This document shows, piece after piece, positions 1 to 64,000 of a DNA stretch of 64,000 bases; the first letter of the stretch is position 1; the number at the start of each line of letters is the position of its first letter. The notes under the pieces were generated by a model. The model was not told where the DNA came from and searched no databases. It saw only the letters and a list, made by a program, of their open reading frames with translations. Source of the stretch: Nanobdellota archaeon (GTDB taxonomy: Archaea > Nanobdellota > Nanobdellia > Woesearchaeales > JACQSR01). The stretch spans positions 23,880 through 87,879 of the forward strand of contig JBHPEA010000001.1 in the NCBI GenBank assembly GCA_042577505.1, in the 5' to 3' direction. The position numbers were made by a program, and so were the translations under genes.

Positions 1-159
1 TAAAAATGCTTTTGTTTCTAAAGTAGGATTTGTAATAGTATTTCTCATTTTGCTCAGAATAAAATGTGGTATTTATAAAGCTTTCGAACAATTAGTTACT
101 AGGAGGTAGTAAAATAATCATACACTTTCCAAACGTAAGAAAATAGAAAAAATGAAGAA

Positions 160-966
160 TTACTTCTTCAAAGGTTTCATGTCTTTCCATGCCATGTCAA
201 ATAATCCTTGTAATGCATTTGCAAAGAAAGGCGTATTAACCCAGACACCAATATCATAAGTTGGATGTACTTGAGCATCATCTAAAACCATAAACACAAG
301 CTCTTTTCCATCAACAATACAGAACCTAGCTTTTGAGTTTGTACTTCTAACTTCAGCAACTCCATTTAACTCTTGAGCAGAAGCCATATTTTCTTTTGTT
401 AATGGTGCTGCAATCTTAATCTTAACCCCTCTCTTTTTCATCTTTTCTAGGGTGGGTTTAAGACCTTCAACTTTCCTCATAAGACCTTGTGCTGTCGTCA
501 TAATTGTAATGCTGTTTTCAGCATTCTTCATTGTCAATTCAAGATGATTGTACAAATTATGTCGCCCAGTCAATGATCCACTAAGGTCAGAAGGTTCCAC
601 AAGTTCAATTCCCTGTGAATGTAGTGTATTCAATTCACCAATCACTTCTGTACTCTTTAAGTCATCTAATCTAGTAATCTTGTCTTTAGCATCCTCATGA
701 ACATTCTTTTTTACTCTTTCCACAACCTCCTGGGGTGGAACTGCAATATACTTTATTGGTTTACCTAGTTTCATTATAACGAAACCTTTCTTCTCTAATG
801 TCTCTAGAACATCATATGATCTACTTCTAGGTACATTCGCAATATCTGATAGTTCACCAGCGGTAGAAACTCCCCTAGACAGCAGTGCTGTCCATATCTT
901 AACCTCATATAGGTTCAACCCGAAATACCTTCTAAGCTTACTTAAAAACTCCTCTTTTACAATCAT
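160..966 (-). CDS. TrmB-family archaeal sugar-responsive transcriptional regulator
   Basis: N-terminal wHTH (…YEVKIWTALLSRGVSTAGELSDIANVPRSRSYDVLETLEKKGFV…) and C-terminal effector domain, both typical of TrmB. Confidence 0.6.
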   Translation of the reverse strand: MIVKEEFLSKLRRYFGLNLYEVKIWTALLSRGVSTAGELSDIANVPRSRSYDVLETLEKKGFVIMKLGKPIKYIAVPPQEVVERVKKNVHEDAKDKITRLDDLKSTEVIGELNTLHSQGIELVEPSDLSGSLTGRHNLYNHLELTMKNAENSITIMTTAQGLMRKVEGLKPTLEKMKKRGVKIKIAAPLTKENMASAQELNGVAEVRSTNSKARFCIVDGKELVFMVLDDAQVHPTYDIGVWVNTPFFANALQGLFDMAWKDMKPLKK

Positions 967-1201
967 CTTAAACCCCCCTTAGTATTGTTTAATTGGTGAA
1001 TAACGTGCTAGTAAAAACACCTTCACCCCCGTTTAGCCCTATTAGGCCATAGTAATGATCTGTATTTACTTCAAAATGATACACTGCGTAAGTAATAGAA
1101 TACAACTTATATTTAAACTTTTCCAGAATTTCCTTGTGATCACTCCTCTTTACAATTAATCCGTTTAAAAGAATTTGTATTATCGAGAAAATAATTGGTG
1201 T

Positions 1202-1272
1202 GTACGCTCCTCAGTTACTTCCGTATATCATCGCCTCTCGGCTCATCTGGTGTTCACTAAGTCATTGCGTAC
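1202..1272. repeat. 71-nt conserved element, copy A; terminal 6-bp stem GTACGC/GCGTAC; candidate structured ncRNA or small inverted-repeat-ended element
   Basis: Identical 60-nt core to copy B at 2994-3064; terminal inverted repeat seen in sequence. Confidence 0.5.
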
Positions 1273-1355
1273 TTAGTAATGTTATGTATGTTTATTTATA
1301 AATTTTGACGATATTTATAGAAACTAATTTATAATTCAATTTAAATTTATCACAA

Positions 1356-2960
1356 ATGGCAAAAGCTAAGGGTATAGACAATGTATCAAAAATCATTTTT
1401 TTATCTGCAGCAGTTTTATTATTAATAGCTATTTGGTTTATTTCTGATTCGGATGATTCCGTAGGTAATGCATCAAGATTTAATAGAGCATATAATACAC
1501 CAAAAGCTTCGATATGGAATTCTCCTGAATGTGTCATCCAGCCAGGTGATAATACTTGTACAACTACAATCTTTTGGGAATCAGAAAATATTGACCACAA
1601 TTACATAAAGATCTATCTAAAGGAAACCGGTCAAGAGTTTCATTGTGGCCCTTCAAATTCTCCTGGCAGCATGGATGCACCTTGGATAACTGAAAATGGA
1701 TTCACCTTTCAATTGTACCCTGTGAAATCTTGTGATGAACATTATTATGGTAAACCTTTGACCTCAAGTTTAGTGTATGGAAAAAAAGCAGAGAATAAAT
1801 GCGACGTTAAAAGTATAGAAATGATTGGTGAAGGCGCGTTTCCAAGGTGGTCTTATGATGGGACTAAAATAACATTTACAAAAGAAGTAGATAATCAGTT
1901 TGAAGTTTTTATTATGGATGCAGACGGGAGCAATGCACAATGTCTTACTTGTGGCAAAGTTGCTTTAATTGGAACAAGACATAGGGGACAATCATCATGG
2001 CATCCTTCTGGAGAATACATTACATTTTCAGCTGAAACAAAAAAATATCGTAGAAAAGGGGATGGCACTACAACAAGACCCGGTTTAGGACGAAACCACG
2101 ATATTTGGATTATGAAATCAGATGGTACTAAGTTCAATAGAGTAACAGACTATGGAGATAATTGGGGGGCAATAGAACCTCACTTCTCTCATGATGGTAA
2201 AATGATTCATTGGGATGAAGAATTTATGATGGAAGAATGGCCGAACGGAAAAATTGGCGATTGTTGCGGAGAGGTATGTTGTGAGAGACACCCCTTCCTC
2301 GAAAACTGCAATCCTTTAGACTATGCTTGTGCGGATGCATTCCCTAGTCGCCATCCTGGTTGCTATTGGGGGCCCCTTACTTTTATTTATAGACAAGGCG
2401 AAGAACTTTGTACTTGGAGAATTAGATATGCAGACTTCTCAGTAGGTCCAAGAGGGTTTGCAACAATATCAAACATAAGAACGCTTCCCCCCCCATCAGG
2501 ATTTACTTTGATCGAATCAAATGGATTTACCCCGCAAAATGAGGGATTTACTGCAAGCTATGCGGATCTAGATCAATATAATGGCGATGGCAGACACGGA
2601 GATGTCTATATTCATTACAAAAATGGTATGATGAAACAGTTAACTCAAACTCCCGAGCCTGATGAAGATCCTGTTATGTCGCCAGATGGGAAATTGATTG
2701 CATGGAAATATTGCACTGAATATCCCTGTGAAGGTCCAGGTGATGATCAAGTTTACTTAATGGATTCGGACGGTAATAATATCAGGCAGTTAACATCATT
2801 TTCTCATCAAGATGACAAACAAATTACAGAAATATCTTGGAAGAGAGATGGTACTGCTTTAGCACTCGGACATGTAATCAGTGAAGAGGTAATGGGGCCC
2901 CACATACCTTCAGATATTTACATATTAACCTTCAAAGGCAATTGCGGAAATTCTAATTAA
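1356..2960 (+). CDS. Secreted or anchored TolB-like PD40 beta-propeller repeat protein
   Basis: N-terminal TM/signal (IIFLSAAVLLLIAIWF); repeated motifs WSYDGTKITF, DADGSNAQCLT, MSPDGKLIAW, YLMDSDGNNIRQLT typical of PD40/TolB blades; higher GC than neighbours. Confidence 0.55.
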   Translation: MAKAKGIDNVSKIIFLSAAVLLLIAIWFISDSDDSVGNASRFNRAYNTPKASIWNSPECVIQPGDNTCTTTIFWESENIDHNYIKIYLKETGQEFHCGPSNSPGSMDAPWITENGFTFQLYPVKSCDEHYYGKPLTSSLVYGKKAENKCDVKSIEMIGEGAFPRWSYDGTKITFTKEVDNQFEVFIMDADGSNAQCLTCGKVALIGTRHRGQSSWHPSGEYITFSAETKKYRRKGDGTTTRPGLGRNHDIWIMKSDGTKFNRVTDYGDNWGAIEPHFSHDGKMIHWDEEFMMEEWPNGKIGDCCGEVCCERHPFLENCNPLDYACADAFPSRHPGCYWGPLTFIYRQGEELCTWRIRYADFSVGPRGFATISNIRTLPPPSGFTLIESNGFTPQNEGFTASYADLDQYNGDGRHGDVYIHYKNGMMKQLTQTPEPDEDPVMSPDGKLIAWKYCTEYPCEGPGDDQVYLMDSDGNNIRQLTSFSHQDDKQITEISWKRDGTALALGHVISEEVMGPHIPSDIYILTFKGNCGNSN

Positions 2961-2993
2961 GATAGATTAAAGAAAACATTTGTATGATAAAGT

Positions 2994-3064
2994 GTATGCT
3001 CCTCAGTTACTTCCGTATATCATCGCCTCTCGGCTCATCTGGTGTTCACTAAGTCATAGCATAC
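2994..3064. repeat. 71-nt conserved element, copy B; terminal 7-bp stem GTATGCT/AGCATAC
   Basis: Same 60-nt core as copy A; stem differs by a compensatory C-G to T-A change plus an extra closing pair. Confidence 0.5.
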
Positions 3065-3146
3065 AGTGTTTTTAATTGATTTGAAGTTATAAATATTCCT
3101 ATTAGAAATGGTAAAGTTATTAAATATATAATTAAGGGAATGAAAT

Positions 3147-3581
3147 ATGGGTGTTCGTGACTGGCCTTTTTGGTCATGGGTCTATGGTTTCACACCATGG
3201 GGCAAAGAAGCTATTGAAACAGAAGGAGAAGTAATTAGAATTCACAAAGGACTTCTAAAATTAATGAGGGAAGAGAGAGAACAATTTCGAGTTATTGTTG
3301 GGATTTTGAAGGATGCAAACTTTTCAAAAAGAGTAATAGAGAATGTCGATGAGTTTATCACTGCAATTGAAGGTGAAAGGTTATTATCAAAAAGAAGAAC
3401 TATGTTGATTGAGTTAAGAGATTTTTTACTCAGTAGAAAAAATCAGGTAACTTTACTTCCAGAACATACAAGAAGAAGGTTAATGGAAGAATTCCGAATA
3501 ATTAGATCGCTAATTGAGGAACAAGCAAATTTCATACACGCATTAAATATTGATTACACAAAACTACCAAGAGTGGATTAG
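3147..3581 (+). CDS. Hypothetical protein
   Basis: 144-aa ORF, no recognisable motifs. Confidence 0.3.
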   Translation: MGVRDWPFWSWVYGFTPWGKEAIETEGEVIRIHKGLLKLMREEREQFRVIVGILKDANFSKRVIENVDEFITAIEGERLLSKRRTMLIELRDFLLSRKNQVTLLPEHTRRRLMEEFRIIRSLIEEQANFIHALNIDYTKLPRVD

Positions 3582-3584
3582 CTT

Positions 3585-3848
3585 TTAAATAATATCTTCT
3601 TCAGCAATAACCATGAAGTCACCGATTGCAATTACTGCAGAAAAGGGAATCAACAATTTTCCATCCTTGCTTTTTTCTAAATCAAGCTTTTCACAGTAAG
3701 ATGTTGGGTTTTTCAGAACTAAATTAATCAGTTCTCCACTCCTTGTCTCGAATACAAGGTCACCTAATTCACCAAATCTTTTCCCAGCTTTACTTACTAC
3801 CGTCTTTCCCATCAGGGTTTTAGAGAACTTTTTATCGTCTTCAGCCAT
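3585..3848 (-). CDS. PRC-barrel domain protein
   Basis: 87 aa; pattern GKTVVSKAGKRFGELGDLVFETRSGELINLVL typical of small archaeal PRC-barrel proteins. Confidence 0.5.
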   Translation of the reverse strand: MAEDDKKFSKTLMGKTVVSKAGKRFGELGDLVFETRSGELINLVLKNPTSYCEKLDLEKSKDGKLLIPFSAVIAIGDFMVIAEEDII

Positions 3849-3970
3849 GATATTACCCTCACACTATGATATACTAATATACGAATAATGGGATGGGTAA
3901 TATATAAAGTTTTTGATTTGAGAAGAAAAATAGAATATATATCGGTTTAAATATATTGAAAAAAAAGAAT

Positions 3971-4894
3971 CTAGCCAGCAGTACACCGACCAACTCCAAG
4001 TCTACCACTAGCGCAAGCACAACAACCACCACAAGTACCCGATTCAAGGCAGGCATTACATTGCCAGGGAGTTGAGGGTGGATTTGATCCCGAACATACA
4101 GGATGATTATCTCCACTATACTCATTTACTGAACATCCGCCACACGGTTCATCACAAGCATCCCCAAATCCATCTCCATCAGAATCTCTTTGATTTGGAT
4201 TATAAGTTGCCACACAATTATCTACATCGTTGCACTCACCATCTCCATCAAAATCTTCGCAATCATCAGAACAAACTTGTCCTTGGAATTCACAATCACC
4301 CTTCCCGACTGCATAAACCTCCCTACAAATTCCAGGTGTCCCTCCCTGACATTCGAAATGTCTACATTTACTATCTATTCCTTTCTTACATTTAACATCT
4401 CCGGGTTCTAGAGGGCCCTGTTTTACTTTACAAAAGCCATCCTGACAAACATAATTCACTTCCAACTTTTCACAAGCATTCCTGCCTTTTGGACATCCCC
4501 ATCCAAGTCCATAAAGTTGAGAACAACTTACTTTTCGAGTCCTTATTCTATAACAAGCACCCGACTCACAAACCTGTTGAACAAACCTTTCTTTAAGTGT
4601 ATCACCATTTCTCCTACACTTATCAACTTTCGGATCTCCCATCGCATTTCCTTTTTTATCAAAAAGAATCACTGAAGAACCTTGTTTGTAATTTTCCCCA
4701 CCATCAGGTTCGTCATAACTCCAGCCTAACCGAGCTGCAACCACTGCATCCCCAACAACATCCATATTATCAGTTGCATATAAAATCACAAAGATTAGTA
4801 TTAATAGAGCACCAATAGATCCCAAGATTATTGAATTCTTATTTGTTTTTTTAATTCTCCTGGCCTTCTTAACTTTTTTTGCCATAATAAGCAC
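3971..4894 (-). CDS. Secreted Cys-rich protein with calcium-binding DxDxDG (TSP3-like) repeats
   Basis: N-terminal basic region plus TM anchor; very Cys-rich; DSDGDGFGDACD and DFDGDGECNDVDNC motifs. Confidence 0.5.
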   Translation of the reverse strand: MLIMAKKVKKARRIKKTNKNSIILGSIGALLILIFVILYATDNMDVVGDAVVAARLGWSYDEPDGGENYKQGSSVILFDKKGNAMGDPKVDKCRRNGDTLKERFVQQVCESGACYRIRTRKVSCSQLYGLGWGCPKGRNACEKLEVNYVCQDGFCKVKQGPLEPGDVKCKKGIDSKCRHFECQGGTPGICREVYAVGKGDCEFQGQVCSDDCEDFDGDGECNDVDNCVATYNPNQRDSDGDGFGDACDEPCGGCSVNEYSGDNHPVCSGSNPPSTPWQCNACLESGTCGGCCACASGRLGVGRCTAG

Positions 4895-5006
4895 CTCTTT
4901 TTACTTACTCCAGGATTTTTAATATAAATATCTTTTGTAAACAGTATAATTCTTTTTTCATTAAAATTACGTGCTGTTAGGAAATCGTAATTTAAGTTGG
5001 AATGTT

Positions 5007-7043
5007 TCAACCGCAGACATTAGGCCTGTATATTGGTGCTATTCCCTTATTGATTTCATAATTTCCATCTTCAAGACTCATCATATGAAATTCTCCTGGA
5101 GGGTGTTCTTGGGGGGACCAAGTATAAAATACCCAACCATCGAAACCAAAATCACATGAATCAGTTATCCATTGACTAGCACGACTTCTCGCTTCATCTA
5201 TTGTATCACAAGTGACAAAAAAATACCCAAATTCCTGCATAAAAAGTGGTTTATCTAGTCTTCCAGTGTATCCATAATCTCTAATAACTGTTTCAAAGTC
5301 ACCTTCTTGACTGTCTGCAAAATCCTGATACATTGATAGGCTTAAAAAATCTAAATTACTATCGTAAAGGGTGGAAAGTGGCGGAATTCCAATTGTATTT
5401 GGATCAGGGAATTCATTATAATAAAAACCTAGTGTAACAAAAGCATTTTCATCAGTTTCTCTTATTACTCCTGCAATTTCATCAATAAGATATCTAAGAT
5501 TGTCTTCCATCATTCGTTCTTTTTCACCCTCAATAGACATGTCATATGTACCTGCAGCTGTAGGAACTGGTCCAGAAAGAGTAAATGGTTTTTCATTCTC
5601 ATGGAATGCTATTTCATTTTCTAAGCTGTATGCAAAGATTGCATCTAGGGGTGCATTTATCATTTTAAGATTATTTATAAAATCTCTAGTCATATCTTTT
5701 CTAGCTCGTATACATTCATCTAATAAAAAATTTGCATTATAATGGTCAATATATTCTGGATTAGAGTTCCAGTATTCTTCATAATCCCAATATTCAAAAG
5801 GTAAATAATCTCGGAACACCAGTATTGCTCCGATATCATTTTGTTTACACAATCGTAAGAAATCAGCTACATTTTCCATATATTGGGGGCCCATCCCTGG
5901 TTCACTAGTGTGAATAGAAGGGTGACCGTTTAAAAAAACTCTAATTGTGTTATAACCAAAGAATTTCATTTTTTGTAGAACTGATGACATATGATCTGAA
6001 TCATAATAGCCAACATCGAAAACAGCATGTCCCCAGTTTGGATCTCTATCCCCCCAAGGAGGTACTAACCAACCAAATTGAGGATAGTGTGAACCCCTAG
6101 GATAAAATATTTCTTGGTTGATTTGATCGTAGAAATATCCGTCATAATCTGGTGTTTGTTTGATAATAATGCCGTCTGGTCTTGATGTTGTTGCACCTAT
6201 TGTGACTTGTCCAATTGGTTCATTTCCAGATACATCTTCATCACAATCAAGAGCAGGAATAACTTTGAATGTTAGTTCATTTCGATTTATGTAATCAAAT
6301 TCTTGAGAAGTTCTTACCCAATAATCATCAGAATCTGGGTCATAAATATTTGAAAGACTACATTTCATAAGTTGTGAAGTACCAGTAATATCTTCTACAT
6401 AAACCTGCACTCTTGGTTGTGGAACATTTTCTGAGCTCCAGAATATTGTAGTGCTACAATACTCTTCACTAGGTTTTATTACACATGAAGAGGGATAAGC
6501 CCAAATATTAGCACTACCTTGTTGTTCTCCCCAAACAGTAATTGAATGAATAGCAGGTCCATGTTGAACACAATCAGGTGATGCATGAATAGAGAAAGTC
6601 AAATCTCCTGTACCTATCCAAGGGATTGAAATGCTTGGAATTACAGGGGAAGTTCTATGATTCATACCTGAGTCACTACAATTTACTATCACTCCTTCAG
6701 GTAATTGCTCATAGCTTACTTTTATTACAACATTTGGTTGTCGTAAAATTTTACTTGACACCCAACTGATAGTTGTTGTACAAGTATCACTACCAGGAGT
6801 AATGGTGCAGGGATTTGGTGTAGCCCACACAAAAGCTAACAAATTTGTATCAATCATACCATCACAATTATTGTCTATTCCATCATTTTCATCTTCAACA
6901 GCACCTGGATTGACATCTGGATTCCCTTCATCACAATCTTCTGGCGGAACAAATCCATCACCATCTCGGTCAGAAACGCAGCTTGATATTAAAATTGCAA
7001 TAATTAGCAAGATAAATGTTGAAAAATGCACCCTTTTTTTCAT
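5007..7043 (-). CDS. Secreted glycoside hydrolase-like protein (TIM-barrel, GH5-like) with N-terminal MopE-like Cys/Asp-rich metal-binding module
   Basis: Start chosen at internal MKKRVHFSTFILLIIAILISSC (signal peptide plus Cys) rather than the ORF-track start at 7106; motif DCDEGNPDVNPGAVEDENDGIDNNCDG; C-terminal NTIRVF…LENEIAF GH-like region; TATA-like aaaattatatatac about 30 nt upstream. Confidence 0.45.
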   Translation of the reverse strand: MKKRVHFSTFILLIIAILISSCVSDRDGDGFVPPEDCDEGNPDVNPGAVEDENDGIDNNCDGMIDTNLLAFVWATPNPCTITPGSDTCTTTISWVSSKILRQPNVVIKVSYEQLPEGVIVNCSDSGMNHRTSPVIPSISIPWIGTGDLTFSIHASPDCVQHGPAIHSITVWGEQQGSANIWAYPSSCVIKPSEEYCSTTIFWSSENVPQPRVQVYVEDITGTSQLMKCSLSNIYDPDSDDYWVRTSQEFDYINRNELTFKVIPALDCDEDVSGNEPIGQVTIGATTSRPDGIIIKQTPDYDGYFYDQINQEIFYPRGSHYPQFGWLVPPWGDRDPNWGHAVFDVGYYDSDHMSSVLQKMKFFGYNTIRVFLNGHPSIHTSEPGMGPQYMENVADFLRLCKQNDIGAILVFRDYLPFEYWDYEEYWNSNPEYIDHYNANFLLDECIRARKDMTRDFINNLKMINAPLDAIFAYSLENEIAFHENEKPFTLSGPVPTAAGTYDMSIEGEKERMMEDNLRYLIDEIAGVIRETDENAFVTLGFYYNEFPDPNTIGIPPLSTLYDSNLDFLSLSMYQDFADSQEGDFETVIRDYGYTGRLDKPLFMQEFGYFFVTCDTIDEARSRASQWITDSCDFGFDGWVFYTWSPQEHPPGEFHMMSLEDGNYEINKGIAPIYRPNVCG

Positions 7044-7113
7044 GTTGTGAATTTTCCAATAGAAGTATATATAATTTTCCTTTAAACGACGAAAAAATGT
7101 ATACAATTTAGTT

Positions 7114-7956
7114 TTAATTTAGATCTGCACAAAGATCTTTAAGGTAAGATTCGTTGTAACATCGTTCTCTTAATCCACAACTCTTACACTTAGAAGAAGA
7201 TTTCAATATTGGTGGTAAATCTTTACTCTTTTTCAGATCATTTACTTTCAAAATTAAATCTTTAATCTCATCCCTTAAAAAAACATTAAATGCAATCTTC
7301 CTTCTATCATTAATATCAAGATATGTAATGTACCCTTCTTCAACTGGATGACCGAATTTCTCCTCCATTAATAAACCATAAGTTCCAATCTGTATTTTAT
7401 GCCCTGGCCAAACACCACTCAATGGAGCACTTCCAGTTTTCAACTCAACAGGGATTTTCTTATCGTGATAAACTTCAATTTGATCAATAATCCCACGAAC
7501 ACCCAATGTCTTTGAACTAACACTTAACTCAGAAAGAATTTTTGGAGTTAATTTCTCCCAAAGTTCATCCCCAAATATCTTCTCTTTCTTAATAAAATTG
7601 TAAATATTCAAGGCCCTTTGTCTACTCTCAAACATTATATAATGTAAATTCTGAGTAAAAACCTGATCATTAGTAAGATTTACACTGAGAATCCTATTTT
7701 CATTATTACCAACAACCTCTCTTAGTATTTTCAAATGAACTTTCTTATAAATAGTTTGTATATCTGAAAAAAAACCAGTTGGTTTAAGGGATTTTACAAC
7801 ATTTTCCTCAATTTTATTTATCCCATCATAACACGCATGTCGAACAGTCCCCAATACAAGCGCTTCTTTCGGAGGCTCCTCTAATTTCAATACATATTGT
7901 AAATACAACTTACGTGGACAATATAAATACCCAGAAAGTTGTGAAACCGAAATCAT
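7114..7956 (-). CDS. Cas4-family (DUF83) PD-(D/E)xK exonuclease, stand-alone
   Basis: N-terminal YCPRKLYL Cys; RecB motifs IIDQIE…ELK and QIGTYGLL (QhxxY); C-terminal CKSCGLRERC three-Cys cluster for Fe-S. Confidence 0.6.
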   Translation of the reverse strand: MISVSQLSGYLYCPRKLYLQYVLKLEEPPKEALVLGTVRHACYDGINKIEENVVKSLKPTGFFSDIQTIYKKVHLKILREVVGNNENRILSVNLTNDQVFTQNLHYIMFESRQRALNIYNFIKKEKIFGDELWEKLTPKILSELSVSSKTLGVRGIIDQIEVYHDKKIPVELKTGSAPLSGVWPGHKIQIGTYGLLMEEKFGHPVEEGYITYLDINDRRKIAFNVFLRDEIKDLILKVNDLKKSKDLPPILKSSSKCKSCGLRERCYNESYLKDLCADLN

Positions 7957-8047
7957 AAATTTAGAATGTTTTTTGGATTTATATGGTTTGCGTCCAGATG
8001 ACCAGTGGTTTTATTCTACTTTTATTGCAATTTGGTCAATGACACGT

Positions 8048-9700
8048 TTAAGAATTAATTGATTCAATATACTCACTGATTTCCTTTACAGCAAAATATG
8101 CTGCTTTTTCACGGTGACCATCTTCTTGATGTGTCATAATTCCACTATGTTCAAAACCATCCGGACAATAATCTGCTGCACGATCGAGTCCTTTATATGT
8201 TGAAACGTGTTTAGCCCCCACATTCGCAAGACAAACGTAAACATCATTTAAGATTCGGGCATGTTCTTCTTCACTTGAATTCCAATAAGGACAATGATGC
8301 CATAATGTACCATTGATTTCTGCTCCTATTTGTGCAGAACTTACATGTATAGGTATTGAGCCACCATTAGGATGGGAAGACACTTTTTCTTTAACCATCT
8401 GAAATGCATCTACTATATCCTCTTCAGTGAGACCAAAGTTGTGAACTGTTATGGCATCGAAATTTCCATCATCAAGAACCTCATCTAAAAATGGTTCGCC
8501 AAAATTAGTGAAATGCCAGTATGGCATTAGATGAGCATAAGCCTCGTCTATAGCCAATGCAATTATAACTTCTGGTGCAACTACTTCAGCAGTAGGATCT
8601 AATTCTTTAACAGTGTCATAAAGTATATTCAACCTGTCCTTATAGTTAACGGGGGACAAAGGATCCATTCTCTCAACATTATAACCCCTATAATCATTGG
8701 GACCACGCCATGACATACCTGGTTCGCTATTCATCTCCCAGACGTCAACAGCATATCCATACCTCGTTACCATACCCTCAACAACTTCTAACCAATACTC
8801 ATCACTTTCTGGATAATAAAACACCCAACGTTCTGTGGGTGGGTTATCTTGTGCTGGGGGTGAGTTTGCACATTGTTCTCCGGTGGGATTTCTTACACAA
8901 GGATCACTAGAAGCCCATTTAGGAGTTCTCAAAAGACTAGCCCTGATTTTAAAATCGTGATCCCTCTCATTTTCTACCCTTTTTATGGTGTCAAAAAAAT
9001 TATCATAATGATCCCAATTTGGAAAATCGGGTGGTCTTGTATCAGTATCACCATAAGCTGTTAACTTAACCTGATTTATATCAAATCTAAGAACCTTAAC
9101 ATTTGCATCTACTAGTTTGTTAAGAACACTATAATAACTTTCAGGTATCATTTTTAACCAATTTACTTCTATCCCCAAAAAGTCTTCTGAAACTTCAACC
9201 ATTGGCCCTCCACCTAATTCGGATGGGAGTGAACATGTTGGTGTGATAGGTTGAGGATCTTGCCTAACAATTTCAACATTATCAAGGAATATACGTCTAC
9301 CTGAATTACCTGGCTCGCAATTAGTAGCAATGTACAAAGTTAAAATAGTGGGATCTATAATGTCCCAAGTTTCTACCTCTCCTGAACCTGATCTTTCCTT
9401 TGTACAAGAGACTACTTGGTCACCAACCATAACCTTTGCATGATATCTTCCAATTCTATTCCAATTCCATCTAACAGTTGTAACGCAAGTAGGATTTCCT
9501 ATACAAGGATCTGCAGTAATTTCTCCAATCCTTCTTCCAAATGCTTGACCTACAAGATTATCATCAAAATCATTTTGTTGATTGATTATTGCAGCAGTGA
9601 GTAAAAGTCCAAGAGCGCCAACAATTGCAAACATAGCATAAAGTGGTGTAAGGTATTTTTTTGTTTGACTATTTTTTCTCAATAACCTTTTTTTAGACAT
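8048..9700 (-). CDS. Membrane-anchored secreted glycoside hydrolase-like (TIM-barrel) protein
   Basis: N-terminal TM (LYAMFAIVGALGLLLTAAII); VWEMNSEPG resembles the GH clan-A catalytic NEP motif; Trp/Tyr-rich. Confidence 0.35.
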   Translation of the reverse strand: MSKKRLLRKNSQTKKYLTPLYAMFAIVGALGLLLTAAIINQQNDFDDNLVGQAFGRRIGEITADPCIGNPTCVTTVRWNWNRIGRYHAKVMVGDQVVSCTKERSGSGEVETWDIIDPTILTLYIATNCEPGNSGRRIFLDNVEIVRQDPQPITPTCSLPSELGGGPMVEVSEDFLGIEVNWLKMIPESYYSVLNKLVDANVKVLRFDINQVKLTAYGDTDTRPPDFPNWDHYDNFFDTIKRVENERDHDFKIRASLLRTPKWASSDPCVRNPTGEQCANSPPAQDNPPTERWVFYYPESDEYWLEVVEGMVTRYGYAVDVWEMNSEPGMSWRGPNDYRGYNVERMDPLSPVNYKDRLNILYDTVKELDPTAEVVAPEVIIALAIDEAYAHLMPYWHFTNFGEPFLDEVLDDGNFDAITVHNFGLTEEDIVDAFQMVKEKVSSHPNGGSIPIHVSSAQIGAEINGTLWHHCPYWNSSEEEHARILNDVYVCLANVGAKHVSTYKGLDRAADYCPDGFEHSGIMTHQEDGHREKAAYFAVKEISEYIESINS

Positions 9701-9778
9701 TTATCTCTTACTTGAAAAAAGAATATATAAATATTTGTAAGAAGTCTGTCTTCTTATAGGGATGATTTTTTGGGATTG

Positions 9779-10099
9779 TCATTCTAACATTAGAATTTGT
9801 TTGCCTACAATATTTTGGTAGTCAACATTCTCTGCAGGAGTAACTTGCCTAGCAACATCTAAATAATCTTCAAGTCTTCTAACTGCACCTCTTTCTCTTG
9901 AGAAACGAACCATATCAAAAGTAGAGTTATCTTCTCCCGGCTCTGTATTTGAAATAGCAGCTAATTGTTCTAAGAATGCATCATAAGACTCAGGCAAAGA
10001 TCCTCTTGCAAGGGAAGAATAATAGTTTCTTAACTCTCTTGCTACAGCCATAACTCTTTCTATTTCATCAGGATCCAGTTTCAGTCCCATATCACCCAT
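9779..10099 (-). CDS. Hypothetical protein (higher GC than background)
   Basis: 106-aa ORF with no recognised motif; visibly GC-richer codon usage. Confidence 0.3.
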   Translation of the reverse strand: MGDMGLKLDPDEIERVMAVARELRNYYSSLARGSLPESYDAFLEQLAAISNTEPGEDNSTFDMVRFSRERGAVRRLEDYLDVARQVTPAENVDYQNIVGKQILMLE

Positions 10100-10200
10100 G
10101 GAATAGACAAATGTTTTTAAGTTTTTCTGTAGGTACCACTAAATAGGAGTCACAAGACTTAATCTAAATCTATTTAAACAAACATTAATTAAATTGATCC

Positions 10201-11277
10201 ATGGACATAGATGATAAATTAAAATTAGTGAAAGAAGTTGGACAGGAAATCTTAACAGAAGAAGAGCTAAAACTACTATTTGAATCAAAAACCCACCCAA
10301 TTGCTTATGATGGATTCGAACCTTCTGGAACTGATATTCATATTGCGCAAGGAACATTAAGAGCGATAAACATTAACAAACTAACAAAAGCAGGCATCAA
10401 ATTCAAAATGTTTGTTGCTGACTGGCATTCTTGGGCTAATAACAAATTGGGCGGAAATCTTGAAAACATCCAAACAGCTGGTAAGTATATTATTGAAGTC
10501 TGGAAAGCATGTGGATTAGATATGAAGAACGTAGAATTTGTTTGGGCAAATGATTTTGTTAAAGATGTAAATTACTGGAAAACAGTTATGCAAATCTCAA
10601 GAAATTCTACTTTGAAAAGAATACTTAGAACCTCCCAAATTATGGGAAGAAAGGAATCGGATGTACTACAAGCTTCTCAGATAATGTACCCCTGCATGCA
10701 ATGTGCAGATATATTTCAAATCGAAGCAGACATTACACAATTAGGAATGGACCAAAGAAAAGTGAATGTATTGGCTAGAGAATTAGCACCAAAATTGGGT
10801 TACACAAAACCAGTTGTAATTTCACATAAGATGTTAATGGGTTTAGCTCAACCACCTTCCACTGGCGATGCAGTGGAAAGGGCAATGGAAATGAAAATGT
10901 CTAAATCCAAACCAGACACAGCAATTTTTATGACAGACTCGGAAGAAGACATTAAAAGAAAAATTAACAAAGCCTATTGTCCAGCAAAAGTTGTTGAAGA
11001 GAATCCATTATTAGAATACTGCAAACACATAATTTTCGAAAAAACAAAATCTATCAAGATCGAAAGGCCAGAAAAATTCGGTGGAAATTTAGAGTTAAAT
11101 TCATACGAAGAACTTGAAAAGTTGTTTGAAAAAGGAGACTTACACCCAGTGGACCTTAAGAAAGGGGTTGCCGAAGAATTAGATAAAATTCTAAAACCAG
11201 TCAGAGATCACTTTCAGAAAAACCAAGCAGCAAAGAAACTTCAAGACACAGTGAAAAAGCTAAAGGTTACAAGATAA
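10201..11277 (+). CDS. tyrS: Tyrosyl-tRNA synthetase, archaeal type
   Basis: AYDGFEPSGTDIHIAQG class I HIGH region; KMSKSKPD KMSKS motif; about 358 aa, typical of archaeal TyrRS. Confidence 0.85.
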   Translation: MDIDDKLKLVKEVGQEILTEEELKLLFESKTHPIAYDGFEPSGTDIHIAQGTLRAININKLTKAGIKFKMFVADWHSWANNKLGGNLENIQTAGKYIIEVWKACGLDMKNVEFVWANDFVKDVNYWKTVMQISRNSTLKRILRTSQIMGRKESDVLQASQIMYPCMQCADIFQIEADITQLGMDQRKVNVLARELAPKLGYTKPVVISHKMLMGLAQPPSTGDAVERAMEMKMSKSKPDTAIFMTDSEEDIKRKINKAYCPAKVVEENPLLEYCKHIIFEKTKSIKIERPEKFGGNLELNSYEELEKLFEKGDLHPVDLKKGVAEELDKILKPVRDHFQKNQAAKKLQDTVKKLKVTR

Positions 11278-11565
11278 TTAGTATAAAGGATGCTTTCTTT
11301 CAACGAAGGCTCCAGATACAACCATCATTCTTTCAAGTCTCTCAAGCTCAGGAATAGGTAAGATATATGAATCTATAGTACGCATTTTTTCATCATATAA
11401 AACCAAATCCCCTTCGTTTAATCTACCATTGTTTTTAACAGATGCATGAGCTGCATGAGGGGGTATTAAAACCTCCATATCTATAGAACTTCCGATAGAT
11501 GAACCCTGAAGGAGCAATCCTTCTTTCGATATATTCTGAACGAAATATTTCCTTTCTTCAGCCAT
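11278..11565 (-). CDS. Hypothetical protein
   Basis: 95-aa ORF convergent with tyrS. Confidence 0.3.
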   Translation of the reverse strand: MAEERKYFVQNISKEGLLLQGSSIGSSIDMEVLIPPHAAHASVKNNGRLNEGDLVLYDEKMRTIDSYILPIPELERLERMMVVSGAFVERKHPLY

Positions 11566-11597
11566 CCGGCCAACGAATCAAGGCATTATTATAAAGT

Positions 11598-12788
11598 TTA
11601 TCTCTCAAGAATAAGTATTGTAGGTTTTGTGAAATATTTCTTAACAACCCTTAAGATATCAGCCCGAGTGACTCTTTTTATCTTATTCACATATGAATTT
11701 ATTCCACGGGCGTCCCCAACAGTTTCCCAAAAGCAAACATCATCCACTCTTTTCTCAGTGTTTTCATGCAATAAAATGGTACTACCTTCAATGTACCCAA
11801 TAGCTTCATCAATTTCCTTTTTGGGAACTTTTTTTAACAATGCCAATTCCTTCAAAATGATTTTCTTGCATAAATCAACATTCTTTTTCTCCGTATTCAG
11901 ATATATCAAAAAAACTCCGAACGATTTATCACTCTCTTGATAAGCACCAATCTCATAAACCAAACCCCTTTTATTTCTAACTTCATTAAACAATATCCCA
12001 GATTGACCCCTACCAAGTATAGCTTTAATTACATCCAAGACATAAGAATCAGGATGGTTCCTTCTTGCCGTCTTAAATCCAAGTACAAAATATGAATTCA
12101 AAGTTTTTACTTTCTCAATCTTAGTAATAGATTTTGAATTTGGATCAGTAATTTTATTTATCTTATATTTTCCAGAAGGAAATGAAAATTTTCTAGAAAT
12201 CAGTGATTTCGCATTCTTTATATCTCCAACAACACCAACCACAATATTCTCTGGAACATAATGTTTTTTGTAAAAATCCCAAAGGTCCTTCCGAGTAATG
12301 CTCTTCAAACTTTTAACAGATCCAAATATTGGATTCCCTGCAGAAGAATTAGGGAATAAGGCTCCATAGAATGAAATCCACTGTTTTATTCTAGGTTCAT
12401 CTAGGGACATGTTAATTTCTTTCAAAATCACCCCCCTCTCTTTTTCTAAAGTTTTCTCATCAATTATTGCATTTTGAATAACATCTGACAGAATATCAAC
12501 AGCAAGAGAAAAGTATTTTTTCTGAACTTTTATATAATAACAGGTTCTTTCCTGGTGGGTATAAGCATTTATAATTCCACCTACTTTTTCGATCTCTGAA
12601 GCAATCTCCTTAGCAGTCTTTCTTTTTTTAGTTCCTTCTAAAACCATATGCTCAAGAAGATGAGATATCCCTTCATTTCCTCTTTCATATAGAGAACCAA
12701 TTTGAACAGAAGCCATAATAGAAACAGTATCAGCCTTCCTTTCATCAACAACTAATTTTAATCCATTGGACAGTGTATATCTTTTCAT
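11598..12788 (-). CDS. M16-family (pitrilysin/insulinase-like) zinc peptidase
   Basis: HLLEHMVLEGT inverted zinc motif HxxEH near the N-terminus. Confidence 0.75.
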   Translation of the reverse strand: MKRYTLSNGLKLVVDERKADTVSIMASVQIGSLYERGNEGISHLLEHMVLEGTKKRKTAKEIASEIEKVGGIINAYTHQERTCYYIKVQKKYFSLAVDILSDVIQNAIIDEKTLEKERGVILKEINMSLDEPRIKQWISFYGALFPNSSAGNPIFGSVKSLKSITRKDLWDFYKKHYVPENIVVGVVGDIKNAKSLISRKFSFPSGKYKINKITDPNSKSITKIEKVKTLNSYFVLGFKTARRNHPDSYVLDVIKAILGRGQSGILFNEVRNKRGLVYEIGAYQESDKSFGVFLIYLNTEKKNVDLCKKIILKELALLKKVPKKEIDEAIGYIEGSTILLHENTEKRVDDVCFWETVGDARGINSYVNKIKRVTRADILRVVKKYFTKPTILILER

Positions 12789-12830
12789 GAAAGGTTAACA
12801 CTTAAAAAGTTTAAATAGGTTTTCATCTTT

Positions 12831-13910
12831 ATGAATATAAGGAATCTCCAAATATACCTTAGGAAGAATAAAATTGATGTTTCTATCTTTATGAGTCTAA
12901 ATTCAACTACGTACGATAACAACCTATACTATTTTTCAGGTTATTCAGGAAACGGTATTTTAATTATACCAAAATCATCTAGACCTTTTTTAGTTGTTCC
13001 TGAAATGGAAAGGGAAAAGGCATCAAAAACATCAAAAGTTAGAAGTATTATTGTTTGGAAGAAAAAAGAAGATTTGTTTGAACTCTTAAGGGAACTTTTC
13101 AAAAAGAAGAAGATTAGAAGCAAGGTTATAGGATTAGATTTATTCTCAATATCAGTTCTCTTATTCAGAGATTTCAAAAAAGGTTTGAAAAAAAGTAAAT
13201 TCAAAGACATTAGCAATATTTGCCGATTTTTAAGAACAACAAAAACAAAAGAAGAAATTAAAACCATAAGAAAAGCATTCAGCATCGCAAATAAAATTTT
13301 AATTAAAACAATTAGGAATTTTAAAAGATTCAAAACAGAACTAGATGTTGCAAATTATTTGAAAATTGAATCAATAAAAAAAGGATGCGAGTTATCATTC
13401 CCCTCTATCGTTGCATCAGGAAAAAATGCGTCAATGCCTCATTATTCTCCAACAAACTGCAAGCTTAAGAAAGGATTCTGTGTTATAGATTTTGGTGTTA
13501 GATACCAAGGATATTGTACAGATATCACAAGAACAATTTTCTTAGGAAAACCAAGTGAAAGGGAAAATGAGATCTACAATATTTTATTAGACTCACAGAA
13601 AAAAGCGATAAAGCAAGTAAAAAATGGCACAAGTTGCTCGGATTTGTATAACTCAGTTGTTGAAAACTTGGGAGACCACTCAAAATACTTCACACACGGT
13701 TTAGGACATGGTGTAGGGCTAAATATTCACGAATTACCCAACTTAAAAGACAAATCAAAAGATAATATTGAAAAAAATATGGTTTTCACAATCGAACCGG
13801 GTATTTACATCTCAGGAAAATTAGGTATAAGAATCGAAGATACTCTTTTGTTCTCAAACAAAACCGAAATTCTAACAAAAGTCCCAAAGCATCTGATCAC
13901 CATTCGTTAG
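12831..13910 (+). CDS. M24-family Xaa-Pro aminopeptidase/prolidase
   Basis: HGLGHGVGLNIHE and FTIEPGIY motifs of the creatinase/prolidase fold. Confidence 0.75.
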   Translation: MNIRNLQIYLRKNKIDVSIFMSLNSTTYDNNLYYFSGYSGNGILIIPKSSRPFLVVPEMEREKASKTSKVRSIIVWKKKEDLFELLRELFKKKKIRSKVIGLDLFSISVLLFRDFKKGLKKSKFKDISNICRFLRTTKTKEEIKTIRKAFSIANKILIKTIRNFKRFKTELDVANYLKIESIKKGCELSFPSIVASGKNASMPHYSPTNCKLKKGFCVIDFGVRYQGYCTDITRTIFLGKPSERENEIYNILLDSQKKAIKQVKNGTSCSDLYNSVVENLGDHSKYFTHGLGHGVGLNIHELPNLKDKSKDNIEKNMVFTIEPGIYISGKLGIRIEDTLLFSNKTEILTKVPKHLITIR

Positions 13911-13934
13911 CAAATCTTTATTAATCAGCAAATC

Positions 13935-15719
13935 TTGAATCGCCTTATGAAGTATGATACTAAAAAATTAAATTCTGCAATCGACGATTACAAGAAACTA
14001 TTAGGAGATATTGACGGCAAGACTATATTCATAACAATTAACATTGATAATGAAAGTGCTTTCTATTCCATTGCACCACTATCAATCGCAATCCATGAAC
14101 TAGGTGGCGACTTAAATGTAATGGGATTCAAAGGATCTTCAAATATGTATCATAGTCTGGGCAAAGTTTGGGAATTATTTGGAGAACTAGGGGGAGAAAA
14201 GCCCAGCAAAGAAGCAAAATTACTGGACAAATTCATCACTAGCGTAGATAAAAAATCAAATGGGGAGTTTAGAAAAATATTCAAAAGCCCAGATATGTAC
14301 TTCTACTCAAAAAAGAATGGCTTTGAAGGAATCAACCTTCTCCCTTACCATGATGGATGGTTCAAAAAACATAAATGGGATAAATTATTGGAAACTGCTG
14401 ACGTAATTTGGAAAGATGTTTACAATTTGAAAGAAGAGAGAGTAGGTGTAGGTTTTATTTTAATTCCAGATAGAAAATATTTGGAGCTTCCACTTGAAGA
14501 TTATCTTGATTCTTACCCCATAAATTTCGCAATGAAAGAAGCAGCAAAAAAATATGCTCGCGAAGTATCTTACAGTGCCTCTTCACCAAGAATGGCTCAA
14601 ACTGATTTTCCTGAAAGGATTTCTGATCTAAAAGCAACTTTAATTGGATGTGAATTAGATAAGACTATAAATGAAGAACCATTCAAAATATTCAAACAAC
14701 TATCAAGTTTTATTGGAACAGATAAAATTCTTTTCAACAGCGCAAATTTCCACATTGCTGCAAAAGGATATTCAGGTAGACATATTTTTGGACAAACATG
14801 GGGATACCCAACCCTAAATGGCAAATCTAGGTGGAGTACACCTAGCGGTATTATATACAAGTTCGATTTCTTTCCACAAACTTTCTATGAAGAAAGAGAT
14901 CCAATTGCAAGAGCAGGATTCACAGAAACACTACCAATAGATATTTTCATAGAAACGTCCCTCATTGACTGGAATGAATTAACAAGAAAAGATCATGTAA
15001 TTATTGACATCGTTAAAAAATGTCAGAAAATTATTGTAGAAGGTAAAAAGATGGGTAAATATCAAACAAAATTTGAAGTAGGTTTAATTAGAAGTGACGG
15101 AGAACATAGATGGGCAAAAGGTTCTGATACTGAATTAAGAAACATAATTAACAAAGATTATTTCAATAGATTAGGCATCAAAGCAGGAACAATGGGAAAC
15201 ATTCCAGGGGGTGAAATGTTCATAACACCAGAATATGTTAAAGGGACCATTGTAGGAGATGTCGTAATTGCAATAGATCAAAGTTATCTTTTAAGCGAAA
15301 AAGAACCGTTTATCATTGAATCAAGCGAAGATGGTTATAAAGTTATCAAAGCCCCTAAAAAAATTCTTGAGAAGTTTGAAAAACGAAAAAATGATGCATG
15401 GAAGCTTTTAGAAATTATGGAAAAAAACAAATCACTCCCAGAAGAAATTATTGAAATGAAGAAAAGGAACTTCAACCTTCTTGGAGAATTTGCAATAAAT
15501 ACAAATCCAAAAGCAAAAATTTGCGATTATTTAATCGTAAATGAAAAAATTGCAGGAATGATTCATGTTGCTATGGGTTCTGGATTCGAAGCTGACAGAT
15601 CAACAGAATATCACATGGATGTCGTCGTAAATTCTATAAAACAAAAACATGATATCTATGGTTTAGATAAGAAGGGTAAGAAATATTGGATAAAAAAGCA
15701 AGGAAAATTCGTAATCTAA
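13935..15719 (+). CDS. Putative M29-like (aminopeptidase T/PepS-like) metallopeptidase
   Basis: C-terminal LGEFAINTNP and MIHVAMGSGF resemble M29 signature regions; longer than typical M29, so tentative. Confidence 0.35.
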   Translation: MNRLMKYDTKKLNSAIDDYKKLLGDIDGKTIFITINIDNESAFYSIAPLSIAIHELGGDLNVMGFKGSSNMYHSLGKVWELFGELGGEKPSKEAKLLDKFITSVDKKSNGEFRKIFKSPDMYFYSKKNGFEGINLLPYHDGWFKKHKWDKLLETADVIWKDVYNLKEERVGVGFILIPDRKYLELPLEDYLDSYPINFAMKEAAKKYAREVSYSASSPRMAQTDFPERISDLKATLIGCELDKTINEEPFKIFKQLSSFIGTDKILFNSANFHIAAKGYSGRHIFGQTWGYPTLNGKSRWSTPSGIIYKFDFFPQTFYEERDPIARAGFTETLPIDIFIETSLIDWNELTRKDHVIIDIVKKCQKIIVEGKKMGKYQTKFEVGLIRSDGEHRWAKGSDTELRNIINKDYFNRLGIKAGTMGNIPGGEMFITPEYVKGTIVGDVVIAIDQSYLLSEKEPFIIESSEDGYKVIKAPKKILEKFEKRKNDAWKLLEIMEKNKSLPEEIIEMKKRNFNLLGEFAINTNPKAKICDYLIVNEKIAGMIHVAMGSGFEADRSTEYHMDVVVNSIKQKHDIYGLDKKGKKYWIKKQGKFVI

Positions 15720-15794
15720 AGTCTTAAAAACCTTTTGGTAAAAAAAATTTCTTCAATACAAATCTTTTTAAACGTGGGTTGATTATATTTCTTC

Positions 15795-16940
15795 ATGGCG
15801 GTTAACAACAAAAATATTCTCGACAGCGTGATTTACAGTTATTCAACTACGACAAATCAATTAGAAGAAGAGAACAGAGTTCTAAGAGAAACTTTAGACA
15901 AGATGAAAAATGAGTTGGATAAATTTAAACAACCTCCTTTGATGGTTTGTGAAATTTATGAAATCCATGGAACCACCGCTTTGATAAAAATTCCAAATGG
16001 AAACCAATTTTCGGTAAATGTCTCAAATGATTGCGGGAAACTTAAACCAGGAGATATGGTATTAGCAGAACAAAAGAACTTAACAGTTATTAAAAAAATT
16101 CAGAATGTGAAAGCATTTAATGTTGACAAATTTGTTATTGTTGAAAAACCAACAATTACCTGGCAAGAGGTTGGTGGTTTAGAATCTCAAGCTAGGGAAA
16201 TCAAAGAAGTTATTGAACTTCCTTTACTTAAGCCAGGATTATTTACAAAAATTGGAATAGAACCACCAAAAGGAGTTCTTCTTTATGGTCCGCCTGGAAC
16301 AGGTAAAACATTATTAGCAAAAGCTGTTGCACAATCTACAAATTCTACATTCATTGGGGTAGTCGGATCTGAATTAGTGCAGAAATTTATTGGAGAAGGA
16401 GCGAAGTTAGTAAAAGAAATTTTTGAACTTGCAAGAGAAAAAGCACCTTCAGTAGTTTTCATAGATGAAATTGATGCTCTAGCTGCAACAAGAATGGAAG
16501 TTGGAACCTCTGGTGAAAGAGAAGTAAACAGAACTTTTATGCAAATGCTTTCTGAATTAGATGGATTTACACCTTTGGGGAATGTAAAGGTGATTGGGGC
16601 TACAAACAGAAAAGACGTTTTAGATCCTGCAATAACAAGACCCGGAAGATTAGACAGATTAATTCATGTTCCATTACCAAATGTTGATGCAAGAAAACAA
16701 ATATTCTCAATACATTCCAAAAGAATGAAGTTAGACACAGTAATTTCAACAAAGGATATTGTCGATCAAATGGAAAACTTCTCAGGTGCTGAGATTAGAG
16801 CCGTTTGTACAGAAGCAGGCTACTTTGCTATTAGGGAAAATCGTTATAAAATTCTTAAGAAGGATTTAGAAAAAGCAGTAGCTAAAGTCAAAGACTCCGA
16901 AACCAAAGAAGGCAAAGACTACATGCAAATGTTTGGCTAG
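15795..16940 (+). CDS. pan: Proteasome-activating nucleotidase (AAA+ ATPase)
   Basis: N-terminal coiled coil (LEEENRVLRETLDKMKNELDKF), OB region, GPPGTGKT Walker A, DEID Walker B. Confidence 0.9.
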   Translation: MAVNNKNILDSVIYSYSTTTNQLEEENRVLRETLDKMKNELDKFKQPPLMVCEIYEIHGTTALIKIPNGNQFSVNVSNDCGKLKPGDMVLAEQKNLTVIKKIQNVKAFNVDKFVIVEKPTITWQEVGGLESQAREIKEVIELPLLKPGLFTKIGIEPPKGVLLYGPPGTGKTLLAKAVAQSTNSTFIGVVGSELVQKFIGEGAKLVKEIFELAREKAPSVVFIDEIDALAATRMEVGTSGEREVNRTFMQMLSELDGFTPLGNVKVIGATNRKDVLDPAITRPGRLDRLIHVPLPNVDARKQIFSIHSKRMKLDTVISTKDIVDQMENFSGAEIRAVCTEAGYFAIRENRYKILKKDLEKAVAKVKDSETKEGKDYMQMFG

Positions 16941-16948
16941 AATTTCTT

Positions 16949-17284
16949 TTAATACTTGAAAAGTTTATTGTAATTCTTATGATCCATAAATTCAAGAAGA
17001 ATTGTAATGATCTCAATTTCATTTCCTGTTATAGTGTATAACATTCTCCAGAAATTTCGTAGGTTGATTTTCCAAAGGTTTGTGATTCCGTATTCGTTAA
17101 TGTAGATAGTAGGGATTTTATCTTTTTGTATTTGAATTCCTCGATGAGGATTTGTGAATAAAATGCCATTTTCTCTTTCTATTGCTTTTAGTAACTGTAA
17201 ATCAAACTTGTTTTGAGAAAGTTTAAGTTTTGTAAGCTGGTTTTGAAATTCAGGACCGTATTTTACTTTAATCTGTTTATCCAT
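16949..17284 (-). CDS. RelE/ParE-family toxin
   Basis: C-terminal LRNFWRMLYTITGNEIEIITILLEFMDHKNY matches the RelE pattern (R..YR.iY.i….v.il.i.H.K.Y); start abuts the stop of the upstream small gene. Confidence 0.5.
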   Translation of the reverse strand: MDKQIKVKYGPEFQNQLTKLKLSQNKFDLQLLKAIERENGILFTNPHRGIQIQKDKIPTIYINEYGITNLWKINLRNFWRMLYTITGNEIEIITILLEFMDHKNYNKLFKY

Positions 17285-17545
17285 TTATCTAGCATCAACA
17301 CTTTTTTTGAGTAGTCTCTTCATTTTTGGATGATCATTGTATACCCATAAGACACCTTTCTCTCCAATCATAACTAATCCTTTTTCCTCTAGGTAGCCCA
17401 ATATTAGGTTTAAAGTAGGTCTCATTGTCTTTTTTGGCAGTCTTCTAAGTAATTCGTTCCTTGAAATTGCTAGCTTAGCGTTTTTTAGTACTTTTTCTAC
17501 CATAAGGACCGTATCTAATCTTGGGTAATGAAGTATTTGGGTCAT
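17285..17545 (-). CDS. Small winged-helix DNA-binding protein, putative antitoxin of the RelE-like toxin
   Basis: 86 aa; wHTH-like LAISRNELLRRLPKK…LGYLEEKGLV; translationally coupled upstream of the toxin. Confidence 0.4.
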   Translation of the reverse strand: MTQILHYPRLDTVLMVEKVLKNAKLAISRNELLRRLPKKTMRPTLNLILGYLEEKGLVMIGEKGVLWVYNDHPKMKRLLKKSVDAR

Positions 17546-17739
17546 ATATAAGTATATGTAGATATAAACTTATATATAATTCTTTTGTTTGATGTGAATT
17601 ATAATTGTTTTATGATTTAAAAAACTCTTTGGTAGAAAAATCGAAAGAAAAATAGGGGCTTTGGAAATATTTTCCCAAAGTTTGATTTTTATTCGAAAAA
17701 TGACCCAAATAATGGAGATTTTCTATTAAAACCGGCAAA

Positions 17740-18129
17740 TTAGGATATCAACTCTTCAAACAACAATCCTTTATTCTTAGCCATTTCTTTAGAAATAGAA
17801 TACATCTTCCCACTTTTCTCAACATCATCAATAGATAAAAAATACCAGTCTGTATGATCAAATTTCACTCCAATCCATGGTTCACCACCGAAGAAATCAA
17901 CAAAATCACGTAGCTGTTCAATGTCTTCTTCAGATAAGTATTTCTTATCGTCTTTACATGTTTTACACTCGATTGCCAATTTACGAACTTTATTTGAAGC
18001 CAAAACATCAGGAGAAGGATACTTCATAGAACCAGAACCGGCTACTCGAATTGCACACCAGTTTCCAGTTGCCCAAAACTTATGCAATATATCCCGTTCA
18101 GCGTTTATACCTTTAGATTTCCTTGACAT
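17740..18129 (-). CDS. hjc: Holliday junction resolvase Hjc
   Basis: KGINAERDILHKF…AIRVAGSG…PDVLA…AIECK pattern of archaeal Hjc; 129 aa. Confidence 0.7.
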   Translation of the reverse strand: MSRKSKGINAERDILHKFWATGNWCAIRVAGSGSMKYPSPDVLASNKVRKLAIECKTCKDDKKYLSEEDIEQLRDFVDFFGGEPWIGVKFDHTDWYFLSIDDVEKSGKMYSISKEMAKNKGLLFEELIS

Positions 18130-19025
18130 TATAATCTTACTCTCTTAAAATCAGAAGCGGCTTCTGTATTATTAAAAGTATCTCGAGCATCCTCTTCTAA
18201 AATGTGAGGACTTTTGTATCTTGCACTAAAATGCGTTAAGAATAATTGTTTAACATTAGCAACATTCGCTATCTGTGCAGCTTGTTTTGCAGTCATATGT
18301 TTATGTTTCTCCGCTTTATCTAACATATCAGATGCATAAGTCGCCTCACAAATCAAAACATCAGCATCTTGTGCTAAAACAGTAGCATTTGCAGTTGGCA
18401 TTGTATCTGTAATTAAAGTAACTTTTTTCCCCTCAACAATATTTGTCACATCATCCGCTTTTATCTTCTTACCTTTAAAAGTAATATCCTTGCCCTGCTG
18501 CAGTTTCCCAAGCAAAGGACCTTCAGGAATTCCAAGTTTCTTAATTTCTTTCAAATCAATTCTTCTCCTATCCTTCTCAACTATACTGTATCCCAAAACA
18601 TCAGTTCCATGCTCCAAAGGCAAAGTCTCAATATACAAAACATCATTTTCAAATATCTTTCCTTTCGAAACCTCAGTAATTTTCAAATCAACACCCTCAT
18701 CATAGATAAACACTTTATTCATCAATTCAATCCTTCTTTTCGAATCGCTAGGACCAAAAATCTCCAAAGTCCGATTATACTCACTCTTACTTAAAGTTGA
18801 AATCAATCCAGGTAATCCAAAAACATGATCACCATGCCAATGAGTTATTAAAATTCTAGAGATAACACTAGGCTTAATCCCAGCAATCTTTAATTGCCTT
18901 TGAGTTCCTTCCCCACAGTCAATTAACGTCCCATCACCATCTTGGATAACTAAAACTGCACTATGGTTTCTATCCTTTGTAGGAACCATCGAAGAAGTTC
19001 CTAAAAATATTATTTCCATACACAA
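18129..19025 (-). CDS. rnz: Ribonuclease Z (tRNA 3' endonuclease), metallo-beta-lactamase fold
   Basis: IIFLGTSSMVPTKDRNHSAVLV…DCGEGTQRQ and HWHGDHVFGLPGL motifs. Confidence 0.8.
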   Translation of the reverse strand: MCMEIIFLGTSSMVPTKDRNHSAVLVIQDGDGTLIDCGEGTQRQLKIAGIKPSVISRILITHWHGDHVFGLPGLISTLSKSEYNRTLEIFGPSDSKRRIELMNKVFIYDEGVDLKITEVSKGKIFENDVLYIETLPLEHGTDVLGYSIVEKDRRRIDLKEIKKLGIPEGPLLGKLQQGKDITFKGKKIKADDVTNIVEGKKVTLITDTMPTANATVLAQDADVLICEATYASDMLDKAEKHKHMTAKQAAQIANVANVKQLFLTHFSARYKSPHILEEDARDTFNNTEAASDFKRVRL

Positions 19026-19090
19026 AAAGAGAATTAATGTTTATTTAAAGGTTAGCAGTAGTATTAGAAATTAATTAAAAGATAGCAAAT

Positions 19091-19468
19091 ATGTCTTTCC
19101 ACATGCCATTAAAATATTGCATCCAAAAGCACAAAGCGACTCATTTACACTATGATTTAAGATTGGAATACAAAGGAATAGCTAAATCTTGGGCAGTTCC
19201 AAAACAACCTTCTAAAACTGAAAGAAGATTGGCAATTGAAGTAGAAGATCATGAAGTTGATTATATGAAATTTGAAGGAACAATCCCAAAAGGGGAATAT
19301 GGGGCTGGATCAGTAAAAATCTGGGACAAAGGAACCTGGGAACCAGAGGAAATCACAAAAAAGAAAATCATTGCAAACATTAAAGGAAAAAAATTAAAAG
19401 GAAAATTTGCCCTTGTTAATTTCAAAGGCAAAAACTGGTTGTTCTTCAAAATCAAGCATGACGTTTGA
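19091..19468 (+). CDS. Stand-alone LigD-type 3'-phosphoesterase (PE) domain protein
   Basis: HLHYDLRLE…SWAVPKQPS…RLAIEVEDHEVDYMKFEGTIPKGEYGAGSVKIWDKGTW matches the LigD PE domain signature. Confidence 0.7.
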   Translation: MSFHMPLKYCIQKHKATHLHYDLRLEYKGIAKSWAVPKQPSKTERRLAIEVEDHEVDYMKFEGTIPKGEYGAGSVKIWDKGTWEPEEITKKKIIANIKGKKLKGKFALVNFKGKNWLFFKIKHDV

Positions 19469-20165
19469 ACAAAACATAATTCTTGTCAACGTTCACATAC
19501 TCTTTTCGAAGTTTTAAATCCAATTTGTCTAGTAAAGTATTCAAAACAATAAACGAAACCGCAATTCCAGATGCAAACAATATTCTTTCAAACGCCACTA
19601 TTGGAATTAACCCTACCCAAGCCGCTGGAGTCATAGAATTGATAAAATAAAGCCACACTATCGAACCTACCGCATGGGCAGTAAATGTTGCTCCAAGTCC
19701 TTTCAAGAATGCGTTGTTACTATACTTTGCAGGTAGGACCTTAACTACAATAGGGATCAACCAATAAAGTGAATAAAACCACACTTGTTGACCAACAGGA
19801 TGCACTATGAATAAAATCATCGCAGCGGCAGGAATAATCATACTTGCCTTGTCTTTCTTTGCTCCAAAATACCATGCAGCAAATAACATAGGTAACAATC
19901 TAAGAACACTAACAATAGTAAGTGCCTTACCCAAAACAACAAAACTTCCAATTTCAGCTATTAATACTGCCAAAACACCAACTACAGGACCTAAAAAGAA
20001 TCCAGCAATGGGACCAAAAAATTGAAACACCGTAAAATATTGACCCTCAGCACCTATTAATGAAGAAAAATTAATTTGATCTCCAATAAAAACCAAGACA
20101 CTAAATATTATCAAAAACAGAATACCTTTCCTTGTGATTAATTTTTTCAAATCCATATCAAACAC
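19452..20165 (-). CDS. Polytopic membrane protein, possibly an ECF-transporter S-component-like
   Basis: Six or so hydrophobic helices; no catalytic motif. Confidence 0.35.
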   Translation of the reverse strand: MFDMDLKKLITRKGILFLIIFSVLVFIGDQINFSSLIGAEGQYFTVFQFFGPIAGFFLGPVVGVLAVLIAEIGSFVVLGKALTIVSVLRLLPMLFAAWYFGAKKDKASMIIPAAAMILFIVHPVGQQVWFYSLYWLIPIVVKVLPAKYSNNAFLKGLGATFTAHAVGSIVWLYFINSMTPAAWVGLIPIVAFERILFASGIAVSFIVLNTLLDKLDLKLRKEYVNVDKNYVLFKRHA

Positions 20166-20312
20166 CCCAAAACTTCATTTGAGAATTAATTTAAAAAGTT
20201 TTCTATTGTAATTACACACCTTTCAGTCACCATTCTAATATTTTGAGTTTTGGGAGATTTCATGTGCGTCTTATAGGGCAAGATTTTTAAGATAATATAG
20301 AGCCCCTTTATT

Positions 20313-21005
20313 ATGGAAAAAGAAAAAGGCCCTTCATACAGCGGAGTAGTAGTGGGGAGAGATAGAGAAGCTAGAATTCTTGTAAGTTGTGCTGATTTTG
20401 AAGGGAATGTTGCCCTTACTTCAAGCAGAGGTGATAAAAGATATCAAAAAGGAGAAAAACTAATATTTGGAGGTATAAAGGATGGAATTCCTGATTACTT
20501 TGACGATTTTTCATCCAGTCACTCTGCAACTTGGTATCGAGCAGAAGAAACACAAACAGCTGTAGAACCTGAGAAAAAGCTTGTTTGGAAATGCCATTTT
20601 GATATTGGTGTCGTAATTGACGCTGCTCAGAAAGAAAGAGCTAAGGTTGTATTGTTGTACGATCGTGCAATGAGATATCAAGATTATGGGAGGGGACAGG
20701 GTATGAAAATGACGCCTGCTATTATGCTTGCTGATAAAAGAAGTTATCTTGATGATGCTATTGAATTATTTGAAGATCGTGAGAATAGAGCTGTAGTTAG
20801 AAATTTTCGTAAAGGGGAAAATGGAGTGATGGGGTATCACGTAGATCTTCCCAGCACTTTTGAAAGATTGCGTGAAGAAAGATTAAGTGGTGTGTACTTT
20901 CATGAACAAGAAGGATTACAACCTTGGAGAGGATCTGGCACACCCAGAATTAAAAGTGACACTTTAACAAAGATTGTCGAATCAGTAAAGAAGATTTCTG
21001 GATAA
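20313..21005 (+). CDS. Hypothetical protein (higher GC)
   Basis: 230-aa ORF, no recognised motifs, compositionally distinct from neighbours. Confidence 0.35.
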   Translation: MEKEKGPSYSGVVVGRDREARILVSCADFEGNVALTSSRGDKRYQKGEKLIFGGIKDGIPDYFDDFSSSHSATWYRAEETQTAVEPEKKLVWKCHFDIGVVIDAAQKERAKVVLLYDRAMRYQDYGRGQGMKMTPAIMLADKRSYLDDAIELFEDRENRAVVRNFRKGENGVMGYHVDLPSTFERLREERLSGVYFHEQEGLQPWRGSGTPRIKSDTLTKIVESVKKISG

Positions 21006-21044
21006 GGTAAACCTTTTTAAGCAAAACAAAGCCTCAAATAAATA

Positions 21045-21608
21045 ATGGCAAAGAAATCCAAGAAGGAAGAGCCAGAGAGCGAGAAAAAAGTTGTTGAGGC
21101 AACTTTTTCGCGAGAACGAATATTAACTGAAAGTTCTGATCTGGCTAGAGAATTATTCAACACTAGTAGATATGGGACTCTTTTATCTACAGGAAAGGTT
21201 CAATTATCCTTACTAGAATCAATGTATTTGTTAGAAAAAGAAAAATTAGTAATATTCGATAAAAGAACAAAACTTCCTTTTGACAAATTCTTAAAAAAAG
21301 CAATTAGATTGGAACCAAACTTCTGGATTAGATATTGTGTCTTTAAAGACATTAGGAATAGGGGCTACATTATCAAAACAGCATTGAAATTCGGAGCAGA
21401 CTTCAGAGTATATGACAGAGGAGTAAAACCCGGAGAAGACCATGCTAGATGGATTGTTTACCCAGTTCATGAGGGTTCTACATTAACCTGGTACGAATTT
21501 GCAGCAAAAAACCGTGTAGCACACTCTACTAAGAAGAGACTATTGATAGGTATAGTAGATGATGAAGGAGACGTAACATATTACGAAATCAGGTGGCTCA
21601 GGCCGTAA
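21045..21608 (+). CDS. endA: tRNA-splicing (intron) endonuclease
   Basis: C-terminal KFGADFRVYDRG…HARWIVYPV…WYEFAAKNRVAHSTKKRLLIGIVDDEGDVTYYEIRWLRP matches the EndA catalytic domain; about 187 aa, alpha4-type size. Confidence 0.75.
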   Translation: MAKKSKKEEPESEKKVVEATFSRERILTESSDLARELFNTSRYGTLLSTGKVQLSLLESMYLLEKEKLVIFDKRTKLPFDKFLKKAIRLEPNFWIRYCVFKDIRNRGYIIKTALKFGADFRVYDRGVKPGEDHARWIVYPVHEGSTLTWYEFAAKNRVAHSTKKRLLIGIVDDEGDVTYYEIRWLRP

Positions 21609-21640
21609 TAATTATATATCTCTATTAGTTTTCTAGTTAC

Positions 21641-22651
21641 ATGGACGAAAAAGAAGTGATTATAAGCTTAATGAAGCAAAGTGGTCCAGTTATACCTATA
21701 CAAGTTGCAAAGGCCATTAATTCTGATAGTATGATAGCTTCAGCCCATTTATCAGAGCTTTCTGCAGATAAAAAGGTTAAGATTTCTCACGTAAAGCATG
21801 GTTCTTCTCCCTTATATTACCTTCCAGGTCAAGAAACAATGCTTCAAAGTTTCTCAAAAAACCTCCATGAAAAAGAAAGAAGGACTTACGACTTACTAAA
21901 ACAATCCTTGGTTTTACGAGATTCCGAACAAAATCCTTTAGTTAGAGTCACATTGAGAGAAATAAAAGATTTTGCAATTCCAATCCAAGTTAGCTATGAA
22001 GACAAGAAGGAACTTTTTTGGAAATGGTATTTACTTCCAAATCCAGAGGCAGAGAATAAAATCAGAGAACTTTTAGAAGGTAAGAAACCAACAGAAAAAA
22101 AAGTCGAGGAAAAGAAACCTGAAGAAAAACCAGTTGAAAGGAAAGAGATCCCTAAACCACAAGTAAATGAAGAAAAACCAGTTGAAGAGACACCTAAACA
22201 AGAAGAAACTCCCAAGCAAGAGGAAAAACCCGTTGAAAAAGAAATTATAGAAAAGAAAGAAACTAATGAAGAGAAAACTCCAGAAAAAAAACCGATCGAA
22301 GAGCAGAAGAAACTTAATGAAGAAAAAAAAGAAGCCCAAAAAAGCGAATTCATCCATGATCTAGAAAATTATTTCTTAAAAAACAAAATTGAAGTTGTTG
22401 AAAGAAACATAATCAAAAAAGACTCAGATATAGAACTCATTGTTAAATTACCCTCTTCTGTTGGTAATCTTTTATACTTCTGTAAGGCAAAGAATAAAAA
22501 GCGCGTTAATGATGGAGACCTAAGCTCAGCATATATCCAATCACAGTCTAAAAAAATGCCTATATTGTTTTTAACAAAAGGAGAATTAACAAAAAAAGCA
22601 AAAGAAATGAAGGAAAACGAATTTCAATCGATGACTATTAAGCAAATATAA
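21641..22651 (+). CDS. Hypothetical DNA-binding-like protein: N-terminal wHTH, central K/E/P-rich low-complexity repeats, C-terminal globular domain
   Basis: N-terminus SLMKQSGPVIPIQVAKAINSDSMIASAHLSEL is wHTH-like; central (E)EKKPEEKPVE-type repeats. Confidence 0.4.
   Translation: MDEKEVIISLMKQSGPVIPIQVAKAINSDSMIASAHLSELSADKKVKISHVKHGSSPLYYLPGQETMLQSFSKNLHEKERRTYDLLKQSLVLRDSEQNPLVRVTLREIKDFAIPIQVSYEDKKELFWKWYLLPNPEAENKIRELLEGKKPTEKKVEEKKPEEKPVERKEIPKPQVNEEKPVEETPKQEETPKQEEKPVEKEIIEKKETNEEKTPEKKPIEEQKKLNEEKKEAQKSEFIHDLENYFLKNKIEVVERNIIKKDSDIELIVKLPSSVGNLLYFCKAKNKKRVNDGDLSSAYIQSQSKKMPILFLTKGELTKKAKEMKENEFQSMTIKQI
22080..22340 (+). repeat. Imperfect short tandem nucleotide repeats (gaagaaaaaccagttgaa-like) encoding the K/E/P-rich linker
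   Basis: Seen in sequence; produces spurious low-complexity antisense ORFs in the track. Confidence 0.5.
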
Positions 22652-22652
22652 A

Positions 22653-23687
22653 ATGGGATTAGCAATAAAAGAGGTTTTAGAATACAAAGAGATTTCTTTA
22701 GAAGACTTGAAAGGAAAAAAGCTAGTTGTAGATTCTTTCAATTTACTCTATCAATTTCTTACAACAATTAGGGGCAGAGACGGAAGTTTACTAACAAACT
22801 CAAAGGGTAAAGTAACCTCACACCTAGTAGGTTTATTCTCAAGAACAGCCAAATTGATGAAATCAGGTTTAAAACTCGCATTTGTCTTTGATGGAATCCC
22901 TCCTGATTTGAAGAAATCTGAAAGAGAAAGAAGAAAAAACATCAAACAAGAAGCACAAAAACAATATGATAAAGCAAAAGAAGAAGAAGATTTGGAAGCA
23001 ATGAAGAAATTTGCTTCAAGAACTACGTTACTTTCTGGAGACATGATTGAAGATTCTAAAAAACTAATCACTGCAATGGGTATGCCAGTAATTCAAGCAC
23101 CTTCTGAAGGAGAAGCTCAAGCAGCGTATATAGTTAGCAAAGGCGATGCATATGCAGTAGTGTCCCAAGATTTTGACAGCCTAATTCATGGAGCAAATTT
23201 ACTAGTAAGAAACCTATCCATAACTGGCAAAAGGAAAAAAGCTGGAACTTTACATTATTTAGAGGTCAAACCAGAATTCATTTCACTTGCAGATAACCTA
23301 AATCACTTAGGGATAGATCAAGATCAATTAATTGCAATGTCTTTGTTAGTCGGGACTGACTACAATTCTGGAGGAATCAAAGGAATTGGACCAAAGAAAG
23401 CTTTAGACTTAATTAAAAAACACAAAAAAGACTTCGATGCATTATTTGAAGAAGTAAAATGGGACGATATTTATGATTTTCCTTGGACTGATGTCTTTTA
23501 CACAATTAAAAAAATGCCAAAAACTGATGATTACAAAATGGAATGGAAAGAACCAGATATCGACGCAATTAAAGAACTGCTAGTTCAAGAAAATGACTTC
23601 TCAGAAGAAAGGATAGAAAAAACCTTAGAAGACTTAAAAATTGTAAAAAAGAAAAGACAGCAGAAAGGTTTGGGAGATTTTATTTAG
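22653..23687 (+). CDS. fen: Flap endonuclease 1
   Basis: MGLAIKEVLEYKEISLEDLKGKKLVVDSFNLLYQFLTTIRGRDGS… N-domain; GIKGIGPKKALDLI H3TH; 344 aa. Confidence 0.9.
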   Translation: MGLAIKEVLEYKEISLEDLKGKKLVVDSFNLLYQFLTTIRGRDGSLLTNSKGKVTSHLVGLFSRTAKLMKSGLKLAFVFDGIPPDLKKSERERRKNIKQEAQKQYDKAKEEEDLEAMKKFASRTTLLSGDMIEDSKKLITAMGMPVIQAPSEGEAQAAYIVSKGDAYAVVSQDFDSLIHGANLLVRNLSITGKRKKAGTLHYLEVKPEFISLADNLNHLGIDQDQLIAMSLLVGTDYNSGGIKGIGPKKALDLIKKHKKDFDALFEEVKWDDIYDFPWTDVFYTIKKMPKTDDYKMEWKEPDIDAIKELLVQENDFSEERIEKTLEDLKIVKKKRQQKGLGDFI

Positions 23688-24385
23688 AAAGGAAGATTAA
23701 AAGCAAAGAAAAAATTACCACTTGGAATTGTCCTTACCAACATGATCAAATTGTCAACATAATATTCTTTAAAGAAAATTATTGCAAAGGAACATACTAT
23801 TATTGCGAAAATATACCTAACTATTGGATGAATATTTAACTTTTCAGAGAATTTTGAAAGATCATTCTGTTCTTTGGCATTATATGTATTCCCAACAGCA
23901 CCAGTCAAACTTACAAATCCAAATAGAAATATGAAAATATGAAGATAATTTAAGAAAGTATAATCATTAAAGAATAAAAATACCAACACAGCTAGTATTG
24001 CTTGCGTTACAATTCCTGCAAGAAGAAGTAAAGGTTCAATAAGGGGTATTTCAGGTCCTGAAACTTGTGCAGCAGGTCCTGGCAAAAAAGGAATAAAAAG
24101 GTTCGCCCACTTCATCTCAATCTTCCCAGTCCCAAACGTAAAAATCCAATGACCAACTTCATGTAGAAACGTAGAGATTATTCTTGCAACATACCAAAGT
24201 ATAACTATTATTATCAAAGGCATACCAACAATATTTGAAAAATCCAAACTTAGAATTAAATTCATTGTTGTACTATCATCAATAAGAAAATCATATAAGA
24301 AAAATGCAGCAAGTATTACAATTTGAATAATCCTTGTCGCAATGAATGTTTGAAATGACATGAGTATTATTCTGTACCACCCCAT
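23684..24385 (-). CDS. Polytopic membrane protein with an intramembrane HExxH motif (putative membrane metalloprotease)
   Basis: FLHEVGHWIFTF (HEVGH) within a predicted TM helix; multiple hydrophobic segments. Confidence 0.35.
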   Translation of the reverse strand: MGWYRIILMSFQTFIATRIIQIVILAAFFLYDFLIDDSTTMNLILSLDFSNIVGMPLIIIVILWYVARIISTFLHEVGHWIFTFGTGKIEMKWANLFIPFLPGPAAQVSGPEIPLIEPLLLLAGIVTQAILAVLVFLFFNDYTFLNYLHIFIFLFGFVSLTGAVGNTYNAKEQNDLSKFSEKLNIHPIVRYIFAIIVCSFAIIFFKEYYVDNLIMLVRTIPSGNFFFAFNLPF

Positions 24386-24433
24386 TATAAATCTTTACAA
24401 TAATTATTTAAACAAACTAATAATGAAAAAACC

Positions 24434-25249
24434 ATGAACCTAAAAGAAGCACTACAAAAGAAATTATCAAAGAAAGACTTAGAATTCTTAAGAACCTCTT
24501 ACGATGTAATTGGATCTATAGCAATAATCGAAATTCCAAAAGAATTAGTAAAAAAAGAGAAAATCATAGGAAATGCAATAATAAACCTAAGAAAAGAAGT
24601 AAAAACAGTCTGCAAGAGAGCAGGAATCCACAAGGGCAAATATCGAACTCAAAAACTAACAATCATTGCAGGAGAAAAAAAGAAAGAAACCGTTTACAGA
24701 GAAAATGGTTGTGTGATTGAATTAAATGTCGAAAAGGTCTATTTTTCCCCTAGGTTATCAAATGAAAGACTAAGAGTATCTAATCTTGTTAAGAAAGGAG
24801 AGAGCGTTCTCGTCATGTTCTCAGGAGTTGCACCATATCCTTTAGTAATCTCAAGAAATGCAAAACCAAAAGAAATCTATGGAATTGAACTAAATCCTCA
24901 TGCTCATAAATATGCAACAATCAACGTTGAATTAAACAAACTAAAAAATATCACCTTAATCAAAGGAGATGTAAACAAAGTCACTTTAAAGAAAAAATTT
25001 GACAGAGTTTTAATGCCATTACCCAAAAGCGGAGAAGATTTCTTACACATCGCATTAAAATTCACAAAGAAGGGTGGAATCATCCATTTCTACGACTTTC
25101 TCCACGAAAGAGAATTTGATGAAGCAAAAAAGAATGTAAAAGAAGCATGCAAAAAAGCAAAGAAAAAATGCAGACTACTAAACTTCGTCAAATGCGGCCA
25201 GTACGGTCCAGGAATATTTAGGATCTGCTTGGATTTTAAAGTATTATAA
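24434..25249 (+). CDS. Trm5/TYW2-family tRNA methyltransferase (class I SAM-dependent MTase)
   Basis: NVEKVYFSPRLSNERLRV…VLVMFSGVAPYPLVIS…IYGIELNPHA…IKGDV matches the Met-10+ like family. Confidence 0.7.
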   Translation: MNLKEALQKKLSKKDLEFLRTSYDVIGSIAIIEIPKELVKKEKIIGNAIINLRKEVKTVCKRAGIHKGKYRTQKLTIIAGEKKKETVYRENGCVIELNVEKVYFSPRLSNERLRVSNLVKKGESVLVMFSGVAPYPLVISRNAKPKEIYGIELNPHAHKYATINVELNKLKNITLIKGDVNKVTLKKKFDRVLMPLPKSGEDFLHIALKFTKKGGIIHFYDFLHEREFDEAKKNVKEACKKAKKKCRLLNFVKCGQYGPGIFRICLDFKVL

Positions 25250-25294
25250 TACACTATCTAAAAGTATAAAAAAAGTTTTTTATCTCCTTCTTAA

Positions 25295-25990
25295 ATGGCA
25301 ACAAAATCAATCAAGAAGCCAGTTACATACAAAACAAGACATGGAAAGGATTTTAGAAAGATATCCATTTCTCCAAGTGAAGAAAGGACCGGGCATCTTA
25401 ATTTATTTATTTCTCTTGACGGAAATGTTAAATTTACAGGATATGAAAGATACGGCGGAGAAAAAGATGTTTTAAGTTTCATAACTTCCAATGGGGAGTT
25501 TGGAATTCCACCAGGTATTGCAGTAGAAATCATTGGAGATTATTCCATTGACGGTCTATTGGCTTCTCCTGCTTATATTTGTGGGGATGATGGAGATGTT
25601 AGATTAGCATACGCAAGGAGACAAGGTTTGAGAGTTTATGCTGCTTCCCAGGGACTAGTGTCAATCGATGGTTATATTAGAAGAGAGGGAAGGTTTGGCG
25701 TACTAGGAACAGCCGCTTCAGATTACGTTAAGAGAAGAAATGAAAACACAACACAAGTTGATATACCTGATCTAGTTTATAGGGAAAGTTCTGTCCATAT
25801 CAGGACTGGTCCTCAACAACTAACAGAATACAATTGTATTGATGCATGCATTGATCACAATTTAATAACGATCTATAGATTCAAAGGAGATATTCATCTT
25901 TTTCACAAAGATGTTGACCTTTCTTATCCCACAAATCGTGTAAGCAAAGTCACCCACCTTATACCAAATAATGTCACCACTAAACAGTAA
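25295..25990 (+). CDS. Hypothetical protein (higher GC)
   Basis: 231-aa ORF, no recognised motifs. Confidence 0.35.
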   Translation: MATKSIKKPVTYKTRHGKDFRKISISPSEERTGHLNLFISLDGNVKFTGYERYGGEKDVLSFITSNGEFGIPPGIAVEIIGDYSIDGLLASPAYICGDDGDVRLAYARRQGLRVYAASQGLVSIDGYIRREGRFGVLGTAASDYVKRRNENTTQVDIPDLVYRESSVHIRTGPQQLTEYNCIDACIDHNLITIYRFKGDIHLFHKDVDLSYPTNRVSKVTHLIPNNVTTKQ

Positions 25991-26023
25991 TATTTATAAA
26001 TAACTATTTAGGAACATACTATA

Positions 26024-26575
26024 ATGAAATATTCAGAAGAGTTAGAAAGCAGACTAGGGGTAAAAAGAGTTATTGATAATATCGAATCTCATTTTGATAA
26101 TACTGGATATAGTGGCGATTCTGAAGATCCTTTAAAATTACTTAGGCAAATGAAAATATTCCTTTATAGGGAATGGGATGCTTGGAGAAATTATGCAAAA
26201 GGTTCCATGATTGATTCTACTGACTGCGTTACTTTATCGACAGTCGTCAACTTACTCTCCTACAGAAAAGGTCTCGAAACAGAACTAGTTCGTCCAAAGA
26301 AGCTAACAAAGAGATATCACGCCCTGCTTCAATTTGAAGATTCTAATAGAACAGATACTTATGATGTTACTAGTAAAAAAGATGTCAACGATGTTGTTCC
26401 ATTATCTACAGACCAAGTCGTAACAAGACTCAGAATATACCGACCAATCATCAACATCATCAACAGACTGAAATTTGGAGAAAGGGGACCCGGTTACATG
26501 AACGGCCAATTAGTACCGAAAGACCCAGTTTACTTTATGCAAAAGAGACAAAATAATAACTCTAAAACTATTTAA
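26024..26575 (+). CDS. Hypothetical protein
   Basis: 183-aa ORF. Confidence 0.3.
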   Translation: MKYSEELESRLGVKRVIDNIESHFDNTGYSGDSEDPLKLLRQMKIFLYREWDAWRNYAKGSMIDSTDCVTLSTVVNLLSYRKGLETELVRPKKLTKRYHALLQFEDSNRTDTYDVTSKKDVNDVVPLSTDQVVTRLRIYRPIINIINRLKFGERGPGYMNGQLVPKDPVYFMQKRQNNNSKTI

Positions 26576-26598
26576 ATCCACAAACCTCTCCCAAATAA

Positions 26599-27543
26599 AT
26601 GGTAGAATCAATTTGGATAGAGAAATACAGACCTAAGGAATTCTCTGATATCGTTGGACAAAATCATTTAGTAGAACGTATCAAAGCATTCGTTGACCAA
26701 AAAAACATGCCTCATGTTCTATTTGCAGGCCCAGCAGGTACAGGAAAAACATCCACCGCATTAGTCGTTGCAAAAGCACTATTCGGAGACGGATGGAAAC
26801 AAAATTTCTTAGAACTTAACGCATCAGACGAAAGAGGAATTGATGTTATTAGAATCAAAGTAAAGGACTTTGCAAGAACAAGAGCAATAGGAGACGTTCC
26901 TTTCAAAATAATCTACCTTGACGAATGCGACCAACTAACGAGAGATGCCCAACAAGCATTGAGAAGAACAATGGAGAACTTCACTCAAACTTGTAGATTC
27001 ATTCTAAGCTGTAATTATTCATCAAAAATTTTAGATCCAATCCAATCAAGATGTGCAATTTTCAGATTCAAACCAGTCGAAAAGGAACACATCCTAAAAA
27101 TCATTGAAAAAATCGAAAAAAACGAAGAATTGAAAATTGATAATAATGCAAAAGAAGCATTATTTGATGCTTCTGAAGGAGATATTAGGCGCTTAGAAAA
27201 TTTACTTCAAAGTTGTGCATCTATAAGTAAAACAATTACAGAAGACACAGTTTTCTCGGTCGCGTCGGTTGCAAAACCAAAAGAAATCAGAGAAATGCTC
27301 AAATTAGCAATAGAAGGAAAATTCCAAGACGCAAGAAAACTACTCTTAGACACAATGCTTAATTATGGTCTGTCGGGATTAGATATAATCAGACTTATCC
27401 ATAGAGAAATATTAAACTTAGAAATTGAAGATAAAAAGAAACTCCAATTAATTGAAAAAACAGGGGAAGTTGAATTCAGACTAACAGAAGGATCTGATGA
27501 ATATATTCAACTCGAATCCCTTCTAGCTTCTTTTGGTATTTAA
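26599..27543 (+). CDS. rfcS: Replication factor C small subunit
   Basis: WIEKYRPKEFSDIVGQ; GPAGTGKTS Walker A; DECD Walker B; SRC motif (QSRCAIF). Confidence 0.9.
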   Translation: MVESIWIEKYRPKEFSDIVGQNHLVERIKAFVDQKNMPHVLFAGPAGTGKTSTALVVAKALFGDGWKQNFLELNASDERGIDVIRIKVKDFARTRAIGDVPFKIIYLDECDQLTRDAQQALRRTMENFTQTCRFILSCNYSSKILDPIQSRCAIFRFKPVEKEHILKIIEKIEKNEELKIDNNAKEALFDASEGDIRRLENLLQSCASISKTITEDTVFSVASVAKPKEIREMLKLAIEGKFQDARKLLLDTMLNYGLSGLDIIRLIHREILNLEIEDKKKLQLIEKTGEVEFRLTEGSDEYIQLESLLASFGI

Positions 27544-28478
27544 TCACCAGTATGTTTTACAAGTAAGTCAGCATCTATAAATTCATTGTAGTCATACCCA
27601 AGAGTTATCTCAAGTACTTTCTCATAATCAGTTCTATCAGTTAATTGCTGTGTACACCTAACAGTCCTACTCCCACTGTGCAGAGTTATATAACCAGATG
27701 TATCATCACCATCTCTTAAACCTGAACATGCTAATCCAGTTATTCCACTATTAACACTTACATGGACTTTATTTTCATTAGACCTCAAAGAATCATCACA
27801 GTCTACACCTAACTTAAATATCTCTCCACTTCCAGTCTCAGAAACTGTAAATATAAAAGCTACTTTATCTGCACCACTAGCTTGTTCTCTAAAAGCAGTC
27901 ACGGCAACTGGTGCTCCTGAATTATAAACTGTTTTATCTTCGCTTACAACACAAACTGATGTATCAGATTGATCTAACAGATCTTCTTTAATACATATTA
28001 ATGCATTCGCAATAGTTTCATATTGATAACAAACATCTGCTCTTATTGTAAATTGTGTATTTCCACTCAATTCACCACCATGGTTTAAATCAGAAAACAG
28101 AGCATATGTTTCAGTACCTTCTATAATCCCACCATCAGGATCTTGATAGGTAGGTTCAAGATCATCTTCAGGATTTCCAATTAAATCAGCTGCAGTTTTA
28201 CCAAAATCAGCTGGATTGATACCAGAAATCTTAACCCTTACATCTTCTTTTGCAACAAAGGTTTCACCTAAATTATTCAAATTTACTTCCACATCAAAAG
28301 GAAAATCTCCACCATCAAAAACTTCATCAGGAGGGGCTTGCTCTACAAAAGTAGACAATAAACCTGTACTTCCACCTATAAATGGCGTTGTAGGTCCACC
28401 TCCATCTCCGTTATCAGTAGAACAACTAGTAAATAAAAACAGTGAAATAGCCAAAAATGTGATTATCTTCCTTATCAT
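27540..28478 (-). CDS. Secreted lipoprotein-like protein, paralog 1 of a three-member family
   Basis: Signal peptide plus Cys (FLAISLFLFTSCSTDNGDGGGP); shares VCYQYETIANALICI, GAPVAVTAF and a C-terminal LGYDY block with the next two genes. Confidence 0.6.
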   Translation of the reverse strand: MIRKIITFLAISLFLFTSCSTDNGDGGGPTTPFIGGSTGLLSTFVEQAPPDEVFDGGDFPFDVEVNLNNLGETFVAKEDVRVKISGINPADFGKTAADLIGNPEDDLEPTYQDPDGGIIEGTETYALFSDLNHGGELSGNTQFTIRADVCYQYETIANALICIKEDLLDQSDTSVCVVSEDKTVYNSGAPVAVTAFREQASGADKVAFIFTVSETGSGEIFKLGVDCDDSLRSNENKVHVSVNSGITGLACSGLRDGDDTSGYITLHSGSRTVRCTQQLTDRTDYEKVLEITLGYDYNEFIDADLLVKHTGD

Positions 28479-28494
28479 GGTAAAACCTCCTTTT

Positions 28495-29463
28495 TTAAGT
28501 TTCTATTGCCTCGAGTATTTTAATATTTCTAAAATCTGATGTTTTATAACCATATTCTAGCTTAACTGTTAATGGTGTGATATAGGCCTCATCTGTTCCA
28601 GCAGAGGCATGTGAAAATGTACATATTATATTTCCTTGCCCATTGTACAACTCTATAGGATCTCCAAGAGGTGGTCTGCAACTATCAACTGTACGACCAC
28701 CAACTTGTACATCTTCAACATAAACCTTGTTAATCTCTCTCCAATCATAACCTTCATTAGGATTATCAGATACTAAAGCTCGATCAATAACAACACCACT
28801 TCCTAAATTTTGAATATCAATTTTAAACGATGTTTGAGCACTTGTAACTGTTTCTTCAACATTCGTAACGCCAACTGGCCCCCCTTGTGGAGCAACACTA
28901 TAACTCTTCCTAAAATTAGACAAACTACATACTTTATCTCTAACCTCAACACTTCTTGGTTGAGTATCAATACATATTTCCTCTGAAGCAGTTGATCTAT
29001 ATTTGTAAGTTAATGAAAATATTAATCTTGGATCATAAACTGCAGTACCATCAGGTAAATCACCGATGCTTATTATCAAAGACTCAATTGTACGACCACC
29101 TTGAAGATTGTAAGCGCTTTTCCCCTCTAATTCTTCAGGATCCAAAGCTTTTCTGATATCTCCACCATCAAAAGTTGCTTGCATTATTGAAGACTCGTAT
29201 CCACCAACCCAAATAAATGCTTCTAAATCACCAAGCTCTTCAAATTGAGGAAAAGCACCATAATTTTCAATTTGGACTGGTATTCTTATATCGTCATCAT
29301 TCTCATAAACTTGACTTGGGAATCCATCAAGAAAAGTCACTTCTAACGCTCTAGAACCAGTACGGTATTCAATAACAGAGGGCTCATCCCCTCCACCATC
29401 ACAACCTACTAAAACACTCAATACTACTAATACTATACAAATACACACTCTTTTTTGGTTCAT
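28495..29463 (-). CDS. Secreted lipoprotein-like protein, paralog 2
   Basis: Signal peptide plus Cys (VLVVLSVLVGCDGGGDEP); LTYKYRSTASEEICIDT, GGPVGVTNVEE, KLEYGYKT conserved with paralogs. Confidence 0.6.
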   Translation of the reverse strand: MNQKRVCICIVLVVLSVLVGCDGGGDEPSVIEYRTGSRALEVTFLDGFPSQVYENDDDIRIPVQIENYGAFPQFEELGDLEAFIWVGGYESSIMQATFDGGDIRKALDPEELEGKSAYNLQGGRTIESLIISIGDLPDGTAVYDPRLIFSLTYKYRSTASEEICIDTQPRSVEVRDKVCSLSNFRKSYSVAPQGGPVGVTNVEETVTSAQTSFKIDIQNLGSGVVIDRALVSDNPNEGYDWREINKVYVEDVQVGGRTVDSCRPPLGDPIELYNGQGNIICTFSHASAGTDEAYITPLTVKLEYGYKTSDFRNIKILEAIET

Positions 29464-29499
29464 TTATATACCCTTCCTATTTACCTCTTATAAATTTTT

Positions 29500-30471
29500 C
29501 TATCTTCCGAGCTTTTTTATTGTAATATCATGATTTATTGTAGTTCTATACGAATAATCTAACCTAATATTCAAAGGCACCGTATAGGAACCCCCTTCAA
29601 TATTAAATCCTTCTTCTAAAGTACAAATTGCAAATTTTTCTTTAGATTCCATATCTACTAAGAATGTCTTTTCATCACTCTCAATATCACAATCCAACTC
29701 CTTCCCATCAGGAAGGGATGCAGTGACTAAAACTTTGTTTAAATCATCCTCATTATATTTCCCATAACAAACATCATTTGCTTTTTCTGGAGCAAAAACA
29801 TCACCACTTCCAAAATTATCAATGTGTATAATAAACTGTGGTTGAACTCTTCTTTCATCTGTAGTTGGAAGCATCTCAACTTCAACTCTCTTAACACCAA
29901 CAGGCCCACCCTGACCACCAGATAACGAAACGTCAGAAGCTTCGCATGCCCTAGTACCACCTTCCCTTAAACCAAGAGGATCAGTATCGATACATACATT
30001 TGGCGATGCAATTGTATGATAAGGATAACAAACAGAAACAGATAAACTACTATCTTGCTCTTCAAGTGAAAGTATCTTGGGAGTTTCAATTTTTAATCCA
30101 AATGAATCATGTTCACCTTGAATATTCAAAGTGTTCCTCCCAAACAATTGAAAAGAAATATGTGACTCATCTAATTTATTGAAAGAACTAGGTTCTCCAA
30201 ATCTAGGTTCTTCCCTTACAATCATATGGGTATCATCTAGATTAATTAAGATATATCCATCCTCAACATCGTAAGCCCCTTTATTCCATACATCAAGGTT
30301 CATGAAAAAATATCTTCCAACATAAGATTCTTCTGGAGGTTTATTTTCTTGAAATGAAATTTCCATCCCAGTCGTACCTTTGTATACATCCTCACTTGTT
30401 ACAGACGGACCATTATCTTCACATCCAACAACAAAAATAAAAATCACCAGTAAGAAAAAAATTCTTTTCAT
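29500..30471 (-). CDS. Secreted lipoprotein-like protein, paralog 3
   Basis: Signal peptide plus Cys (FLLVIFIFVVGCEDNG); VCYPYHTIASPNVCIDTD, GGPVGVKRVEVE, RLDYSYRT conserved. Confidence 0.6.
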   Translation of the reverse strand: MKRIFFLLVIFIFVVGCEDNGPSVTSEDVYKGTTGMEISFQENKPPEESYVGRYFFMNLDVWNKGAYDVEDGYILINLDDTHMIVREEPRFGEPSSFNKLDESHISFQLFGRNTLNIQGEHDSFGLKIETPKILSLEEQDSSLSVSVCYPYHTIASPNVCIDTDPLGLREGGTRACEASDVSLSGGQGGPVGVKRVEVEMLPTTDERRVQPQFIIHIDNFGSGDVFAPEKANDVCYGKYNEDDLNKVLVTASLPDGKELDCDIESDEKTFLVDMESKEKFAICTLEEGFNIEGGSYTVPLNIRLDYSYRTTINHDITIKKLGR

Positions 30472-33029
30472 GTTAATGCAGCCTCCCCTTCAGGTGCTAA
30501 AGGTTTTGGTCTAAAAGTAAATCTTTTTTGAACAGTTTTTCCATCCATATTCCTAAAATTAGAATTATCGTTAGGTATAGCAACTATTGTAACCTGATCC
30601 TTTGCAAAAGCTCTATCGGCAGGAAAAATAATCTCACATTCATTTTCACATTCTATAAATTCTTGATTGGTAGAATAATCCCCTTCATACCAATATCTTA
30701 CTTTAACTGAATCTTCAGGATCTTTATCTTCGACTTTGAATTTTATTATCACTTCTTGTTCCTCAACTGCTTCGCCAACTTCTATCTCAAGTTCTGGTGG
30801 AGAATTTCCCACTAAAACTGTATCAGATCCCTCTTGCATACTATATTCTGTGGCACCATCTTCTACTAAAGAAGCAGCGGCTTCCCTCACAAGTCCAAAA
30901 TCCAATGTACCTTTAGCTTCACAAGTAACCCTTGTTCCACGAGGTTGCTCTGGTATATTCAAATACCAAAAATCTTTTTTATCATCCAAAATAGGATTCT
31001 CAATATTTAATTCACCATCATCAATCTTATATCCCATTTCAATTTGTGAGATTCTGAATTGACTGTGACTTGCCGAACATTTCAATCTATCGCTACTTAT
31101 TGGTTTGTCAGGAGTTAGATCCACATAGAATCCATCTGGTCTCTTAATTGATGCATGACCTGTAGCTTCTAAAGTATAATCGTAATAAACATTAGTCCTA
31201 ATAAATAATCCCTGAGACGTTTTACCCTTCAAAATGTTATCAGGATCTCCACCTGACACCCTTAACAGACAAGTTATGTCTTTATACGTTTTAAGATCTT
31301 TTAAGTTTCTCAATTCTTGATCAGTTAGTTTATATGGAGAATATTCTACTTCTAAATCCTCATCCAATAGTGCCACCTCGTCAGCCTCGACAGTTGTTTC
31401 TTCAAATTTATCACAATTGTCATTAAATGTCAATCCATCTGGTAAGAAAACAATCACCTTCTCAATCTCATTTGCTTGCCCTTTCCATTTATTTGTTAAT
31501 CTTAAAGTCCAATCTATCAAAGTGTCTTCATCTGTTTTCATTCCAACCAAAGGTGTTTTGGTACTCATACCAATAGAAATAGATCCATTGGACGAATGAG
31601 ATCTAGGTTTCTTTTCAGTGATACCAATATTCCTTAGATTAGAATCATCAGTAGCCTTTTTTACTTCGTCATTAAGGAACCAGAGTTTGAGAAATCCCCA
31701 TGTCTTAAAATTAAATCGAGCATTGAAAGTTATCTTCCTTACACCCTGATCAAGTTTTCCACCTTCAAACTTACAATTAACTAACTTCTGATCTTCCTTT
31801 TGAACAAGAACATCAATATCATTTATCTCAGCTAACTCGCCATCTTCTTCATAATAATCTGTTGTAATTTCTCCTTCAACAACATCACGTGGCTCTTTAT
31901 TTTGTGCTGAACAATACAAATTAATCTTAATCGCTTCTTCATCATCTGGTAAATAATCATCAGGATTGGAAGGTATATTTATTGCTGACAATGTTCCAGA
32001 CATCTCAACATCTTGATTCGGTGCAAACTCAGAACTCGAGGGCTGTAGGCCCCCTAAGGAAACCCCTAAAGGAGCTTCCTCCACCTCAGTAACAATCTCA
32101 TTATAATATCCACCTGACCCCTGTACTAAAATACCAGTAACCATTTGGTCAAAACTAATTTTCATATTAGCTACAGAAGCTTTCCATGCTTCCCACCCAT
32201 CATCAAAACTATAATCTGGTCTATATGCATCAAATACTTGTGGAAGACCAGATGCCTGAGCAGAATTAAAAATAAAAGGTATAGCTAATGCAACAATTAC
32301 CACAACATAAAGAGCTCCAATCCTTCTTTTCCATTTATCATCAAAGGGCCCTTTTTCTAGGAAGAAAATCCAACCAGCAGGCATAGCGAACGTTAATATT
32401 AACGATGGCATGTGTCCATTTAATTGAAATGTTTTTTGTAGCAAACCAAGTCCATAAGGTAGTAAAAATGCAAAAGCCCAGAGAAAAAACAATTCTTCCA
32501 TTACCCCTTTTTTTTGGGAACCGTCAAAATATCTACCTACCAACAAATAAGTAAATAGGCACACAAGAAAATACATTAAAGCTCTGAACAATGGAGCAAT
32601 AAGCGAAAAACCCATGCTCCAATCTAAGGCATATGCAGATCCAGCGATAAAAACAAAAAAGAGTGTAGGAGCATTACCTTCGGCTTTTGAACCTTTATCA
32701 AGTTGTTTCTTCTGCAGATCCAATTGGCTTTTTCTGTATGCAGCTTCGTCAGCCATGGCTTTTTCTTGAAGCCCTAACTGAGCTTTCATCATTTCATTAG
32801 GATCTGGAGGTTGTTGTGCGCCTTCTCCTCCCTCAGCTCCTTGGGGGGCCTGCCCATCCTCAGAAGGTTTTTCTCCACCACCTTGTTGACCACCAGTTTC
32901 TCTCTCTAAACCTCTTTGAGCTTCTTCCCTTAGCTTTGCTTCATCAGGTGGTGTGTTTTGATTACTCATTCTTGCAGCCCTTCTTCTCCTTTGACTCTTA
33001 ATATCCATAGCTGAATCATCATCTGTCAT
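30468..33029 (-). CDS. Large polytopic membrane protein: disordered acidic/Gly-Gln-rich cytoplasmic N-tail, about 5 TM helices, about 550-aa extracellular domain
   Basis: 853 aa; hydrophobic helices between about aa 115-260; 4-nt start/stop overlap with paralog 3; N-tail region visibly GC-richer. Confidence 0.55.
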   Translation of the reverse strand: MTDDDSAMDIKSQRRRRAARMSNQNTPPDEAKLREEAQRGLERETGGQQGGGEKPSEDGQAPQGAEGGEGAQQPPDPNEMMKAQLGLQEKAMADEAAYRKSQLDLQKKQLDKGSKAEGNAPTLFFVFIAGSAYALDWSMGFSLIAPLFRALMYFLVCLFTYLLVGRYFDGSQKKGVMEELFFLWAFAFLLPYGLGLLQKTFQLNGHMPSLILTFAMPAGWIFFLEKGPFDDKWKRRIGALYVVVIVALAIPFIFNSAQASGLPQVFDAYRPDYSFDDGWEAWKASVANMKISFDQMVTGILVQGSGGYYNEIVTEVEEAPLGVSLGGLQPSSSEFAPNQDVEMSGTLSAINIPSNPDDYLPDDEEAIKINLYCSAQNKEPRDVVEGEITTDYYEEDGELAEINDIDVLVQKEDQKLVNCKFEGGKLDQGVRKITFNARFNFKTWGFLKLWFLNDEVKKATDDSNLRNIGITEKKPRSHSSNGSISIGMSTKTPLVGMKTDEDTLIDWTLRLTNKWKGQANEIEKVIVFLPDGLTFNDNCDKFEETTVEADEVALLDEDLEVEYSPYKLTDQELRNLKDLKTYKDITCLLRVSGGDPDNILKGKTSQGLFIRTNVYYDYTLEATGHASIKRPDGFYVDLTPDKPISSDRLKCSASHSQFRISQIEMGYKIDDGELNIENPILDDKKDFWYLNIPEQPRGTRVTCEAKGTLDFGLVREAAASLVEDGATEYSMQEGSDTVLVGNSPPELEIEVGEAVEEQEVIIKFKVEDKDPEDSVKVRYWYEGDYSTNQEFIECENECEIIFPADRAFAKDQVTIVAIPNDNSNFRNMDGKTVQKRFTFRPKPLAPEGEAALT

Positions 33030-33058
33030 ATTCCATATAAACCAGAATTCAAAGCCCC

Positions 33059-34342
33059 TTAATCGTCATCTTGTTCTTCGAGGACTACCTTCAGATCAAC
33101 AATATTCAATCGGGTTTTCGGGCGAATCTCTACATAATTATTACCCTCTTCAATCCAAGTGGTAATTCTTCTTTCATAATCAGGCTCATCCTGGTCAACA
33201 TTTGTTAAGTGGTCATTAATATTAAGATCGAGTCTCTTCACTTCATCGTCATCAACAAATCTTAATCTTATGTAAGCTTCTCTTGTTCTGTTGTCAACCT
33301 CTTCAAAAAGAGTTTCATTGACTTCAAAATAATAGATAGGATAAACTTCTTCAGCCAATTCAGTCTTAACCATAACTGAATCGATTAAGTAAGTTCCTTC
33401 TGTTGTAGTAAATTCAAGTGTATTTTCACCACGGTCTATTAAACCAGGACTAAATTCAATTTTGTTTAAAGCGCCACAATCTGGAATTCCACTAAACAAT
33501 TGCCTTCGATTCAACACAACCTGAAGAACTCCTACATCAGATGGTTGACAATCAGGATTGAACCTAAAAGAAGCACTCTCTATATAATCAATTTCCTCTT
33601 GACTGACAAAGAACACTGCTTTACTTGATTCCCTTGCAACATCAGCAATTTCAGCTGTTATTAATAATCCATCAAATTGATATTGATTAGTTGTCCAGAA
33701 TTTCCATCCAACACCAGAAACTGAAAACTCCAACACATTATCTCTTTCTAAATCCTCACCAGCTAAAGTAACTGGTGGAGGAGTTGAAACTTCTAATTCC
33801 CCTTCAAAAATAACATCTCCATTTAACTTTATCATTAAAATTCCCTGAGCTTTTCCAACAGAAAAGGAAAGTAAAACATTCTCAGTTAATTGAGTATCGT
33901 CGATAGTAAACCTAACTTCTTTGGATCTATAATCAAAAATCCCATTCCTAACTTGATAAGGATTTGTTTTCTTTAGAACCTTAGCTCCTGTTGTTCTAAA
34001 CAATGTAAAAGAAGGGATATCATGCTCTACTTCGTCTAAATCACGATCTTCAATAGTACCAACACTCTCCTCAAGTACAGTGATATTTTCATCAGACCTA
34101 CTTGAAGAAGGCTTACCATTATCACCATTTTCTAGTATAGTATCCCTATCTTCTTCAGGGATTGCAAGTATATATAGAAGAATGAGCCCAAACATTATCG
34201 CTACTAGTATAGAAGCGTTTATTGCACCTTGTCCTCTTTTTATCAAAATCTCACCTATACCTAAATCTATTTTAATTTCATCAATGAATAATTTTATATA
34301 TAAATGTTTTCTTTTTATCCTTAGTATATGATACAAACCCAC
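33059..34342 (-). CDS. Type-II signal-anchored extracellular protein, first gene of the surface operon
   Basis: Basic N-tail then TM (AINASILVAIMFGLILLYILAIP); start uncertain because the annotated ATG overlaps the pelota start by 15 nt; alternative ATG at 34195. Confidence 0.45.
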   Translation of the reverse strand: MGLYHILRIKRKHLYIKLFIDEIKIDLGIGEILIKRGQGAINASILVAIMFGLILLYILAIPEEDRDTILENGDNGKPSSSRSDENITVLEESVGTIEDRDLDEVEHDIPSFTLFRTTGAKVLKKTNPYQVRNGIFDYRSKEVRFTIDDTQLTENVLLSFSVGKAQGILMIKLNGDVIFEGELEVSTPPPVTLAGEDLERDNVLEFSVSGVGWKFWTTNQYQFDGLLITAEIADVARESSKAVFFVSQEEIDYIESASFRFNPDCQPSDVGVLQVVLNRRQLFSGIPDCGALNKIEFSPGLIDRGENTLEFTTTEGTYLIDSVMVKTELAEEVYPIYYFEVNETLFEEVDNRTREAYIRLRFVDDDEVKRLDLNINDHLTNVDQDEPDYERRITTWIEEGNNYVEIRPKTRLNIVDLKVVLEEQDDD

Positions 34343-35380
34343 ACTAATCTAAAAAAAGGCGAAATAAAGTTAAAACCCGAAAATAAGGATGATTTATGGA
34401 TTTTAAGTCAGATTATAGACTCAGAAGACCTAATTAAATCAAGAACATTAAGAAAGATTAAAGTTGGTGGCAAAGATGAAAGATCTGGTTCAGTAGCAAG
34501 AAAACCTATGTTTCTTTCATTAAAAGTCGAAAAAGTTGAATTAGCAGAAAACCTAAGAATCTTAGGCACAGTGACGGAAGGAAATGAAGATGTTCCAAAA
34601 GGTTCGCATCATTCTTTCAACATCGAGGAAAATGACATATTAACCATCATCAAACCAAAATGGCTAAAATTTCAATTAGATAAAGTTAAAGAAGCAACAA
34701 AAACAAAAGTAAGCCCAATATTAATTTGCGTTTTGGATAGGGATGAATGTTACATTGCATTAATGAAGAGAAGAGGTTTTGAAGTAATTGCCCATTTAGA
34801 AGGAAATGTTCAAAAGAAAGATGTTGAAGTTAAATCTGTAAATTTCTACGAGGAGATCATTAAGAAATTAGAAGAAATTGTTGGAAGACAAAGGATAGAT
34901 AATATAATCCTAGCATCACCTGCATTCTGGAAAGAAGATTTAATGAAAAAAATATCCAAAGATGAAATTAAGAAAAAAATCCACTTAGCAACTTGTTCTG
35001 CCGTCGGGAAATCCGCAATAAATGAAGTCTTGAAAAGAAAAGAAATTCAAAATGTAATGAAGGAAGACAGAACAACCCAAGAAATAAATTTGGTAGAACA
35101 TTTATTCGAAGAAATTTCTAAAGATGAAAAAGCAGCTTATGGAACGAAAGAAGTAAATGCTGCATCAGATTCAGGAGCCATTGAAATTCTCTTAGTTACA
35201 GACGGATTAATTAAGAAATCCCGTGAAGATAATAATTATCAAGAGTTAGAAAAGTTGATGAAAAACGTCGATTCTATTAAAGGTGAAGTCCATTTAATTT
35301 CTTCTGACAATGACGGAGGAAAACAATTAGATGGTTTAGGAGGAATTGGAGCAATTCTAAGGTTTAAGATGAATTATTAG
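34328..35380 (+). CDS. pelA: Pelota/Dom34 mRNA surveillance factor
   Basis: N-terminus IKLKPENKDDLWILSQII; eRF1-like domains; 350 aa. Confidence 0.8.
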   Translation: MIQTHTNLKKGEIKLKPENKDDLWILSQIIDSEDLIKSRTLRKIKVGGKDERSGSVARKPMFLSLKVEKVELAENLRILGTVTEGNEDVPKGSHHSFNIEENDILTIIKPKWLKFQLDKVKEATKTKVSPILICVLDRDECYIALMKRRGFEVIAHLEGNVQKKDVEVKSVNFYEEIIKKLEEIVGRQRIDNIILASPAFWKEDLMKKISKDEIKKKIHLATCSAVGKSAINEVLKRKEIQNVMKEDRTTQEINLVEHLFEEISKDEKAAYGTKEVNAASDSGAIEILLVTDGLIKKSREDNNYQELEKLMKNVDSIKGEVHLISSDNDGGKQLDGLGGIGAILRFKMNY

Positions 35381-35798
35381 GTTTTCGACCTTCATCTCCC
35401 AATATATACTGCCACCCTTTCACCAACTTACCTGATTTTTGAACCAGTTTAAAATTACCATTTTCTTGAAGAACAGTATCATAAACATTGTATCGCAATT
35501 CATCATCATTGAATCTTCTTTTTACTTTTCTTACAGTATCTCCTTTTCGCGCAGTGTATATCCTCCTTGCAATAAAATTCTCCATACCCTCAGCATAAAG
35601 TAAATTTTTTCGATCATTACAAGACAGCCTATCAGATAAATCAGGCTTAGTAGTATCACATTGGGGGACAGTCTCTTTACTTACAAAATGTTTCTCAATT
35701 GAATCACACGTTGGAGTCATAAACATCAACGAAAGCGTATAAACTGCAGCCCTATATAACCTACCTACCAAACTTTGTTGAGTTTTATATTCCATCAC
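35364..35798 (-). CDS. Small secreted protein with LysM-like segment
   Basis: Signal peptide (AAVYTLSLMFMTPTC); YTARKGDTVRKV resembles the LysM core. Confidence 0.3.
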   Translation of the reverse strand: MMEYKTQQSLVGRLYRAAVYTLSLMFMTPTCDSIEKHFVSKETVPQCDTTKPDLSDRLSCNDRKNLLYAEGMENFIARRIYTARKGDTVRKVKRRFNDDELRYNVYDTVLQENGNFKLVQKSGKLVKGWQYILGDEGRKPNNSS

Positions 35799-35970
35799 GA
35801 CGAGACACTCAGGGTTTTATTTAAGTATTATCATTATTTATTTTCTATATAGAAAATAAATAACTAACCATAATCTTTTTAAATAAACCTTTGTTTTTGA
35901 GAATAAAAGCCCGAGTCTAGTATTAGGCGCGATTAGGGTTCTCTTAGAGAATTCTTTGGCTATATAAAAC

Positions 35971-36459
35971 ATGGCAGAACAAAAACAAGAAGATAAGGAT
36001 TTTAAGTATCTCGTTAGAATTGCTAATACAGATCTCGATGGTAATAAACCAATAGTGGTTGCGCTCCAAAAGATCAAAGGTATCGGTTACATGATGGCTA
36101 ACGCTGCATGTTCCATTTCTGAAATCAAACTCAACCAACAAACTGGAAAGTTAAGTGACAGAGAAATTGAAAAACTAAACACCTTCGTTAGCGATCCATT
36201 AAAGAGCAATATTCCAAAATGGCTTATCAACAGAAGAAATGATGTTGAAACAGGAGAAGATAAGCATCTAATTTTATCAGATCTTCAATTCACAAATGAA
36301 AACGACATTAAAAATATGAAGAAAATAAAATGCTACAAAGGTGTAAGACATATTCACGGTCTACCAGCAAGAGGCCAAAAAACAAAATCAAATTTCAGAA
36401 AGAATAAAGGAAAAGCAATGGGAGTTAAGAGACCAGCCAAGAAAGGCGGTAAGAAATAA
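35971..36459 (+). CDS. rps13: 30S ribosomal protein S13 (uS13)
   Basis: FKYLVRIANTDLDGNKPIVVALQKIKGIG…; basic C-terminus. Confidence 0.9.
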   Translation: MAEQKQEDKDFKYLVRIANTDLDGNKPIVVALQKIKGIGYMMANAACSISEIKLNQQTGKLSDREIEKLNTFVSDPLKSNIPKWLINRRNDVETGEDKHLILSDLQFTNENDIKNMKKIKCYKGVRHIHGLPARGQKTKSNFRKNKGKAMGVKRPAKKGGKK

Positions 36460-36472
36460 ACTCTAGATTAAA

Positions 36473-37108
36473 ATGGGAGATCCAAGAAAACAACGGAAAA
36501 AGTACACGACGCCAAAACATCCTTGGCAAAAAACAAGGATCGACACAGAGAGAGAACTAATCAAAAGTTACGGTCTTAAAAACAAAAAAGAAATCTGGAA
36601 AATGAACTCCCTGCTCAAAAAATTCTCACGTCAAGCTAAAAGTTTTGTAACGTTAACCTCAGCTCAAGCAGAAAAAGAAAGAGCAAGTCTGTTAAAAAAA
36701 GTCAAGGATTTAGGGCTTCTAGGAGAAGAGGCAAAAATGGACGATATTCTTACGTTAAGTATACACGATATCATGAATAGAAGACTTCAATCTGTAGTTG
36801 TAAAAAAGAACCTAGCAAGGACTATGGGACAGGCAAGACAATTTATTACTCACGAACACATTTTAATCGGAGACAAAAAAATCAGTTCTCCATCATACAT
36901 TGTTTCTGTTCAAGAAGAACAATTAATCAACTTCTATGGTTATTCAAAATTACTAAGCCCAGAACATCCAGAACGTTCTGTTGAACCTAAGAAGGAAAAA
37001 CCAAAGAAACACATAACTAGGAGAAGGGAGACAAAATATGCCAAGACCAACACAAAGGCCCACACAAAGGCCCACACAAAGACCAACACAAAGACCAATG
37101 CCAAATAG
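36473..37108 (+). CDS. rps4: 30S ribosomal protein S4 (uS4) with repeat-encoded C-terminal extension
   Basis: [20 protein letters not shown]…; S4 domain; tail [21 protein letters not shown]. Confidence 0.85.
37046..37105. repeat. 12-nt tandem repeat, four clean units plus one degenerate (accaacacaaag/gcccacacaaag)
   Basis: Seen in sequence at the S4 3' end / S11 5' overlap; in-frame in both reading frames. Confidence 0.8.
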
Positions 37109-37502
37109 GGGAAGAGAAGGCAGATGGGGAATGGCCCACATTTACACATCTTATAATAATACTATTATCCATATTACAGATATTTCAGGATCAGAAACAA
37201 TTACAATTACATCAGGTGGACAAATGGTAAAAAGTGATAGAATGGAAAGTTCACCTACAGCTGCAATGATGGCGGCAAAGAAAGCTGCAGAAGTTGCAAG
37301 AGACCAAGGAATTCAAGGATTGCATGTTAAGATCAAAGCTCCTGGTGGACATAACGGTCCAATGAACCCAGGACAGGGAGCTCAAGCAGCAATTAGGGCA
37401 TTATCAAGAATGGGAATTAGAATAGGTATAATTGAAGATGTCACCCCAATTCCACACGATGGTTGCAGAAAAAAAGGTGGAAAGAGGGGTAGGAGGGTAT
37501 GA
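37098..37502 (+). CDS. rps11: 30S ribosomal protein S11 (uS11)
   Basis: …[25 protein letters not shown]… conserved core; start placed at ATG 37098 downstream of the repeat; the track ORF begins at 37038. Confidence 0.8.
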
Positions 37503-38290
37503 TGGAAGCCAAACTGTTAGAAAAAGGAAAAGAAAAATCTTCAGTTATTTTTAAGGATGTCAAACCCGCTTTTCTAAATACAATTAGAAGATTAATCGAG
37601 GAAGAAGTTACATCAATGGCAATCGAAGATGTTGAAATCAGACAAAACACCTCAATACTTTATGATGAAATGCTTGGTCATAGATTGGGATTAGTCCCTT
37701 TAACTACCGATCTAAAATCTTACAACCTTCCAGAAGAATGCAAATGCGAAGGAAAAGGTTGTGCAAGATGCCAAGTAAAAATGACTTTGGAAGGAAAAGG
37801 ACCTGGCATTGTTTACTCAGGAGATATCAAAAGCAAAGACTCAGCAATAAAACCAGTTCATAATAAAATCCCTATCGTTCAATTACTCAAAGGACAGTCA
37901 ATAGAATTAGAAGCAACAGCAGTATTAGGCAAAGGTAAAACACATTCAAAATGGATTCCAGCAATTGTATATTACAAACACAAACCATTAATCACAATTA
38001 GCAATAAATGCGATGAATCTTACTCTAAATGTGTTGAAGTTTGCCCTACAAAAACATTAGAAATGTCTAATAAAAAAGTTTCAGTTTCAAAAGACCACTT
38101 ATTAGATTGCCATCTTTGCGGAGCTTGTGTTGAAGCGAGTAATGGAGAAATTACAGTAGAGCCAGACAAAGAGATCATCTTCACAATAGAACCATTTGGA
38201 CAATTGGATAATAAAAAAATTATGCAAGAAGCAATCAAGAAATTTCAAGATATGCTCAATGATTTTACTAAGTCATTGAAAGAGGCCTAA
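37499..38290 (+). CDS. rpoD: DNA-directed RNA polymerase subunit D (Rpo3) with Cys clusters
   Basis: ATGA overlap with S11; dimerisation domain; [10 protein letters not shown] and C…C…CHLCGAC Fe-S-like insert. Confidence 0.8.
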
Positions 38291-38292
38291 AA

Positions 38293-38390
38293 GCGGGGAT
38301 GGCAGAGTGGCCAAATGCGCTAGGTTGAGGGCCTAGTTCCTTAGTGGATGCGCGGGTTCGAATTGCGAAACGAAAGTCCCGTTCCCCGCA
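38293..38390 (+). tRNA. tRNA-Leu(GAG), class II, with a candidate 14-nt intron in the T-loop (38364-38377)
   Basis: Acceptor GCGGGGA/TCCCCGC plus discriminator A; D stem GCA/TGC; anticodon stem CTAGG/CCTAG with loop TTGAGGG; variable arm TCC-TTAGT-GGA; T arm GCGGG-TTCGAAT interrupted by tgcgaaacgaaagt before CCCGT; no encoded CCA. Confidence 0.6.
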
Positions 38391-38397
38391 CTTCAAG

Positions 38398-38886
38398 ATG
38401 AAAGAGGTTCGACCAGATATAAGGGGAGCAATGCTCGTAGAAGGAGTAAAATCACTAGCTCCAGTATTATTGATAGTATTGGTCATAGTAATATCGAAAT
38501 TGTTCGGTATAACTGACATAATTGCCGATGCTGGAATAATAACAGAGTACTTCCCTAATATGGGTGGTTTAGCAAACACGGCTATCATGATGGTTGTCAT
38601 CGTGGTGGTAATGATATTAGCGCTTGTGTTTATGTCAACAAGAAACACAAGGTATGAACTATATCCAGACAGAATTATTGAGTATAAAGGATTACTCAAA
38701 GAAAAAGCAGGTATGGAAATTCCGATATCAAACATCGCAAGGACTACAATCAAGATGTACCCTTTTGTTAACATTGGAAAAATCAAACTCGAACTTTCGG
38801 GAATGGAAAAAGAAAGCAAAAATTTAGATTACATCGAAAATCCAACCGAAATCACACAAGAAATTGAGGCATTGAAAGGAAAATGA
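38398..38886 (+). CDS. Small membrane protein (two TM helices), possibly bacterial-PH (YdbT)-like
   Basis: Start moved to the ATG after the tRNA; hydrophobic helices LAPVLLIVLVIVISKLF and AIMMVVIVVVMILALVFM. Confidence 0.4.
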   Translation: MKEVRPDIRGAMLVEGVKSLAPVLLIVLVIVISKLFGITDIIADAGIITEYFPNMGGLANTAIMMVVIVVVMILALVFMSTRNTRYELYPDRIIEYKGLLKEKAGMEIPISNIARTTIKMYPFVNIGKIKLELSGMEKESKNLDYIENPTEITQEIEALKGK

Positions 38887-39245
38887 AAAAAACAGGATCT
38901 TCAAACGAACACCTGATGGGACTTATTGCTAGTTTGAAGAAGGCTTCAATTGAGCAAAATAATAATTTATGGAAAAGAATCGCAACAGATTTAGAAAAAC
39001 CTTCAAGAAAAAGAAGATCTATTAACTTAGGAAAAATTGCAAAAGTATCTAAAGAAAATGATCATATAATAGTTCCTGGAAAAGTATTAGGGAGTGGAAA
39101 TTTACCTCATAAACTTACCATTTCTGCTTTCCAATTCTCAGGAAGCGCATTAGAAAAACTCCAACAAATCGGAGCTTCAATAGTCCCACTTAATGATTTA
39201 TTAAAAGAAAAACCAAATGGAAAAAAACTTAGAATTATAGGTTAA
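38883..39245 (+). CDS. rpl18e: 50S ribosomal protein L18e (eL18)
   Basis: …HIIVPGKVLGSGNL…ISAFQFSGSALEKLQQIGASIV…; 120 aa; ATGA overlap with the upstream gene. Confidence 0.75.
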   Translation: MKKTGSSNEHLMGLIASLKKASIEQNNNLWKRIATDLEKPSRKRRSINLGKIAKVSKENDHIIVPGKVLGSGNLPHKLTISAFQFSGSALEKLQQIGASIVPLNDLLKEKPNGKKLRIIG

Positions 39246-39246
39246 A

Positions 39247-39663
39247 ATGATAATCGACGCAAATAACAAAATCGTAGGAAGAATTGCAACAGTAGCTGCT
39301 AAAGCCTCTTTATTAGGTGAGAATGTAGACATTGTTAACTGCGAAAATTCATTTGTATCTGGGAATAAATATTCAGTAATTAAAGATTTTGAACACAAAA
39401 GAGAAAGAGGAAGCATGGCAAAAGGACCTTTTTGGCCAAGAAACCCAGAGAGGGTTGTAAGGAGAATAATCAGGGGCATGTTACCTTATAAGGCGGAAAG
39501 AGGAAGGAAAGCTTTCGAGAGGATTAAGTGCTATGTCGGAGTTCCGGATGGTATGGATATTACCAACTCAGAGAAAGTTAAGGGAGCTGAGATAACCAAA
39601 TTGAAAACATTAAATTATATTCAACTAAAAGACGTTTGTAAACAACTAGGTGCAAAAATATGA
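39247..39663 (+). CDS. rpl13: 50S ribosomal protein L13 (uL13)
   Basis: IIDANNKIVGRIATVAAKASLLGENVDIVNCE…RIIRGMLP. Confidence 0.85.
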   Translation: MIIDANNKIVGRIATVAAKASLLGENVDIVNCENSFVSGNKYSVIKDFEHKRERGSMAKGPFWPRNPERVVRRIIRGMLPYKAERGRKAFERIKCYVGVPDGMDITNSEKVKGAEITKLKTLNYIQLKDVCKQLGAKI

Positions 39664-40058
39664 AGACAATAGTTACATCGGGAAAAAGAAAGCGAGCAAT
39701 AGCAAGAGTTGCATTAAAAGAAGGTACTGGAAAATTAAGAGTAAACAACCTATCTATTGATAATTTCAAACCTACTATGTATAAATTGAAAATTCAAGAA
39801 CCATTGCTAATAGCATCAGACATAAGTCCTAAAATTGATATTGAAGTTAATATTAATGGCGGCGGAATGAGTTCACAAGCAGATGCTGCAAGGTTAGGTA
39901 TAGCTAAAGCACTAGTTCAATATTCAAAAGGAGATAAATTGAAAGAAACATTCCTTAATTATGATAGAACTTTGTTAGTAGGAGATGTTAGGCGTAAAGA
40001 AGTTTGCAAACCTAACGACTCTAAAGCTCGTGCTAAGAGGCAGAAGAGTTACAGATAG
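39660..40058 (+). CDS. rps9: 30S ribosomal protein S9 (uS9)
   Basis: SGKRKRAIARVALKEGTGKLRVNN…; C-terminal …AKRQKSYR. Confidence 0.9.
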   Translation: MKTIVTSGKRKRAIARVALKEGTGKLRVNNLSIDNFKPTMYKLKIQEPLLIASDISPKIDIEVNINGGGMSSQADAARLGIAKALVQYSKGDKLKETFLNYDRTLLVGDVRRKEVCKPNDSKARAKRQKSYR

Positions 40059-40406
40059 TTAGTCTTTAATTAGTAGTAACACACAGATTATTCTTTACTT
40101 CGAAAGTACCCACAGGACATTCGAAGATTTTTCTCGAAGATAGACCACTGGTCATCGGACATGTTCATGTGAGATATAAAAATCATTATTCACTTTCTTT
40201 CATAAAAAGAACACGCAAAACTGCCAAATTATGATTTTCGGTTAACTTGGAAATTTTCAATTTCTAAGTTCCCAGAAATCTTCGATTTCTGAGGACACCA
40301 AAAATCAATTACACAGTTTTGCTTAATGTTCTTTTCTTAATTGGGATTTCTTTTATGAAACGAAAAGAAATCTCAACAATAGAATGGGATTCTTGGAGTT
40401 AGCAAA

Positions 40407-41660
40407 ATGAAAGAAGAGAAAATAGATATGTTAGAATTTGTTCCTAAAGAGGTAATTAGCGGAAAAAACCATAATCACTATAGGTTGAACACAGACAAGG
40501 ATAACTTGTATATCTATTTGAATTACCAGGTTGATCAACATAATTCAAAGAGAGAACATTCTTGGACAATCCCGAGGTATATTTCGAGAACAAGTAATAT
40601 GTTTGAAGTTTTGGGTTTATTAAAAGCGGAGATGGGAAAGAAATGTGATGGGAAAATTGTTTTTTGTAACCATGAATTCAAATTAGTTAATAAGATCCTT
40701 GATTGGTTTGAAAGGGAATTAGAGTTTGGAAAAGAAAAGTGGAAGTGGTACATTAAAGTTAATATTAATGAACCATTGAATTTTTTTTACCGAAAGGAAA
40801 TTGAAGAAAAGGTTGTAAATCATTGGGCAAAAAATACTAATCTACCAATCGATCAATCATATCCAAAGAAAGTGAGTTATATTAGTAACACAAAAAATAC
40901 CCAAATTAAGTTTTTTGATTTTGGATCTCTGATAATTGAACGAAAAGTGAATCTGTTTAGTCAGATAGTAAAGAATTTTGTAGAGGCAATGTCAAAAAAT
41001 ATTCTTAACTTTGAAGACAATGAAATAAGATCTTTCATGAGGGGAATAATCGCAGGGGAATCTAATATAGAACTGCATAAAGCTTCAAAACATTATAGGG
41101 TGTATATCACTGCTAAATATTATGAAGAAAGAAAAATGTATCAAGATTGTTTAAAGAGACTAGGGATTGACTCAACGAATTATGAAAACTTTGAAGGATT
41201 AATAATCTCTAAAAAACAAAACAACCTCCAACTCTTAAAACAAAAATTAGTCTGCTTAAGCCCTAAAAAATATAACAAGTTTCTAAGAATGGTGGGTATG
41301 TATCAAGATATCCAAGATTCGAGATATTTTACTGGTATAAAGATACCACATAATATGATTCCGGATGAAATAGTAAATGAAGCTATTATACTTCATCTTG
41401 AGAATCCTATTTTACCTTGCTGGAAAATTGCTGAATTATTAGATATTAGTCCAATTAAAGTTAACCGAATTTTAAAAGAGCATAATTTAGGAAAAAGATT
41501 ACCCAAGACATCGAAAGATAAAATTAGTGAAATCATCAAAATACATAATGAAAATCCTAGATTGCACGCTTATCAAATTGCAAAAATGTGCGGTGTTCAA
41601 GAAGGTGTAGTATGGAGAATTAGAAGGAAACATAGACTAAAAAAGATCCAAAAGCTTTAA
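40407..41660 (+). CDS. LAGLIDADG-like homing-endonuclease-like protein with two C-terminal HTH modules, inserted in the r-protein/RNAP cluster
   Basis: Two LAGLIDADG-like motifs (VLGLLKAEMG, MRGIIAGESN) about 140 aa apart; C-terminal HTH-like repeats (CWKIAELLDISPIKVNRIL and AYQIAKMCGVQEGVVWRIR). Confidence 0.4.
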   Translation: MKEEKIDMLEFVPKEVISGKNHNHYRLNTDKDNLYIYLNYQVDQHNSKREHSWTIPRYISRTSNMFEVLGLLKAEMGKKCDGKIVFCNHEFKLVNKILDWFERELEFGKEKWKWYIKVNINEPLNFFYRKEIEEKVVNHWAKNTNLPIDQSYPKKVSYISNTKNTQIKFFDFGSLIIERKVNLFSQIVKNFVEAMSKNILNFEDNEIRSFMRGIIAGESNIELHKASKHYRVYITAKYYEERKMYQDCLKRLGIDSTNYENFEGLIISKKQNNLQLLKQKLVCLSPKKYNKFLRMVGMYQDIQDSRYFTGIKIPHNMIPDEIVNEAIILHLENPILPCWKIAELLDISPIKVNRILKEHNLGKRLPKTSKDKISEIIKIHNENPRLHAYQIAKMCGVQEGVVWRIRRKHRLKKIQKL

Positions 41661-41686
41661 AAATGGATGTGGTCTCCTTTGACTAT

Positions 41687-41884
41687 ATGATAATACCAAT
41701 TCGTTGTTGGAGCTGCGGAAAACCCATTGCACAGTTATGGGAAGAGTACAAAGAGAGAGTTGAGAAAGGCGAGCAAAAAAAGAAAGTCATGGACGAACTT
41801 GGCTTAGAAAGATATTGCTGCAGATCCATGTTCTTAGGAAATGTCGAACTAATAGAAACAGCAGCAGCTTTTAAGAAGAATTAA
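41687..41884 (+). CDS. rpoN: DNA-directed RNA polymerase subunit N (Rpb10 homolog)
   Basis: MIIPIRCWSCGK…YCCRSM zinc motif; 65 aa from the internal ATG; the track ORF starts at 41663. Confidence 0.8.
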   Translation: MIIPIRCWSCGKPIAQLWEEYKERVEKGEQKKKVMDELGLERYCCRSMFLGNVELIETAAAFKKN

Positions 41885-43259
41885 TTTCATTTCCTTCTTT
41901 CTTTAACATATGCCAATGCATAGGTTGACCTGTCAATACTTTTAGAATACCTAAATTCACATAGTAAGTTACAACAAGCCCATAACTAAACGATGCCATA
42001 AACACTTTATCCACTCTTGCCATATCTTTATCCATAATAACTGCAACTAGACTAGCTATCAACAAACCACTTGTTAGCAAAATATTCCTACTCATCTCCC
42101 CAAAGAACCTTGGCAGATCCATTGGGCCAGGTGGGTGTGTAATGAATGCTAATGTACCAAATAATAACAAGGTAAACAAAAGGAAAGTAAACATATATCC
42201 TGAACAAAATGAGAAAATAGCAAATTTAGATCTAAAACCCAATCTCCTACTCATCAATGCTCTCCAATGCATTTTAACAGAAGAAAAAACACCATAAGCC
42301 CATCTCATCTGTTGTTTATACAAATCCTTTGATGTATGTGGAACTTCACACCCACATTCCAAATCTTCTAAATAAATTAACTTTTTATTTTTAAGCAATA
42401 ATCTAATTGAACATTCAATATCTTCAGTCATACTTCCAGATAACCATCCACCAACTTCTATCAAATCCTTCTTTCTAATAGCCTCAGCAGAACCACAAAG
42501 CAAAGATACTTTTCCAAAATTCTTTACAAAAGGCATGATAAAATAGTGGAACACTTTGCTCATCGTGGCACCGAGCATTGTTATCAAATTTGTATTGGGA
42601 TTTATTATCTTCCACCTTGATTGAACGACTGATAGGTCTGGAATATGTTGATAAGGAGCAATTAACCTTCTCAAAAAATCTCTCTCAGGTAAAAAATCAG
42701 AATCAAATAAAACTAATATTTCTCCATTTGAGAATTTTAATAAATTATTAAGATTCCCTGGCTTATATCCAACATTTCTTTCCCTCTTGAAAACCTTGAT
42801 TTGTTCATGTGCATTTGCAAATTCAATTATCTTTTTCGAAATCTCTGGATTATTGCTATCATCACCTATCAATATTTCAAACTTATCTTTAGGATAATCA
42901 AATTCTAAACACCTTTTAGCACAATTTAATGCAGCAAGCTCATTTAAAGTTGGAATCTGAATAGAAACATAAGGTGCTTTTTCAGTGTCAAAAGAATAAT
43001 GATGAGTTTTTTTCTTAGATGTTAACTTATGAATCATTACAACATAAAATAACACAGATATTACGACAGTAACACCTAAGAAAGCATAGAATGTATTATT
43101 GAAAACCAAGTGTGTAAAATCTAGAAAATCTCTTCCAGCAGCATTGTACCACTCGAAAAATTCCCTTCCAGACACAACCGACCAATGTATTGCGTTTCTC
43201 AGAAACTCCGGTATCATTCTCCAAAATACTGTATTTCCCTCCTTATTATTCCAAGACAA
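41871..43259 (-). CDS. Processive family-2 glycosyltransferase (cellulose/chitin synthase-like) with TM helices
   Basis: DDSNN (DxD-like), DSDF, and QQMRWAYG (QxxRW) motifs; N- and C-terminal TM segments. Confidence 0.75.
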   Translation of the reverse strand: MSWNNKEGNTVFWRMIPEFLRNAIHWSVVSGREFFEWYNAAGRDFLDFTHLVFNNTFYAFLGVTVVISVLFYVVMIHKLTSKKKTHHYSFDTEKAPYVSIQIPTLNELAALNCAKRCLEFDYPKDKFEILIGDDSNNPEISKKIIEFANAHEQIKVFKRERNVGYKPGNLNNLLKFSNGEILVLFDSDFLPERDFLRRLIAPYQHIPDLSVVQSRWKIINPNTNLITMLGATMSKVFHYFIMPFVKNFGKVSLLCGSAEAIRKKDLIEVGGWLSGSMTEDIECSIRLLLKNKKLIYLEDLECGCEVPHTSKDLYKQQMRWAYGVFSSVKMHWRALMSRRLGFRSKFAIFSFCSGYMFTFLLFTLLLFGTLAFITHPPGPMDLPRFFGEMSRNILLTSGLLIASLVAVIMDKDMARVDKVFMASFSYGLVVTYYVNLGILKVLTGQPMHWHMLKKEGNEINSS

Positions 43260-43317
43260 ATATTAGCATTTAAAAACATTTTGGAGGGAAAGCAGAAAAA
43301 TTCAGAAAATAAGATTT

Positions 43318-43581
43318 CTACAGTGAAAGCAACCAAGTTTCCAATGAAGGGAAAAGAAGTATGATGACATATAGAAATCCAAACCAAAGTGGCAATATAC
43401 CTAATATTATCCCTGTGATAGCATACCACTTTCCTCCATAGACTTCAGGCTTCTTTTTAATCTCTCTAAGTGCTTTAAAACCATTATAAATAGCAAAAAC
43501 TCCCAATATTAGATTAAAGAGAGGAACAAAAAAGAATAGTCCCAGTATAAATGAAGTTTTTGCTCTAACTTTATTCTTCAT
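43318..43581 (-). CDS. Small membrane protein (DUF4190-like)
   Basis: Two hydrophobic helices; 87 aa. Confidence 0.35.
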   Translation of the reverse strand: MKNKVRAKTSFILGLFFFVPLFNLILGVFAIYNGFKALREIKKKPEVYGGKWYAITGIILGILPLWFGFLYVIILLFPSLETWLLSL

Positions 43582-43645
43582 AAAATGAGATTAATGCCCC
43601 CCTTAAAAAGACTTTTGCAAAAAATTTTTAAATGGTTAAATACTC

Positions 43646-44236
43646 TTGAATTGCATGGATAAATATGAAAAAGGAGGTATTGTAGTAACAATTCTGATCC
43701 AATTAGGTTTTATGTTTGCAGGATTTCTTGAAGGTCGTTTTTGGTTCTATCCTGATAACCTTATTTTCATCGCCCTTGCTATTATTGCATATGTTTACTT
43801 TGATAGACTAAGATTAAACATTGGAATGTTAATTCTAGCAAATGTTTTTTTTGTCTTACACGCATTAGGTTTTGCAGATTTTTATGCATTAAACCTACTT
43901 GGAATACCTTATGATAAAATCCTTCACTGGTACGGATTCGTTGTTGTTAGTATTCTGTTAATGAGGGTCCTTCCTAAAAGAATGAAGTTAACTAATCTTA
44001 AAAAATTCTTGATAATTGTTCTAATGTGTGTTGGTATTGGAGGAATTACCGAAATGGTTGAATTCAGCGGATTCTATTTCCTTGGCGAAGGAGAAGGATT
44101 CTTCTTTTTTGGTGCAGGAGATGGTGGATCAAAACTCCAAGGTTCTTGGCAAAACGCAATGACAGACATGATGGCAAACTTATTGGGTGCGATAACAGGA
44201 GTTATATTAGTACTTGTTTCTAAAAAATTTAGCTAA
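43646..44236 (+). CDS. Polytopic membrane protein, hypothetical
   Basis: Five hydrophobic segments; 196 aa. Confidence 0.4.
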   Translation: MNCMDKYEKGGIVVTILIQLGFMFAGFLEGRFWFYPDNLIFIALAIIAYVYFDRLRLNIGMLILANVFFVLHALGFADFYALNLLGIPYDKILHWYGFVVVSILLMRVLPKRMKLTNLKKFLIIVLMCVGIGGITEMVEFSGFYFLGEGEGFFFFGAGDGGSKLQGSWQNAMTDMMANLLGAITGVILVLVSKKFS

Positions 44237-44268
44237 TTTTATATAGTGGTACTACCAATTATCCCCTT

Positions 44269-44862
44269 ATGAAATACATCATATTAATTTTATTATCTTT
44301 AATCTTATCAAGTTGTTGCATTGATCAAGAGATTTGCAGAGATCCTGACTACAAAGATTGTTGCCCCAAAGATTGGGTATGTACTGATGGAATTGAATGC
44401 AAGGGATGCGGAGATGAAGTGTGCAACCTTGATGAAAACGTATCGACTTGTTCTAAAGATTGTGTAGAACCACAAATGTTTACTATTGCGGTTCATGATG
44501 AATTATTCAACGTAATGATTACTGATCCAGAAGAGATTGAATTGGCAAAAGAAGTATATTTCGGAATTGATCCCAGTAAAGGAAGTTGGAAAATGATTAT
44601 CGGTGATCTTGCTTTAGGGAATGATGGTTACAATGCAGATTGGAGTTGGCACTTAATCCCAAATACTGTAAGAGTGATAGATTCTAGTATCGAAGTTTGT
44701 GATGGAACTCCAAGCCATGTTGAAAACAATTTAAAATATTGGATGAACGTAGTTGGAGATTTCTGTCCTTGGGCAAGTAAGGTAGTCGGAATTTGCGGAG
44801 ATAGTATTTGTGACTATGAAGAAAAAGATTTCTGCTTTGGAGATTGTGGAGAACCCTCCTAG
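44269..44862 (+). CDS. Secreted Cys-rich protein sharing an N-terminal Cys module with the next gene
   Basis: Signal plus SSCCIDQEICRDPDYKDCCPKDWVCTDGIECKGCGDEVC…CSKDCVEP, a module paralogous to the N-terminus of 44904-46934. Confidence 0.55.
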   Translation: MKYIILILLSLILSSCCIDQEICRDPDYKDCCPKDWVCTDGIECKGCGDEVCNLDENVSTCSKDCVEPQMFTIAVHDELFNVMITDPEEIELAKEVYFGIDPSKGSWKMIIGDLALGNDGYNADWSWHLIPNTVRVIDSSIEVCDGTPSHVENNLKYWMNVVGDFCPWASKVVGICGDSICDYEEKDFCFGDCGEPS

Positions 44863-44903
44863 ATAGCTAATTTTATATACTATCTTTGTAAAAATAACTA
44901 GTT

Positions 44904-46934
44904 ATGAACAAATTATTAATAATTATTATTCTACTCTCTACTTTACTATTTTTATCAAGCTGTGAATGTATAGGAAGGGAACTCTGCGAGGATCCTGATT
45001 ATATACACGAATGTTGTGATTGGGGGATGCAATGTTTAAATGGGGTTAAGTGTATAATAGGTTCTTGCGGTGATGGTTTCTGCGAACGAGGTGAAGAAGA
45101 AACCTGTCCTGAAGATTGTGTATATTTTGCCTTAAATGTAACAGATATCCTTGGAAAATATGTATTATTGAATAGCCAAACTACTGGTAAGATAGATTTT
45201 TTTTCTTTTGACTGGGGTGATGGAACAACAGTCGTAGGAAACTTCCCACAAGAACACAAATACAATTACCCTGGCACATACAATATCAGTGTTAAAGCAT
45301 ACAAGAATGAATCCATGATTCTAGAAAAATCATCCACAATAAATATTGATGATTCCTGCATTATTAGTGGTATACCTATAACTAAGAATACTATGTTGGA
45401 TTTTGAAAATGATGTAAAGTATGACGTCATTGACATCTTAGAGGTATCAGCCACGCAAGTATCAAAAGAATATTTACAACTTTCCTTAATAGTCAAGAAT
45501 CCTAATGTTCCCTTTATGGGGCATGCAGGTCCAAGATTTAATTTCCATATCGACACCCTTGATACTCGTGGTGGAGAAGATTATCGAATAGAGATAATAG
45601 ATGTTAGTGGGTCGGGAGTAAATGAAACATGGCATTCATGGCTTATGAATAATAATGAAAATGGAAGGATAATCCAGCACTACCCCTCTATTAAATTAGG
45701 AAACACTTTCATAACATTAGTTCCACTTAATTTAATGCAACGGGAGCGTGATACTATAATCGTAAGAACAGAATCTTCTTGGCAAAACATAAATGATCAC
45801 GTCAATAGTTTTTCAATCACCTTAAATAATACGGACACACCAATAGTATCTATTGATTCCTCCGGTGATAAAATTTTTGGAAATAATGCACATTTCAACA
45901 ATTTAAGCAAAGGAGGATTATTAACTTTTAACCTAGTAGATAACTTTGGCCCAAAACCAATTAATTTCCCTGTCGAATTTTATAGTAGTTTTGAAAAAAG
46001 ATTAAACATCATAGAAAAAGATACTTTTATTGGTAATGGTGTTGGGATATCAATGGTGTATGCATATATCGATAACTGCTTTGTTGTCCCAGAACCAATA
46101 GTTGTAAATAATGGCAACTTTCTTTATGAAGGAACAAGGACAGCCTTTATTCTCGGAAACAATTATACCCAATATTCTTGGGCAACACAAATTACTGATA
46201 TCTTGAGTCAAATTGAATCCAATTTAGTTGGTAATGATCCTCATGAAGGCCAATTTCTGATAGTAGATGAGAGGGATAGCAACGTATTAGCAGGCCCTGA
46301 AGATCCAAATCCAATACCTGTTCCACTATATACCCCTACTAGTCCTATGAATGCCTGGTGGTATTTTGGACATGAATATGGCCATCACTTCCATGGAAAT
46401 ATTTTCATATTTACTCAATTAGTACCGGGTCAATATGGAGAATCCCTCCCCTCTGAAATATCACTTTATGCTTTACAGGAGATGATATCTCTACATGAAG
46501 AATTTGGATTAACACCTGAAGTAACGGAAAATCTTCAAAGGAATTTGGATAGTACGAAAGACGATTTCATGAGAGATCTTGGAAAATATGAAGCCGAAGG
46601 CGCTCCTTTCAAAGCTCTTTCTCAATGGCAAACCCCTTATGATCCAAATAATGTATTTAATGGTATGATAGTTAGAATTGAAGAGAATTTTGGAAGAAAT
46701 ACGATAGAGAATTTTTTCAAATTGTTTCAAAAAGATTACAAATTCATTGATCCTCCAGTTATCAATCAGATTAGACCTAATACCTTAGAAGAAACGCACA
46801 CCATGTGGGTTCTTTTATGGAGTCTTGCGGCAGAACAAGACTTGAGACCATTCTTTCAACAATGGAATTACCCAATACAAGAAGAGTATTATAATCGAGT
46901 TAAACCAGTTGTAGAAAGCCTTTTGTTAGTTTAG
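44904..46934 (+). CDS. Secreted Cys-rich module + PKD domain + HExxH zinc-metallopeptidase-like domain protein
   Basis: N-terminal CECIGRELCEDPDYIHECCDWGMQC…CGDGFC…CPEDCV; PKD signature FSFDWGDGTTVVG…YNYPGTYNISV; GHEYGHHFHG (HExxH). Confidence 0.55.
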   Translation: MNKLLIIIILLSTLLFLSSCECIGRELCEDPDYIHECCDWGMQCLNGVKCIIGSCGDGFCERGEEETCPEDCVYFALNVTDILGKYVLLNSQTTGKIDFFSFDWGDGTTVVGNFPQEHKYNYPGTYNISVKAYKNESMILEKSSTINIDDSCIISGIPITKNTMLDFENDVKYDVIDILEVSATQVSKEYLQLSLIVKNPNVPFMGHAGPRFNFHIDTLDTRGGEDYRIEIIDVSGSGVNETWHSWLMNNNENGRIIQHYPSIKLGNTFITLVPLNLMQRERDTIIVRTESSWQNINDHVNSFSITLNNTDTPIVSIDSSGDKIFGNNAHFNNLSKGGLLTFNLVDNFGPKPINFPVEFYSSFEKRLNIIEKDTFIGNGVGISMVYAYIDNCFVVPEPIVVNNGNFLYEGTRTAFILGNNYTQYSWATQITDILSQIESNLVGNDPHEGQFLIVDERDSNVLAGPEDPNPIPVPLYTPTSPMNAWWYFGHEYGHHFHGNIFIFTQLVPGQYGESLPSEISLYALQEMISLHEEFGLTPEVTENLQRNLDSTKDDFMRDLGKYEAEGAPFKALSQWQTPYDPNNVFNGMIVRIEENFGRNTIENFFKLFQKDYKFIDPPVINQIRPNTLEETHTMWVLLWSLAAEQDLRPFFQQWNYPIQEEYYNRVKPVVESLLLV

Positions 46935-47003
46935 ACAAAACCCAAGCCTGTTCTAGCTATTTTCCACTAAACATTTAAAAGTCACTTCTTTTTTCTATGC
47001 ACA

Positions 47004-49661
47004 ATGGAAGACCTAAAGAAGATAGATGATAAATGGCAGAAGAAGTGGGAAGAAAGTAAAGTCTTTGAGGTAAAAGAAGATCCAAAGAAGAAGAAATTTT
47101 ACTGTTTAGAGATGTTTCCATACCCTTCTGGTTCTGGTTTACATATGGGTCATGCTTTCAATTACACAATAGGTGATATTTATTCTAGATTCAAAAGAAT
47201 GAAAGGTTTTAATGTACTTTATCCAATGGGTTATGACAGTTTTGGTTTACCTGCAGAAAACGCAGCAATCAAAGAAAAATCACATCCAAAGGAATTTACA
47301 ACTAAAGCAATTAATAATTTTGTTAAACAACAAAAAGCATTAGGATTATCTTACGATTGGTCAAGAAAATTATCAACTTGTGAACCAGAATATTACAAAT
47401 GGAATCAACTTATGTTCTTAAAATTCATGGACAAGGATTTAGTTTACAGAAAAAAAGCACCTGTTAATTGGTGTCCTAAATGTAACACTGTCTTAGCCAA
47501 CGAGCAAGTTCATGATGGAAAATGCTGGAGACACACAGACACTGAAGTAGAACCAAAAGAACTTGAACAATGGTTCATCAAAACTACTGCTTATGCAAAT
47601 GAACTTCTAGAAATGACTGATAAATTAGAATGGCCAGAAAGAATCAAGATAATGCAAAGAAACTGGATTGGAAAATCTATCGGTGTAACACTAGAATTCG
47701 ATGTTGTTGATGAAAAAGGAAAGAAAATCGACACAATCTCAACATTCACAACAAGAGTTGACACAGTTTATGGAATAACCTACCTAGTCCTAGCTGCAGA
47801 ACATCCTAAAGTTTTAGAATGGACTAAAGGAACAAAGATAGAAAAAGAAGTTAAAGATTTCACAAAAAAAGTTCTAAAACAAAGTGTCATTGAAAGAACT
47901 GCTGAAGGTAAGGAAAAAAATGGAGTTTTCTTAGGCAAATATTTCATCAATCCCTTCACAAACGAAAAATGTCCTTTGTGGGTTGCTGATTATGCCTTAT
48001 ATGAATACGGAACAGGAGCAGTAATGGCAGTCCCTACCCACGATCAAAGAGATTTCGAGTTTGCAAAAAAATACAAATTGCCATTGAGAGTTGTAATATC
48101 CCCTCACGATTTCGATTTAGATGTTGACAAAATGTCTAGGGCATTCGTAGACGATGGAATTATGACCAATTCAGGGGAGTTCGACGGTTCAAACAACAGA
48201 GATGCAATGGAAGAGATTGCAGATTTAACAGAAAAAAAGAAATGGGGAAAAAGAACTGTTAATTTCAAACTTAAAGACTGGTTAATCTCAAGACAAAGAT
48301 ATTGGGGAACACCAATTCCAGCAATTCATTGCGAAAAATGTGGTATTGTAAAAGTTCCAGAAAAAGACTTACCAGTCCTACTTCCAGAAGATGTAAAATT
48401 CGGAAAGGGAAATCCATTAGCAACAAATGAAAAATTCCTAAAAGTAAAATGTCCAAAGTGCGGGAAAGACGCAAGAAGAGAAACTGACACAATGGATACT
48501 TTCTTTGATAGTAGTTGGTATTTCATCAGATATGCAGACAGCAAAAACGACAAAGAACCATTCAACAAAAAAATTGCAAACTATTGGATGCCTGTCGATC
48601 AATATATTGGAGGGGCAGAACACGCTTGTATGCATTTAATTTACGCTAGATTCTTCACAAAAGCATTGAGAGACTTAGGTTATATTAACGCCGATGAACC
48701 ATTTGCAAAGTTATTCAACCAAGGGATGTTACACGGTGAAGATGGCCACGTAATGTCTAAATCAAGAGGCAATGTTGTCTTACCAGAAGTAATCTCAGAA
48801 AAATACGGGATTGACACAGCCAGATTCTTCCTAGTTTCAATTGCATCTCCAAACAAAGATTTAGAATGGAGCGACACAGGGATAGAAGGAAGTTCAAGAT
48901 TCATTAAACGAGTTTTAGGTTATTTTGACACTGTAAAAATCAGTAAATCAAGTAAAAAAGTTGAAAGTAAACTTAACAAAGCAATCAAAGAAGTTGCAGA
49001 AGATATTGACGATTTTAGATATAACCTTGCAATTATCAAAGTAAGAGAATTATTTGAAAGCCTTGAAAATGAAATAAACAAAAAAGACTTAGAAAAGTTC
49101 CTTAAAATCCTACATCCTTTCTGTCCACACATAACAGAAGAACTTTGGGAAAAGATTGGAAACAAACCTTTCTTAAGTCAAGAAAAATGGCCAGAATTTG
49201 ACGAATCAAAAATCGACGACAAAGTGGAAGTAGTCGACGATATTATTGAAAACATCAGATCAGATATCAGTGCAGTCTTAAAATTAATTGGAAAAGAAAA
49301 ACCAAAGAAAATTAAATTAATTTTTGCAGATAAATGGAAATATGATTTTTTCAAAATCGTAAAGGAAGAATTAGAAAAAACCAGAGACATGAAAGAAATC
49401 ATGGGTAAGGTAATGAAAGGAGATTTAAAGAAACAAGGTGGTTCAATCTCAAAACTGCTTCCAAGAATCCTTAAAGACCCTAGTAAAATCCCTCAAGTAA
49501 TAATCGACAGAGACTCAGAAATCAAAGACATAGAAAGCTCAATCGACCAAATTAAAGATGTTTTCAAATGCGAAGTAGAGTTTGAATTAGAAGAAAAAAG
49601 CAAAGAAAAGAAAGCAGCTAATGCATTACCTCAAAAACCAGCTATCTTAGTTGAAGGATAG
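47004..49661 (+). CDS. leuS: Leucyl-tRNA synthetase, archaeal/eukaryal type
   Basis: FPYPSGSGLHMGHAFNYTIGDI (HIGH); CP1 editing region; VMSKSRGN (KMSKS); 885 aa. Confidence 0.95.
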   Translation: MEDLKKIDDKWQKKWEESKVFEVKEDPKKKKFYCLEMFPYPSGSGLHMGHAFNYTIGDIYSRFKRMKGFNVLYPMGYDSFGLPAENAAIKEKSHPKEFTTKAINNFVKQQKALGLSYDWSRKLSTCEPEYYKWNQLMFLKFMDKDLVYRKKAPVNWCPKCNTVLANEQVHDGKCWRHTDTEVEPKELEQWFIKTTAYANELLEMTDKLEWPERIKIMQRNWIGKSIGVTLEFDVVDEKGKKIDTISTFTTRVDTVYGITYLVLAAEHPKVLEWTKGTKIEKEVKDFTKKVLKQSVIERTAEGKEKNGVFLGKYFINPFTNEKCPLWVADYALYEYGTGAVMAVPTHDQRDFEFAKKYKLPLRVVISPHDFDLDVDKMSRAFVDDGIMTNSGEFDGSNNRDAMEEIADLTEKKKWGKRTVNFKLKDWLISRQRYWGTPIPAIHCEKCGIVKVPEKDLPVLLPEDVKFGKGNPLATNEKFLKVKCPKCGKDARRETDTMDTFFDSSWYFIRYADSKNDKEPFNKKIANYWMPVDQYIGGAEHACMHLIYARFFTKALRDLGYINADEPFAKLFNQGMLHGEDGHVMSKSRGNVVLPEVISEKYGIDTARFFLVSIASPNKDLEWSDTGIEGSSRFIKRVLGYFDTVKISKSSKKVESKLNKAIKEVAEDIDDFRYNLAIIKVRELFESLENEINKKDLEKFLKILHPFCPHITEELWEKIGNKPFLSQEKWPEFDESKIDDKVEVVDDIIENIRSDISAVLKLIGKEKPKKIKLIFADKWKYDFFKIVKEELEKTRDMKEIMGKVMKGDLKKQGGSISKLLPRILKDPSKIPQVIIDRDSEIKDIESSIDQIKDVFKCEVEFELEEKSKEKKAANALPQKPAILVEG

Positions 49662-49971
49662 ATCCTTCTTGGATTTGATTATTCTTAACGAAACCACTTG
49701 GAGCCTCTATTAAAAATGAAGCCTTATTCTTTGGTTTAAAATGAGAATAAGTTTTAAGATTCTCACATATTTCAATTACTTTCCCACCCGATAAATAAAC
49801 CAAATCAAGAGGATAATAACAAAAAAATGTATGAATAGACATTTTCTTATCAGGAAACTTAAAAATCAATATTTTCTCACTCTTAGAAAACATTAATCCA
49901 ATTGTCTGAGAAACGGCATCATCACACAACTTACCTTTCCCTATAACTTTTCTATTCTTTATTATTTCCAT
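49642..49971 (-). CDS. DUF192 (COG1430) family protein
   Basis: GLMFSKSEKILIFKFP…SIHTFFCYYPLDLVYL…ASFLIEAPSG pattern of DUF192. Confidence 0.5.
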   Translation of the reverse strand: MEIIKNRKVIGKGKLCDDAVSQTIGLMFSKSEKILIFKFPDKKMSIHTFFCYYPLDLVYLSGGKVIEICENLKTYSHFKPKNKASFLIEAPSGFVKNNQIQEGSILQLR

Positions 49972-49972
49972 T

Positions 49973-51454
49973 CTAATATTTCCTAAACCTATGTATTATC
50001 TTCAGTGTTACAAAAAGAATAAAAGCTAAAAGTACATATAATAAAATTGGAATTCCAGAATCAACGACATTCTCAGCTTTAAAAAAACTTGAATTATCCT
50101 CTTCAACTATCTCTTCATCACCAAATGCAAGCTGGTAAAGAAATATTTCATCAATCTCAGTAACTCTTCCATCGGGGGTAAAATAATCTATAGATAAATT
50201 AAAATGATATTCAACATCTTCAGAAGAAGGTAGGGGACTTAATAATTGAGAAAGTAGGTTTCTAGTACGATCAGCTCGTAATTCTTCAATTTCTTTATAA
50301 AAATCGATACCAGGATAATTAGAACTTAAATTTATAGTTATATTCGTAATCGTAGTCTCAATACTAGGATTTTCAATTGAAAAATACAACGTAGCATTAT
50401 GTTCTTCAGAAATCTCTTTTTTATCAATCTCAAATTGATAATCCAAACCAGGAAGAATAGTGAGAATCTCCATCTCATTCTCTTCAATCCTTCTTTCACC
50501 AAATGAATTATAATCAATATATGTTTTTATCGAAGAAACCCCTTCTTCAATTGACTTGATCTTTAAAATAAATTCCTCAGAAGAATTCTTATTTAAATGC
50601 CCCACCCATATATACCCATCTACTTGCTCTTCCAAATTATACGAAGCATGGGTAACTTCTAATGTGTAAGGTAACTCAATTCGAAATTGAGTAATTGTTA
50701 GACTTTCATTTAAAAAATTTGTAAGATTAAATTCCAAATCAGTCTCCATTCCAACCTCAAGTTGATCTCTCTCCAATTTTGAATTCAATATTAAATCCTT
50801 TTGAGTTACTCTAATATCTTGCTCATCAATCCTAGTGATAGTTTCTTCTTCATTATTGTATGTTAACTCAGTTTTTATTGAATAATTACCTGTTTGTTTT
50901 GGGATCAATTTATAAGAACAAATAAGATTTTCATTCTTACGTATAGTGCCTCTAAAAACCAAATTATCGTCCTCAATACTACACCCTTTTGGATTATGTA
51001 TGATAAAAGAGGCAGGAACCCTTTCAATAAAAACAACATCAGTTGCATCATTCTCATCCGAATTTTGAATGTTAACGTTAACTGAAAACTCCTCACCAAC
51101 CATAGCGTTTGTATCACTAACCCTAGAAATTGAAAGTAAAGACACCGCAGCATAAACACCAATCTTTCCTTTATAATATTGACGATCTTGTGTATAATTA
51201 ATGAAATCTTCCTCCATTAAAGCACAGAAATTTTTATTTTCCTTTGCTCTACAACTATCATTCTCAACAATTATGCTTAATCCACCATAATCAATATAGG
51301 CTTTCTGACCATCTATAGAGTAAGACGCTGATAAGTTTTCACCATGTACTTCAATTGATTCTCCATGTACTAGCCAATCATCATGAATTTTCTCACTATA
51401 TGTAGCAGAAACTGGAACAATTAACAGTAAAAAAAATATTAAAGCATATTTCAT
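49973..51454 (-). CDS. Surface protein with N-terminal signal peptide and C-terminal TM anchor
   Basis: Start at internal MKYALIFFLLLIVPVSA (track start 51472); C-terminal GIPILLYVLLAFILFVTLKIIHRFRKY anchor; Asn-rich possible glycosylation sequons. Confidence 0.5.
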   Translation of the reverse strand: MKYALIFFLLLIVPVSATYSEKIHDDWLVHGESIEVHGENLSASYSIDGQKAYIDYGGLSIIVENDSCRAKENKNFCALMEEDFINYTQDRQYYKGKIGVYAAVSLLSISRVSDTNAMVGEEFSVNVNIQNSDENDATDVVFIERVPASFIIHNPKGCSIEDDNLVFRGTIRKNENLICSYKLIPKQTGNYSIKTELTYNNEEETITRIDEQDIRVTQKDLILNSKLERDQLEVGMETDLEFNLTNFLNESLTITQFRIELPYTLEVTHASYNLEEQVDGYIWVGHLNKNSSEEFILKIKSIEEGVSSIKTYIDYNSFGERRIEENEMEILTILPGLDYQFEIDKKEISEEHNATLYFSIENPSIETTITNITINLSSNYPGIDFYKEIEELRADRTRNLLSQLLSPLPSSEDVEYHFNLSIDYFTPDGRVTEIDEIFLYQLAFGDEEIVEEDNSSFFKAENVVDSGIPILLYVLLAFILFVTLKIIHRFRKY

Positions 51455-51485
51455 AACCCAAATGTCATTCACCGATATAAATACC

Positions 51486-52751
51486 TTATGTTCCTTCTTC
51501 CCAAGACGAAAGATATTTCTTTTGATCTTCTGTTAAGGAATCGATTTTGATACCCATTGCTTCCAACTGTAATCTTGCAATATTGTCATCAATCTCTTCA
51601 GGTAATACAATGACATCATTCTCCATATTCCCTTTATTCTTAACTATATATTCACATGCTAGTGCCTGACCACAAAAAGAAGTAGACATCACTTCAGATG
51701 GATGACCTTCAGCTGCAGCTAAGTTAACCAATCTACCCTCACCACATATGAAAATCCTATTTCCATTTTCAAGAGTATATTCATCTAAGAAAGGACGAAC
51801 AGTTCTCTTATTCTTAGATATCTTCTCTAATCCCTCAATATCAATCTCAATATCAAAATGACCCGAATTAGCTAAAATTGCTCCATCTTTCATTGAAGAT
51901 ATGTGATTTGCAGATAATACATGCTTATCACCAGTTACAGTCACAAAAATATCTCCTATTTTTGCAGCTTCTTCCATAGGAATGACATTATACCCATCTA
52001 ACCTTGCTTGTAACGCTCTAAAAGGATCTACTTCTGTTACATATACAATTGCACCATGTCCTTTAGCACGTAAGGAAACTCCCTTACCACAACTTCCATA
52101 TCCACCAACAACGACATTCTTTCCAGCAACTAAAATATTTGTAGCTCTTAATATTCCATCCCATGTTGATTGACCAGTTCCATAATAATTATCCAGTAAA
52201 TGTTTTGTCTTATTATCATTGACAGCAATAATTGGATACTTCAAAGCCTTATCACCAACCATTGCTCTTAATCTAATAATCCCTGTAGTAGTTTCTTCAC
52301 ATCCACCTAAGATCTTAGGAATCAGCTCAGGATGTTCTTTATGTACAACAGTTACTAAATCACAACCATCATCAATAGTAATTCCAGGATTAGCAGCAAT
52401 AACGTTCTTCAAATATCTGTAATAATCTTCTTTAGTTTCACCTTTGTATGCCCAGACTTTAACACCTTCTTCTGCTAATGCTGCAGCTACGTCATCTTGT
52501 GTGGACAATGGATTACATCCAGTTATTGCAACATCAGCTCCCCCAGCAATTAAAGTTCTAACCAATACTGCTGTTTCTTTAGTAACATGTAAAGCCAAAC
52601 CAATAGTTATACCCTGAAGAGGCTTCTCTTTCTCAAACATCTCTTTAACTTTCATTAATGCACCCATATGATTCTCAGCAAGTTCGATATTCATCTTTCC
52701 TTGTTCAGCCAATTTTAGGTCTTTTACTTCATAAGTTTCTCCTTTGTCCAT
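51486..52751 (-). CDS. ahcY: S-adenosyl-L-homocysteine hydrolase
   Basis: Start at internal MDKGETYEVKDLKLAEQGK (track start 52823); NAD-binding GYGSCGKG; archaeal about 420-aa type. Confidence 0.9.
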   Translation of the reverse strand: MDKGETYEVKDLKLAEQGKMNIELAENHMGALMKVKEMFEKEKPLQGITIGLALHVTKETAVLVRTLIAGGADVAITGCNPLSTQDDVAAALAEEGVKVWAYKGETKEDYYRYLKNVIAANPGITIDDGCDLVTVVHKEHPELIPKILGGCEETTTGIIRLRAMVGDKALKYPIIAVNDNKTKHLLDNYYGTGQSTWDGILRATNILVAGKNVVVGGYGSCGKGVSLRAKGHGAIVYVTEVDPFRALQARLDGYNVIPMEEAAKIGDIFVTVTGDKHVLSANHISSMKDGAILANSGHFDIEIDIEGLEKISKNKRTVRPFLDEYTLENGNRIFICGEGRLVNLAAAEGHPSEVMSTSFCGQALACEYIVKNKGNMENDVIVLPEEIDDNIARLQLEAMGIKIDSLTEDQKKYLSSWEEGT

Positions 52752-52889
52752 AATGATCACCTTTCCCCTAGTGATTATAGACACTTTAAATAAATTTCTA
52801 CAAAAAAAGAGTAATATGTCCAATTAATTACTGAAAAAATAGACAAAAAACGAAAAGTATATAAGTAAGTTGGACAATAAAAAATATCA

Positions 52890-53321
52890 ATGGCCCTGGA
52901 TGAGAAGGACCTGAAAATTATCAGGGAGCTCAAGAGAAATTCAAGAGAGCCGATAAGGGGGATCGCAAAAAAAACTGGATTGAGACCAAGCACGGTCCAT
53001 CAAAGACTCGTCCAATTAGTTAAGAAGGGTACTATTCAAAGTTTCACGTTAAAGTTAGACAACAAAGCAATAGACCAGAACTTTGTTGTGTTTATGTTGG
53101 TTAAAGGGGGTACGTCAAATTACATCGATCAAAAGCTATTACACAATGATCACGTCAAAGAAGTCTTTGGCGTCACAGGTGAATATGACCTTCTTCTCAA
53201 ATTACGCTTCAAAGATGTTGAAGAATTCAACAAATTCATCATTTCATTTAGAAAAGACCAGAAAGCAGTGGAAAACACACTAACAATGGTCGGAACCGCG
53301 AACATAAAAGAAGAACTATAA
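52890..53321 (+). CDS. Lrp/AsnC-family transcriptional regulator
   Basis: DEKDLKIIRELKRNSREPIRGIAKKTGLRPSTVHQRLVQL HTH plus RAM domain. Confidence 0.8.
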   Translation: MALDEKDLKIIRELKRNSREPIRGIAKKTGLRPSTVHQRLVQLVKKGTIQSFTLKLDNKAIDQNFVVFMLVKGGTSNYIDQKLLHNDHVKEVFGVTGEYDLLLKLRFKDVEEFNKFIISFRKDQKAVENTLTMVGTANIKEEL

Positions 53322-53409
53322 TGTTTTTACGGCTGGGATATTGGAACACCCCCAACACTAGGCAATTCTCCCAATATCCCAGTTCTTTTTTTAATAGGAA
53401 TAAATTAAT

Positions 53410-53625
53410 CTAAGCAGATTGAGCTTCAAGAAGAACATCTTTCTTTAATATCTTGCTTGCACTAAGAATTTCCACTCCAATAACTTTATCATTCTCATCA
53501 TAATCTAAAATTATGTTATCATTTAGCTGAACAGTTTTCTTTGCTCCACCTTCTTTAATGGGGTACTCAAAATAGATATAAGCGGCATCTACTTCTTTAT
53601 CATATTCGAATTTCATTTTAATCAT
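53410..53625 (-). CDS. DUF2283-family small protein (putative antitoxin-like partner)
   Basis: FEYDKEVDAAYIYFEYP…ILDYDENDKVIGVEIL pattern. Confidence 0.5.
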   Translation of the reverse strand: MIKMKFEYDKEVDAAYIYFEYPIKEGGAKKTVQLNDNIILDYDENDKVIGVEILSASKILKKDVLLEAQSA

Positions 53626-53831
53626 ATTACTGTAACTACTTTTATATAAGTTTCCATTTCAATAAAAACCACTTTTATCGACTGGTTTTCAATAGTTATT
53701 TCGGCAATTTTCCGGCACCCATAAGATCTTCTAATCTGACTTGAAAACTTCAGCGCATGTAAAACATGAATATGGGAAATCCCTCTTTGTTTCATTCTCT
53801 TGTAAGCATGACTCGAATATCTAATTCTCAT
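53622..53831 (-). CDS. DUF4258-family small protein (putative toxin-like partner)
   Basis: YSSHAYKRMKQRGIS pattern; 4-nt overlap with the DUF2283 gene. Confidence 0.45.
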   Translation of the reverse strand: MRIRYSSHAYKRMKQRGISHIHVLHALKFSSQIRRSYGCRKIAEITIENQSIKVVFIEMETYIKVVTVI

Positions 53832-53934
53832 TCAAAAGGTATTGTTTTCAATATTTCGAGACTATGTGGAAGAACGCGATTGAATAAATGAAAAGATTTA
53901 TATAAACACACATAATACACATATTATACATAAA

Positions 53935-54183
53935 ATGACAACTATGACTTTAGCAGTACCGGATGAACTCAAACACAAAATGGAGGATTTTCCGGAAATA
54001 AATTGGTCTGAAGTAGCCCGGCAAGCATTCTACCAACAAATCAAAGACATGGAATTTTTAAAAAAGTTTAAATCTAAAAGCAGATTAACTGAAGAGGATG
54101 CATTAAAACTAGGTTCAGAATTAAATATTTCTCTTTCCAAGCGATATCTTTCCAATGGTAGAAAAAAACCAAAAGGTTTATAA
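53935..54183 (+). CDS. Ribbon-helix-helix (CopG-like) small DNA-binding protein
   Basis: TLAVPDELKHKMEDF…NWSEVARQAF typical of archaeal RHH antitoxin-like proteins. Confidence 0.45.
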   Translation: MTTMTLAVPDELKHKMEDFPEINWSEVARQAFYQQIKDMEFLKKFKSKSRLTEEDALKLGSELNISLSKRYLSNGRKKPKGL

Positions 54184-54204
54184 GTAAGAAAATTCTTACT
54201 TTTA

Positions 54205-54480
54205 TTGGTGAATAATATGCCATTAATAAAAACGATTAAAGTATCGGATAAAGGTCAAATTGCAATACCCACTGAGATTAGGGAAGCTATGGGAATCGAT
54301 AAAGGAGACGAGTTAATTATTTTAGAGTCAAAAGGGAGATTATTATTAGAAAGAACAAAGGAATTTACATCTAAAATTGAAGATGATTTTAAGGATATTA
54401 AAAAATTAAGCCAGAAATCATTAGATAAAGTCTGGAATAACAAAGAAGACGAAATATGGAGTGGCTATTTAAAAAAATGA
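54205..54480 (+). CDS. AbrB/MazE-type (SpoVT-AbrB) antitoxin
   Basis: VSDKGQIAIPTEIREAMGIDKGDELII swapped-hairpin motif. Confidence 0.6.
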   Translation: MVNNMPLIKTIKVSDKGQIAIPTEIREAMGIDKGDELIILESKGRLLLERTKEFTSKIEDDFKDIKKLSQKSLDKVWNNKEDEIWSGYLKK

Positions 54481-54812
54481 AATTATTTCAAAGAGATATC
54501 ATTTTGTTGCCCTACCCTTTTACTGATCTGAGCGGGAAAAAAGTCAGACCAGCTTTAGTAATTTCAAACGATGATTATAATAATGAGACTAATGATTGTA
54601 TTATGGTTCCCATTACTTCTGTTATTAAAGATGACCCTTTTTCAATAAGTCTTACACAAAAAGATTTGGAAGAAGGGAAATTATTTAAGCCAAGTAGAAT
54701 TAAATTTGATAAAGTTTTTTCTTTAGAAAAGGATCTCGTAATTATGAAGATCGGAAAACTAGATTCAAATGTTTTTAAGGATATTAAGAAGGGCGTAATT
54801 TCTCTCTTTTAA
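54456..54812 (+). CDS. MazF/PemK-family endoribonuclease toxin
   Basis: RDIILLPYPFTDLSGKKVRPALVISND…CIMVPITS pattern; overlaps the antitoxin gene. Confidence 0.65.
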   Translation: MEWLFKKMKLFQRDIILLPYPFTDLSGKKVRPALVISNDDYNNETNDCIMVPITSVIKDDPFSISLTQKDLEEGKLFKPSRIKFDKVFSLEKDLVIMKIGKLDSNVFKDIKKGVISLF

Positions 54813-55402
54813 TTCTCAAACAAAGATTTACCCAACCTAACCATATTCGAACCTTCTTCAATGGCAACTTCATAAGAATCGCTCATTCCCATAGATAAAA
54901 TTTCCATTTCAACATTCGGAATCTTCATCGCTTTTATCGAATCAAATAATTGTTTAGTTTTCCTAAATGCCATTCTTGGATTTTCTACAGGCCCCATAGT
55001 CATCAAACCTTTTACAATTACATTAGGTAAAGTAGAAATCTTACGAACTAAATCTAAAACTTTAGTAGGATTAACTCCAGACTTTTCACTCTCCTCACCA
55101 CTATTCACCTCAATTAATACAGGATATTTTGTAGTAGCTCTCTTACTTATTTCTGAAGCAAGTTCAAAAGAATCAACAGTCTGAATCATGTCAAATAATT
55201 GAATGGCATCCTTGATTTTATTCTTCTGCAAGTGACCAATCATATGAAATTCAAAGGAACCTTTCAACAAAGCCTTCTTCTCTTTTGCTTCTTTAACATA
55301 ATTCTCACCAATTATTGAAATTCCATCATCAATAACTTTTTGAATCTCAGAAACAGATCTAGTCTTCGAAGCTGCAAGTATTTTCACATATTTTGGTATC
55401 AT
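54809..55402 (-). CDS. YggS/PROSC-family PLP-binding protein
   Basis: VKILAASKTRSVSEIQKVIDDGISIIGENYVKEAKEK matches the alanine-racemase N-terminal-like YggS family. Confidence 0.65.
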   Translation of the reverse strand: MIPKYVKILAASKTRSVSEIQKVIDDGISIIGENYVKEAKEKKALLKGSFEFHMIGHLQKNKIKDAIQLFDMIQTVDSFELASEISKRATTKYPVLIEVNSGEESEKSGVNPTKVLDLVRKISTLPNVIVKGLMTMGPVENPRMAFRKTKQLFDSIKAMKIPNVEMEILSMGMSDSYEVAIEEGSNMVRLGKSLFEN

Positions 55403-55917
55403 TTAGTCGGTAGAATCCAGACTTTAATCTTGCCTGAACCATATTCTTCTCCGTCAGATAAAATCCTAACATCATACTGTCCATCAGTCCCATAATCAAC
55501 TCCAGTAACATTAAACATAGGACTAATTAAGGTTTGAGTTTTATTTTCTCTTATTACTAAAGGATTAGAATCTAATATCTCAACTTGATCATAAGGAAAT
55601 TCATTTCTTTTTGACTCATAACTTAAATCTGGACTTAATTCTATTGTAAAATTCTTTTCAGCACCTCGGTTATAGATAAAAACTCTAAAAAATGCAGTAT
55701 CAGACAAATGCACAGGACCAGAAGGAATATAATAATCAATCCCGCCCTCAATCATCATATCACTTATTGTTTTCTCATACATTCCTTTTTCTTGAGAAAT
55801 CTTAATACTCATCCACTTCATTTTTTCATCTCTTTCATTCAAGCTATTTACAGAAAAAACTAAAGCTACAACTAAAATAACTATTACGGGTACATAAATC
55901 AAATCTCGATAAAACAT
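55399..55917 (-). CDS. Membrane-anchored hypothetical protein
   Basis: N-terminal TM (LIYVPVIVILVVALVFSV). Confidence 0.35.
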   Translation of the reverse strand: MFYRDLIYVPVIVILVVALVFSVNSLNERDEKMKWMSIKISQEKGMYEKTISDMMIEGGIDYYIPSGPVHLSDTAFFRVFIYNRGAEKNFTIELSPDLSYESKRNEFPYDQVEILDSNPLVIRENKTQTLISPMFNVTGVDYGTDGQYDVRILSDGEEYGSGKIKVWILPTK

Positions 55918-55950
55918 AACCTAAGAGAACTTAAAAATGTATATAAAGAT

Positions 55951-56850
55951 TTAGAATTCTTGCATCTCTCTAAACTCATGGAATCTTTTTTCAATTTCTT
56001 CTGTAGTCAAATCCTTTAATCTATTAACACCAAATTGTTCAGCAGTAAAAGAAGCTACAGAACTGCCATATACAATACCTTTCCTGATATTCTTTTCATG
56101 TGGATTATCAGTTAAAGCAACATATCCAACTAGAGCACCACCAAAACTATCTCCACATCCCGTTGGATCTTTAACCATCTCTAAAGGATATCCTGGTGCA
56201 GAGAAATGTTTATCATGAGTAAAAAGTAAAGCCCCATGTTCACCTTTCTTAATAATTACAGATTGAGGTCCTAAACGTAAACATTCTTTCGCAGCTTTTA
56301 TCAAAGAAGCAGTCTCAAACAACATCCTCGCTTCACCATCGTTCAAAACCACCATATTTACATTCTTAATAGCTTCCATCACATCTTGTTTTTGATGTTC
56401 TATCCAGAAATTCATAGTATCCATTGCGATAAAATGTGGCCTCTTCAATTGCTTAATAACATTCAATTGAATTTTAGGATCAATATTAGCTAGAAATACA
56501 TATTCAGACTCATTATATGATTCAGGTAATTTTCCAGTAAATGTAATTAAATTATTCAGTTCTGTCCTTAACGTCTTCGCTTCATTCATATCAAACTCAT
56601 AATAACCCTCCCATCTGAAAGTTTTCCCATTCTTCTCCAATCCCTCAACATCTATCCCTTTCAGTGACAAAAGATCTAGATGTTCTTTTGGAAAATCCTC
56701 TCCTATAGGTGCGACAATCTTAGTTTTAGTGAAAATACTAGAAGCAAGTGCGGCATAAGTAGCAGATCCACCTAGTACCTTATCCACCCTACCGAATGGA
56801 GTCTCAATTGTATCAATTGCTGCAGCTCCAACGACTAACACCTCTTTCAT
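55951..56850 (-). CDS. PfkB-family carbohydrate/nucleoside kinase
   Basis: GGSATYAALASS (GG motif) and DPTGCGDSFGGALVG (anion hole); start at internal MKEVLVVGAAAID (track start 56907). Confidence 0.7.
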   Translation of the reverse strand: MKEVLVVGAAAIDTIETPFGRVDKVLGGSATYAALASSIFTKTKIVAPIGEDFPKEHLDLLSLKGIDVEGLEKNGKTFRWEGYYEFDMNEAKTLRTELNNLITFTGKLPESYNESEYVFLANIDPKIQLNVIKQLKRPHFIAMDTMNFWIEHQKQDVMEAIKNVNMVVLNDGEARMLFETASLIKAAKECLRLGPQSVIIKKGEHGALLFTHDKHFSAPGYPLEMVKDPTGCGDSFGGALVGYVALTDNPHEKNIRKGIVYGSSVASFTAEQFGVNRLKDLTTEEIEKRFHEFREMQEF

Positions 56851-56884
56851 AAACCAAGTGAAACTATTGAATGATTTATAAAGA

Positions 56885-57799
56885 TTATTGGGATCCAGTA
56901 GAAACACCAGTATATAGCCCCTGGAATTCCCTTATAAATCTAATAGCAATATCCCCATTCCGTATAATCAATATATTCTCATCATTATGGGTATTCCCAT
57001 TTTTAGTTGGATTATAAGAACCAGTTATAACGGTTGAATTATCAATGATAAAGACCTTATGATGCATTGTTTTAGGATTTGTATCATTCCTTGAATTAAC
57101 AACGGAAATAGCTTTCTGTCTTTTCTCCAACAAAACTTCAACGCTAACATTTGCAGAAGCAAGAAAATCAGATATTGGATAAGAAGTAAAACTAAATGCC
57201 ATTATTTTAATTGAATTCTTGGCTTTCTTCAACTCATGAATAACCCGCACCTCACAACTATCTTCAGGACAAAAGTAGCTTTCTAAAACAAAATCATTAA
57301 TCTTTACAATTGAACTTGTACTCCTTCCTTCACCAAAAGTTCCATCCCACATCTCCTGAAATTCACTTTCATAATTCTTAGCCAACTTGCGAGACTTAAC
57401 TACAACAACATTGTTATTATTCTTGTAAATTCCATTATTAGTAGGATTCATAGAGCCAGTAATGGTGATATAACCATCAATCACACAGAATTTGTTATGC
57501 ATTGTTTTAAATTTAGGAGCTTTCTTAGCACCATCAATATAATTTTGATTAACAATTACTCTAACATCACTTTTCTTTGACTTTACAGCAAGCAAATCAA
57601 TAATCTCTTCTGACTTTAAATCATAAAAAGCACAGTGTATGGAAGTTGCATTCATGAAATTCTCAATAAAAGGTTTCAAACAATCATCTTTAGGACAAAA
57701 ATAAACCTGTATAGGATCTGGAATCTTTTCAATAGTCTCATAACTATCCAAAAAAGAAAGTAAAGCTACTAAAAAAACTAAAAAGATAAATTTTTTCAT
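56885..57799 (-). CDS. Secreted phospholipase-D-family (Nuc-like) protein with two HKD motifs
   Basis: Signal peptide MKKFIFLVFLVALLSFL; MHNKFCVIDG…GSMN and MHHKVFIIDN…GSYN HxK(x4)D motifs. Confidence 0.7.
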   Translation of the reverse strand: MKKFIFLVFLVALLSFLDSYETIEKIPDPIQVYFCPKDDCLKPFIENFMNATSIHCAFYDLKSEEIIDLLAVKSKKSDVRVIVNQNYIDGAKKAPKFKTMHNKFCVIDGYITITGSMNPTNNGIYKNNNNVVVVKSRKLAKNYESEFQEMWDGTFGEGRSTSSIVKINDFVLESYFCPEDSCEVRVIHELKKAKNSIKIMAFSFTSYPISDFLASANVSVEVLLEKRQKAISVVNSRNDTNPKTMHHKVFIIDNSTVITGSYNPTKNGNTHNDENILIIRNGDIAIRFIREFQGLYTGVSTGSQ

Positions 57800-57852
57800 A
57801 AAAAGAGATCAGAATACAAATTAATAATCTTAACTGACAATTTTCCGTAAAA

Positions 57853-58632
57853 TCATCGGTATTTCTTATTCGCTTCTTTTAATAAGAAATAATCTGGAAC
57901 ATATTTGGATTTTAAAATTTTCTTTTTAGATTGATAATCCGGTTGATATCTCAACTTCCTTTTACCATCTGTAGCAGCATTATATATACATCTCGCAACA
58001 CTTAGTGCAGAAGCACAATGTGTAATTTCCTTCAATCTTCTAATTTTATCATCAATTTTTTTATCGTAAAAAGGAACAATAATATCACTTTTCTTACCCT
58101 TGTTGTGCAAAGAAGATTTTGTAAATCCTGGCTCAATTATCTTTACTTTTACATTTGTTCTACTTAACTCATGCCATAAAGCTTCAGAAATTGCCTCAAC
58201 TGCATGTTTTGTTGCACAATAATAACCTGATAAAGCAGAAACAGACTTTCCAACTGTACTTGAAATATTAATTACAACGCCTTTGTTTCTTTCTCTCATC
58301 TGAGGCACTACAGCTTTAGTTACCTCAACCAATCCAAATACATTAGTGTCAAATATTTCCTCAATCTGATACTTCGAAGAAGATTCTATAGCACCAACAA
58401 CACTCATTCCAGCATTGTTAACCAAAACATCAATCTGACCTGCCTTTTTAATAGCTTTTTCTATGCTTTCTTTATCAGTTACATCTAATTGTAGGACTCT
58501 AACATTTAATGGCCATTCGTGTGGATGTAAAGAACGCATTGTTGCTATGACATGCCACCCTTTCTTACTAAACAAATCAACACAAGCCTTTCCAATACCA
58601 GAACTACACCCAGTTATTAATACACTTCTCAT
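57853..58632 (-). CDS. Short-chain dehydrogenase/reductase (SDR)
   Basis: ITGCSSGIGKA cofactor motif; NNAG; YCATKHAVE (YxxxK). Confidence 0.8.
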   Translation of the reverse strand: MRSVLITGCSSGIGKACVDLFSKKGWHVIATMRSLHPHEWPLNVRVLQLDVTDKESIEKAIKKAGQIDVLVNNAGMSVVGAIESSSKYQIEEIFDTNVFGLVEVTKAVVPQMRERNKGVVINISSTVGKSVSALSGYYCATKHAVEAISEALWHELSRTNVKVKIIEPGFTKSSLHNKGKKSDIIVPFYDKKIDDKIRRLKEITHCASALSVARCIYNAATDGKRKLRYQPDYQSKKKILKSKYVPDYFLLKEANKKYR

Positions 58633-59087
58633 TTTGTTACTACAAACTTCTCTTTATAATCAATTTTTTTGATATTGTCAATTATCTTCTCAGGTATGAA
58701 AAAACGAATCCCTTGAACATTATACTCTTTTTCTCCTTCAGCAGCTTTTTCTTTCAAATCAAAATCCATTTTGTCAGAAATCCCAATACCCCAATTTGGA
58801 TGTTGTGTCTTCTCCTTCAATTCCTTTATTCTTGAAACAGCAGCATCAGTTACAGTGAAGGGATCTTCAATAGCTTTATTCATTTTCTTAATAAGCTCAT
58901 CAATCTGTTCATCTTTCATTCCATGGACTTTCATGCCTTGTTCTAAAGACTCCCACATTGCTGCTTGACATCCAACGCAATGCATACCAGCATTAGTTAA
59001 TATTTCCGCTAAATCGTAAGCTTTGTCAGAATTACCCTCGAAAATTTGTTGGATAGTCATATCTTTTGTTATTTTCATGTTATCCAC
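58629..59087 (-). CDS. DUF1858-domain protein
   Basis: MTIQQIFEGNSDKAYDLAEILTNAGMHCVGCQ N-terminal DUF1858-like region. Confidence 0.4.
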   Translation of the reverse strand: MDNMKITKDMTIQQIFEGNSDKAYDLAEILTNAGMHCVGCQAAMWESLEQGMKVHGMKDEQIDELIKKMNKAIEDPFTVTDAAVSRIKELKEKTQHPNWGIGISDKMDFDLKEKAAEGEKEYNVQGIRFFIPEKIIDNIKKIDYKEKFVVTK

Positions 59088-59123
59088 TAACCCGATTCAG
59101 TTTTTAATACTTTCCTTAAATTT

Positions 59124-59570
59124 TTAAAACACCTCTAAAGAAATCATTGACTGAGTTTGTTTAATTCCATCCATATTACTTATCTTAGTTAGAATCTGTT
59201 TATTGAATTCATCAACATCTTTTGCCCTTACTAAAGCGATAATATCTGAAATACCAGTAACAATATCCACTCTTTCTACATTAGGAATCTTCTTTATCTC
59301 TTTTGCTAAGGAAACCTTAGTTCTCTTCTTCTGCTTAAGATAGGCTAAATCAACTGAAATTAAAACATAAGAGGTAAAACTTTTACCAATTTTCTTATTA
59401 TCTAACTCAACTGTAAATTTTTTAATAATTCCTTCGTTTTTTAATCTTCTAATTCTGTTGTTAATTGTTGTAGAAGGTATCAACGTTGATTTAGCTATCT
59501 GTCTAGTTGTATAATCACTGTGTTCTTGTAAAATATTTAGGATTTCCCAGTCTTTATCATCTAATGTCAT
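59124..59570 (-). CDS. Lrp/AsnC-family transcriptional regulator
   Basis: Start at internal MTLDDKDWEILNILQEHSDYTTRQIAKSTLIPSTTINNRIRRL (track start 59591). Confidence 0.8.
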   Translation of the reverse strand: MTLDDKDWEILNILQEHSDYTTRQIAKSTLIPSTTINNRIRRLKNEGIIKKFTVELDNKKIGKSFTSYVLISVDLAYLKQKKRTKVSLAKEIKKIPNVERVDIVTGISDIIALVRAKDVDEFNKQILTKISNMDGIKQTQSMISLEVF

Positions 59571-59847
59571 AATGGTACATATGTCCCACATACTATAAAT
59601 ATCTTTCTAAATTTGGCCATATTAACCATATTTACTGGGATAGGTTTTAAAATCATGAACGCGCATTATATATTGGGGTGCTTGAAATATGGGTTATGAT
59701 TTGGAGATGGATGACGAATTGGTTCTGGATGAATTATTAAATAAAGAGAAAAAGAAAGAAGAGGAATAATTTGCCTCGCCCGCTCTTCTTTCTATAGTGA
59801 TTTCTATAACAACAACTGGAAGATAAATGAAAAGGTCGGAAGAAAAA

Positions 59848-60186
59848 CTAATCTAGTGCTAAACTTACCTTGAGGGCTAGGTTTACTTTTTCCATTATTA
59901 AATTATCAAGAGAGCTAATTTTCTTAATTATTCTAGATTTATCAATGGTCCTGACCTGGTTCATCAACATCGTAGATTCTTTATCTAATCCAGATTCTGA
60001 GACTGATAGATGAACATTAATTGGATATTCCTTCAAGAATAACTTTGATGTAATGGGCGCAATAATCGTTGTACTTCCAAATTTATTGCCTACATCATTT
60101 TGAATTATTACAGCAGGTCTTGTTTTACCTTGTTCAGAACCTTTCACAGGATCAAGATTAACTAACACTATATCTCCTCTTTTCAT
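59848..60186 (-). CDS. MazF/PemK-family toxin (second copy)
   Basis: MKRGDIVLVNLDPVKGSEQGKTRPAVIIQND…IIAPITS. Confidence 0.65.
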   Translation of the reverse strand: MKRGDIVLVNLDPVKGSEQGKTRPAVIIQNDVGNKFGSTTIIAPITSKLFLKEYPINVHLSVSESGLDKESTMLMNQVRTIDKSRIIKKISSLDNLIMEKVNLALKVSLALD

Positions 60187-60187
60187 A

Positions 60188-60409
60188 TTAATCCCAGTCT
60201 ATATCAGAAGATGACCAATCCTTTGTTGTTTTCAAAGACTCTTTTGACATTTCTTTATAACTCTCAATTAAAACATCTTTATTCCTTCTCTTGTTTTTTT
60301 CAACCTCATTAATTAAAGAAACGATAACTTGCTCGTAAGTCTCATTTTTTCTTTTAATTTTATCCAACATATTCTTCACATTCTTATTTAACTGAATTGT
60401 GGTTATCAT
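60188..60409 (-). CDS. Small antitoxin-like protein upstream of MazF
   Basis: 73 aa; 1-nt spacing to the toxin gene; start preceded by a direct-repeat operator. Confidence 0.4.
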   Translation of the reverse strand: MITTIQLNKNVKNMLDKIKRKNETYEQVIVSLINEVEKNKRRNKDVLIESYKEMSKESLKTTKDWSSSDIDWD

Positions 60410-60412
60410 ACA

Positions 60413-60433
60413 AACTATAGTTCAACTATAGTA
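60413..60433 (-). promoter_or_regulatory. Direct repeat aactatagt x2 next to a TATA-like tatataaac; putative autoregulatory operator/promoter of the MazEF-like pair
   Basis: caaactatagttcaactatagtatataaacc immediately upstream of the antitoxin start on the minus strand. Confidence 0.35.
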
Positions 60434-60576
60434 TATAAACCTTATTATTAGAATCACCTACTCCCCATTAAAACCTCGTTCGGTTTTCTCGGAAGGATTG
60501 CAGATCGATTGCCTAAAAATGTAATGGCAAGTAGAAAACTCTAAAATTTTATAAAGTATATTCTTAAGATATCTAT

Positions 60577-61023
60577 ATGCTTAGCCCATTTTTACAGAAA
60601 CTTGATTTTGTTCACCAATTTAAGATGGGGAATGGAAGTATTGGTATTCTTGGATTAAAACAGATTATGTTACCTTCTACTCTAATCTCTGAATTGGGAA
60701 AAAAGGAAGAAGTTTATGCTCTTGCAAAAAAATATTCCCTAGATGAAGTAAATACCTACATGAAAAAGATCGATTGTAGTGAAGGCGAAAAAATCAAAGT
60801 ACTTGAACAAATCTATGAGACTTTTGGACTAGGAAAATTAAAAATTAAAATTGTGGATATTGGAAAAAAGGCATTAGTGGAAGTCGTTGACAATCCATTG
60901 CAAGGAAGCAATCCATTGGTAAGAGGAGTAATTGCTGGTGTTTTTAGTTATCTTTTCAAAAAAGATGTAAATGCCTCTATTCAGAGCAAGAAGGGTAACG
61001 TTTGTATATATCTCGTGAAGTAG
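60577..61023 (+). CDS. Hypothetical small protein; paralogous to the partial ORF at 63716
   Basis: IMLPSTLISELGKKEEVYALAKKYS aligns with YFIPTTSITRLF…GEELLYWIGELNGS in the 3' partial ORF. Confidence 0.35.
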   Translation: MLSPFLQKLDFVHQFKMGNGSIGILGLKQIMLPSTLISELGKKEEVYALAKKYSLDEVNTYMKKIDCSEGEKIKVLEQIYETFGLGKLKIKIVDIGKKALVEVVDNPLQGSNPLVRGVIAGVFSYLFKKDVNASIQSKKGNVCIYLVK

Positions 61024-61062
61024 GAAACCTTTTTATACGATGTTCTTGAGGAGATAAGTAGG

Positions 61063-62304
61063 ATGAACATACTATATACGATACTACTTGCACTGCTGTT
61101 ATCTTGGGTTTTTTCTGGAATACTTAATAGACTCAAACTTCCAAGCGTATTATCCCCTCTTATCGTAGGTATAATCCTGGGATTACAACAAGTTAAGGAC
61201 ATTGTATTAGCAGATTCAATTAATCTTGAAGTTTTATCATTATTTGCAGATATTGGATTAATCTTTTTGATGTTTTATGTAGGCTTTGAACTCAACATAA
61301 AACAAATGGTTAAAACAAGAAAAAGATCGTATTCCATATCTTTTTTTAGCGCAATTTCAACTTTAGCATTAGGGTTTCTAATCGGTAAATTATTTGGTTT
61401 TTCAAATCTTGTTTCAGTCATTTTAGGATTCTCAATTTCCATTGCTAATGAAGCTATCGCAGTAAATATTTTAGATGAATTAGGTATGTTAAAATCAAGA
61501 TTAGGAAGCATAATCCTGACATCTGGAATCATAGATGATATTGTTGGTATTTTTCTTATCGCAGTCGTCGTTGCTTTAACAGGCGAATCAAATTTCTCCC
61601 CCATCTATATTATACCTATCTTAATTCTTGTTGCCTTCCTAGTACTTTTTGTTTACAGATATTTATTGCCAGCATTATTACTAATGGCTGAAAAGAAAAA
61701 TATTGAAACAAATATTTTCATGATTTCTGTTATAATGGCATTAATATTTTCTTTATTATCTGAATTACTGGGTTTCGGATTTATTTTAGGTGCATTAGTT
61801 GCAGGATTCCTCATGAATAATGCTATTGAAGAAAGAAGAAAAGTCGATTATAAAGAAAGTAGGAAAGACCTTTTCAAAATGAGTGCAAAAGAATTCAAAA
61901 CACTCAAAAAGAAAATGACAATTCATGATACAACTCTTAATACAGTTAAAACAACAGCATTTGGTTTCTTAGTACCTTTCTTCTTTATCTGGATCGGTCT
62001 TAATGTAGACTTGTCATTATTTATAGAATCACCTTTGTTAATATGTGCATTAACTATTGCAGCGATAGTCGGAAAGTTAATTGGTTCCACAGTAGGAAAT
62101 ATGTTAGCAGGAGGATCATCAAGAACTGGTTTTCTTATAGGTTGGGCATTGAATGGAAGAGCATTTGTTGAATTAGTGTTTGCTGAGATTGCAAGGGCCA
62201 CTAATATCATTTCAAGCGAAGTTTTCTCAGCAATAGTATTTATGAGTATTTTGACTTCTTTAATATCTCCAGCAGTGTTTAATTATTTAGTAAGGAAGAA
62301 GTAA
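61063..62304 (+). CDS. Cation:proton antiporter (CPA family Na+/H+ exchanger)
   Basis: 12 or so TM helices; 413 aa; Na_H exchanger-like architecture. Confidence 0.7.
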   Translation: MNILYTILLALLLSWVFSGILNRLKLPSVLSPLIVGIILGLQQVKDIVLADSINLEVLSLFADIGLIFLMFYVGFELNIKQMVKTRKRSYSISFFSAISTLALGFLIGKLFGFSNLVSVILGFSISIANEAIAVNILDELGMLKSRLGSIILTSGIIDDIVGIFLIAVVVALTGESNFSPIYIIPILILVAFLVLFVYRYLLPALLLMAEKKNIETNIFMISVIMALIFSLLSELLGFGFILGALVAGFLMNNAIEERRKVDYKESRKDLFKMSAKEFKTLKKKMTIHDTTLNTVKTTAFGFLVPFFFIWIGLNVDLSLFIESPLLICALTIAAIVGKLIGSTVGNMLAGGSSRTGFLIGWALNGRAFVELVFAEIARATNIISSEVFSAIVFMSILTSLISPAVFNYLVRKK

Positions 62305-62357
62305 ATCAATAAGGTTTAAATATCCTCACTAGGTAAATGTATAAAAAAGGGGTTGGT

Positions 62358-63098
62358 ATGAAAAGAGTTAAGACAGGAATACCTGGATTTGATCCATTAG
62401 TACAAGGAGGCTTTCCTTATGGTTCTTCTATTTTAATTACTGGCAGTCCTGGAACTGGTAAAAGTATCTTTGGTATACAATATATCTATAATGGAGCCAC
62501 TAAATATGGTGAAAAAGGGCTCTATGTTAGTTTTGAACAAAGAAAAGACGATATAATCAATCAGGCTTCTCAATTTGGATGGAATTTAAACAATCCCAAA
62601 ATCGAAGTCTTAACAATCCCTATTACTCAAGTTAGGGGCGAGACAGTTGAATTTATCAAAGAAAAAATCAAAAAAGAGAAAATCAAAAGAGTTGTGATTG
62701 ATTCTTTAACAACATTAACTGTCAATGCACCAATTTACTCTTCAACCAAGGACGTCGCCATTAAAGATGTCATCTCAGAATCTACAGTATTCTCTCCACC
62801 AATAATCGGAGATTACTTAGTAAAACACTTCATCTACGCCTTCATCGAATCTCTCCAACAAGTAGAAGATGCAACAGCAGTCCTTATCTCCGAAAACTCC
62901 AACGAACCAGGATTCCTATCCCGAGACACAGTGTCCGAATTTGCATGCGATGGTGTGGTTGTGATCAACTTCGAAAGCCTTGGTGGCGACTTCTCAAGAA
63001 CAATGATCGTCAGAAAGATGAGACAGACTAAGAATGACGAAGACGTCCACCCCGTAGAAATCTCCGACAAAGGGCTTATCGTGCACAAGATTGAGTGA
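62358..63098 (+). CDS. KaiC-like/RadA-paralog RecA-superfamily ATPase
   Basis: VKTGIPGFDPLVQGGFPYGSSILITGSPGTGKS (Walker A) …GLYVSFEQ. Confidence 0.7.
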   Translation: MKRVKTGIPGFDPLVQGGFPYGSSILITGSPGTGKSIFGIQYIYNGATKYGEKGLYVSFEQRKDDIINQASQFGWNLNNPKIEVLTIPITQVRGETVEFIKEKIKKEKIKRVVIDSLTTLTVNAPIYSSTKDVAIKDVISESTVFSPPIIGDYLVKHFIYAFIESLQQVEDATAVLISENSNEPGFLSRDTVSEFACDGVVVINFESLGGDFSRTMIVRKMRQTKNDEDVHPVEISDKGLIVHKIE

Positions 63099-63637
63099 TA
63101 ATCTTTATAATTAACTCTTCATTTCCTATAAAAAAGAAAAAATTATATGCATTATTGGCAAGTCTGATCTATGGATGTAATCCAACACCAGTAAAAGTTG
63201 AACCTAGCCAAGTACCTGAAGGAGTAAAAGCTGAAGAACATTCAATTTTGGAAAGTTTAGCCCTAAATTCACCTACCGATATAGGAAATATTAAGAAATC
63301 GCTTTTAGTATATGAGGCACCGGAAGGAGCAGTTCCAGGTACGAGCGATGTAGCACATTACTTAGCAGACTTACTTCCTGAGAATTGCAGTGCTGTTCAG
63401 TTTTTTGGCTTAGCGGATTTTGCAGCACGCGCAGTTGGAGAAAATTCAGATCTCAGAACAAAAGAACCAATAATTGAAGGAAGGGAAATCTACTCAGGAT
63501 TACATAGACAGGCTCTACGATCAAGGGGTGTTGCAGACATTGTTCAGGGAGTATGTCCAGAGGAGTTCGGTCAAAACGTCATGCAAGCCTATAACACTAT
63601 CTGGAAACCAACAACCCAATCAAACAACATTGACTAA
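63095..63637 (+). CDS. Hypothetical secreted/lipoprotein-like protein (higher GC)
   Basis: LYALLASLIYGCNPTP signal-plus-Cys-like N-terminus; GC-richer than background. Confidence 0.3.
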   Translation: MIIFIINSSFPIKKKKLYALLASLIYGCNPTPVKVEPSQVPEGVKAEEHSILESLALNSPTDIGNIKKSLLVYEAPEGAVPGTSDVAHYLADLLPENCSAVQFFGLADFAARAVGENSDLRTKEPIIEGREIYSGLHRQALRSRGVADIVQGVCPEEFGQNVMQAYNTIWKPTTQSNNID

Positions 63638-63715
63638 CCAAACAATCCTTATCTTTATCTATATTTCACTAACAGTAAATAGTTTTATATATTAGTTTTC
63701 TCTTTTTTCAATATA

Positions 63716-64000
63716 ATGGTAAAAAAAGTTGGTGAATTTTTTCTGCACTTATTGGCATATGGGGGAGTTTCTATCGAAAAAGGTGTGCTATATGTGTGGA
63801 ATGATCCTGCATATTTTATCCCTACTACTTCAATAACTCGTCTTTTCCATGATATAAAAATGAAGTTAGGAAAAAGTGGAGAAGAATTATTATATTGGAT
63901 TGGAGAATTAAACGGCTCTAACGGAGATAAACTTCTGATGAACAGATATGGATTCTCAGAAAATGATTTTCAGAAATTTATGGAAGGTGGATCTATGGAT
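63716..64000 (+). CDS. Partial ORF (3' truncated by window end), paralog of 60577-61023
   Basis: Open frame from the ATG at 63716 to the window end. Confidence 0.3.
   Translation, partial: MVKKVGEFFLHLLAYGGVSIEKGVLYVWNDPAYFIPTTSITRLFHDIKMKLGKSGEELLYWIGELNGSNGDKLLMNRYGFSENDFQKFMEGGSMD

Follow-up and report, generated by a model that had tools for sequence, protein, structure and literature searches.

Within a 64-kb stretch of Woesearchaeal DNA (the window), a sequence of about 70 nt stands on both sides of a single gene, which raises the question of whether it is an RNA, a mobile element or the mark of an inserted cassette. A preliminary description had reported two direct copies of a 71-nt element with an identical 60-nt core. 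A repeat search of the window finds direct repeats of 73 nt each (1200-1272 and 2992-3064), 96% identical and 1792 nt apart, and the core occurs exactly twice in the 64 kb and in none of 100 shuffles; the copies are therefore real, but the repeat extends 2 nt further, through a GT on the plus strand that is AC at the 3' end of the RNA proposed below. The copies differ at three positions (plus strand 1205 C/2997 T, 1269 G/3061 A and 1266 T/3058 A). The first two differences replace a C-G pair of the terminal stem by U-A with pairing kept, which bears out the earlier view that the ends differ in a compensatory way; the stems are GUACGC/GCGUAC in copy A and GUAUGC/GCAUAC in copy B, the latter matching an orthologue (L007, below). 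The seventh pair proposed for copy B is not upheld, because one of its partners is an invariant sheared A and the other, the nucleotide that opens a kink-turn loop, varies between A, U and G among homologues. The edges of the copies coincide exactly with the ends of the RNA, and their flanking sequences are unrelated. The copies had been said to bracket the TolB-like gene exactly, but they are separated from its reading frame (1356-2960) by gaps of 83 and 33 nt.

Each copy is probably an independently transcribed minus-strand gene for a box C/D-type small RNA (sRNA) of about 71 nt in a Woesearchaeote host, with the parts listed in Table 1. This is a well-known kind of RNA, represented here by a family outside Rfam whose boxes are somewhat unusual in sequence. 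The RNA is read from the minus strand, on which alone the boxes, the GNRA and UUCG loops and the G.U pairs (in homologues L019 and L212) appear; the box C/D layout that reads on this strand agrees with an earlier hint of something C/D-like opposite the strand described. The minus-strand fold has z = -3.1 for copy A and -2.7 for the other copy. An RNA from the plus strand was rejected, as its fold has z = -0.6 (copy A), it is without box motifs and the G.U pairs would become A.C mismatches.

Table 1. Predicted RNA parts, promoter-like elements and neighbouring genes in the window.
Feature	Position	Strand	Evidence and remarks
sRNA copy A	1202..1272	-	71 nt, RNA 5' end at 1272; sequence, family covariance model (98.5 bits), generic C/D scan
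Copy A 5' stem	1272-1267	-	
Copy A kink-turn loop nucleotide	1266	-	
Copy A C box, AUGACUU	1265-1259	-	
Copy A guide 1, AGUGAACACCAG	1258-1247	-	12 nt
Copy A D', AUGA	1246-1243	-	
Copy A hairpin, GCC-GAGA-GGC	1242-1233	-	
Copy A C', AUGAUAU	1231-1225	-	
Copy A guide 2, ACGGAAGUAACUG	1224-1212	-	13 nt
Copy A D box, AGGA	1211-1208	-	
Copy A 3' stem	1207-1202	-	
sRNA copy B	2994..3064	-	71 nt, RNA 5' end at 3064; parts at copy A positions +1792; family covariance model (102.8 bits), generic C/D scan
TATA-like box, TTTATAAATA	1293..1302	-	Ends 20 nt upstream of copy A; sequence
TATA-like box, (A)TTTATAA	3087..3094	-	Ends 22 nt upstream of copy B; sequence
TrmB-family regulator	160..966	-	Pfam; next to the sRNA on its downstream side, conserved in L007, L008 and the window
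TolB-like/PD40 beta-propeller gene	1356..2960	+	Pfam PD40; between the copies and antisense to them; accessory, not part of the RNA
ORF144, ORFan	3147..3581	+	Between the PRC-barrel gene and copy B; lineage-specific extra DNA
PRC-barrel gene	3585..3848	-	Pfam, synteny; next to the sRNA on its upstream side, conserved in L007, L008, L212 and the window

The family covariance model matches L007 (GCA_016211215.1), L008 (DATDYF01), L019 (JAUUYB01), L075 (JACJVV01), L081 (CAZOOV01) and L212/L213 (L212, GCA_023255615.1), with a weaker match in metagenome locus L005, and the box C/D layout is kept in these homologues from six other Woesearchaeal lineages and in the weaker match. Each relative has one copy and the window has two. 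Samples SRR4343428 and SRR12113383-85 contain the L007 lineage. The alignment shows a terminal kink-turn formed by a 6-bp stem, a 3-nt loop and tandem G.A/A.G pairs that join RUGA of the C box to nnGA of the D box, followed by a covarying helix; a second kink-turn formed by D' (AUGA) and C' (AUGAUAU) and closed by a hairpin of 3-4 bp with a GNRA or UUCG loop; and, separating the two motifs, unpaired segments of 12 and 13 nt. Across seven lineages, the proportion of paired cells is 89.7% and both sides have changed in 11 of 14 pairs, a level unmatched by any of 500 shuffles, while shifted registers reach 32-50%; RNAalifold independently recovers the same helices. The structured RNA with a covarying terminal stem that was suspected from the window is thereby extended to seven lineages.

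The RUGA of the C box and the GA of the D box, beside the covarying 6-bp stem, are invariant in all nine sequences. A C box had been thought to be missing, but one is present in the form RUGAnnn, and its positions 5-6 covary with D-box positions 1-2 (C5-G2 and U6-A1 in the window). A D box does lie at the 3' stem, at the place aligned with the D boxes of homologues and 3 nt downstream of the CUGA that had been called D-box-like. AGGA is the D box of the window, AUGA that of L007, L008 and L212, and CUGA that of L019, L075 and L081 alone; D' is AUGA, or UAGA in L075 and L081; C' is AUGAUAU, AUGAUUA or AUGACAn, with a canonical UGAUGA inside C' of L019; and all 3 pairs of the D'-C' hairpin covary. 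The terminal C/D motif is found in degenerate form (AUGACUU and AGGA in the window versus RUGAUGA and CUGA), and both an internal D'/C' kink-turn and a box spacing of about 12 nt are present. In both window copies and in L007, L008, L019, L075 and L081, a generic C/D scan gives guide spacings of 12 and 13 nt. The present family is the only C/D-like RNA that it finds in about 1.3 Mb of Woesearchaeal loci. Such spacing, with the two-fold C/D and C'/D' layout, is what the Nop5 dimer measures. The most conserved parts of the family are the two unpaired guide segments, which contain the invariant blocks GUGAACACC and AGUAACU; the family guide patterns are GUGAACACC(nn) and (ACGG)AAGUAACU(n).

Searched against Rfam, neither copy matches a C/D family at the gathering threshold or at E <= 10. 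A tmRNA was rejected, and so was a tRNA, in agreement with the preliminary description, as neither ARAGORN nor Rfam RF00005 finds a cloverleaf and no Rfam family matches. An archaeal H/ACA sRNA was also rejected, because the kink-turn is at the basal stem, there is no pocket geometry, and the ACA after the stem is not conserved (the trinucleotide is ACA, ACU, ACU, ACA, AAU and so on). An exact 30-mer of the element has no match in species-representative genomes, and neither a 20-mer nor the structured family pattern is found in viral contigs; the 20-mer has six matches in metagenomes, five of which are chance matches in GC-rich coding sequence.

Comparison was made with the archaeal box C/D sRNAs of Sulfolobus, Pyrococcus, Pyrobaculum and Nanoarchaeum equitans, which are guides bound by L7Ae, Nop5 and fibrillarin. 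The present RNAs resemble them in the short terminal stem, the C/D kink-turn, the internal C'/D' motif, the two guides of about 12 nt, the overall length of about 70 nt, the intergenic location with a TATA-like promoter of their own, and the greater conservation of guides than of boxes or stems. They differ in that RUGA is all that is preserved of the C and C' boxes, whose last three positions are variable; in having no Rfam match, a host in a mesophilic DPANN lineage and targets that are predicted only; and in that D' and C' are linked by a stable tetraloop hairpin of 3-4 bp. D'-C' linkers in archaea are usually short loops, whereas the linker of this family is a hairpin of 10-12 nt, and the internal motif is thus a true K-turn rather than a K-loop. 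Kink-turns of the Kt-7 type, which bind L7Ae, likewise have a C stem that ends with invariant G-C and C-G pairs, a 3-nt loop and tandem sheared G.A/A.G pairs, and then a non-canonical stem, the next pairs of which are variable; the kink-turn is a structural motif rather than an RNA family and alone specifies no function. Metagenome locus L001 has a tRNA-Leu(CAA) gene whose 43-nt intron contains an identical copy of the apical 20-nt module (GAUGA-GCC-GAGA-GGC-GAUGA); a guide located there on the 5' side of AUGA base-pairs with the anticodon loop, C34 being the partner of the fifth nucleotide upstream of AUGA. Box C/D guides encoded in introns of archaeal pre-tRNAs are represented by Haloferax volcanii tRNA-Trp (D'Orval et al. 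2001, as cited in PMC7994747); unlike these, the window RNA is free-standing, has both box pairs and lies outside any tRNA. As to expression, 6-7 of the first 8 copies have a TATA-like box that ends 18-25 nt upstream, an identical CTTATAAAC box being present in L007 and L008, and most copies are followed by T-rich tracts.

The most likely function of the RNA is to direct 2'-O-methylation by an L7Ae/Nop5/fibrillarin complex, at targets that are predicted only. L7Ae would bind both kink-turns, and Nop5-fibrillarin would assemble on them; the two conserved segments would base-pair with a cellular RNA, probably 23S rRNA, and the methyl group would be placed on the nucleotide that faces the fifth guide position, counted upstream from D' or D. 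The RNA may also serve as a folding chaperone. A covarying helix (18-67, 20-65, 21-64), found by RNAalifold and the covariation test, joins the 5' end of guide 1 to the 3' end of guide 2, so that a guide function implies that this helix must open first. The 1.3 Mb of Woesearchaeal loci contain no 16S or 23S rRNA; against proxy rRNAs, guide 2 has a partial, weak match at the H61/H62 junction of 23S rRNA (Halomicrobium 1745-1757, about E. coli U1680) that 8-13 of 200 shuffled guides equal and that is not significant for the window's own variant, and guide 1 has a partial, weak match at E. coli 23S 2683-2691 or Halomicrobium 1683-1694. The leading candidate sites in 23S rRNA correspond to E. coli U1680, U1621 and U2687. 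Complements of the guides in the window and the related loci are self matches or 9-mers at chance level, and target patterns in viral contigs are chance matches, none in an rRNA context. The guides match no anticodon loop and none of the few tRNA-like sequences of the related loci, which contain almost no tRNAs. Fibrillarin and Nop5 serve as standard single-copy markers in archaea (PMC9258230). Approximate probes for fibrillarin and L7Ae are unmatched in the window and the related loci, where Nop5 was likewise not found; this DNA is a minor fraction of any one genome.

It is improbable that the RNA binds L7Ae through its kink-turns and yet is not a methylation guide, acting instead as a regulatory or scaffold RNA or as a cis element of the TrmB transcript. 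Such a role would suit the non-canonical boxes of the window, the failure to find a target match, the covarying helix that occupies the guide ends, and the location of copy A and its orthologues in L007 and L008 upstream of TrmB on the same strand; translational regulation by L7Ae through kink-turns in 5' leaders is known for archaea (PMC5539422). However, the RNA is not beside TrmB in L019, L075, L081 or L212, no gene on its strand lies downstream of copy B, and in L007 a terminator-like hairpin stands between the sRNA and TrmB. The spacing and two-fold symmetry also fit a Nop5 dimer, and it is the unpaired segments that are best conserved, as antisense guides would be.

Close relatives have a single copy between the PRC-barrel gene and TrmB, and are without the TolB-like gene and ORF144; thus, the second copy is a lineage-specific duplication in a variable region. 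In the ancestral state a single copy would have stood at that place, to which the window genome would have added about 2.3 kb, made up of ORF144, a second copy of the sRNA and the TolB-like gene. Purifying selection would have continued to act on both copies, with the 60-nt core unchanged and the sole stem change compensated. Full-length duplications of C/D sRNA genes with unrelated 5' flanks are known in Pyrobaculum, and the occasional duplication seen here resembles them (PMC6009581). The TrmB orthologues are 75-86% identical in more than 550 species, and the exact TrmB and TolB-like protein sequences are not on record. The TolB-like gene has no tblastn match in the 80 related loci; its nearest homologues, about 60% identical over 72% of its length and of mixed taxon labels, are located in tandem PD40 arrays with no sRNA nearby, and the gene is a mosaic whose N-terminal domain is common to an ORF at 5007-7106, 2 kb away. 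ORF144 has only a self match among 5.8 billion proteins and no Pfam match, and is absent from relatives.

The repeat could instead be due to recombination without any need for both copies, as attL/attR-like junctions or homology arms of a cassette for which the sRNA gene was the integration target, in the way that tRNA genes are for archaeal integrative elements. This is unlikely, even though L007, L008 and L212 have one copy and neither the TolB-like gene nor ORF144, the repeat boundaries match the RNA ends exactly with unrelated flanks, and the accessory DNA on either side of the sRNA differs in each lineage, which indicates that the spot is recombinationally active. No integrase or recombinase is in or beside the insert, which consists of one mosaic gene, and ORF144 is outside the repeat pair, so one repeat-bounded cassette does not explain all of the extra DNA. 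A single crossover in the core between differing stems would leave mismatched halves, but both copies are complete and internally compensated. The pair therefore marks a lineage-specific insertion or duplication, as suggested earlier, but not attL/attR junctions. Far less probable is a small non-autonomous, MITE-like mobile element with terminal inverted repeats of 6-7 bp, another of the original suggestions. Inverted repeats and two copies with unrelated flanks are present, and one family of C/D sRNAs in Pyrobaculum calidifontis is MITE-like (PMC6009581), but the inverted repeat covaries as an RNA helix, G.U pairs included, neither copy has a visible target-site duplication, and beyond the two copies in 64 kb the 80 related loci have none other than at syntenic or single sites. 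It is also doubtful, though conceivable, that the sRNA gene is a preferred recombination anchor in Woesearchaeal genomes, with accessory genes entering and leaving on both flanks (ORF144 and the TolB-like gene in the window, two unrelated ORFs in L008, and NUDIX-like fragments and MazE/PIN in L212); a C/D sRNA gene would then play the role of tRNA genes for integrative elements. The copying of the sRNA as a unit of exact RNA length hints at an RNA-templated or site-specific mechanism rather than ordinary segmental duplication.

Box C/D guide RNAs of thermophilic archaea and of eukaryotes are well understood, and the literature searched yielded no account of such RNAs from Woesearchaeota or from other DPANN lineages that are mesophilic. 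The locus is best annotated as two noncoding RNA genes, not as a repeat or mobile element; the RNA would otherwise be an ordinary housekeeping RNA. The family shows how far C and D boxes can drift while compensating changes keep the kink-turn, which matters for automated detection of sRNAs. It offers a concrete, testable guide RNA for a Woesearchaeal clade, conserved over several lineages, and the conserved guides imply a predicted methylation target that is conserved as well.

Judged from its sequence, the ~71-nt RNA encoded twice in the window (sRNA-A and sRNA-B) has the structure by which archaeal box C/D sRNAs are defined, with degenerate boxes and an internal motif closed by a hairpin. 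On the minus strand, copy A reads GUACGC-A-AUGACUU-AGUGAACACCAG-AUGA-GCC GAGA GGC-G-AUGAUAU-ACGGAAGUAACUG-AGGA-GCGUAC, and is laid out as a terminal kink-turn and a second kink-turn capped by a small hairpin, with unpaired segments of 12 nt (guide 1, before the D' box) and 13 nt (guide 2, before the D box) between them, the same two-fold layout as in archaeal box C/D sRNAs. The terminal kink-turn comprises a 6-bp stem, a 3-nt loop (AAU), tandem G.A/A.G pairs of the C box GA with the D box GA, and a Watson-Crick continuation beyond them. A generic C/D scan of the 64 kb recovered both copies with precisely this parse and essentially nothing else, and returned 0-1 weak matches on shuffled sequence.

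Positions of the features discussed, in the window and in related loci and contigs
Feature	Sequence	Positions	Strand
TrmB-family regulator gene	window	160-966	minus
Non-coding stretch, ~77 nt	window	1052-1128	minus
Direct repeat, first unit	window	1200-1272	
sRNA-A	window	1202-1272	minus
TolB-like gene	window	1356-2960	
Cys-rich TolB-like residues 50-144	window	1503-1787	
Direct repeat, second unit	window	2992-3064	
sRNA-B	window	2994-3064	minus
ORF144	window	3147-3581	
GH5/MopE-like gene	window	5007-7106	
tRNA-splicing endonuclease (EndA) gene	window	21045-21608	
tRNA-Gly(CCC) gene	L001	290-440	
tRNA-Leu(CAA) gene	L001	1626-1752	
More distant C/D-like RNA	L005	836-915	
sRNA homologue	L008	8255-8338	
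sRNA homologue	L075	14113-14197	
sRNA homologue	L081	14192-14276	
tRNA-like 3' half	L022	near 5321 (strand-local index)	
tRNA-like 3' half	L074	near 7530 (strand-local index)	

A repeat search of the window placed the two copies in a 73-nt direct repeat (n = 2; 96% identity; offset 1792 nt), the 60-nt core of which has exactly two occurrences in the window and none in 100 shuffles. All three differences between the copies fall within the outer 12 nt, and two of them exchange one C-G pair for U-A in the 6-bp terminal inverted repeat. The preliminary description of two near-identical copies with a compensated terminal change was thus accurate, but the repeat reaches 2 nt further than was stated, and gaps of 83 and 33 nt separate the copies from the TolB-like gene that they were said to bracket exactly. 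Several lines of evidence point to minus as the functional strand: the folding of copy A gives z = -3.1 on the minus strand versus z = -0.6 on the plus strand, GNRA or UUCG tetraloops together with box motifs are found on the minus strand only, and only there are the G.U pairs of homologues preserved.

A search by nhmmer and a covariance model made from the first matches found the RNA in six further Woesearchaeal lineages (loci L007, L008, L019, L075, L081 and L212/L213), with a weaker relative on the metagenome contig L005. The homologue alignment settles how the putative boxes are to be read. Beside the 3' stem, at the D-box position, L019, L075 and L081 carry CUGA, L007, L008 and L212 carry AUGA, and the window copies carry AGGA; neither the C-box RUGA nor the D-box GA varies, and positions 5-6 of the C box covary with positions 1-2 of the D box. 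An opposite-strand CUGA once taken as D-box-like lies off this position, and a proposed seventh stem pair is not real, the first loop nucleotide of the terminal kink-turn being A, U or G facing an invariant A. The hairpin stem occurs as GCC/GGC, CCC/GGG, UCC/GGA, GGC/GCC, GGA/UCC and AGGC/GCCU. The nine aligned sequences have 89.7% of their cells paired, and both sides have changed in 11 of the 14 pairs; 0 of 500 shuffles reach these values, shifted registers are only 32-50% paired, and RNAalifold, unaided, returned the same helices. The invariant blocks GUGAACACC and AGUAACU sit in the unpaired segments, a pattern that would be expected of antisense guides. In 6-7 of the first 8 copies a TATA-like box lies upstream, its end 18-25 nt from where the terminal stem starts; L007 and L008 have the box CTTATAAAC in common, and T-rich tracts lie downstream of most copies.

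The homologues in L008, L081 and L075 have a terminal stem that resumes past a 3-nt bulge in the 5' strand (GUGC-ACA-AUGC / GCAU-GCAC; ACAC-AAG-AUGC / GCAU-GUGU), with additional GAUCA/UGAUC pairing outside it in L081; this extension could be a processing or stabilizing element. The more distant RNA of L005 (contig Ga0315276_10701055, 55% GC) has an identical apical module, a different D' guide and a similar D guide (AAACGGAGUAGCUU), and this similarity suggests that the D-guide target is shared beyond low-GC Woesearchaeota.

The order of genes around the sRNA differs among lineages. In L007, Cas4-like, PRC-barrel, sRNA and TrmB follow on one strand, with gaps of 41 nt from the stop codon of PRC to the sRNA and 426 nt from the sRNA to TrmB, an arrangement repeated in five independent samples; in L008, 1.7 kb with two unrelated ORFs separates sRNA from TrmB; and in L212, ~500 nt lie between PRC and sRNA, and MazE/PIN then takes the place of TrmB. 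Along the minus strand of the window the order is PRC, ORF144, sRNA-B, TolB-like gene, sRNA-A, TrmB. ORF144 and the TolB-like gene are absent from all 80 related loci searched. One sRNA copy is thus, on this comparison, ancestral, the second having been gained in the window's lineage where accessory DNA turns over. The window copies share the derived AGGA D box and GCC/GGC hairpin and are 96% identical to each other versus 87-92% to orthologues, and their flanks are unrelated; in Pyrobaculum, C/D sRNA genes are reported to have been duplicated at full length, with 5' flanks unrelated to one another (PMC6009581). That the 60-nt core is unchanged and the double change in the stem is compensated points to selection on both copies or to their homogenization by gene conversion. 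A reading of the copies as att sites is rejected, because each stem is self-consistent, so that the copies are not hybrids of a crossover inside the core, and because no recombinase gene is present.

ORF144 has no homologue except itself among 5.8 billion proteins and no Pfam domain, and may be either very young or no genuine gene. The closest relatives of the TolB-like protein are ~60% identical, come from mixed taxa and cover ~70% of it, the N-terminal part apparently missing; its N-terminal, Cys-rich segment shares 33-34% identity with two domains that stand in tandem in the GH5/MopE-like protein, whose gene lies 2-4 kb away, and the TolB-like gene has the look of a domain-shuffled mosaic. 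The window is archaeal (TrmB, an L18e-L13-S9 ribosomal protein cluster, tRNA-splicing endonuclease and other archaeal genes; GC ~34%). The TrmB-family regulator is conserved to an unusual degree, with orthologues of 75-86% amino-acid identity in >550 species-level genomes, nearly all labelled Woesearchaeota or Nanoarchaeia; a second paralogue lies nearby in some genomes (L075, L081). Ahead of the TrmB start, at a distance of ~90-160 nt, the non-coding stretch GTGTATCATTTTGAAGTAAA.ACAGAT.ATTAC...GGGGGTGAAGG shares 86% identity with L007, is conserved in L008 too, and may be a TrmB promoter, operator or leader.

The 20-nt kink-turn module of the window sRNA recurs unchanged in the 43-nt intron of the tRNA-Leu(CAA) gene of the metagenome contig L001 (Ga0066336_11; 1.16 Mb, 40% GC), which reads AAUUUGAGUG-AUGA-GCCGAGAGGC-GAUGACAU-.... 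The intron resembles a cis-acting C'/D' methylation guide of half size, since the nucleotide five positions upstream of its AUGA pairs with C34, the wobble base. It favours reading the apical module of the window sRNA as D'/C', if only suggestively, because the splicing motif also needs that helix. The neighbouring tRNA-Gly(CCC) has an 80-nt intron. ARAGORN found 0 standard tRNA genes, whether in the 64 kb of the window or in the Woesearchaeal loci (L007-L086; 1.27 Mb), where some 40-50 tRNAs are expected by our own estimate, and Rfam found none in the 207 kb checked; an E. coli control worked, and masking by N runs was excluded as the cause. Only two tRNA-like 3' halves were found. The EndA gene is in keeping with tRNA genes that contain introns or are unusual in other ways in the window's organism.

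By analogy with the established C/D system (PMC7994747), L7Ae would bind both kink-turns, a Nop5 dimer with fibrillarin would bridge them, each guide would pair with a target RNA, and 2'-O-methylation would fall on the nucleotide facing the fifth guide position counted upstream from D' or D. In archaea, fibrillarin and Nop5 both serve as standard single-copy markers, DPANN genome surveys included (PMC9258230). Targets were sought in proxy 23S rRNAs (E. coli, Halomicrobium, archaeal consensus) standing in for those of the RNA's own clade, and the matches are leads, not findings. The guide-1 target agrees over 9 nt with E. coli 23S 2683-2691 (CUGGUGUUC; archaeal consensus CugGUuUAcCGG), a site that adjoins the sarcin-ricin loop on its 3' side. 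Guide 2 partially matches Halomicrobium 23S 1745-1757 (AAGUUAGUCCCGU; archaeal consensus AAAuUagccCCGU) at the H61/H62 junction, a region named as a conserved methylation hotspot (PMC7994747). At this site 8-13 of 200 shuffled guides match as well as L019/L008-type guides, joint placement with guide 1 62 nt upstream is equalled by 5-7 of 200 shuffles, and the match of the window's own guide variant is not significant against shuffled guides.

Neither copy matches an Rfam family, and our literature search found no paper describing box C/D-type sRNAs in Woesearchaeota. The generic C/D scan of 1.27 Mb of Woesearchaeal loci yielded nothing above background except the family of the window RNA. sRNA counts are 7 in Methanococcus maripaludis versus 52-128 in most listed thermophiles (PMC7994747), and a single C/D family in the scanned Woesearchaeal loci is in line with the low numbers of sRNAs in some non-thermophiles.

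Follow-up and report, generated by a model that had tools for sequence, protein, structure and literature searches.

A conserved five-gene operon of Woesearchaeota predicted to encode a membrane-anchored cell-surface assembly

Five genes, designated (i), (ii), PAR1 (iii), PAR2 (iv), and PAR3 (v), lie co-directionally on the minus strand at positions 27540-34342 of the window, the whole 64-kb stretch of DNA that was analyzed, which contains one copy of the operon. In transcription order the intergenic gaps are 29, -4, 36, and 16 nt; the first-pass annotation was correct in the orientation and coordinates of the genes and in the first three gaps, and had quoted the last one as 17 nt. The negative gap is a 4-nt overlap between the start of PAR1 and the stop of gene (ii), and the stop of PAR3 overlaps by 4 nt with the convergent gene for the replication factor C small subunit (RFC; 26599..27543, plus strand), which is, together with the divergent Pelota gene at the other end (34328..35380, plus strand), a conserved neighbor outside the system. 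Pelota_N/eRF1 and AAA/Rep_fac_C Pfam domains were identified on the orthologous flanking neighbors. The 81-nt divergent spacer common to gene (i) and Pelota contains a TATA-like box, TTTATATA (34297..34304, minus strand), which was read from the sequence and may act as a promoter element. The operon has one such upstream box, and Shine-Dalgarno-like sites were found within it. No terminator-like hairpins were seen in the operon, and scans for terminators and sigma-70 promoters carry no information for archaea. Judged from sequence and layout, the five genes are a conserved operon.

When genomes were scanned with an alignment of 10 closer sequences as the query, the order Pelota, (i), (ii), PAR1, PAR2, PAR3, RFC turned up at 20 of the 26 Woesearchaeota genome loci that were long enough, and the same gene order was also seen in loci L001 and L003. 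At 24 of 33 loci Pelota is the divergent gene directly upstream, and at 17 of 20 loci a convergent RFC gene follows downstream. An exception is the clade comprising L033, L036, and L037, in which the PAR genes are inverted and located several kb from gene (i). The arrangement is far beyond chance, as it recurs, flanks included, in many divergent genomes, and the check on synteny in relatives that had been proposed earlier thus showed the five-gene order to be kept across Woesearchaeota. All five families have an identical, narrow taxonomic range. The surmise that the window comes from a host-dependent small archaeon agrees with its origin in a DPANN archaeon, and this organism is probably tiny, host-dependent, and of the Woesearchaeota type.

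The likely start of gene (i) (33059..34246, minus strand) is a TTG at 34246, with GGTGAG just before it and the TATA-like box ~50 nt upstream, and the predicted product is 395 aa, which is also the length of the NCBI protein P0081. The longest open reading frame reaches 34342, and the earlier length of 427 aa applies only if translation begins at the first in-frame GTG. The short N-terminus is of the K/R-G-Q type and is followed by one TM helix (aa 10-28) and a flexible linker. In the family, the N-terminus reads xxKK(G/A)Q before the hydrophobic helix, K3 and Q6 being nearly invariant in closer relatives, and in some orthologs KKAQ is separated from the helix by 8 polar residues. The AF2 model consists of a 19-residue helix, a disordered linker, and three homologous jelly rolls (about aa 55-205, 207-297, and 304-391) of the galactose-binding-like/CBM class, without a pilin-type helix packed on a globular domain. 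According to this model, the product of gene (i) is a triple carbohydrate-binding-like jelly-roll protein. The nearest sugar-binding jelly rolls are the PNGase F domains, the BcsB carbohydrate-binding domains, the GH2 N-terminal domain, and CBM6/35/36; in contrast to these, the product of gene (i) has no attached catalytic domain and no match above any Pfam threshold, it is anchored by an N-terminal helix, and its sugar binding is putative. Its conserved aromatics, in an FW.TN.Y motif, are suggestive only as a putative sugar site. Gene (i) encodes the most conserved subunit (35-67% identity, compared with 20-30% for the PARs), which would be in keeping with a ligand that is universal, for instance the backbone of a glycan. 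No kinship to the PARs or to the core of (ii) was detected with hhalign (E 0.16 and 0.03, respectively), and the lengths of (i) and (ii) are uncorrelated (rho 0.17).

The last three genes had been described as clear paralogs, which is borne out by BLASTP (E = 1e-15, 4e-11, and 2e-4 at about 25% identity). PAR1 (29500..30471, minus strand) encodes a 323-aa lipoprotein with the lipobox VVGC (Cys17) and two beta-sandwich domains, PAR2 (28495..29463, minus strand) a 322-aa lipoprotein paralog with the lipobox LVGC (Cys21), which forms positional ortholog group 2, and PAR3 (27540..28478, minus strand) a 312-aa lipoprotein paralog with the lipobox FTSC (Cys19), which belongs to the most distinct ortholog group. 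The signal peptide and following Cys noted in the first-pass annotation correspond to a canonical lipobox: in 73 family members the Cys is invariant, position -1 is G/A/S in 70 and position -3 is L/I/V in 53, and the presequences are mostly 16-22 aa long; a lipobox-like motif is present in 85 of 95 locus ORFs. By these signals, PAR1-3 are predicted lipid-anchored lipoproteins. The shared block VCY(Q/P)Y, which had been attributed to all three, occurs in (iii) and (v), and the corresponding stretch of (iv) reads LTYKY. Best matches across loci were found at the same operon position in 74 of 75 cases, and therefore the triplication is ancient and positionally fixed rather than a recent tandem duplication, which argues for distinct, co-required subunits.

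The model of the PARs is all-beta, with two beta-sandwich domains of the seven-stranded Ig-like type, and the conserved Cys pairs and an acidic pI of 4.2-4.6 fit an extracellular location. Membership in the CARDB or DUF11 families is not supported by Pfam, all matches being below threshold (7 of 73 members for CARDB and 3 for DUF11, at E 0.002-0.1), and the PARs of the window gave no CARDB or DUF11 match in Pfam. The likeness to bacterial alpha-2-macroglobulin-type lipoproteins and to CARDB/DUF11 proteins (Pyrococcus PF1109, PDB 3idu) consists of single ~120-residue domain matches at 5-14% identity; the alpha-2-macroglobulin-type lipoproteins are ~1500 aa long, whereas the PARs are 320 aa long and have no thioester or bait region.

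Gene (ii) (30468-33029, minus strand) encodes 853 aa, beginning with a predicted cytoplasmic tail (aa 1 to about 118; 32676..33029, minus strand) that is acidic, Gln/Gly-rich, and of low complexity. This is followed by a membrane domain with 5 TM helices (aa about 119-256; 32262..32675, minus strand), delimited by hydropathy and ortholog alignment, a conserved extracellular core (aa about 296-636; 31122..32144, minus strand), and a distal C-terminal extension (aa 637-853; 30471..31121, minus strand), which contains Cys and has no enzyme domain. The earlier description of the length, the tail, and the five helices holds; the ectodomain, given as roughly 550 aa, is about 600 aa. The tails of the orthologs are charged and range from 10 to about 400 aa with no conserved sequence, and in an alignment of 27 orthologs the membrane domain is poorly conserved except for a D in TM1, an LP in TM3, and a PxW in TM4. 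The five TM segments and the K/R-rich inside loops, which are visible in this alignment, fit an N-in/C-out topology. PDB matches of the TM region to LMBD1 (E 6e-5), Piezo, and GPCRs were treated as hydrophobic-composition matches, and the exhaustive representative search for homologs was done with aa 111-853, excluding the low-complexity tail.

The C-terminal 200 aa of the core align with the C-domain of the PARs over 182 columns (hhalign P 75-81%, E = 1.2e-5 to 2.4e-5), with the motifs SGPV/GGPV, N.W.G/N.GSG, and a Y.Y end in register, and with the conserved C539 and C587 of (ii) aligned with C235 and C283 of the PARs. The paralog fold is thus probably present a fourth time, in the ectodomain of (ii), whose core would be homologous to the PAR C-domain; the homology is supported for the C-domain only, the N-part of the core showing no significant similarity to the PAR N-domain. 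Furthermore, the length of (ii) follows the summed length of the PARs (rho 0.72, phylogeny not corrected for). The distal extension gave no match in Pfam or PDB. It is common to about 25 representatives of the (ii) family and has no relation to the SLT lytic transglycosylase module, so that a degenerate SLT was rejected. Our guess from sequence is that it is a beta-rich, non-enzymatic module.

Searches with all five proteins gave no match in Pfam, NCBIfam, PHROGs, PADLOC, or PDB sequences, PDB matches to Lmo1026/Lin1025 (E 0.03) and 2cqo being judged noise. The absence of family matches in Pfam and NCBIfam agrees with the first reading, in which no catalytic or known adhesin motif had been recognized. 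An identity as phage or anti-phage defence proteins was discarded, as none of the five matched PHROGs or PADLOC; no relatives of (i) were found on IMG/VR viral contigs, and a search of BFVD viral folds yielded only TM-scores <= 0.25. An assignment to a mundane family was looked for and none was obtained; ABC substrate-binding proteins, for example, were rejected because the PAR model is all-beta, no SBP match was found, and the operon contains no ABC genes. Taken singly, the domains are common folds; what is new and undescribed is how they are arranged and that the five proteins go together. With its synteny conserved, its anchors predicted, and no family match, the proposed unrecognized membrane-anchored cell-surface assembly stands.

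In relatives of (ii), the distal position is often occupied by an enzyme. An SLT lytic transglycosylase, above the Pfam threshold and with the ES...GLMQ motifs, was found there in 38 of 181 family members and in 7 of the 27 syntenic orthologs (L024, L025, L026, L030, L032, L035, and L041). The syntenic (ii) protein of L007 has an M23 peptidase with HxxxD and HxH, and the family member P0313 has an NlpC/P60 domain, so that modules of three unrelated peptidoglycan hydrolase families share the distal position of (ii). The hydrolase-bearing variants lie inside the operon at 8 syntenic loci, which contradicts, for these loci, the idea that they are a paralogous family outside it. An SLT with the catalytic Glu (E-S ... 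G-L-M-Q) is absent from (ii) of the window and from all reading frames of the 64 kb. A recognizable hydrolase is missing in about four fifths of the (ii) family and the C-terminal extension is absent in many members, and therefore peptidoglycan cleavage cannot be the core function.

It has been proposed that large membrane-bound or extracellular murein transglycosylases of Woesearchaeota and Pacearchaeota bind or degrade bacterial walls (PMC8204110, PMC9723730), and peptidoglycan hydrolases are prominent in Nanoarchaeota (PMC12352652). The fam00969 (PMC8204110) and GH23 (PMC9723730) proteins resemble the SLT-bearing (ii) proteins in being large, extracellular, from the same taxa, and equipped with an SLT/GH23 domain. 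However, these reports concern single proteins and make no mention of a base with five TM helices, of a conserved operon of five genes, of paralogous lipoproteins, or of a partner with jelly rolls; fam00969 and the (ii) family were compared by description, and (ii) of the window has no SLT. Through the operon, the large murein transglycosylases of scattered earlier reports would be linked to a defined chassis made of several subunits.

The best reading of these results, to which we assign a probability of roughly 0.45, is a surface complex peculiar to this lineage and directed at cell-wall polysaccharide outside the cell, probably bacterial peptidoglycan. The five gene products would belong to a single extracellular complex that is anchored in the membrane and restricted to DPANN archaea of the Woesearchaeota type. 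Its base would be (ii), which combines a charged cytoplasmic tail that varies among orthologs with five TM helices and a conserved core outside the membrane. We infer that PAR1-3, three non-redundant lipid-anchored proteins, pack around or along this core, to which their larger domain is probably homologous, and in this way build a stalk or collar of beta-sandwiches that is free of glycans. The product of (i), tethered by its single N-terminal helix and flexible linker, would supply three carbohydrate-binding-like jelly rolls, and the far end of (ii) would be an exchangeable working module, a peptidoglycan hydrolase in many lineages and a beta-rich, non-enzymatic module here. Such a complex may bind external wall polysaccharide, most likely bacterial peptidoglycan, and in the hydrolase-bearing lineages it may also cut the wall, so that the archaeon could attach to bacteria or feed on them; the window copy would bind without cutting. 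The idea of an interaction apparatus gains indirect support from the SLT, M23, or NlpC/P60 domains of (ii) orthologs.

A bolder and rather doubtful version is an archaeon-to-bacterium contact organelle, in which the PARs and the (ii) core would form the glycan-free collar, (i) a triple lectin-like guide onto peptidoglycan, and a lineage-specific murein hydrolase or binder the tip that opens or grips the wall, with the variable tail relaying the contact to the inside of the archaeon. Few uncultured archaea are as widespread as Woesearchaeota. If true, a device by which they attach and feed would for the first time be defined in molecular terms, and much of this very large uncultured group would live on bacteria, not archaea. 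Across the group, the operon encodes five surface proteins with no described relatives, the central one often carrying one of three kinds of hydrolase, and these are concrete targets for asking whether Woesearchaeota attach to or prey on bacteria.

Alternatively, the operon might encode a housekeeping structural element that holds the wall to the membrane in the cell's own envelope, such as a scaffold resembling or underlying the S-layer, or an anchor for it, and the hydrolase modules of some lineages would then be incidental additions; we consider this somewhat unlikely. Such an element would account for an ancient, fixed set of subunits and for the absence of the distal module in many (ii) orthologs, and (i) could bind the cell's own surface glycans; across the order the genes keep their place between Pelota and RFC, apparently in single copy as in the window, and this is no less compatible with a structural role in the envelope than with host interaction. 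However, archaeal S-layer proteins are typically N-glycosylated, whereas N-x-S/T sequons in the PARs stand at 0.04 of expectation, and a separate acidic DUF11-like protein encoded in the window, with 12 sequons compared with 4.9 expected, looks more like a glycosylated wall protein. In addition, S-layers are made of one or two proteins, not five (PMC5744192), separately annotated and highly expressed S-layer genes are present in Woesearchaeota metatranscriptomes (PMC11606122), and murein hydrolases acquired three times independently can hardly be called incidental. The operon proteins are membrane-anchored, acidic, extracellular, and built of several beta-sandwiches, as are Sulfolobus SlaA/SlaB and Haloferax csg, but they comprise five different subunits with three kinds of anchor and nearly no sequons, and show no sequence or full-length fold match to these systems.

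Remodeling of the archaeon's own polysaccharide or murein-like wall, in the manner of bacterial lipoprotein-controlled murein hydrolase complexes, is distinctly unlikely. Bacterial murein hydrolases are regulated by lipoprotein partners, which the PARs recall, and FtsEX-EnvC/NlpD (M23-type) likewise combines a membrane base, lipoprotein partners, and M23/lytic-transglycosylase-type modules outside the membrane. This is a functional analogy only, without homology: the operon has no ABC ATPase, and its hydrolase is fused rather than recruited. The SLT, M23, and NlpC/P60 modules of (ii) orthologs, the resemblance of the jelly rolls of (i) to those of BcsB, and a GT2 processive-type glycosyltransferase gene 8 kb away (41871-43259) could also be taken in this sense. 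However, the GT2 gene is outside the conserved neighborhood, most (ii) orthologs, including the window copy, have no hydrolase, and no genes for murein or pseudomurein synthesis were seen among the scanned window ORFs; to our knowledge, the organism from which the window comes has no murein of its own. Archaeal peptidoglycan hydrolases are, moreover, mostly reported from outside pseudomurein producers (PMC12352652).

It is very improbable that the five genes are neighbors by descent only and encode unrelated surface proteins that have stayed together because rearrangements are rare. The positions of the flanking housekeeping genes are conserved too, so that local synteny is generally high in this group, and in one clade, as noted above, the PAR genes are inverted and distant from (i); against this are the 4-nt overlap and short gaps, the domain that is probably common to four of the five genes, the relation between the length of (ii) and that of the PARs (uncorrected, as above), and the shared taxonomic range. 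A type IV filament or secretion accessory module, with (i) a prepilin-like protein processed at its K-G-Q N-terminus, is hardly tenable, for the resemblance of xxKK(G/A)Q and the hydrophobic helix to class III signal peptides is countered by the absence of a Pfam class III signal match at E <= 1, the lack of pilin-type helix packing in the AF2 model, the polar spacer after KKAQ in some orthologs, the absence of an ATPase, a platform protein, and a prepilin peptidase from the operon and conserved flanks, and the absence of any other K-G-Q-type N-terminus in the window.

The scarcity of sequons in the PARs, where 8 were observed compared with 181 expected (the ratio for the reverse motif is 0.87), suggests that these proteins face the glycosylation machinery and need bare surfaces. 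That N-glycosylation sites are avoided almost entirely is in itself a rare kind of evolutionary signature, which can be searched for elsewhere.

The five co-directional minus-strand genes that the first-pass annotation had described as a tightly spaced operon were found at 33059-34342 (gene (i), longest open reading frame), 30468-33029 (gene (ii)), 29500-30471 (gene (iii), PAR1), 28495-29463 (gene (iv), PAR2) and 27540-28478 (gene (v), PAR3), where PAR denotes a family of predicted lipoprotein paralogs. Read in the direction of transcription, the genes are separated by 29, -4, 36 and 16 nt; the last of these had been given as 17 nt. The 427 amino acids attributed to (i) are obtained only when translation begins at the first GTG; a TTG at 34246, which is preceded by GGTGAG and lies about 50 nt downstream of a TTTATATA box inside the 81-nt spacer common to the divergent Pelota gene, is the likelier start and yields 395 amino acids, the length of the NCBI protein P0081 from the same contig. 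Purine-rich sequences resembling ribosome-binding sites were also seen upstream of (iii), (iv) and (v), no hairpin-type terminator was found within the five-gene block, and the GC skew across the region is consistent with one long minus-strand unit. The source, a member of the DPANN archaea, is recorded as 'Nanoarchaeota archaeon', with locus tags ACFLZX_00280-00300.

The same order, with Pelota on one side of (i), (ii) and three PAR genes and the RFC small subunit gene on the other, was recovered from AR15-like genomes and others in two protein-identity look-ups. When a single genome of each species was scanned, with loci counted by two short peptide patterns, 39 loci were obtained, all Woesearchaeota-type according to the taxonomic labels of the sequence records; those that bear the title 'uncultured Methanosarcinales' are probably bins with a wrong label. 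The five-gene synteny, which had been proposed as a check, was borne out: in 20 of the 26 loci that extend 6.5 kb or more beyond (i) on its downstream side, three or more PAR genes follow (i) on its own strand, Pelota is immediately upstream and divergent in 24 of 33, and RFC is downstream and convergent in 17 of 20. The operon can be split, since in one clade with a long form of (i) (L033, L036 and L037) the PAR genes are inverted beside RFC, 7-9 kb from (i). The length of (ii) is correlated with the summed length of the PARs across loci (rho 0.72, kinship ignored).

That (iii)-(v) are paralogs was confirmed by pairwise BLASTP (E = 1e-15, 4e-11 and 2e-4; identity of about 25%). The family to which they belong comprises 79 clusters, all of about 310-320 amino acids and all from records of Woesearchaeota or Nanoarchaeota, and none of the 79 contains a Pfam domain. 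The signal peptide and lipobox-like cysteine noticed in each paralog are family-wide traits: all 73 of the members that were aligned have the cysteine, with G, A or S at position -1 in 70 and L, I or V at position -3 in 53 of the 73, a pattern from which the PARs are predicted to be lipoproteins. The AlphaFold2 model of PAR1 (pLDDT 89.7, pTM 0.85) contains two beta-sandwich domains, and the sub-threshold matches of a few members to CARDB or DUF11 are consistent with this fold. When the PARs of the 25 loci that contain three of them were compared between loci, 74 of 75 best matches lay at the identical operon position. This indicates an old triplication of which all copies have been retained, as expected if the PARs are distinct subunits. 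One locus (L029:5923-11100) has five consecutive PAR genes rather than three.

The PARs are almost devoid of the sequon N-x-S/T. When expected counts were obtained by per-protein shuffling, the 79 proteins, at 20-30% identity, had 8 sequons where 180.5 ± 11.7 were expected (ratio 0.04), and 95 PAR open reading frames taken from the loci had 17 versus 208 (ratio 0.08), these family-wide statistics ignoring kinship; PAR1-3 of the window (27540-30471) have none. The corresponding ratios were 0.56-0.66 for (i), 0.59 for the core of (ii), 0.32 for the C-terminal extensions of (ii) and 0.96 for other open reading frames of the loci. Control motifs in the PARs were near expectation (S/T-x-N, 0.87; N-S/T, 0.96; N-x-x-S/T, 0.80; D-x-S/T, 0.86), while N-x-A/G (1.59) and Q-x-S/T (1.56) were enriched, as though mutation had removed sequons. 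We infer that the PARs have been under strong selection against N-glycans while facing the glycosylation machinery. This avoidance supports an extracellular location, counts against a classical glycosylated S-layer role, and would fit surfaces that pack tightly or approach a partner very closely. The acidic DUF11-like product of 49973-51472 (minus strand; 499 amino acids, pI 4.5), which has 12 sequons against 4.9 expected and matches DUF11 and BatD below threshold, is a better candidate than the PARs for a wall or S-layer-type protein that bears glycans.

Gene (ii) encodes four parts: a cytoplasmic tail, a membrane domain, a conserved extracellular core and a C-terminal extension. The tail, of about 118 amino acids, is acidic and rich in Gln and Gly; in orthologs it is charged, varies from 10 to about 400 amino acids and is not conserved in sequence. 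The approximately five transmembrane helices noted earlier correspond to five hydrophobic segments, and the K/R-rich loops on alternate sides fit an N-in/C-out topology. This domain is little conserved outside the D of TM1, the LP of TM3 and the PxW of TM4, and the matches of the (ii) family profile, over this region (32262-32675), to the membrane protein LMBD1 (E = 6e-5 in a search of PDB profiles) and, more weakly, to Piezo and GPCRs probably reflect hydrophobic composition. The core opens with a GDYYTGxV...PLGVYL motif directly past TM5. An exhaustive search with amino acids 111-853 gave 448 representative homologs at E <= 1e-3, and profile-profile comparison aligned the C-terminal domain of the PARs with the core over 182 columns (E = 1.2e-5 to 2.4e-5, probability 75-81%), with conserved motifs in register and C539 and C587 of (ii) opposite C235 and C283 of the PARs. 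The core is thus probably homologous to the PAR C-terminal domain; the similarity of its N-terminal part to the PARs was not significant in this comparison.

Beyond the core, some members of the (ii) family carry peptidoglycan hydrolase domains. The family alignment matched the lytic murein transglycosylases EmtA and MltC (E = 3e-5, PDB profiles), and the lytic transglycosylase domain SLT was above the Pfam threshold in 7 of 27 syntenic orthologs (L024, L025, L026, L030, L032, L035 and L041); on a tree of (i), the loci that bear SLT are spread over at least three clades. With a family-specific SLT profile, and with kinship ignored, the domain was detected in 38 of 181 family members, always past the conserved core, and several of the SLT-bearing members have the catalytic motif ES...GLMQ. 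In another syntenic ortholog (L007:1429-3768) the domain is Peptidase_M23, and its HxxxD and HxH motifs are present, and P0313, assigned by membership of the (ii) family, has an NlpC/P60 domain, so that three unrelated peptidoglycan hydrolase families occupy one distal slot of the same chassis. Peptidoglycan hydrolases have been reported to be prominent in Nanoarchaeota (PMC12352652). None of the three domains was found in (ii) of the window, and SLT is not encoded elsewhere in the 64 kb. The extension of the window protein (amino acids 637-853) forms a module that contains Cys, measures about 215 amino acids and is common to about 25 representatives, and comparison showed it to be unrelated to SLT. 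Many orthologs have no C-terminal extension.

The best-conserved subunit is (i), which is represented by more than 148 clusters with identities of 35-67%. Its N-terminus, xxKK(G/A)Q, is followed by a hydrophobic helix, a linker and three repeats of about 100 amino acids, whose homology was evident in an hhalign self-comparison (E = 1.3e-7). In the AlphaFold2 model (pLDDT 87), a transmembrane helix (amino acids 10-28) and a disordered linker precede three jelly rolls, and some members have weak Pfam matches to Glyco_hydro_2_N (8e-5) or a CBM-like domain (2e-4). The N-terminus is similar to a class III signal, but the Pfam model of that signal did not match (i), the AlphaFold2 model lacks a pilin fold and genes for a pilus are absent nearby; we regard the N-terminus as a signal anchor whose processing is uncertain. 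In a sub-clade of (i) with proteins of 555-568 amino acids, about 170 residues without a Pfam match are inserted within the third jelly roll (P0164, amino acids ~324-494).

The reading that we favor, at a probability of roughly 45%, is that the five proteins form a single membrane-anchored hetero-complex that engages wall polysaccharide outside the cell, probably the peptidoglycan of bacteria. Gene (ii) would provide a five-TM base, the three lipoproteins would be paralogs of its core, (i) would act as a tethered, triple sugar-binding-like subunit, and (ii) would end in an exchangeable distal module, a murein hydrolase in many lineages. The complex encoded in the window would be a non-lytic variant. 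The main rival, rather unlikely in our estimate, is that the operon is a housekeeping envelope scaffold, as its conserved genomic location and the majority of (ii) orthologs without an enzyme would suggest; the PAR sequon pattern, the five-subunit composition and the fact that murein hydrolases were acquired more than once argue against it. Remodeling of the archaeon's own wall is clearly less probable still, the mere adjacency of unrelated genes is very improbable, and a pilus-related role ranks last.

None of the five subunits belongs to a curated family. Ig-like, CARDB and MG sandwiches and CBM-like jelly rolls are common folds. The novelty of the proposed complex lies in bringing together a triple jelly roll on a signal anchor, a five-TM protein whose core is PAR-like and whose tip can be swapped, and a fixed set of three lipoprotein paralogs. 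A literature search found no description of the operon, the lipoprotein paralogs or the jelly-roll partner, and because no described counterpart to the whole architecture was found, we rate the system as new in kind, although the function given for it here is a proposed one. Described biology offers a single point of contact, namely Woesearchaeota proteins with SLT, which seem to be variants of (ii) and may correspond to fam00969.

Several other features of the window were recorded. ARAGORN found no tRNA genes in positions 1-64000. Very Cys-rich open reading frames lie at 3971-4894 (minus strand; 28 Cys in 307 amino acids, no Pfam match) and 44269-44862 (plus strand; 17 Cys in 197 amino acids), and that at 40407-41660 (plus strand), with LAGLIDADG-like and HTH domains, is possibly a homing-endonuclease-type element. 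A processive-type (Glyco_trans_2_3) GT2 glycosyltransferase is encoded at 41871-43259 (minus strand), 8 kb from the operon and outside its conserved neighborhood. In a 699-amino-acid acidic protein (5007-7106, minus strand), which has 1 sequon against 5.3 expected, a GH5 cellulase domain occurs together with a MopE-type metal-binding motif, and a Cas4/PD-(D/E)XK nuclease-like gene is located at 7114-7956 (minus strand).

Follow-up and report, generated by a model that had tools for sequence, protein, structure and literature searches.

What is a 417-residue protein gene doing between the genes for ribosomal protein S9 and RNA polymerase subunit N (RpoN)? The usual gene order, L18e-L13-S9-RpoN, was seen in 54 related loci, in keeping with an earlier note on this DNA that had described L13-S9-RpoN as normal. 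In the stretch analysed here (64 kb of a DPANN archaeon, referred to as the window), a 348-nt spacer (40059-40406) and a long open reading frame (ORF) stand between the stop codon of rps9 and the start of rpoN, with the extents that the note had given. The protein belongs by its motifs to the LAGLIDADG group, and in archaea the known places of LAGLIDADG endonucleases are rRNA introns and inteins. Here, we describe the locus, its counterparts in related genomes and the predicted structure of the protein. The segment from 40059 to ~41686 (1.6 kb) is probably a free-standing homing endonuclease gene (HEG) element that targets the rps9-rpoN junction, a reading drawn from comparative sequence evidence. 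The features of the locus are collected in Table 1.

Table 1. Features of the rps9-rpoN region, in window coordinates
Feature	Position	Strand	Remarks
rps9 (ribosomal protein S9)	39660-40058	+	Stop TAG 40056-40058, left boundary of insertion
Boundary-associated motif AGTAGTAACA	40072-40081	+	Sole exact copy in the 64-kb window
Operator-like GGNCAT repeats	40111-40162	+	CACAGGACAT 40111-40120; CACTGGTCAT 40146-40155; CGGACAT 40156-40162
Predicted archaeal promoter of endonuclease gene	40166-40182	+	BRE-like catgtgaga; TATA box TATAAAAA 40175-40182
Structured 5' leader, ~200 nt	40205-40406	+	Long conserved hairpin ~40206-40334; second hairpin 40341-40376
Perfect 8-bp hairpin cagaaatc-ttc-gatttctg	40273-40291	+	Read from sequence
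Possible ribosome-binding site GGAG	40395-40398	+	In 5' leader
LAGLIDADG-HTH protein gene	40407-41660	+	417 aa, ATG start, sole long ORF between rps9 and rpoN
LAGLIDADG motif 1, VLGLLKAEMG	40608-40637	+	Residues 68-77; E75 at catalytic position; model helix 63-75
LAGLIDADG motif 2, MRGIIAGESN	41037-41066	+	Residues 211-220; E218 at catalytic position; model helix 204-218
Two tandem homeodomain-like HTH modules	41355-41636	+	Residues ~317-360 and 367-410; HTH_23
TATA-like TTTAAAAA, predicted replacement promoter for rpoN	41656-41663	+	Overlaps endonuclease stop codon
rpoN (RNA polymerase subunit N/Rpb10)	41687-41884	+	Right boundary of insertion; PF01194 from M9, 6e-29

Boundaries of the insertion

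The S9 and RpoN genes are both intact and form separate ORFs on either side of the LAGLIDADG gene, and the S9 of the window shares 50-65% identity with that of 120 related loci. The start of RpoN is probably M9 at 41687 rather than the ATG at 41663; tblastn alignments of relatives to RpoN begin at residue 9 of the longer ORF. The inserted gene has a GC content of 29.7%, compared with 35.9% for the operon. It is present once in the window, and the additional copies raised by the earlier note were not found within these 64 kb. A tRNA search of the window likewise found none.

Comparison of empty with occupied alleles among the S9-rpoN regions of relatives, the route to the boundaries that the earlier note had proposed, places the breakpoints exactly at the S9 stop codon and the RpoN ATG. 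In empty alleles the S9 stop is followed by ~10 nt (GGAGG) and then by the RpoN ATG, the GGAGG ribosome-binding site being coupled to S9; in loci of the L064/L068/L057 type the junction reads ...CAAAAATCGTACCGT TGA GGAGGAAAAA ATGATAATACCAATTCGTTG... The 10-mer AGTAGTAACA occurs 0-15 nt past the S9 stop in many occupied loci, in both orientations, and is missing from empty sites. A derivation of this 10-mer from the RpoN 5' end by decay was considered and rejected, the mismatches being too numerous.

Occupancy of the junction

The LAGLIDADG gene abuts the 3' end of S9, in either orientation, in 40 of the 42 genome loci, and there is one locus per record among the genome loci with homologues. 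An S9-seeded metagenome sample provided 71 loci with a determinable state, of which 54 are empty (RpoN within 60 nt of S9) and three (~4%) are occupied, all three at the S9 3' end; the remaining classes given are two loci with a related second family and three with other cargo. Close relatives differ in state: L010 is occupied, whereas L068 and L064 are empty (d = 0.16-0.20), and L002 is occupied, whereas L057 is empty (host d = 0.22). Mixed occupancy occurs at host distances of 0.16-0.3, and the presence/absence pattern on the host tree implies at least 16 state changes. Conservation across the whole lineage, which the earlier note had set against its own proposal, is therefore not what these loci display. 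Since most relatives have no insert at the junction, the LAGLIDADG gene is most readily interpreted as a mobile gene with a specific site rather than a core gene. No relatives of the gene were found among IMG/VR viral contigs.

Unrelated genes are also found at the rps9-rpoN junction, and as they occupy it the junction is also just a permissive site. In addition, a second, distantly related family (L108 and L112) has the same promoter layout and likewise lies at this junction. Its Pfam LAGLIDADG score of 14.4 bits is below the cut-off, and support for this family comes only from the motifs, a co-linear hhalign match (E = 0.0037) and transitive BLAST to profile matches.

Domains and predicted fold of the protein

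The 417-residue protein is laid out as an N-terminal β-hairpin region (residues 1-60), a double LAGLIDADG core (~61-300) and two helix-turn-helix (HTH) modules. Pfam LAGLIDADG_3 matches residues 206-261 with 23.7 bits (cut-off 22.5) and is found in 35 of the 51 family members, while HTH_23 matches two stretches of the protein with 26.7 bits (cut-off 24.6). The AF2 (AlphaFold) model has a pLDDT of 92.4; the α-β-β-α-β-β-α pattern occurs in it twice, and three-helix modules are formed by residues 320-358 and 370-408. The earlier note had read two LAGLIDADG-like motifs with Glu at the catalytic position and two C-terminal HTH modules from the letters, and each of these was recovered. E75 and E218 are invariant across 51 sequences (homologues at 33-56% identity), their catalytic role being assigned from motif position and not from superposition of coordinates. 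As modelled, the protein is a LAGLIDADG fold, with the paired helices and terminal acidic residues that define the superfamily; the absence of such a fold had been the other outcome that the note had held against itself.

A Foldseek search with the model gave probability 1.0 to WhiA, I-DmoI, I-Tsp061I, PI-SceI-type inteins and the bI3 maturase. The top match is full-length WhiA (3hyi, 2e-6), and 8dy9 and 8dy7 were matched too. No sequence similarity to PDB chains was detected with either the single sequence or a profile, and a PHROGs search gave weak HTH matches only. NCBIfam Cbp1 matches the HTH region partially (1.3e-6). Homologues carry between 0 and 3 HTH modules. The enzyme would be a monomeric double-LAGLIDADG protein that has kept both catalytic-position glutamates and carries a variable C-terminal HTH array.

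The spacer and the right end

No ORF longer than 32 aa is present in the spacer (40059-40406), which rules out a coding origin of its conservation. Judged from its sequence, it is a regulatory region composed of GGACA-type repeats, a TATA box and a ~200-nt structured leader. The promoter assignment draws on the archaeal consensus, and the GTGAA..TTATAAA block is almost invariant in the spacer alignment. The TATA box recurs in loci with a short spacer, 21-22 nt upstream of the ATG, a distance that implies a leaderless mRNA there. Scans for sigma-70 promoters and terminators were uninformative, the host being an archaeon.

In most occupied loci, direct repeats of the (T)GGACA, CGACA or AGACA type come immediately before a GC-rich stretch and the TATA box, and the same layout of GGACA-type repeats is present in one of the two second-family loci (L112). 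These repeats may constitute an operator. The operator-like 10-mer is not enriched in the window (four matches versus 5.4 expected). Similarity of the repeats to the S9 3' end, as a mimic of the target, was sought and found unconvincing. The ttcgaag repeats to which the earlier note had drawn attention are present as TTCGAA(A)G-like words at 40099-40106, 40120-40126 and 40133-40139.

The description of the spacer as structured was borne out by RNA folding: the region 40200-40415 folds with -61.3 kcal/mol, compared with -35.8 ± 3.5 kcal/mol for shuffled sequences (z = -7.3). A consensus structure of the leader with three relatives has 37 pairs, ten of which are compensated, and that of a sister leader type has 31 pairs, also with ten compensated and with a covariation score reached by none of 500 shuffles. 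Searching Rfam with the spacer at E ≤ 10 returned chance-level matches only, and neither an RNA family nor an intron was found. The structured leader in the clade of the window probably limits translation; in the sister clade, the predicted effect of an AAUCACC/GGUGAUU stem is to hide both the ribosome-binding site and the AUG. The perfect 8-bp hairpin singled out by the earlier note exists, 14 nt upstream of the site (40287-40305) at which it had been placed. It sits in a ~51-nt insert in the apical loop of the conserved leader hairpin, an insert that is missing from L001, L002 and L039, and is a minor, window-specific feature. The conserved functional parts of the spacer would instead be the predicted promoter/operator and the leader hairpin, neither of which the note had described.

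At the right end, TTTAAAAA lies 23 nt upstream of the RpoN ATG at 41687, and a conserved AAAACCTTTAAAAA module is found at the same distance from the RpoN start in occupied relatives.

Comparison with WhiA

The structural match to WhiA raises the possibility that the protein is a domesticated, WhiA-like transcription factor with a non-cutting core, the HTH modules of which bind the GGACA-type repeats and thereby regulate, in the interest of the host, the ribosomal operon, rpoN or their own gene. WhiA (DUF199) is a bacterial protein which, like that of the window, has a two-part LAGLIDADG core with an HTH on its C-terminal side, an arrangement of two LAGLIDADG repeats and HTH that is otherwise known from WhiA, and full-length WhiA is the best Foldseek match. 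The HTH of WhiA, a type of domain that homing endonucleases are said to lack, binds GACAC (PMC10243135); the window gene has a GACA-containing repeat near its own predicted promoter, where GGACA(C/T) repeats are conserved. Strong purifying selection and a location within a ribosomal protein/RNA polymerase operon would also suit a regulator. Nevertheless, the WhiA N-terminal domain is without critical catalytic residues (PMC10243135), whereas both catalytic-position glutamates are invariant in the archaeal family. None of the WhiA models (WhiA_N, LAGLIDADG_WhiA and HTH_WhiA) matched the window protein in the Pfam scan even at E ≤ 10, and WhiA families are absent among the 25 most frequent of the 53 Pfam families matched by the 51 members. 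WhiA is conserved throughout Gram-positive bacteria (PMC10243135, PMC3781837), but the archaeal gene is patchy, being present in ~4% of sampled relatives and missing from close ones. Furthermore, L031 and L039 have the same repeats without any HTH module, and the rest of the window shows no enrichment of the repeat word. We consider host regulation by a WhiA-like factor to be unlikely.

History of the gene and its flanks

The dN/dS of the LAGLIDADG gene is 0.11-0.31, although synonymous comparisons are mostly saturated, and indicates purifying selection. The ratio of its protein p-distance to that of the host ranges from 0.64 to 4.5, with a median of 1.09. Between L028 and L030, dS is 0.11-0.13 for L18e and S4, 0.44-0.59 for L13 and S9 and 1.13 for the LAGLIDADG gene, a gradient that comes from this single pair and is not monotonic (RpoD 0.42, L18e 0.11). 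In the pairs L001/L002 and L004/L010, the pS of the LAGLIDADG gene is below that of the flanks. The reverse-oriented copies form a single clade of the gene tree, with the exception of L015, and their hosts are dispersed. At the same time, the gene and host trees (NJ, 300-400 residues, weak at depth) are correlated (Mantel r = 0.41, reached in 0 of 2000 permutations) and agree in their shallow clades; much of the history would therefore be vertical, and the patchiness could owe much to loss. The gene appears to have diverged at a pace of its own, decoupled from its flanks. The pair L028/L090 (host distance 0.11, gene distance 0.72) was considered as a clear horizontal replacement and then downgraded, since dS is saturated in the gene and the flanks alike; all that the comparison shows is faster protein change in the LAGLIDADG gene.

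Some loci have the appearance of decay. The copies in L040, with an internal deletion and a frameshift, and in L035, with a frameshift, look degenerate, although the frameshifts could be MAG assembly errors. In L078, the LAGLIDADG gene is gone and the rpoN promoter module is kept, so that this locus looks like a deletion scar.

These data bear on a second alternative, in which the gene is an old, immobile resident: one ancient insertion in a DPANN ancestor followed by vertical inheritance and many losses, the gene being kept, for example, by autoregulated selfish persistence or by a role in DNA repair. The correlated gene and host distances with their common shallow clades, a position that is constant in all loci and an identity of 33-56%, like that of the neighbouring ribosomal proteins, speak for such a resident. 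However, it requires many independent and precise deletions, each recreating the GGAGG-coupled S9-RpoN junction, and it leaves unexplained the sevenfold spread of the gene/host distance ratio, the pS below the flanks in two pairs, the reverse-oriented gene clade over dispersed hosts and the invariant catalytic residues under purifying selection. We give it a small chance, slightly below that of the WhiA-like regulator.

An intron- or intein-associated protein, either a maturase, which the earlier note had offered as an alternative, or the endonuclease of an overlooked intron, is effectively refuted: it could draw on the bI3 maturase among the structural matches and on the usual place of archaeal LAGLIDADG genes in rRNA introns or inteins, but the gene lies between complete, separate S9 and RpoN ORFs, has neither group I/II intron nor tRNA matches, lacks intein splicing blocks and has its own ATG after a predicted promoter.

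Discussion

The comparative evidence supports the suggestion of the earlier note that a free-standing homing endonuclease has entered a conserved operon. The homing endonuclease would recognize the uninterrupted junction of related genomes, comprising the S9 3' end, the ~10-nt GGAGG spacer and the RpoN 5' end. It would cut empty junctions, and repair off an occupied allele would copy the element in; as the insertion splits the target site, occupied alleles would be immune. The element would bring its own promoter, preceded by a possible operator of GGACA-type repeats, and its right-end TATA box would restore rpoN expression as a leaderless mRNA. For cleavage activity, target identity and the functions of operator and leader, this is what we infer from the locus and its relatives.

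Free-standing HEGs are familiar from T-even phages (seg, mob and I-TevIII-like genes; 'intronless homing'), where they are intergenic between conserved genes, patchy among relatives and tightly controlled in expression, carry HTH/NUMOD-type modules and are associated with co-conversion of flanks. On this established knowledge the window element may be likened to them in its intergenic position, patchiness, extra DNA-binding modules, tight expression control and flank co-conversion. The phage enzymes are, however, GIY-YIG or HNH proteins of phage genomes, whereas that of the window is a LAGLIDADG protein in a ribosomal protein/RNA polymerase operon of an archaeal chromosome. With I-DmoI and I-Tsp061I, which are monomeric double-LAGLIDADG homing endonucleases and likewise archaeal, it has in common a two-domain LAGLIDADG fold in which each LAGLIDADG helix ends in an acidic residue (TM 0.50-0.59, normalized to the target). 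These enzymes reside inside rRNA introns, have ~180-200 residues and contain no HTH, whereas the window gene is free-standing between protein genes and has a 60-residue N-terminal β region in addition to the HTH array. Fungal and algal organellar free-standing LAGLIDADG ORFs and yeast HO also lie outside introns, and HO has an added C-terminal DNA-binding region like the window protein; HO is, however, intein-derived with zinc fingers, and the hosts are organellar or eukaryotic, with neither HTH arrays nor a conserved ribosomal protein junction as target. Free-standing LAGLIDADG genes are discussed in one published account (PMC7487136).

A more far-reaching version of the homing endonuclease reading can be put forward tentatively, although it is improbable as a whole: catalytically competent LAGLIDADG-HTH fusions would home into rps9-rpoN and also attach to the GGACA-type repeats by which their own promoter is preceded, as living analogues of an intermediate between endonuclease and WhiA, and rpoN would have been moved from S9-coupled translation to a leaderless promoter supplied by the element.

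A free-standing family that targets, in DPANN chromosomes, the junction of two universally conserved genes would mean that 'intronless homing' also takes in cellular archaea and enzymes of the LAGLIDADG class. With 0, 1, 2 or 3 HTH modules attached to one and the same nuclease core, the family would offer a natural series for understanding or engineering extended target recognition. The family would also supply an active-looking counterpart to WhiA, for which only the domesticated end-point has so far been available to infer descent from an invasive endonuclease. Finally, the presence or absence of an insert at the rps9-rpoN junction is a useful marker of recombination in uncultured Woesearchaeota and Nanoarchaeota.

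Protein family and predicted fold

Pfam detects LAGLIDADG_3 in the 417-residue protein at residues 206-261 (23.7 bits; cut-off 22.5) and HTH_23 in two stretches (26.7 bits; cut-off 24.6); Cbp1 from NCBIfam matches only partially, to the HTH pair. A search of 5.8 billion proteins returned 119 homologues at 33-56% identity, a few of which already bear the NCBI name 'LAGLIDADG family homing endonuclease'. All are from Woesearchaeota or Nanoarchaeota MAGs, which makes the organism of the window a DPANN archaeon. In A1, our alignment of 51 family members, the best-conserved blocks are the two LAGLIDADG motifs, FEVLGLLQAEMGK and FMRGIIAGE, and the glutamates that end them, E75 and E218, are invariant. 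Full-length members carry between zero and three C-terminal HTH modules. The AlphaFold2 model (A1 input; pLDDT 92.4) starts with a beta region (residues 1-60), continues with two LAGLIDADG domains of alpha/beta type and ends in two modules of three helices each. It agrees with the earlier note, which had described two LAGLIDADG-like motifs with Glu at the catalytic position and two C-terminal HTH-like modules. Sequence searches of the PDB gave no match; Foldseek placed full-length WhiA first (3hyi; 2e-6), followed by numerous I-DmoI structures, I-Tsp061I, the intein endonucleases PI-SceI and TliVMA and the bI3 maturase, each of these hits having probability 1.0.

An exhaustive profile search with A1 yielded 73 clusters at E <= 1e-30 and 970 at E <= 1e-3, including relatives with N-terminal extensions and proteins with long HTH-module arrays. 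Three matched proteins of 600-1557 aa (P0186, P0198 and P0180) contain the family's C-terminal HTH module in 6-13 matched stretches and no match to the LAGLIDADG core. Two more distant superfamily members (L123:279-1628, P0210, and L124:1126-2514, P0162; A1 profile E values of 1e-24 to 1e-42) sit elsewhere, one adjoining RtcB, the other upstream of a TP_methylase gene. Free-standing genes with different targets may exist within the superfamily.

The locus and its occupancy in related genomes

The archaeal r-protein/RNAP operon of the window runs S13, S4, S11, RpoD, a 180-aa ORF, L18e, L13, S9, spacer, 417-aa ORF and RpoN, and the RpoN alignments of relatives begin at residue M9 of the window protein. 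The GC content is 33.9% for the window, 35.9% for the operon and 29.7% for the 417-aa ORF. No tRNAs were found in the window, and Rfam gave no meaningful match in 39000-42500. The hydrophobic 180-aa ORF matches DUF4013 weakly (20.4 bits; cut-off 26.9) and has no tblastn match among 122 related loci; since several relatives also have gaps of 0.9-1 kb between rpoD and rpl18e, this junction is another variable site of the operon. The AAGACCAACACA tandem repeat encodes a TNTK-type tail of S4 and a PTQR-type head of the longest S11 ORF.

Features of the operon and of the S9-RpoN interval in the window
Feature	Position	Remarks
Tandem repeat AAGACCAACACA	37043-37098	12-nt unit, 4.7 copies, 90% matches; overlap of S4 3' end and S11 5' end
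180-aa ORF	38344-38886	between rpoD and rpl18e
rps9 (S9)	39660-40058	left neighbour of spacer
Spacer		348 nt; between S9 and LAGLIDADG-HTH gene
10-mer AGTAGTAACA	40072-40081	occurs exactly once in window
Spacer repeats	40111-40120, 40146-40155, 40156-40162	
TATA box	40175-40182	in spacer
Leader	~40205-40406	folds much more stably than shuffles, z = -7.3
8-bp hairpin	40273-40291	in ~51-nt window-specific insert at tip of conserved hairpin
LAGLIDADG-HTH gene	40407-41660 (+)	417 aa
TTTAAAAA	41656-41663	overlaps endonuclease stop codon; 23 nt before RpoN ATG
RpoN	41687 (start)	read from M9; PF01194, 6e-29

With one genome scanned per GTDB species, 42 loci with a homologue were recovered; in 40 of them it abuts the rps9 3' end. 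The usual order is S9, LAGLIDADG-HTH gene, RpoN; in seven loci (L015, L023, L024, L028, L030, L034 and L038) the gene is reversed, still between S9 and RpoN. One of the two exceptions could not be judged because a contig edge is too near; the other, at 29% identity, is a distant relative. Five MAG records (L001, L002, L003, L031 and L041) are titled 'uncultured Methanosarcinales archaeon'; their r-protein operons cluster among Woesearchaeota/Nanoarchaeota loci, and the labels are probably wrong.

Occupancy was sampled independently of the gene by scanning metagenome contigs with an S9 alignment and keeping the 80 loci with S9 closest to that of the window. The junction is empty (RpoN within 60 nt of the S9 stop) in 54 of these, has a gap of 61-320 nt in nine, and holds the LAGLIDADG-HTH gene in three (L073, L090 and L104), a different ORF of ~450 aa with LAGLIDADG-like motifs in two (L108 and L112) and unrelated cargo in three; nine could not be assigned. 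S9 identity to the window overlaps between empty (54-64%) and occupied (50-65%) loci. In a neighbour-joining tree built from L18e+L13+S9 of 88 loci, occupied and empty loci intermingle even at short distances, as in the mixed pairs of occupied L010 with empty L068 and L064 (0.16-0.20), L002 with L057 (0.22) and L006 with L060 (0.31). With 77 tips scored, Fitch parsimony on the host tree requires at least 16 changes (random mean, 25.9), which indicates some phylogenetic signal, yet many transitions.

Close occupied/empty pairs are co-linear up to the stop codon of S9, and co-linearity resumes at the RpoN ATG. In empty alleles only ~10 nt separate the two, with a GGAGG ribosome-binding site; occupied alleles are without it and carry, ~25 nt upstream of the RpoN start codon, a conserved AAAACCTTTAAAAA...TTTTCTAC module, whose counterpart in the window is TTTAAAAA. 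From these sequences we infer that the element supplies a predicted promoter for a leaderless rpoN mRNA. Locus L078 (4351-4479) has no endonuclease gene and keeps this module in a gap of 126 nt, which suggests a deletion scar; in L010 (7121-7157 and 7508-7544) the module occurs twice, around a 23-aa 5' fragment of rpoN.

The ~450-aa ORFs at the junction (L108:1364-2725 and L112:598-1938) are 43% identical to each other. They contain the motifs FFGLWVGDK and FFAGLFDAEGNV and have an extended N-terminus and a winged-HTH-like C-terminal end. An hhalign comparison with the window's family is co-linear (E = 0.0037), and blastp links them (2e-6 and 5e-6) to proteins that match the A1 profile at 1e-18; the two families thus appear related, only distantly. 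Unrelated cargo lies at the junction or after the endonuclease gene in five loci: adjacent small ORFs of 127 and 104 aa (L101:718-1385), judged by eye to resemble a HEPN/nucleotidyltransferase pair; an enzyme-like ORF of 283 aa (L116:703-1554); a secreted protein (L089:2325-2996); an RNase_T-type exonuclease (L011:3988-4593; PF00929, 4e-15); and an Ogg-HhH-like ORF below cut-off (L004:7139-7873). What lies at the S9|RpoN junction varies among these genomes.

Spacer and leader

The long spacers of the window's clade align in near-invariant blocks despite saturated synonymous sites, ordered 5' to 3' as CCACTGGACAT-type repeats, a GC-rich tract and TTATAAA. Almost every occupied locus, as well as L112 of the ~450-aa ORF family, has (T)GGACA/CGACA/AGACA direct repeats, a GCGCGCAG-like sequence and TTTATAAA; the promoter layout of L112 is GACAT-repeat/GCGC/TTTATAAA, and L108 has a single TGGACAT followed by GCGTCAAA and CTTATAAA. 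In short-spacer loci the TATA box lies 21-22 nt before the ATG, which implies that the mRNA is leaderless; the window's clade has a leader of 135-225 nt in between. The consensus structure of the leader in the window and three relatives has 37 pairs, ten of them compensated. A sister leader type has 31 pairs with ten compensated, its covariation score is reached by none of 500 shuffles, and slid controls collapse. This covariation is found in the central hairpin; an outer stem, AAUCACC/GGUGAUU, would mask the ribosome-binding site and AUG and is invariant, so that covariation speaks neither for nor against it. The 8-bp hairpin of the earlier note is real, but its placement at 40287-40305 was not correct. 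The 10-mer AGTAGTAACA comes after the S9 stop in many loci that are occupied, in either gene orientation, and no empty site has it; candidate roles are an element end, a half-site and a processing signal.

Selection, inheritance and interpretation

The dN/dS of the gene (Nei-Gojobori, six pairs) is 0.11-0.31, similar to that of neighbouring r-protein genes, and the protein is therefore under selection. Gene distances are correlated with host distances (Mantel r = 0.41, 0/2000 permutations) and the two trees share six shallow bipartitions, so that much of the inheritance has been vertical. A purely vertical relic with many losses would agree with this correlation; it fails to account for a coupled S9-RpoN junction being restored exactly time after time, or for the decoupling of gene and host rates, and we think it improbable. 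The gene/host protein p-distance ratio has a median of 1.09 and ranges from 0.64 (L003 versus L004, L010 and L006) to 4.5 (L028 versus L090). Saturation is lowest in the pair L028/L030, where dS is 0.11-0.13 for L18e and S4, 0.24 for S11, 0.42-0.44 for RpoD and L13, 0.59 for S9 and 1.13 for the gene. This single pair shows a mosaic that peaks at the gene, as would be expected if recombination imported a divergent allele and part of its flanks; the gradient is not monotonic. In two other pairs the pS of the gene is below that of every flanking gene (L001/L002, 0.42 versus 0.48-0.65; L004/L010, 0.54 versus 0.63-0.81). All reverse-oriented copies except L015 form one clade of the gene tree, and their hosts are dispersed. 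L040 is frameshifted and has lost an internal segment, and L035 is also frameshifted; either decay or assembly error could be the cause.

We consider the gene to be probably a free-standing predicted homing endonuclease gene. Its proposed cleavage target would be the uninterrupted rps9|rpoN junction, which insertion of the element would split. This reading draws on the fold, in which the catalytic-position residues are kept, and on purifying selection. Each genome has a single fixed site, used in either orientation; the gene is rare among relatives, its breakpoints are exact, and its history is uncoupled from that of the flanks. Apparent decay, a deletion scar and a second related lineage at the same site also count towards this reading. 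Patchy occupancy, the fixed S9|RpoN site and the LAGLIDADG fold match likewise favour the earlier note's view of a homing endonuclease invading a conserved operon. The main rival, to which we give a small chance, is a domesticated WhiA-like regulator: WhiA is the best structural match and the sole LAGLIDADG protein known with a C-terminal HTH, and the GACAC site that it binds (PMC10243135) resembles the spacer repeats. Nevertheless, WhiA is without catalytic residues and universal in its hosts, whereas the present family keeps both glutamates and is patchy; the Pfam scan gave no WhiA match to the 417-aa protein, and HTH-less members still have the repeats. The homing endonuclease and regulator readings are compatible, not mutually exclusive. 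In phage, I-TevI combines the roles of endonuclease and autorepressor. The maturase-like alternative of the earlier note, like an intron-associated reading, is excluded by the locus anatomy, the gene lying between S9 and a PF01194-confirmed RpoN with no Rfam intron match.

Our literature search found no paper on free-standing LAGLIDADG genes of archaeal chromosomes or Woesearchaeota, intron-encoded ones aside. The fold-level annotation is already known, being present in NCBI for some members; what we rate as new is a free-standing LAGLIDADG core with a variable HTH array, an r-protein/RNAP gene junction as its putative target and a conserved regulatory region of its own.
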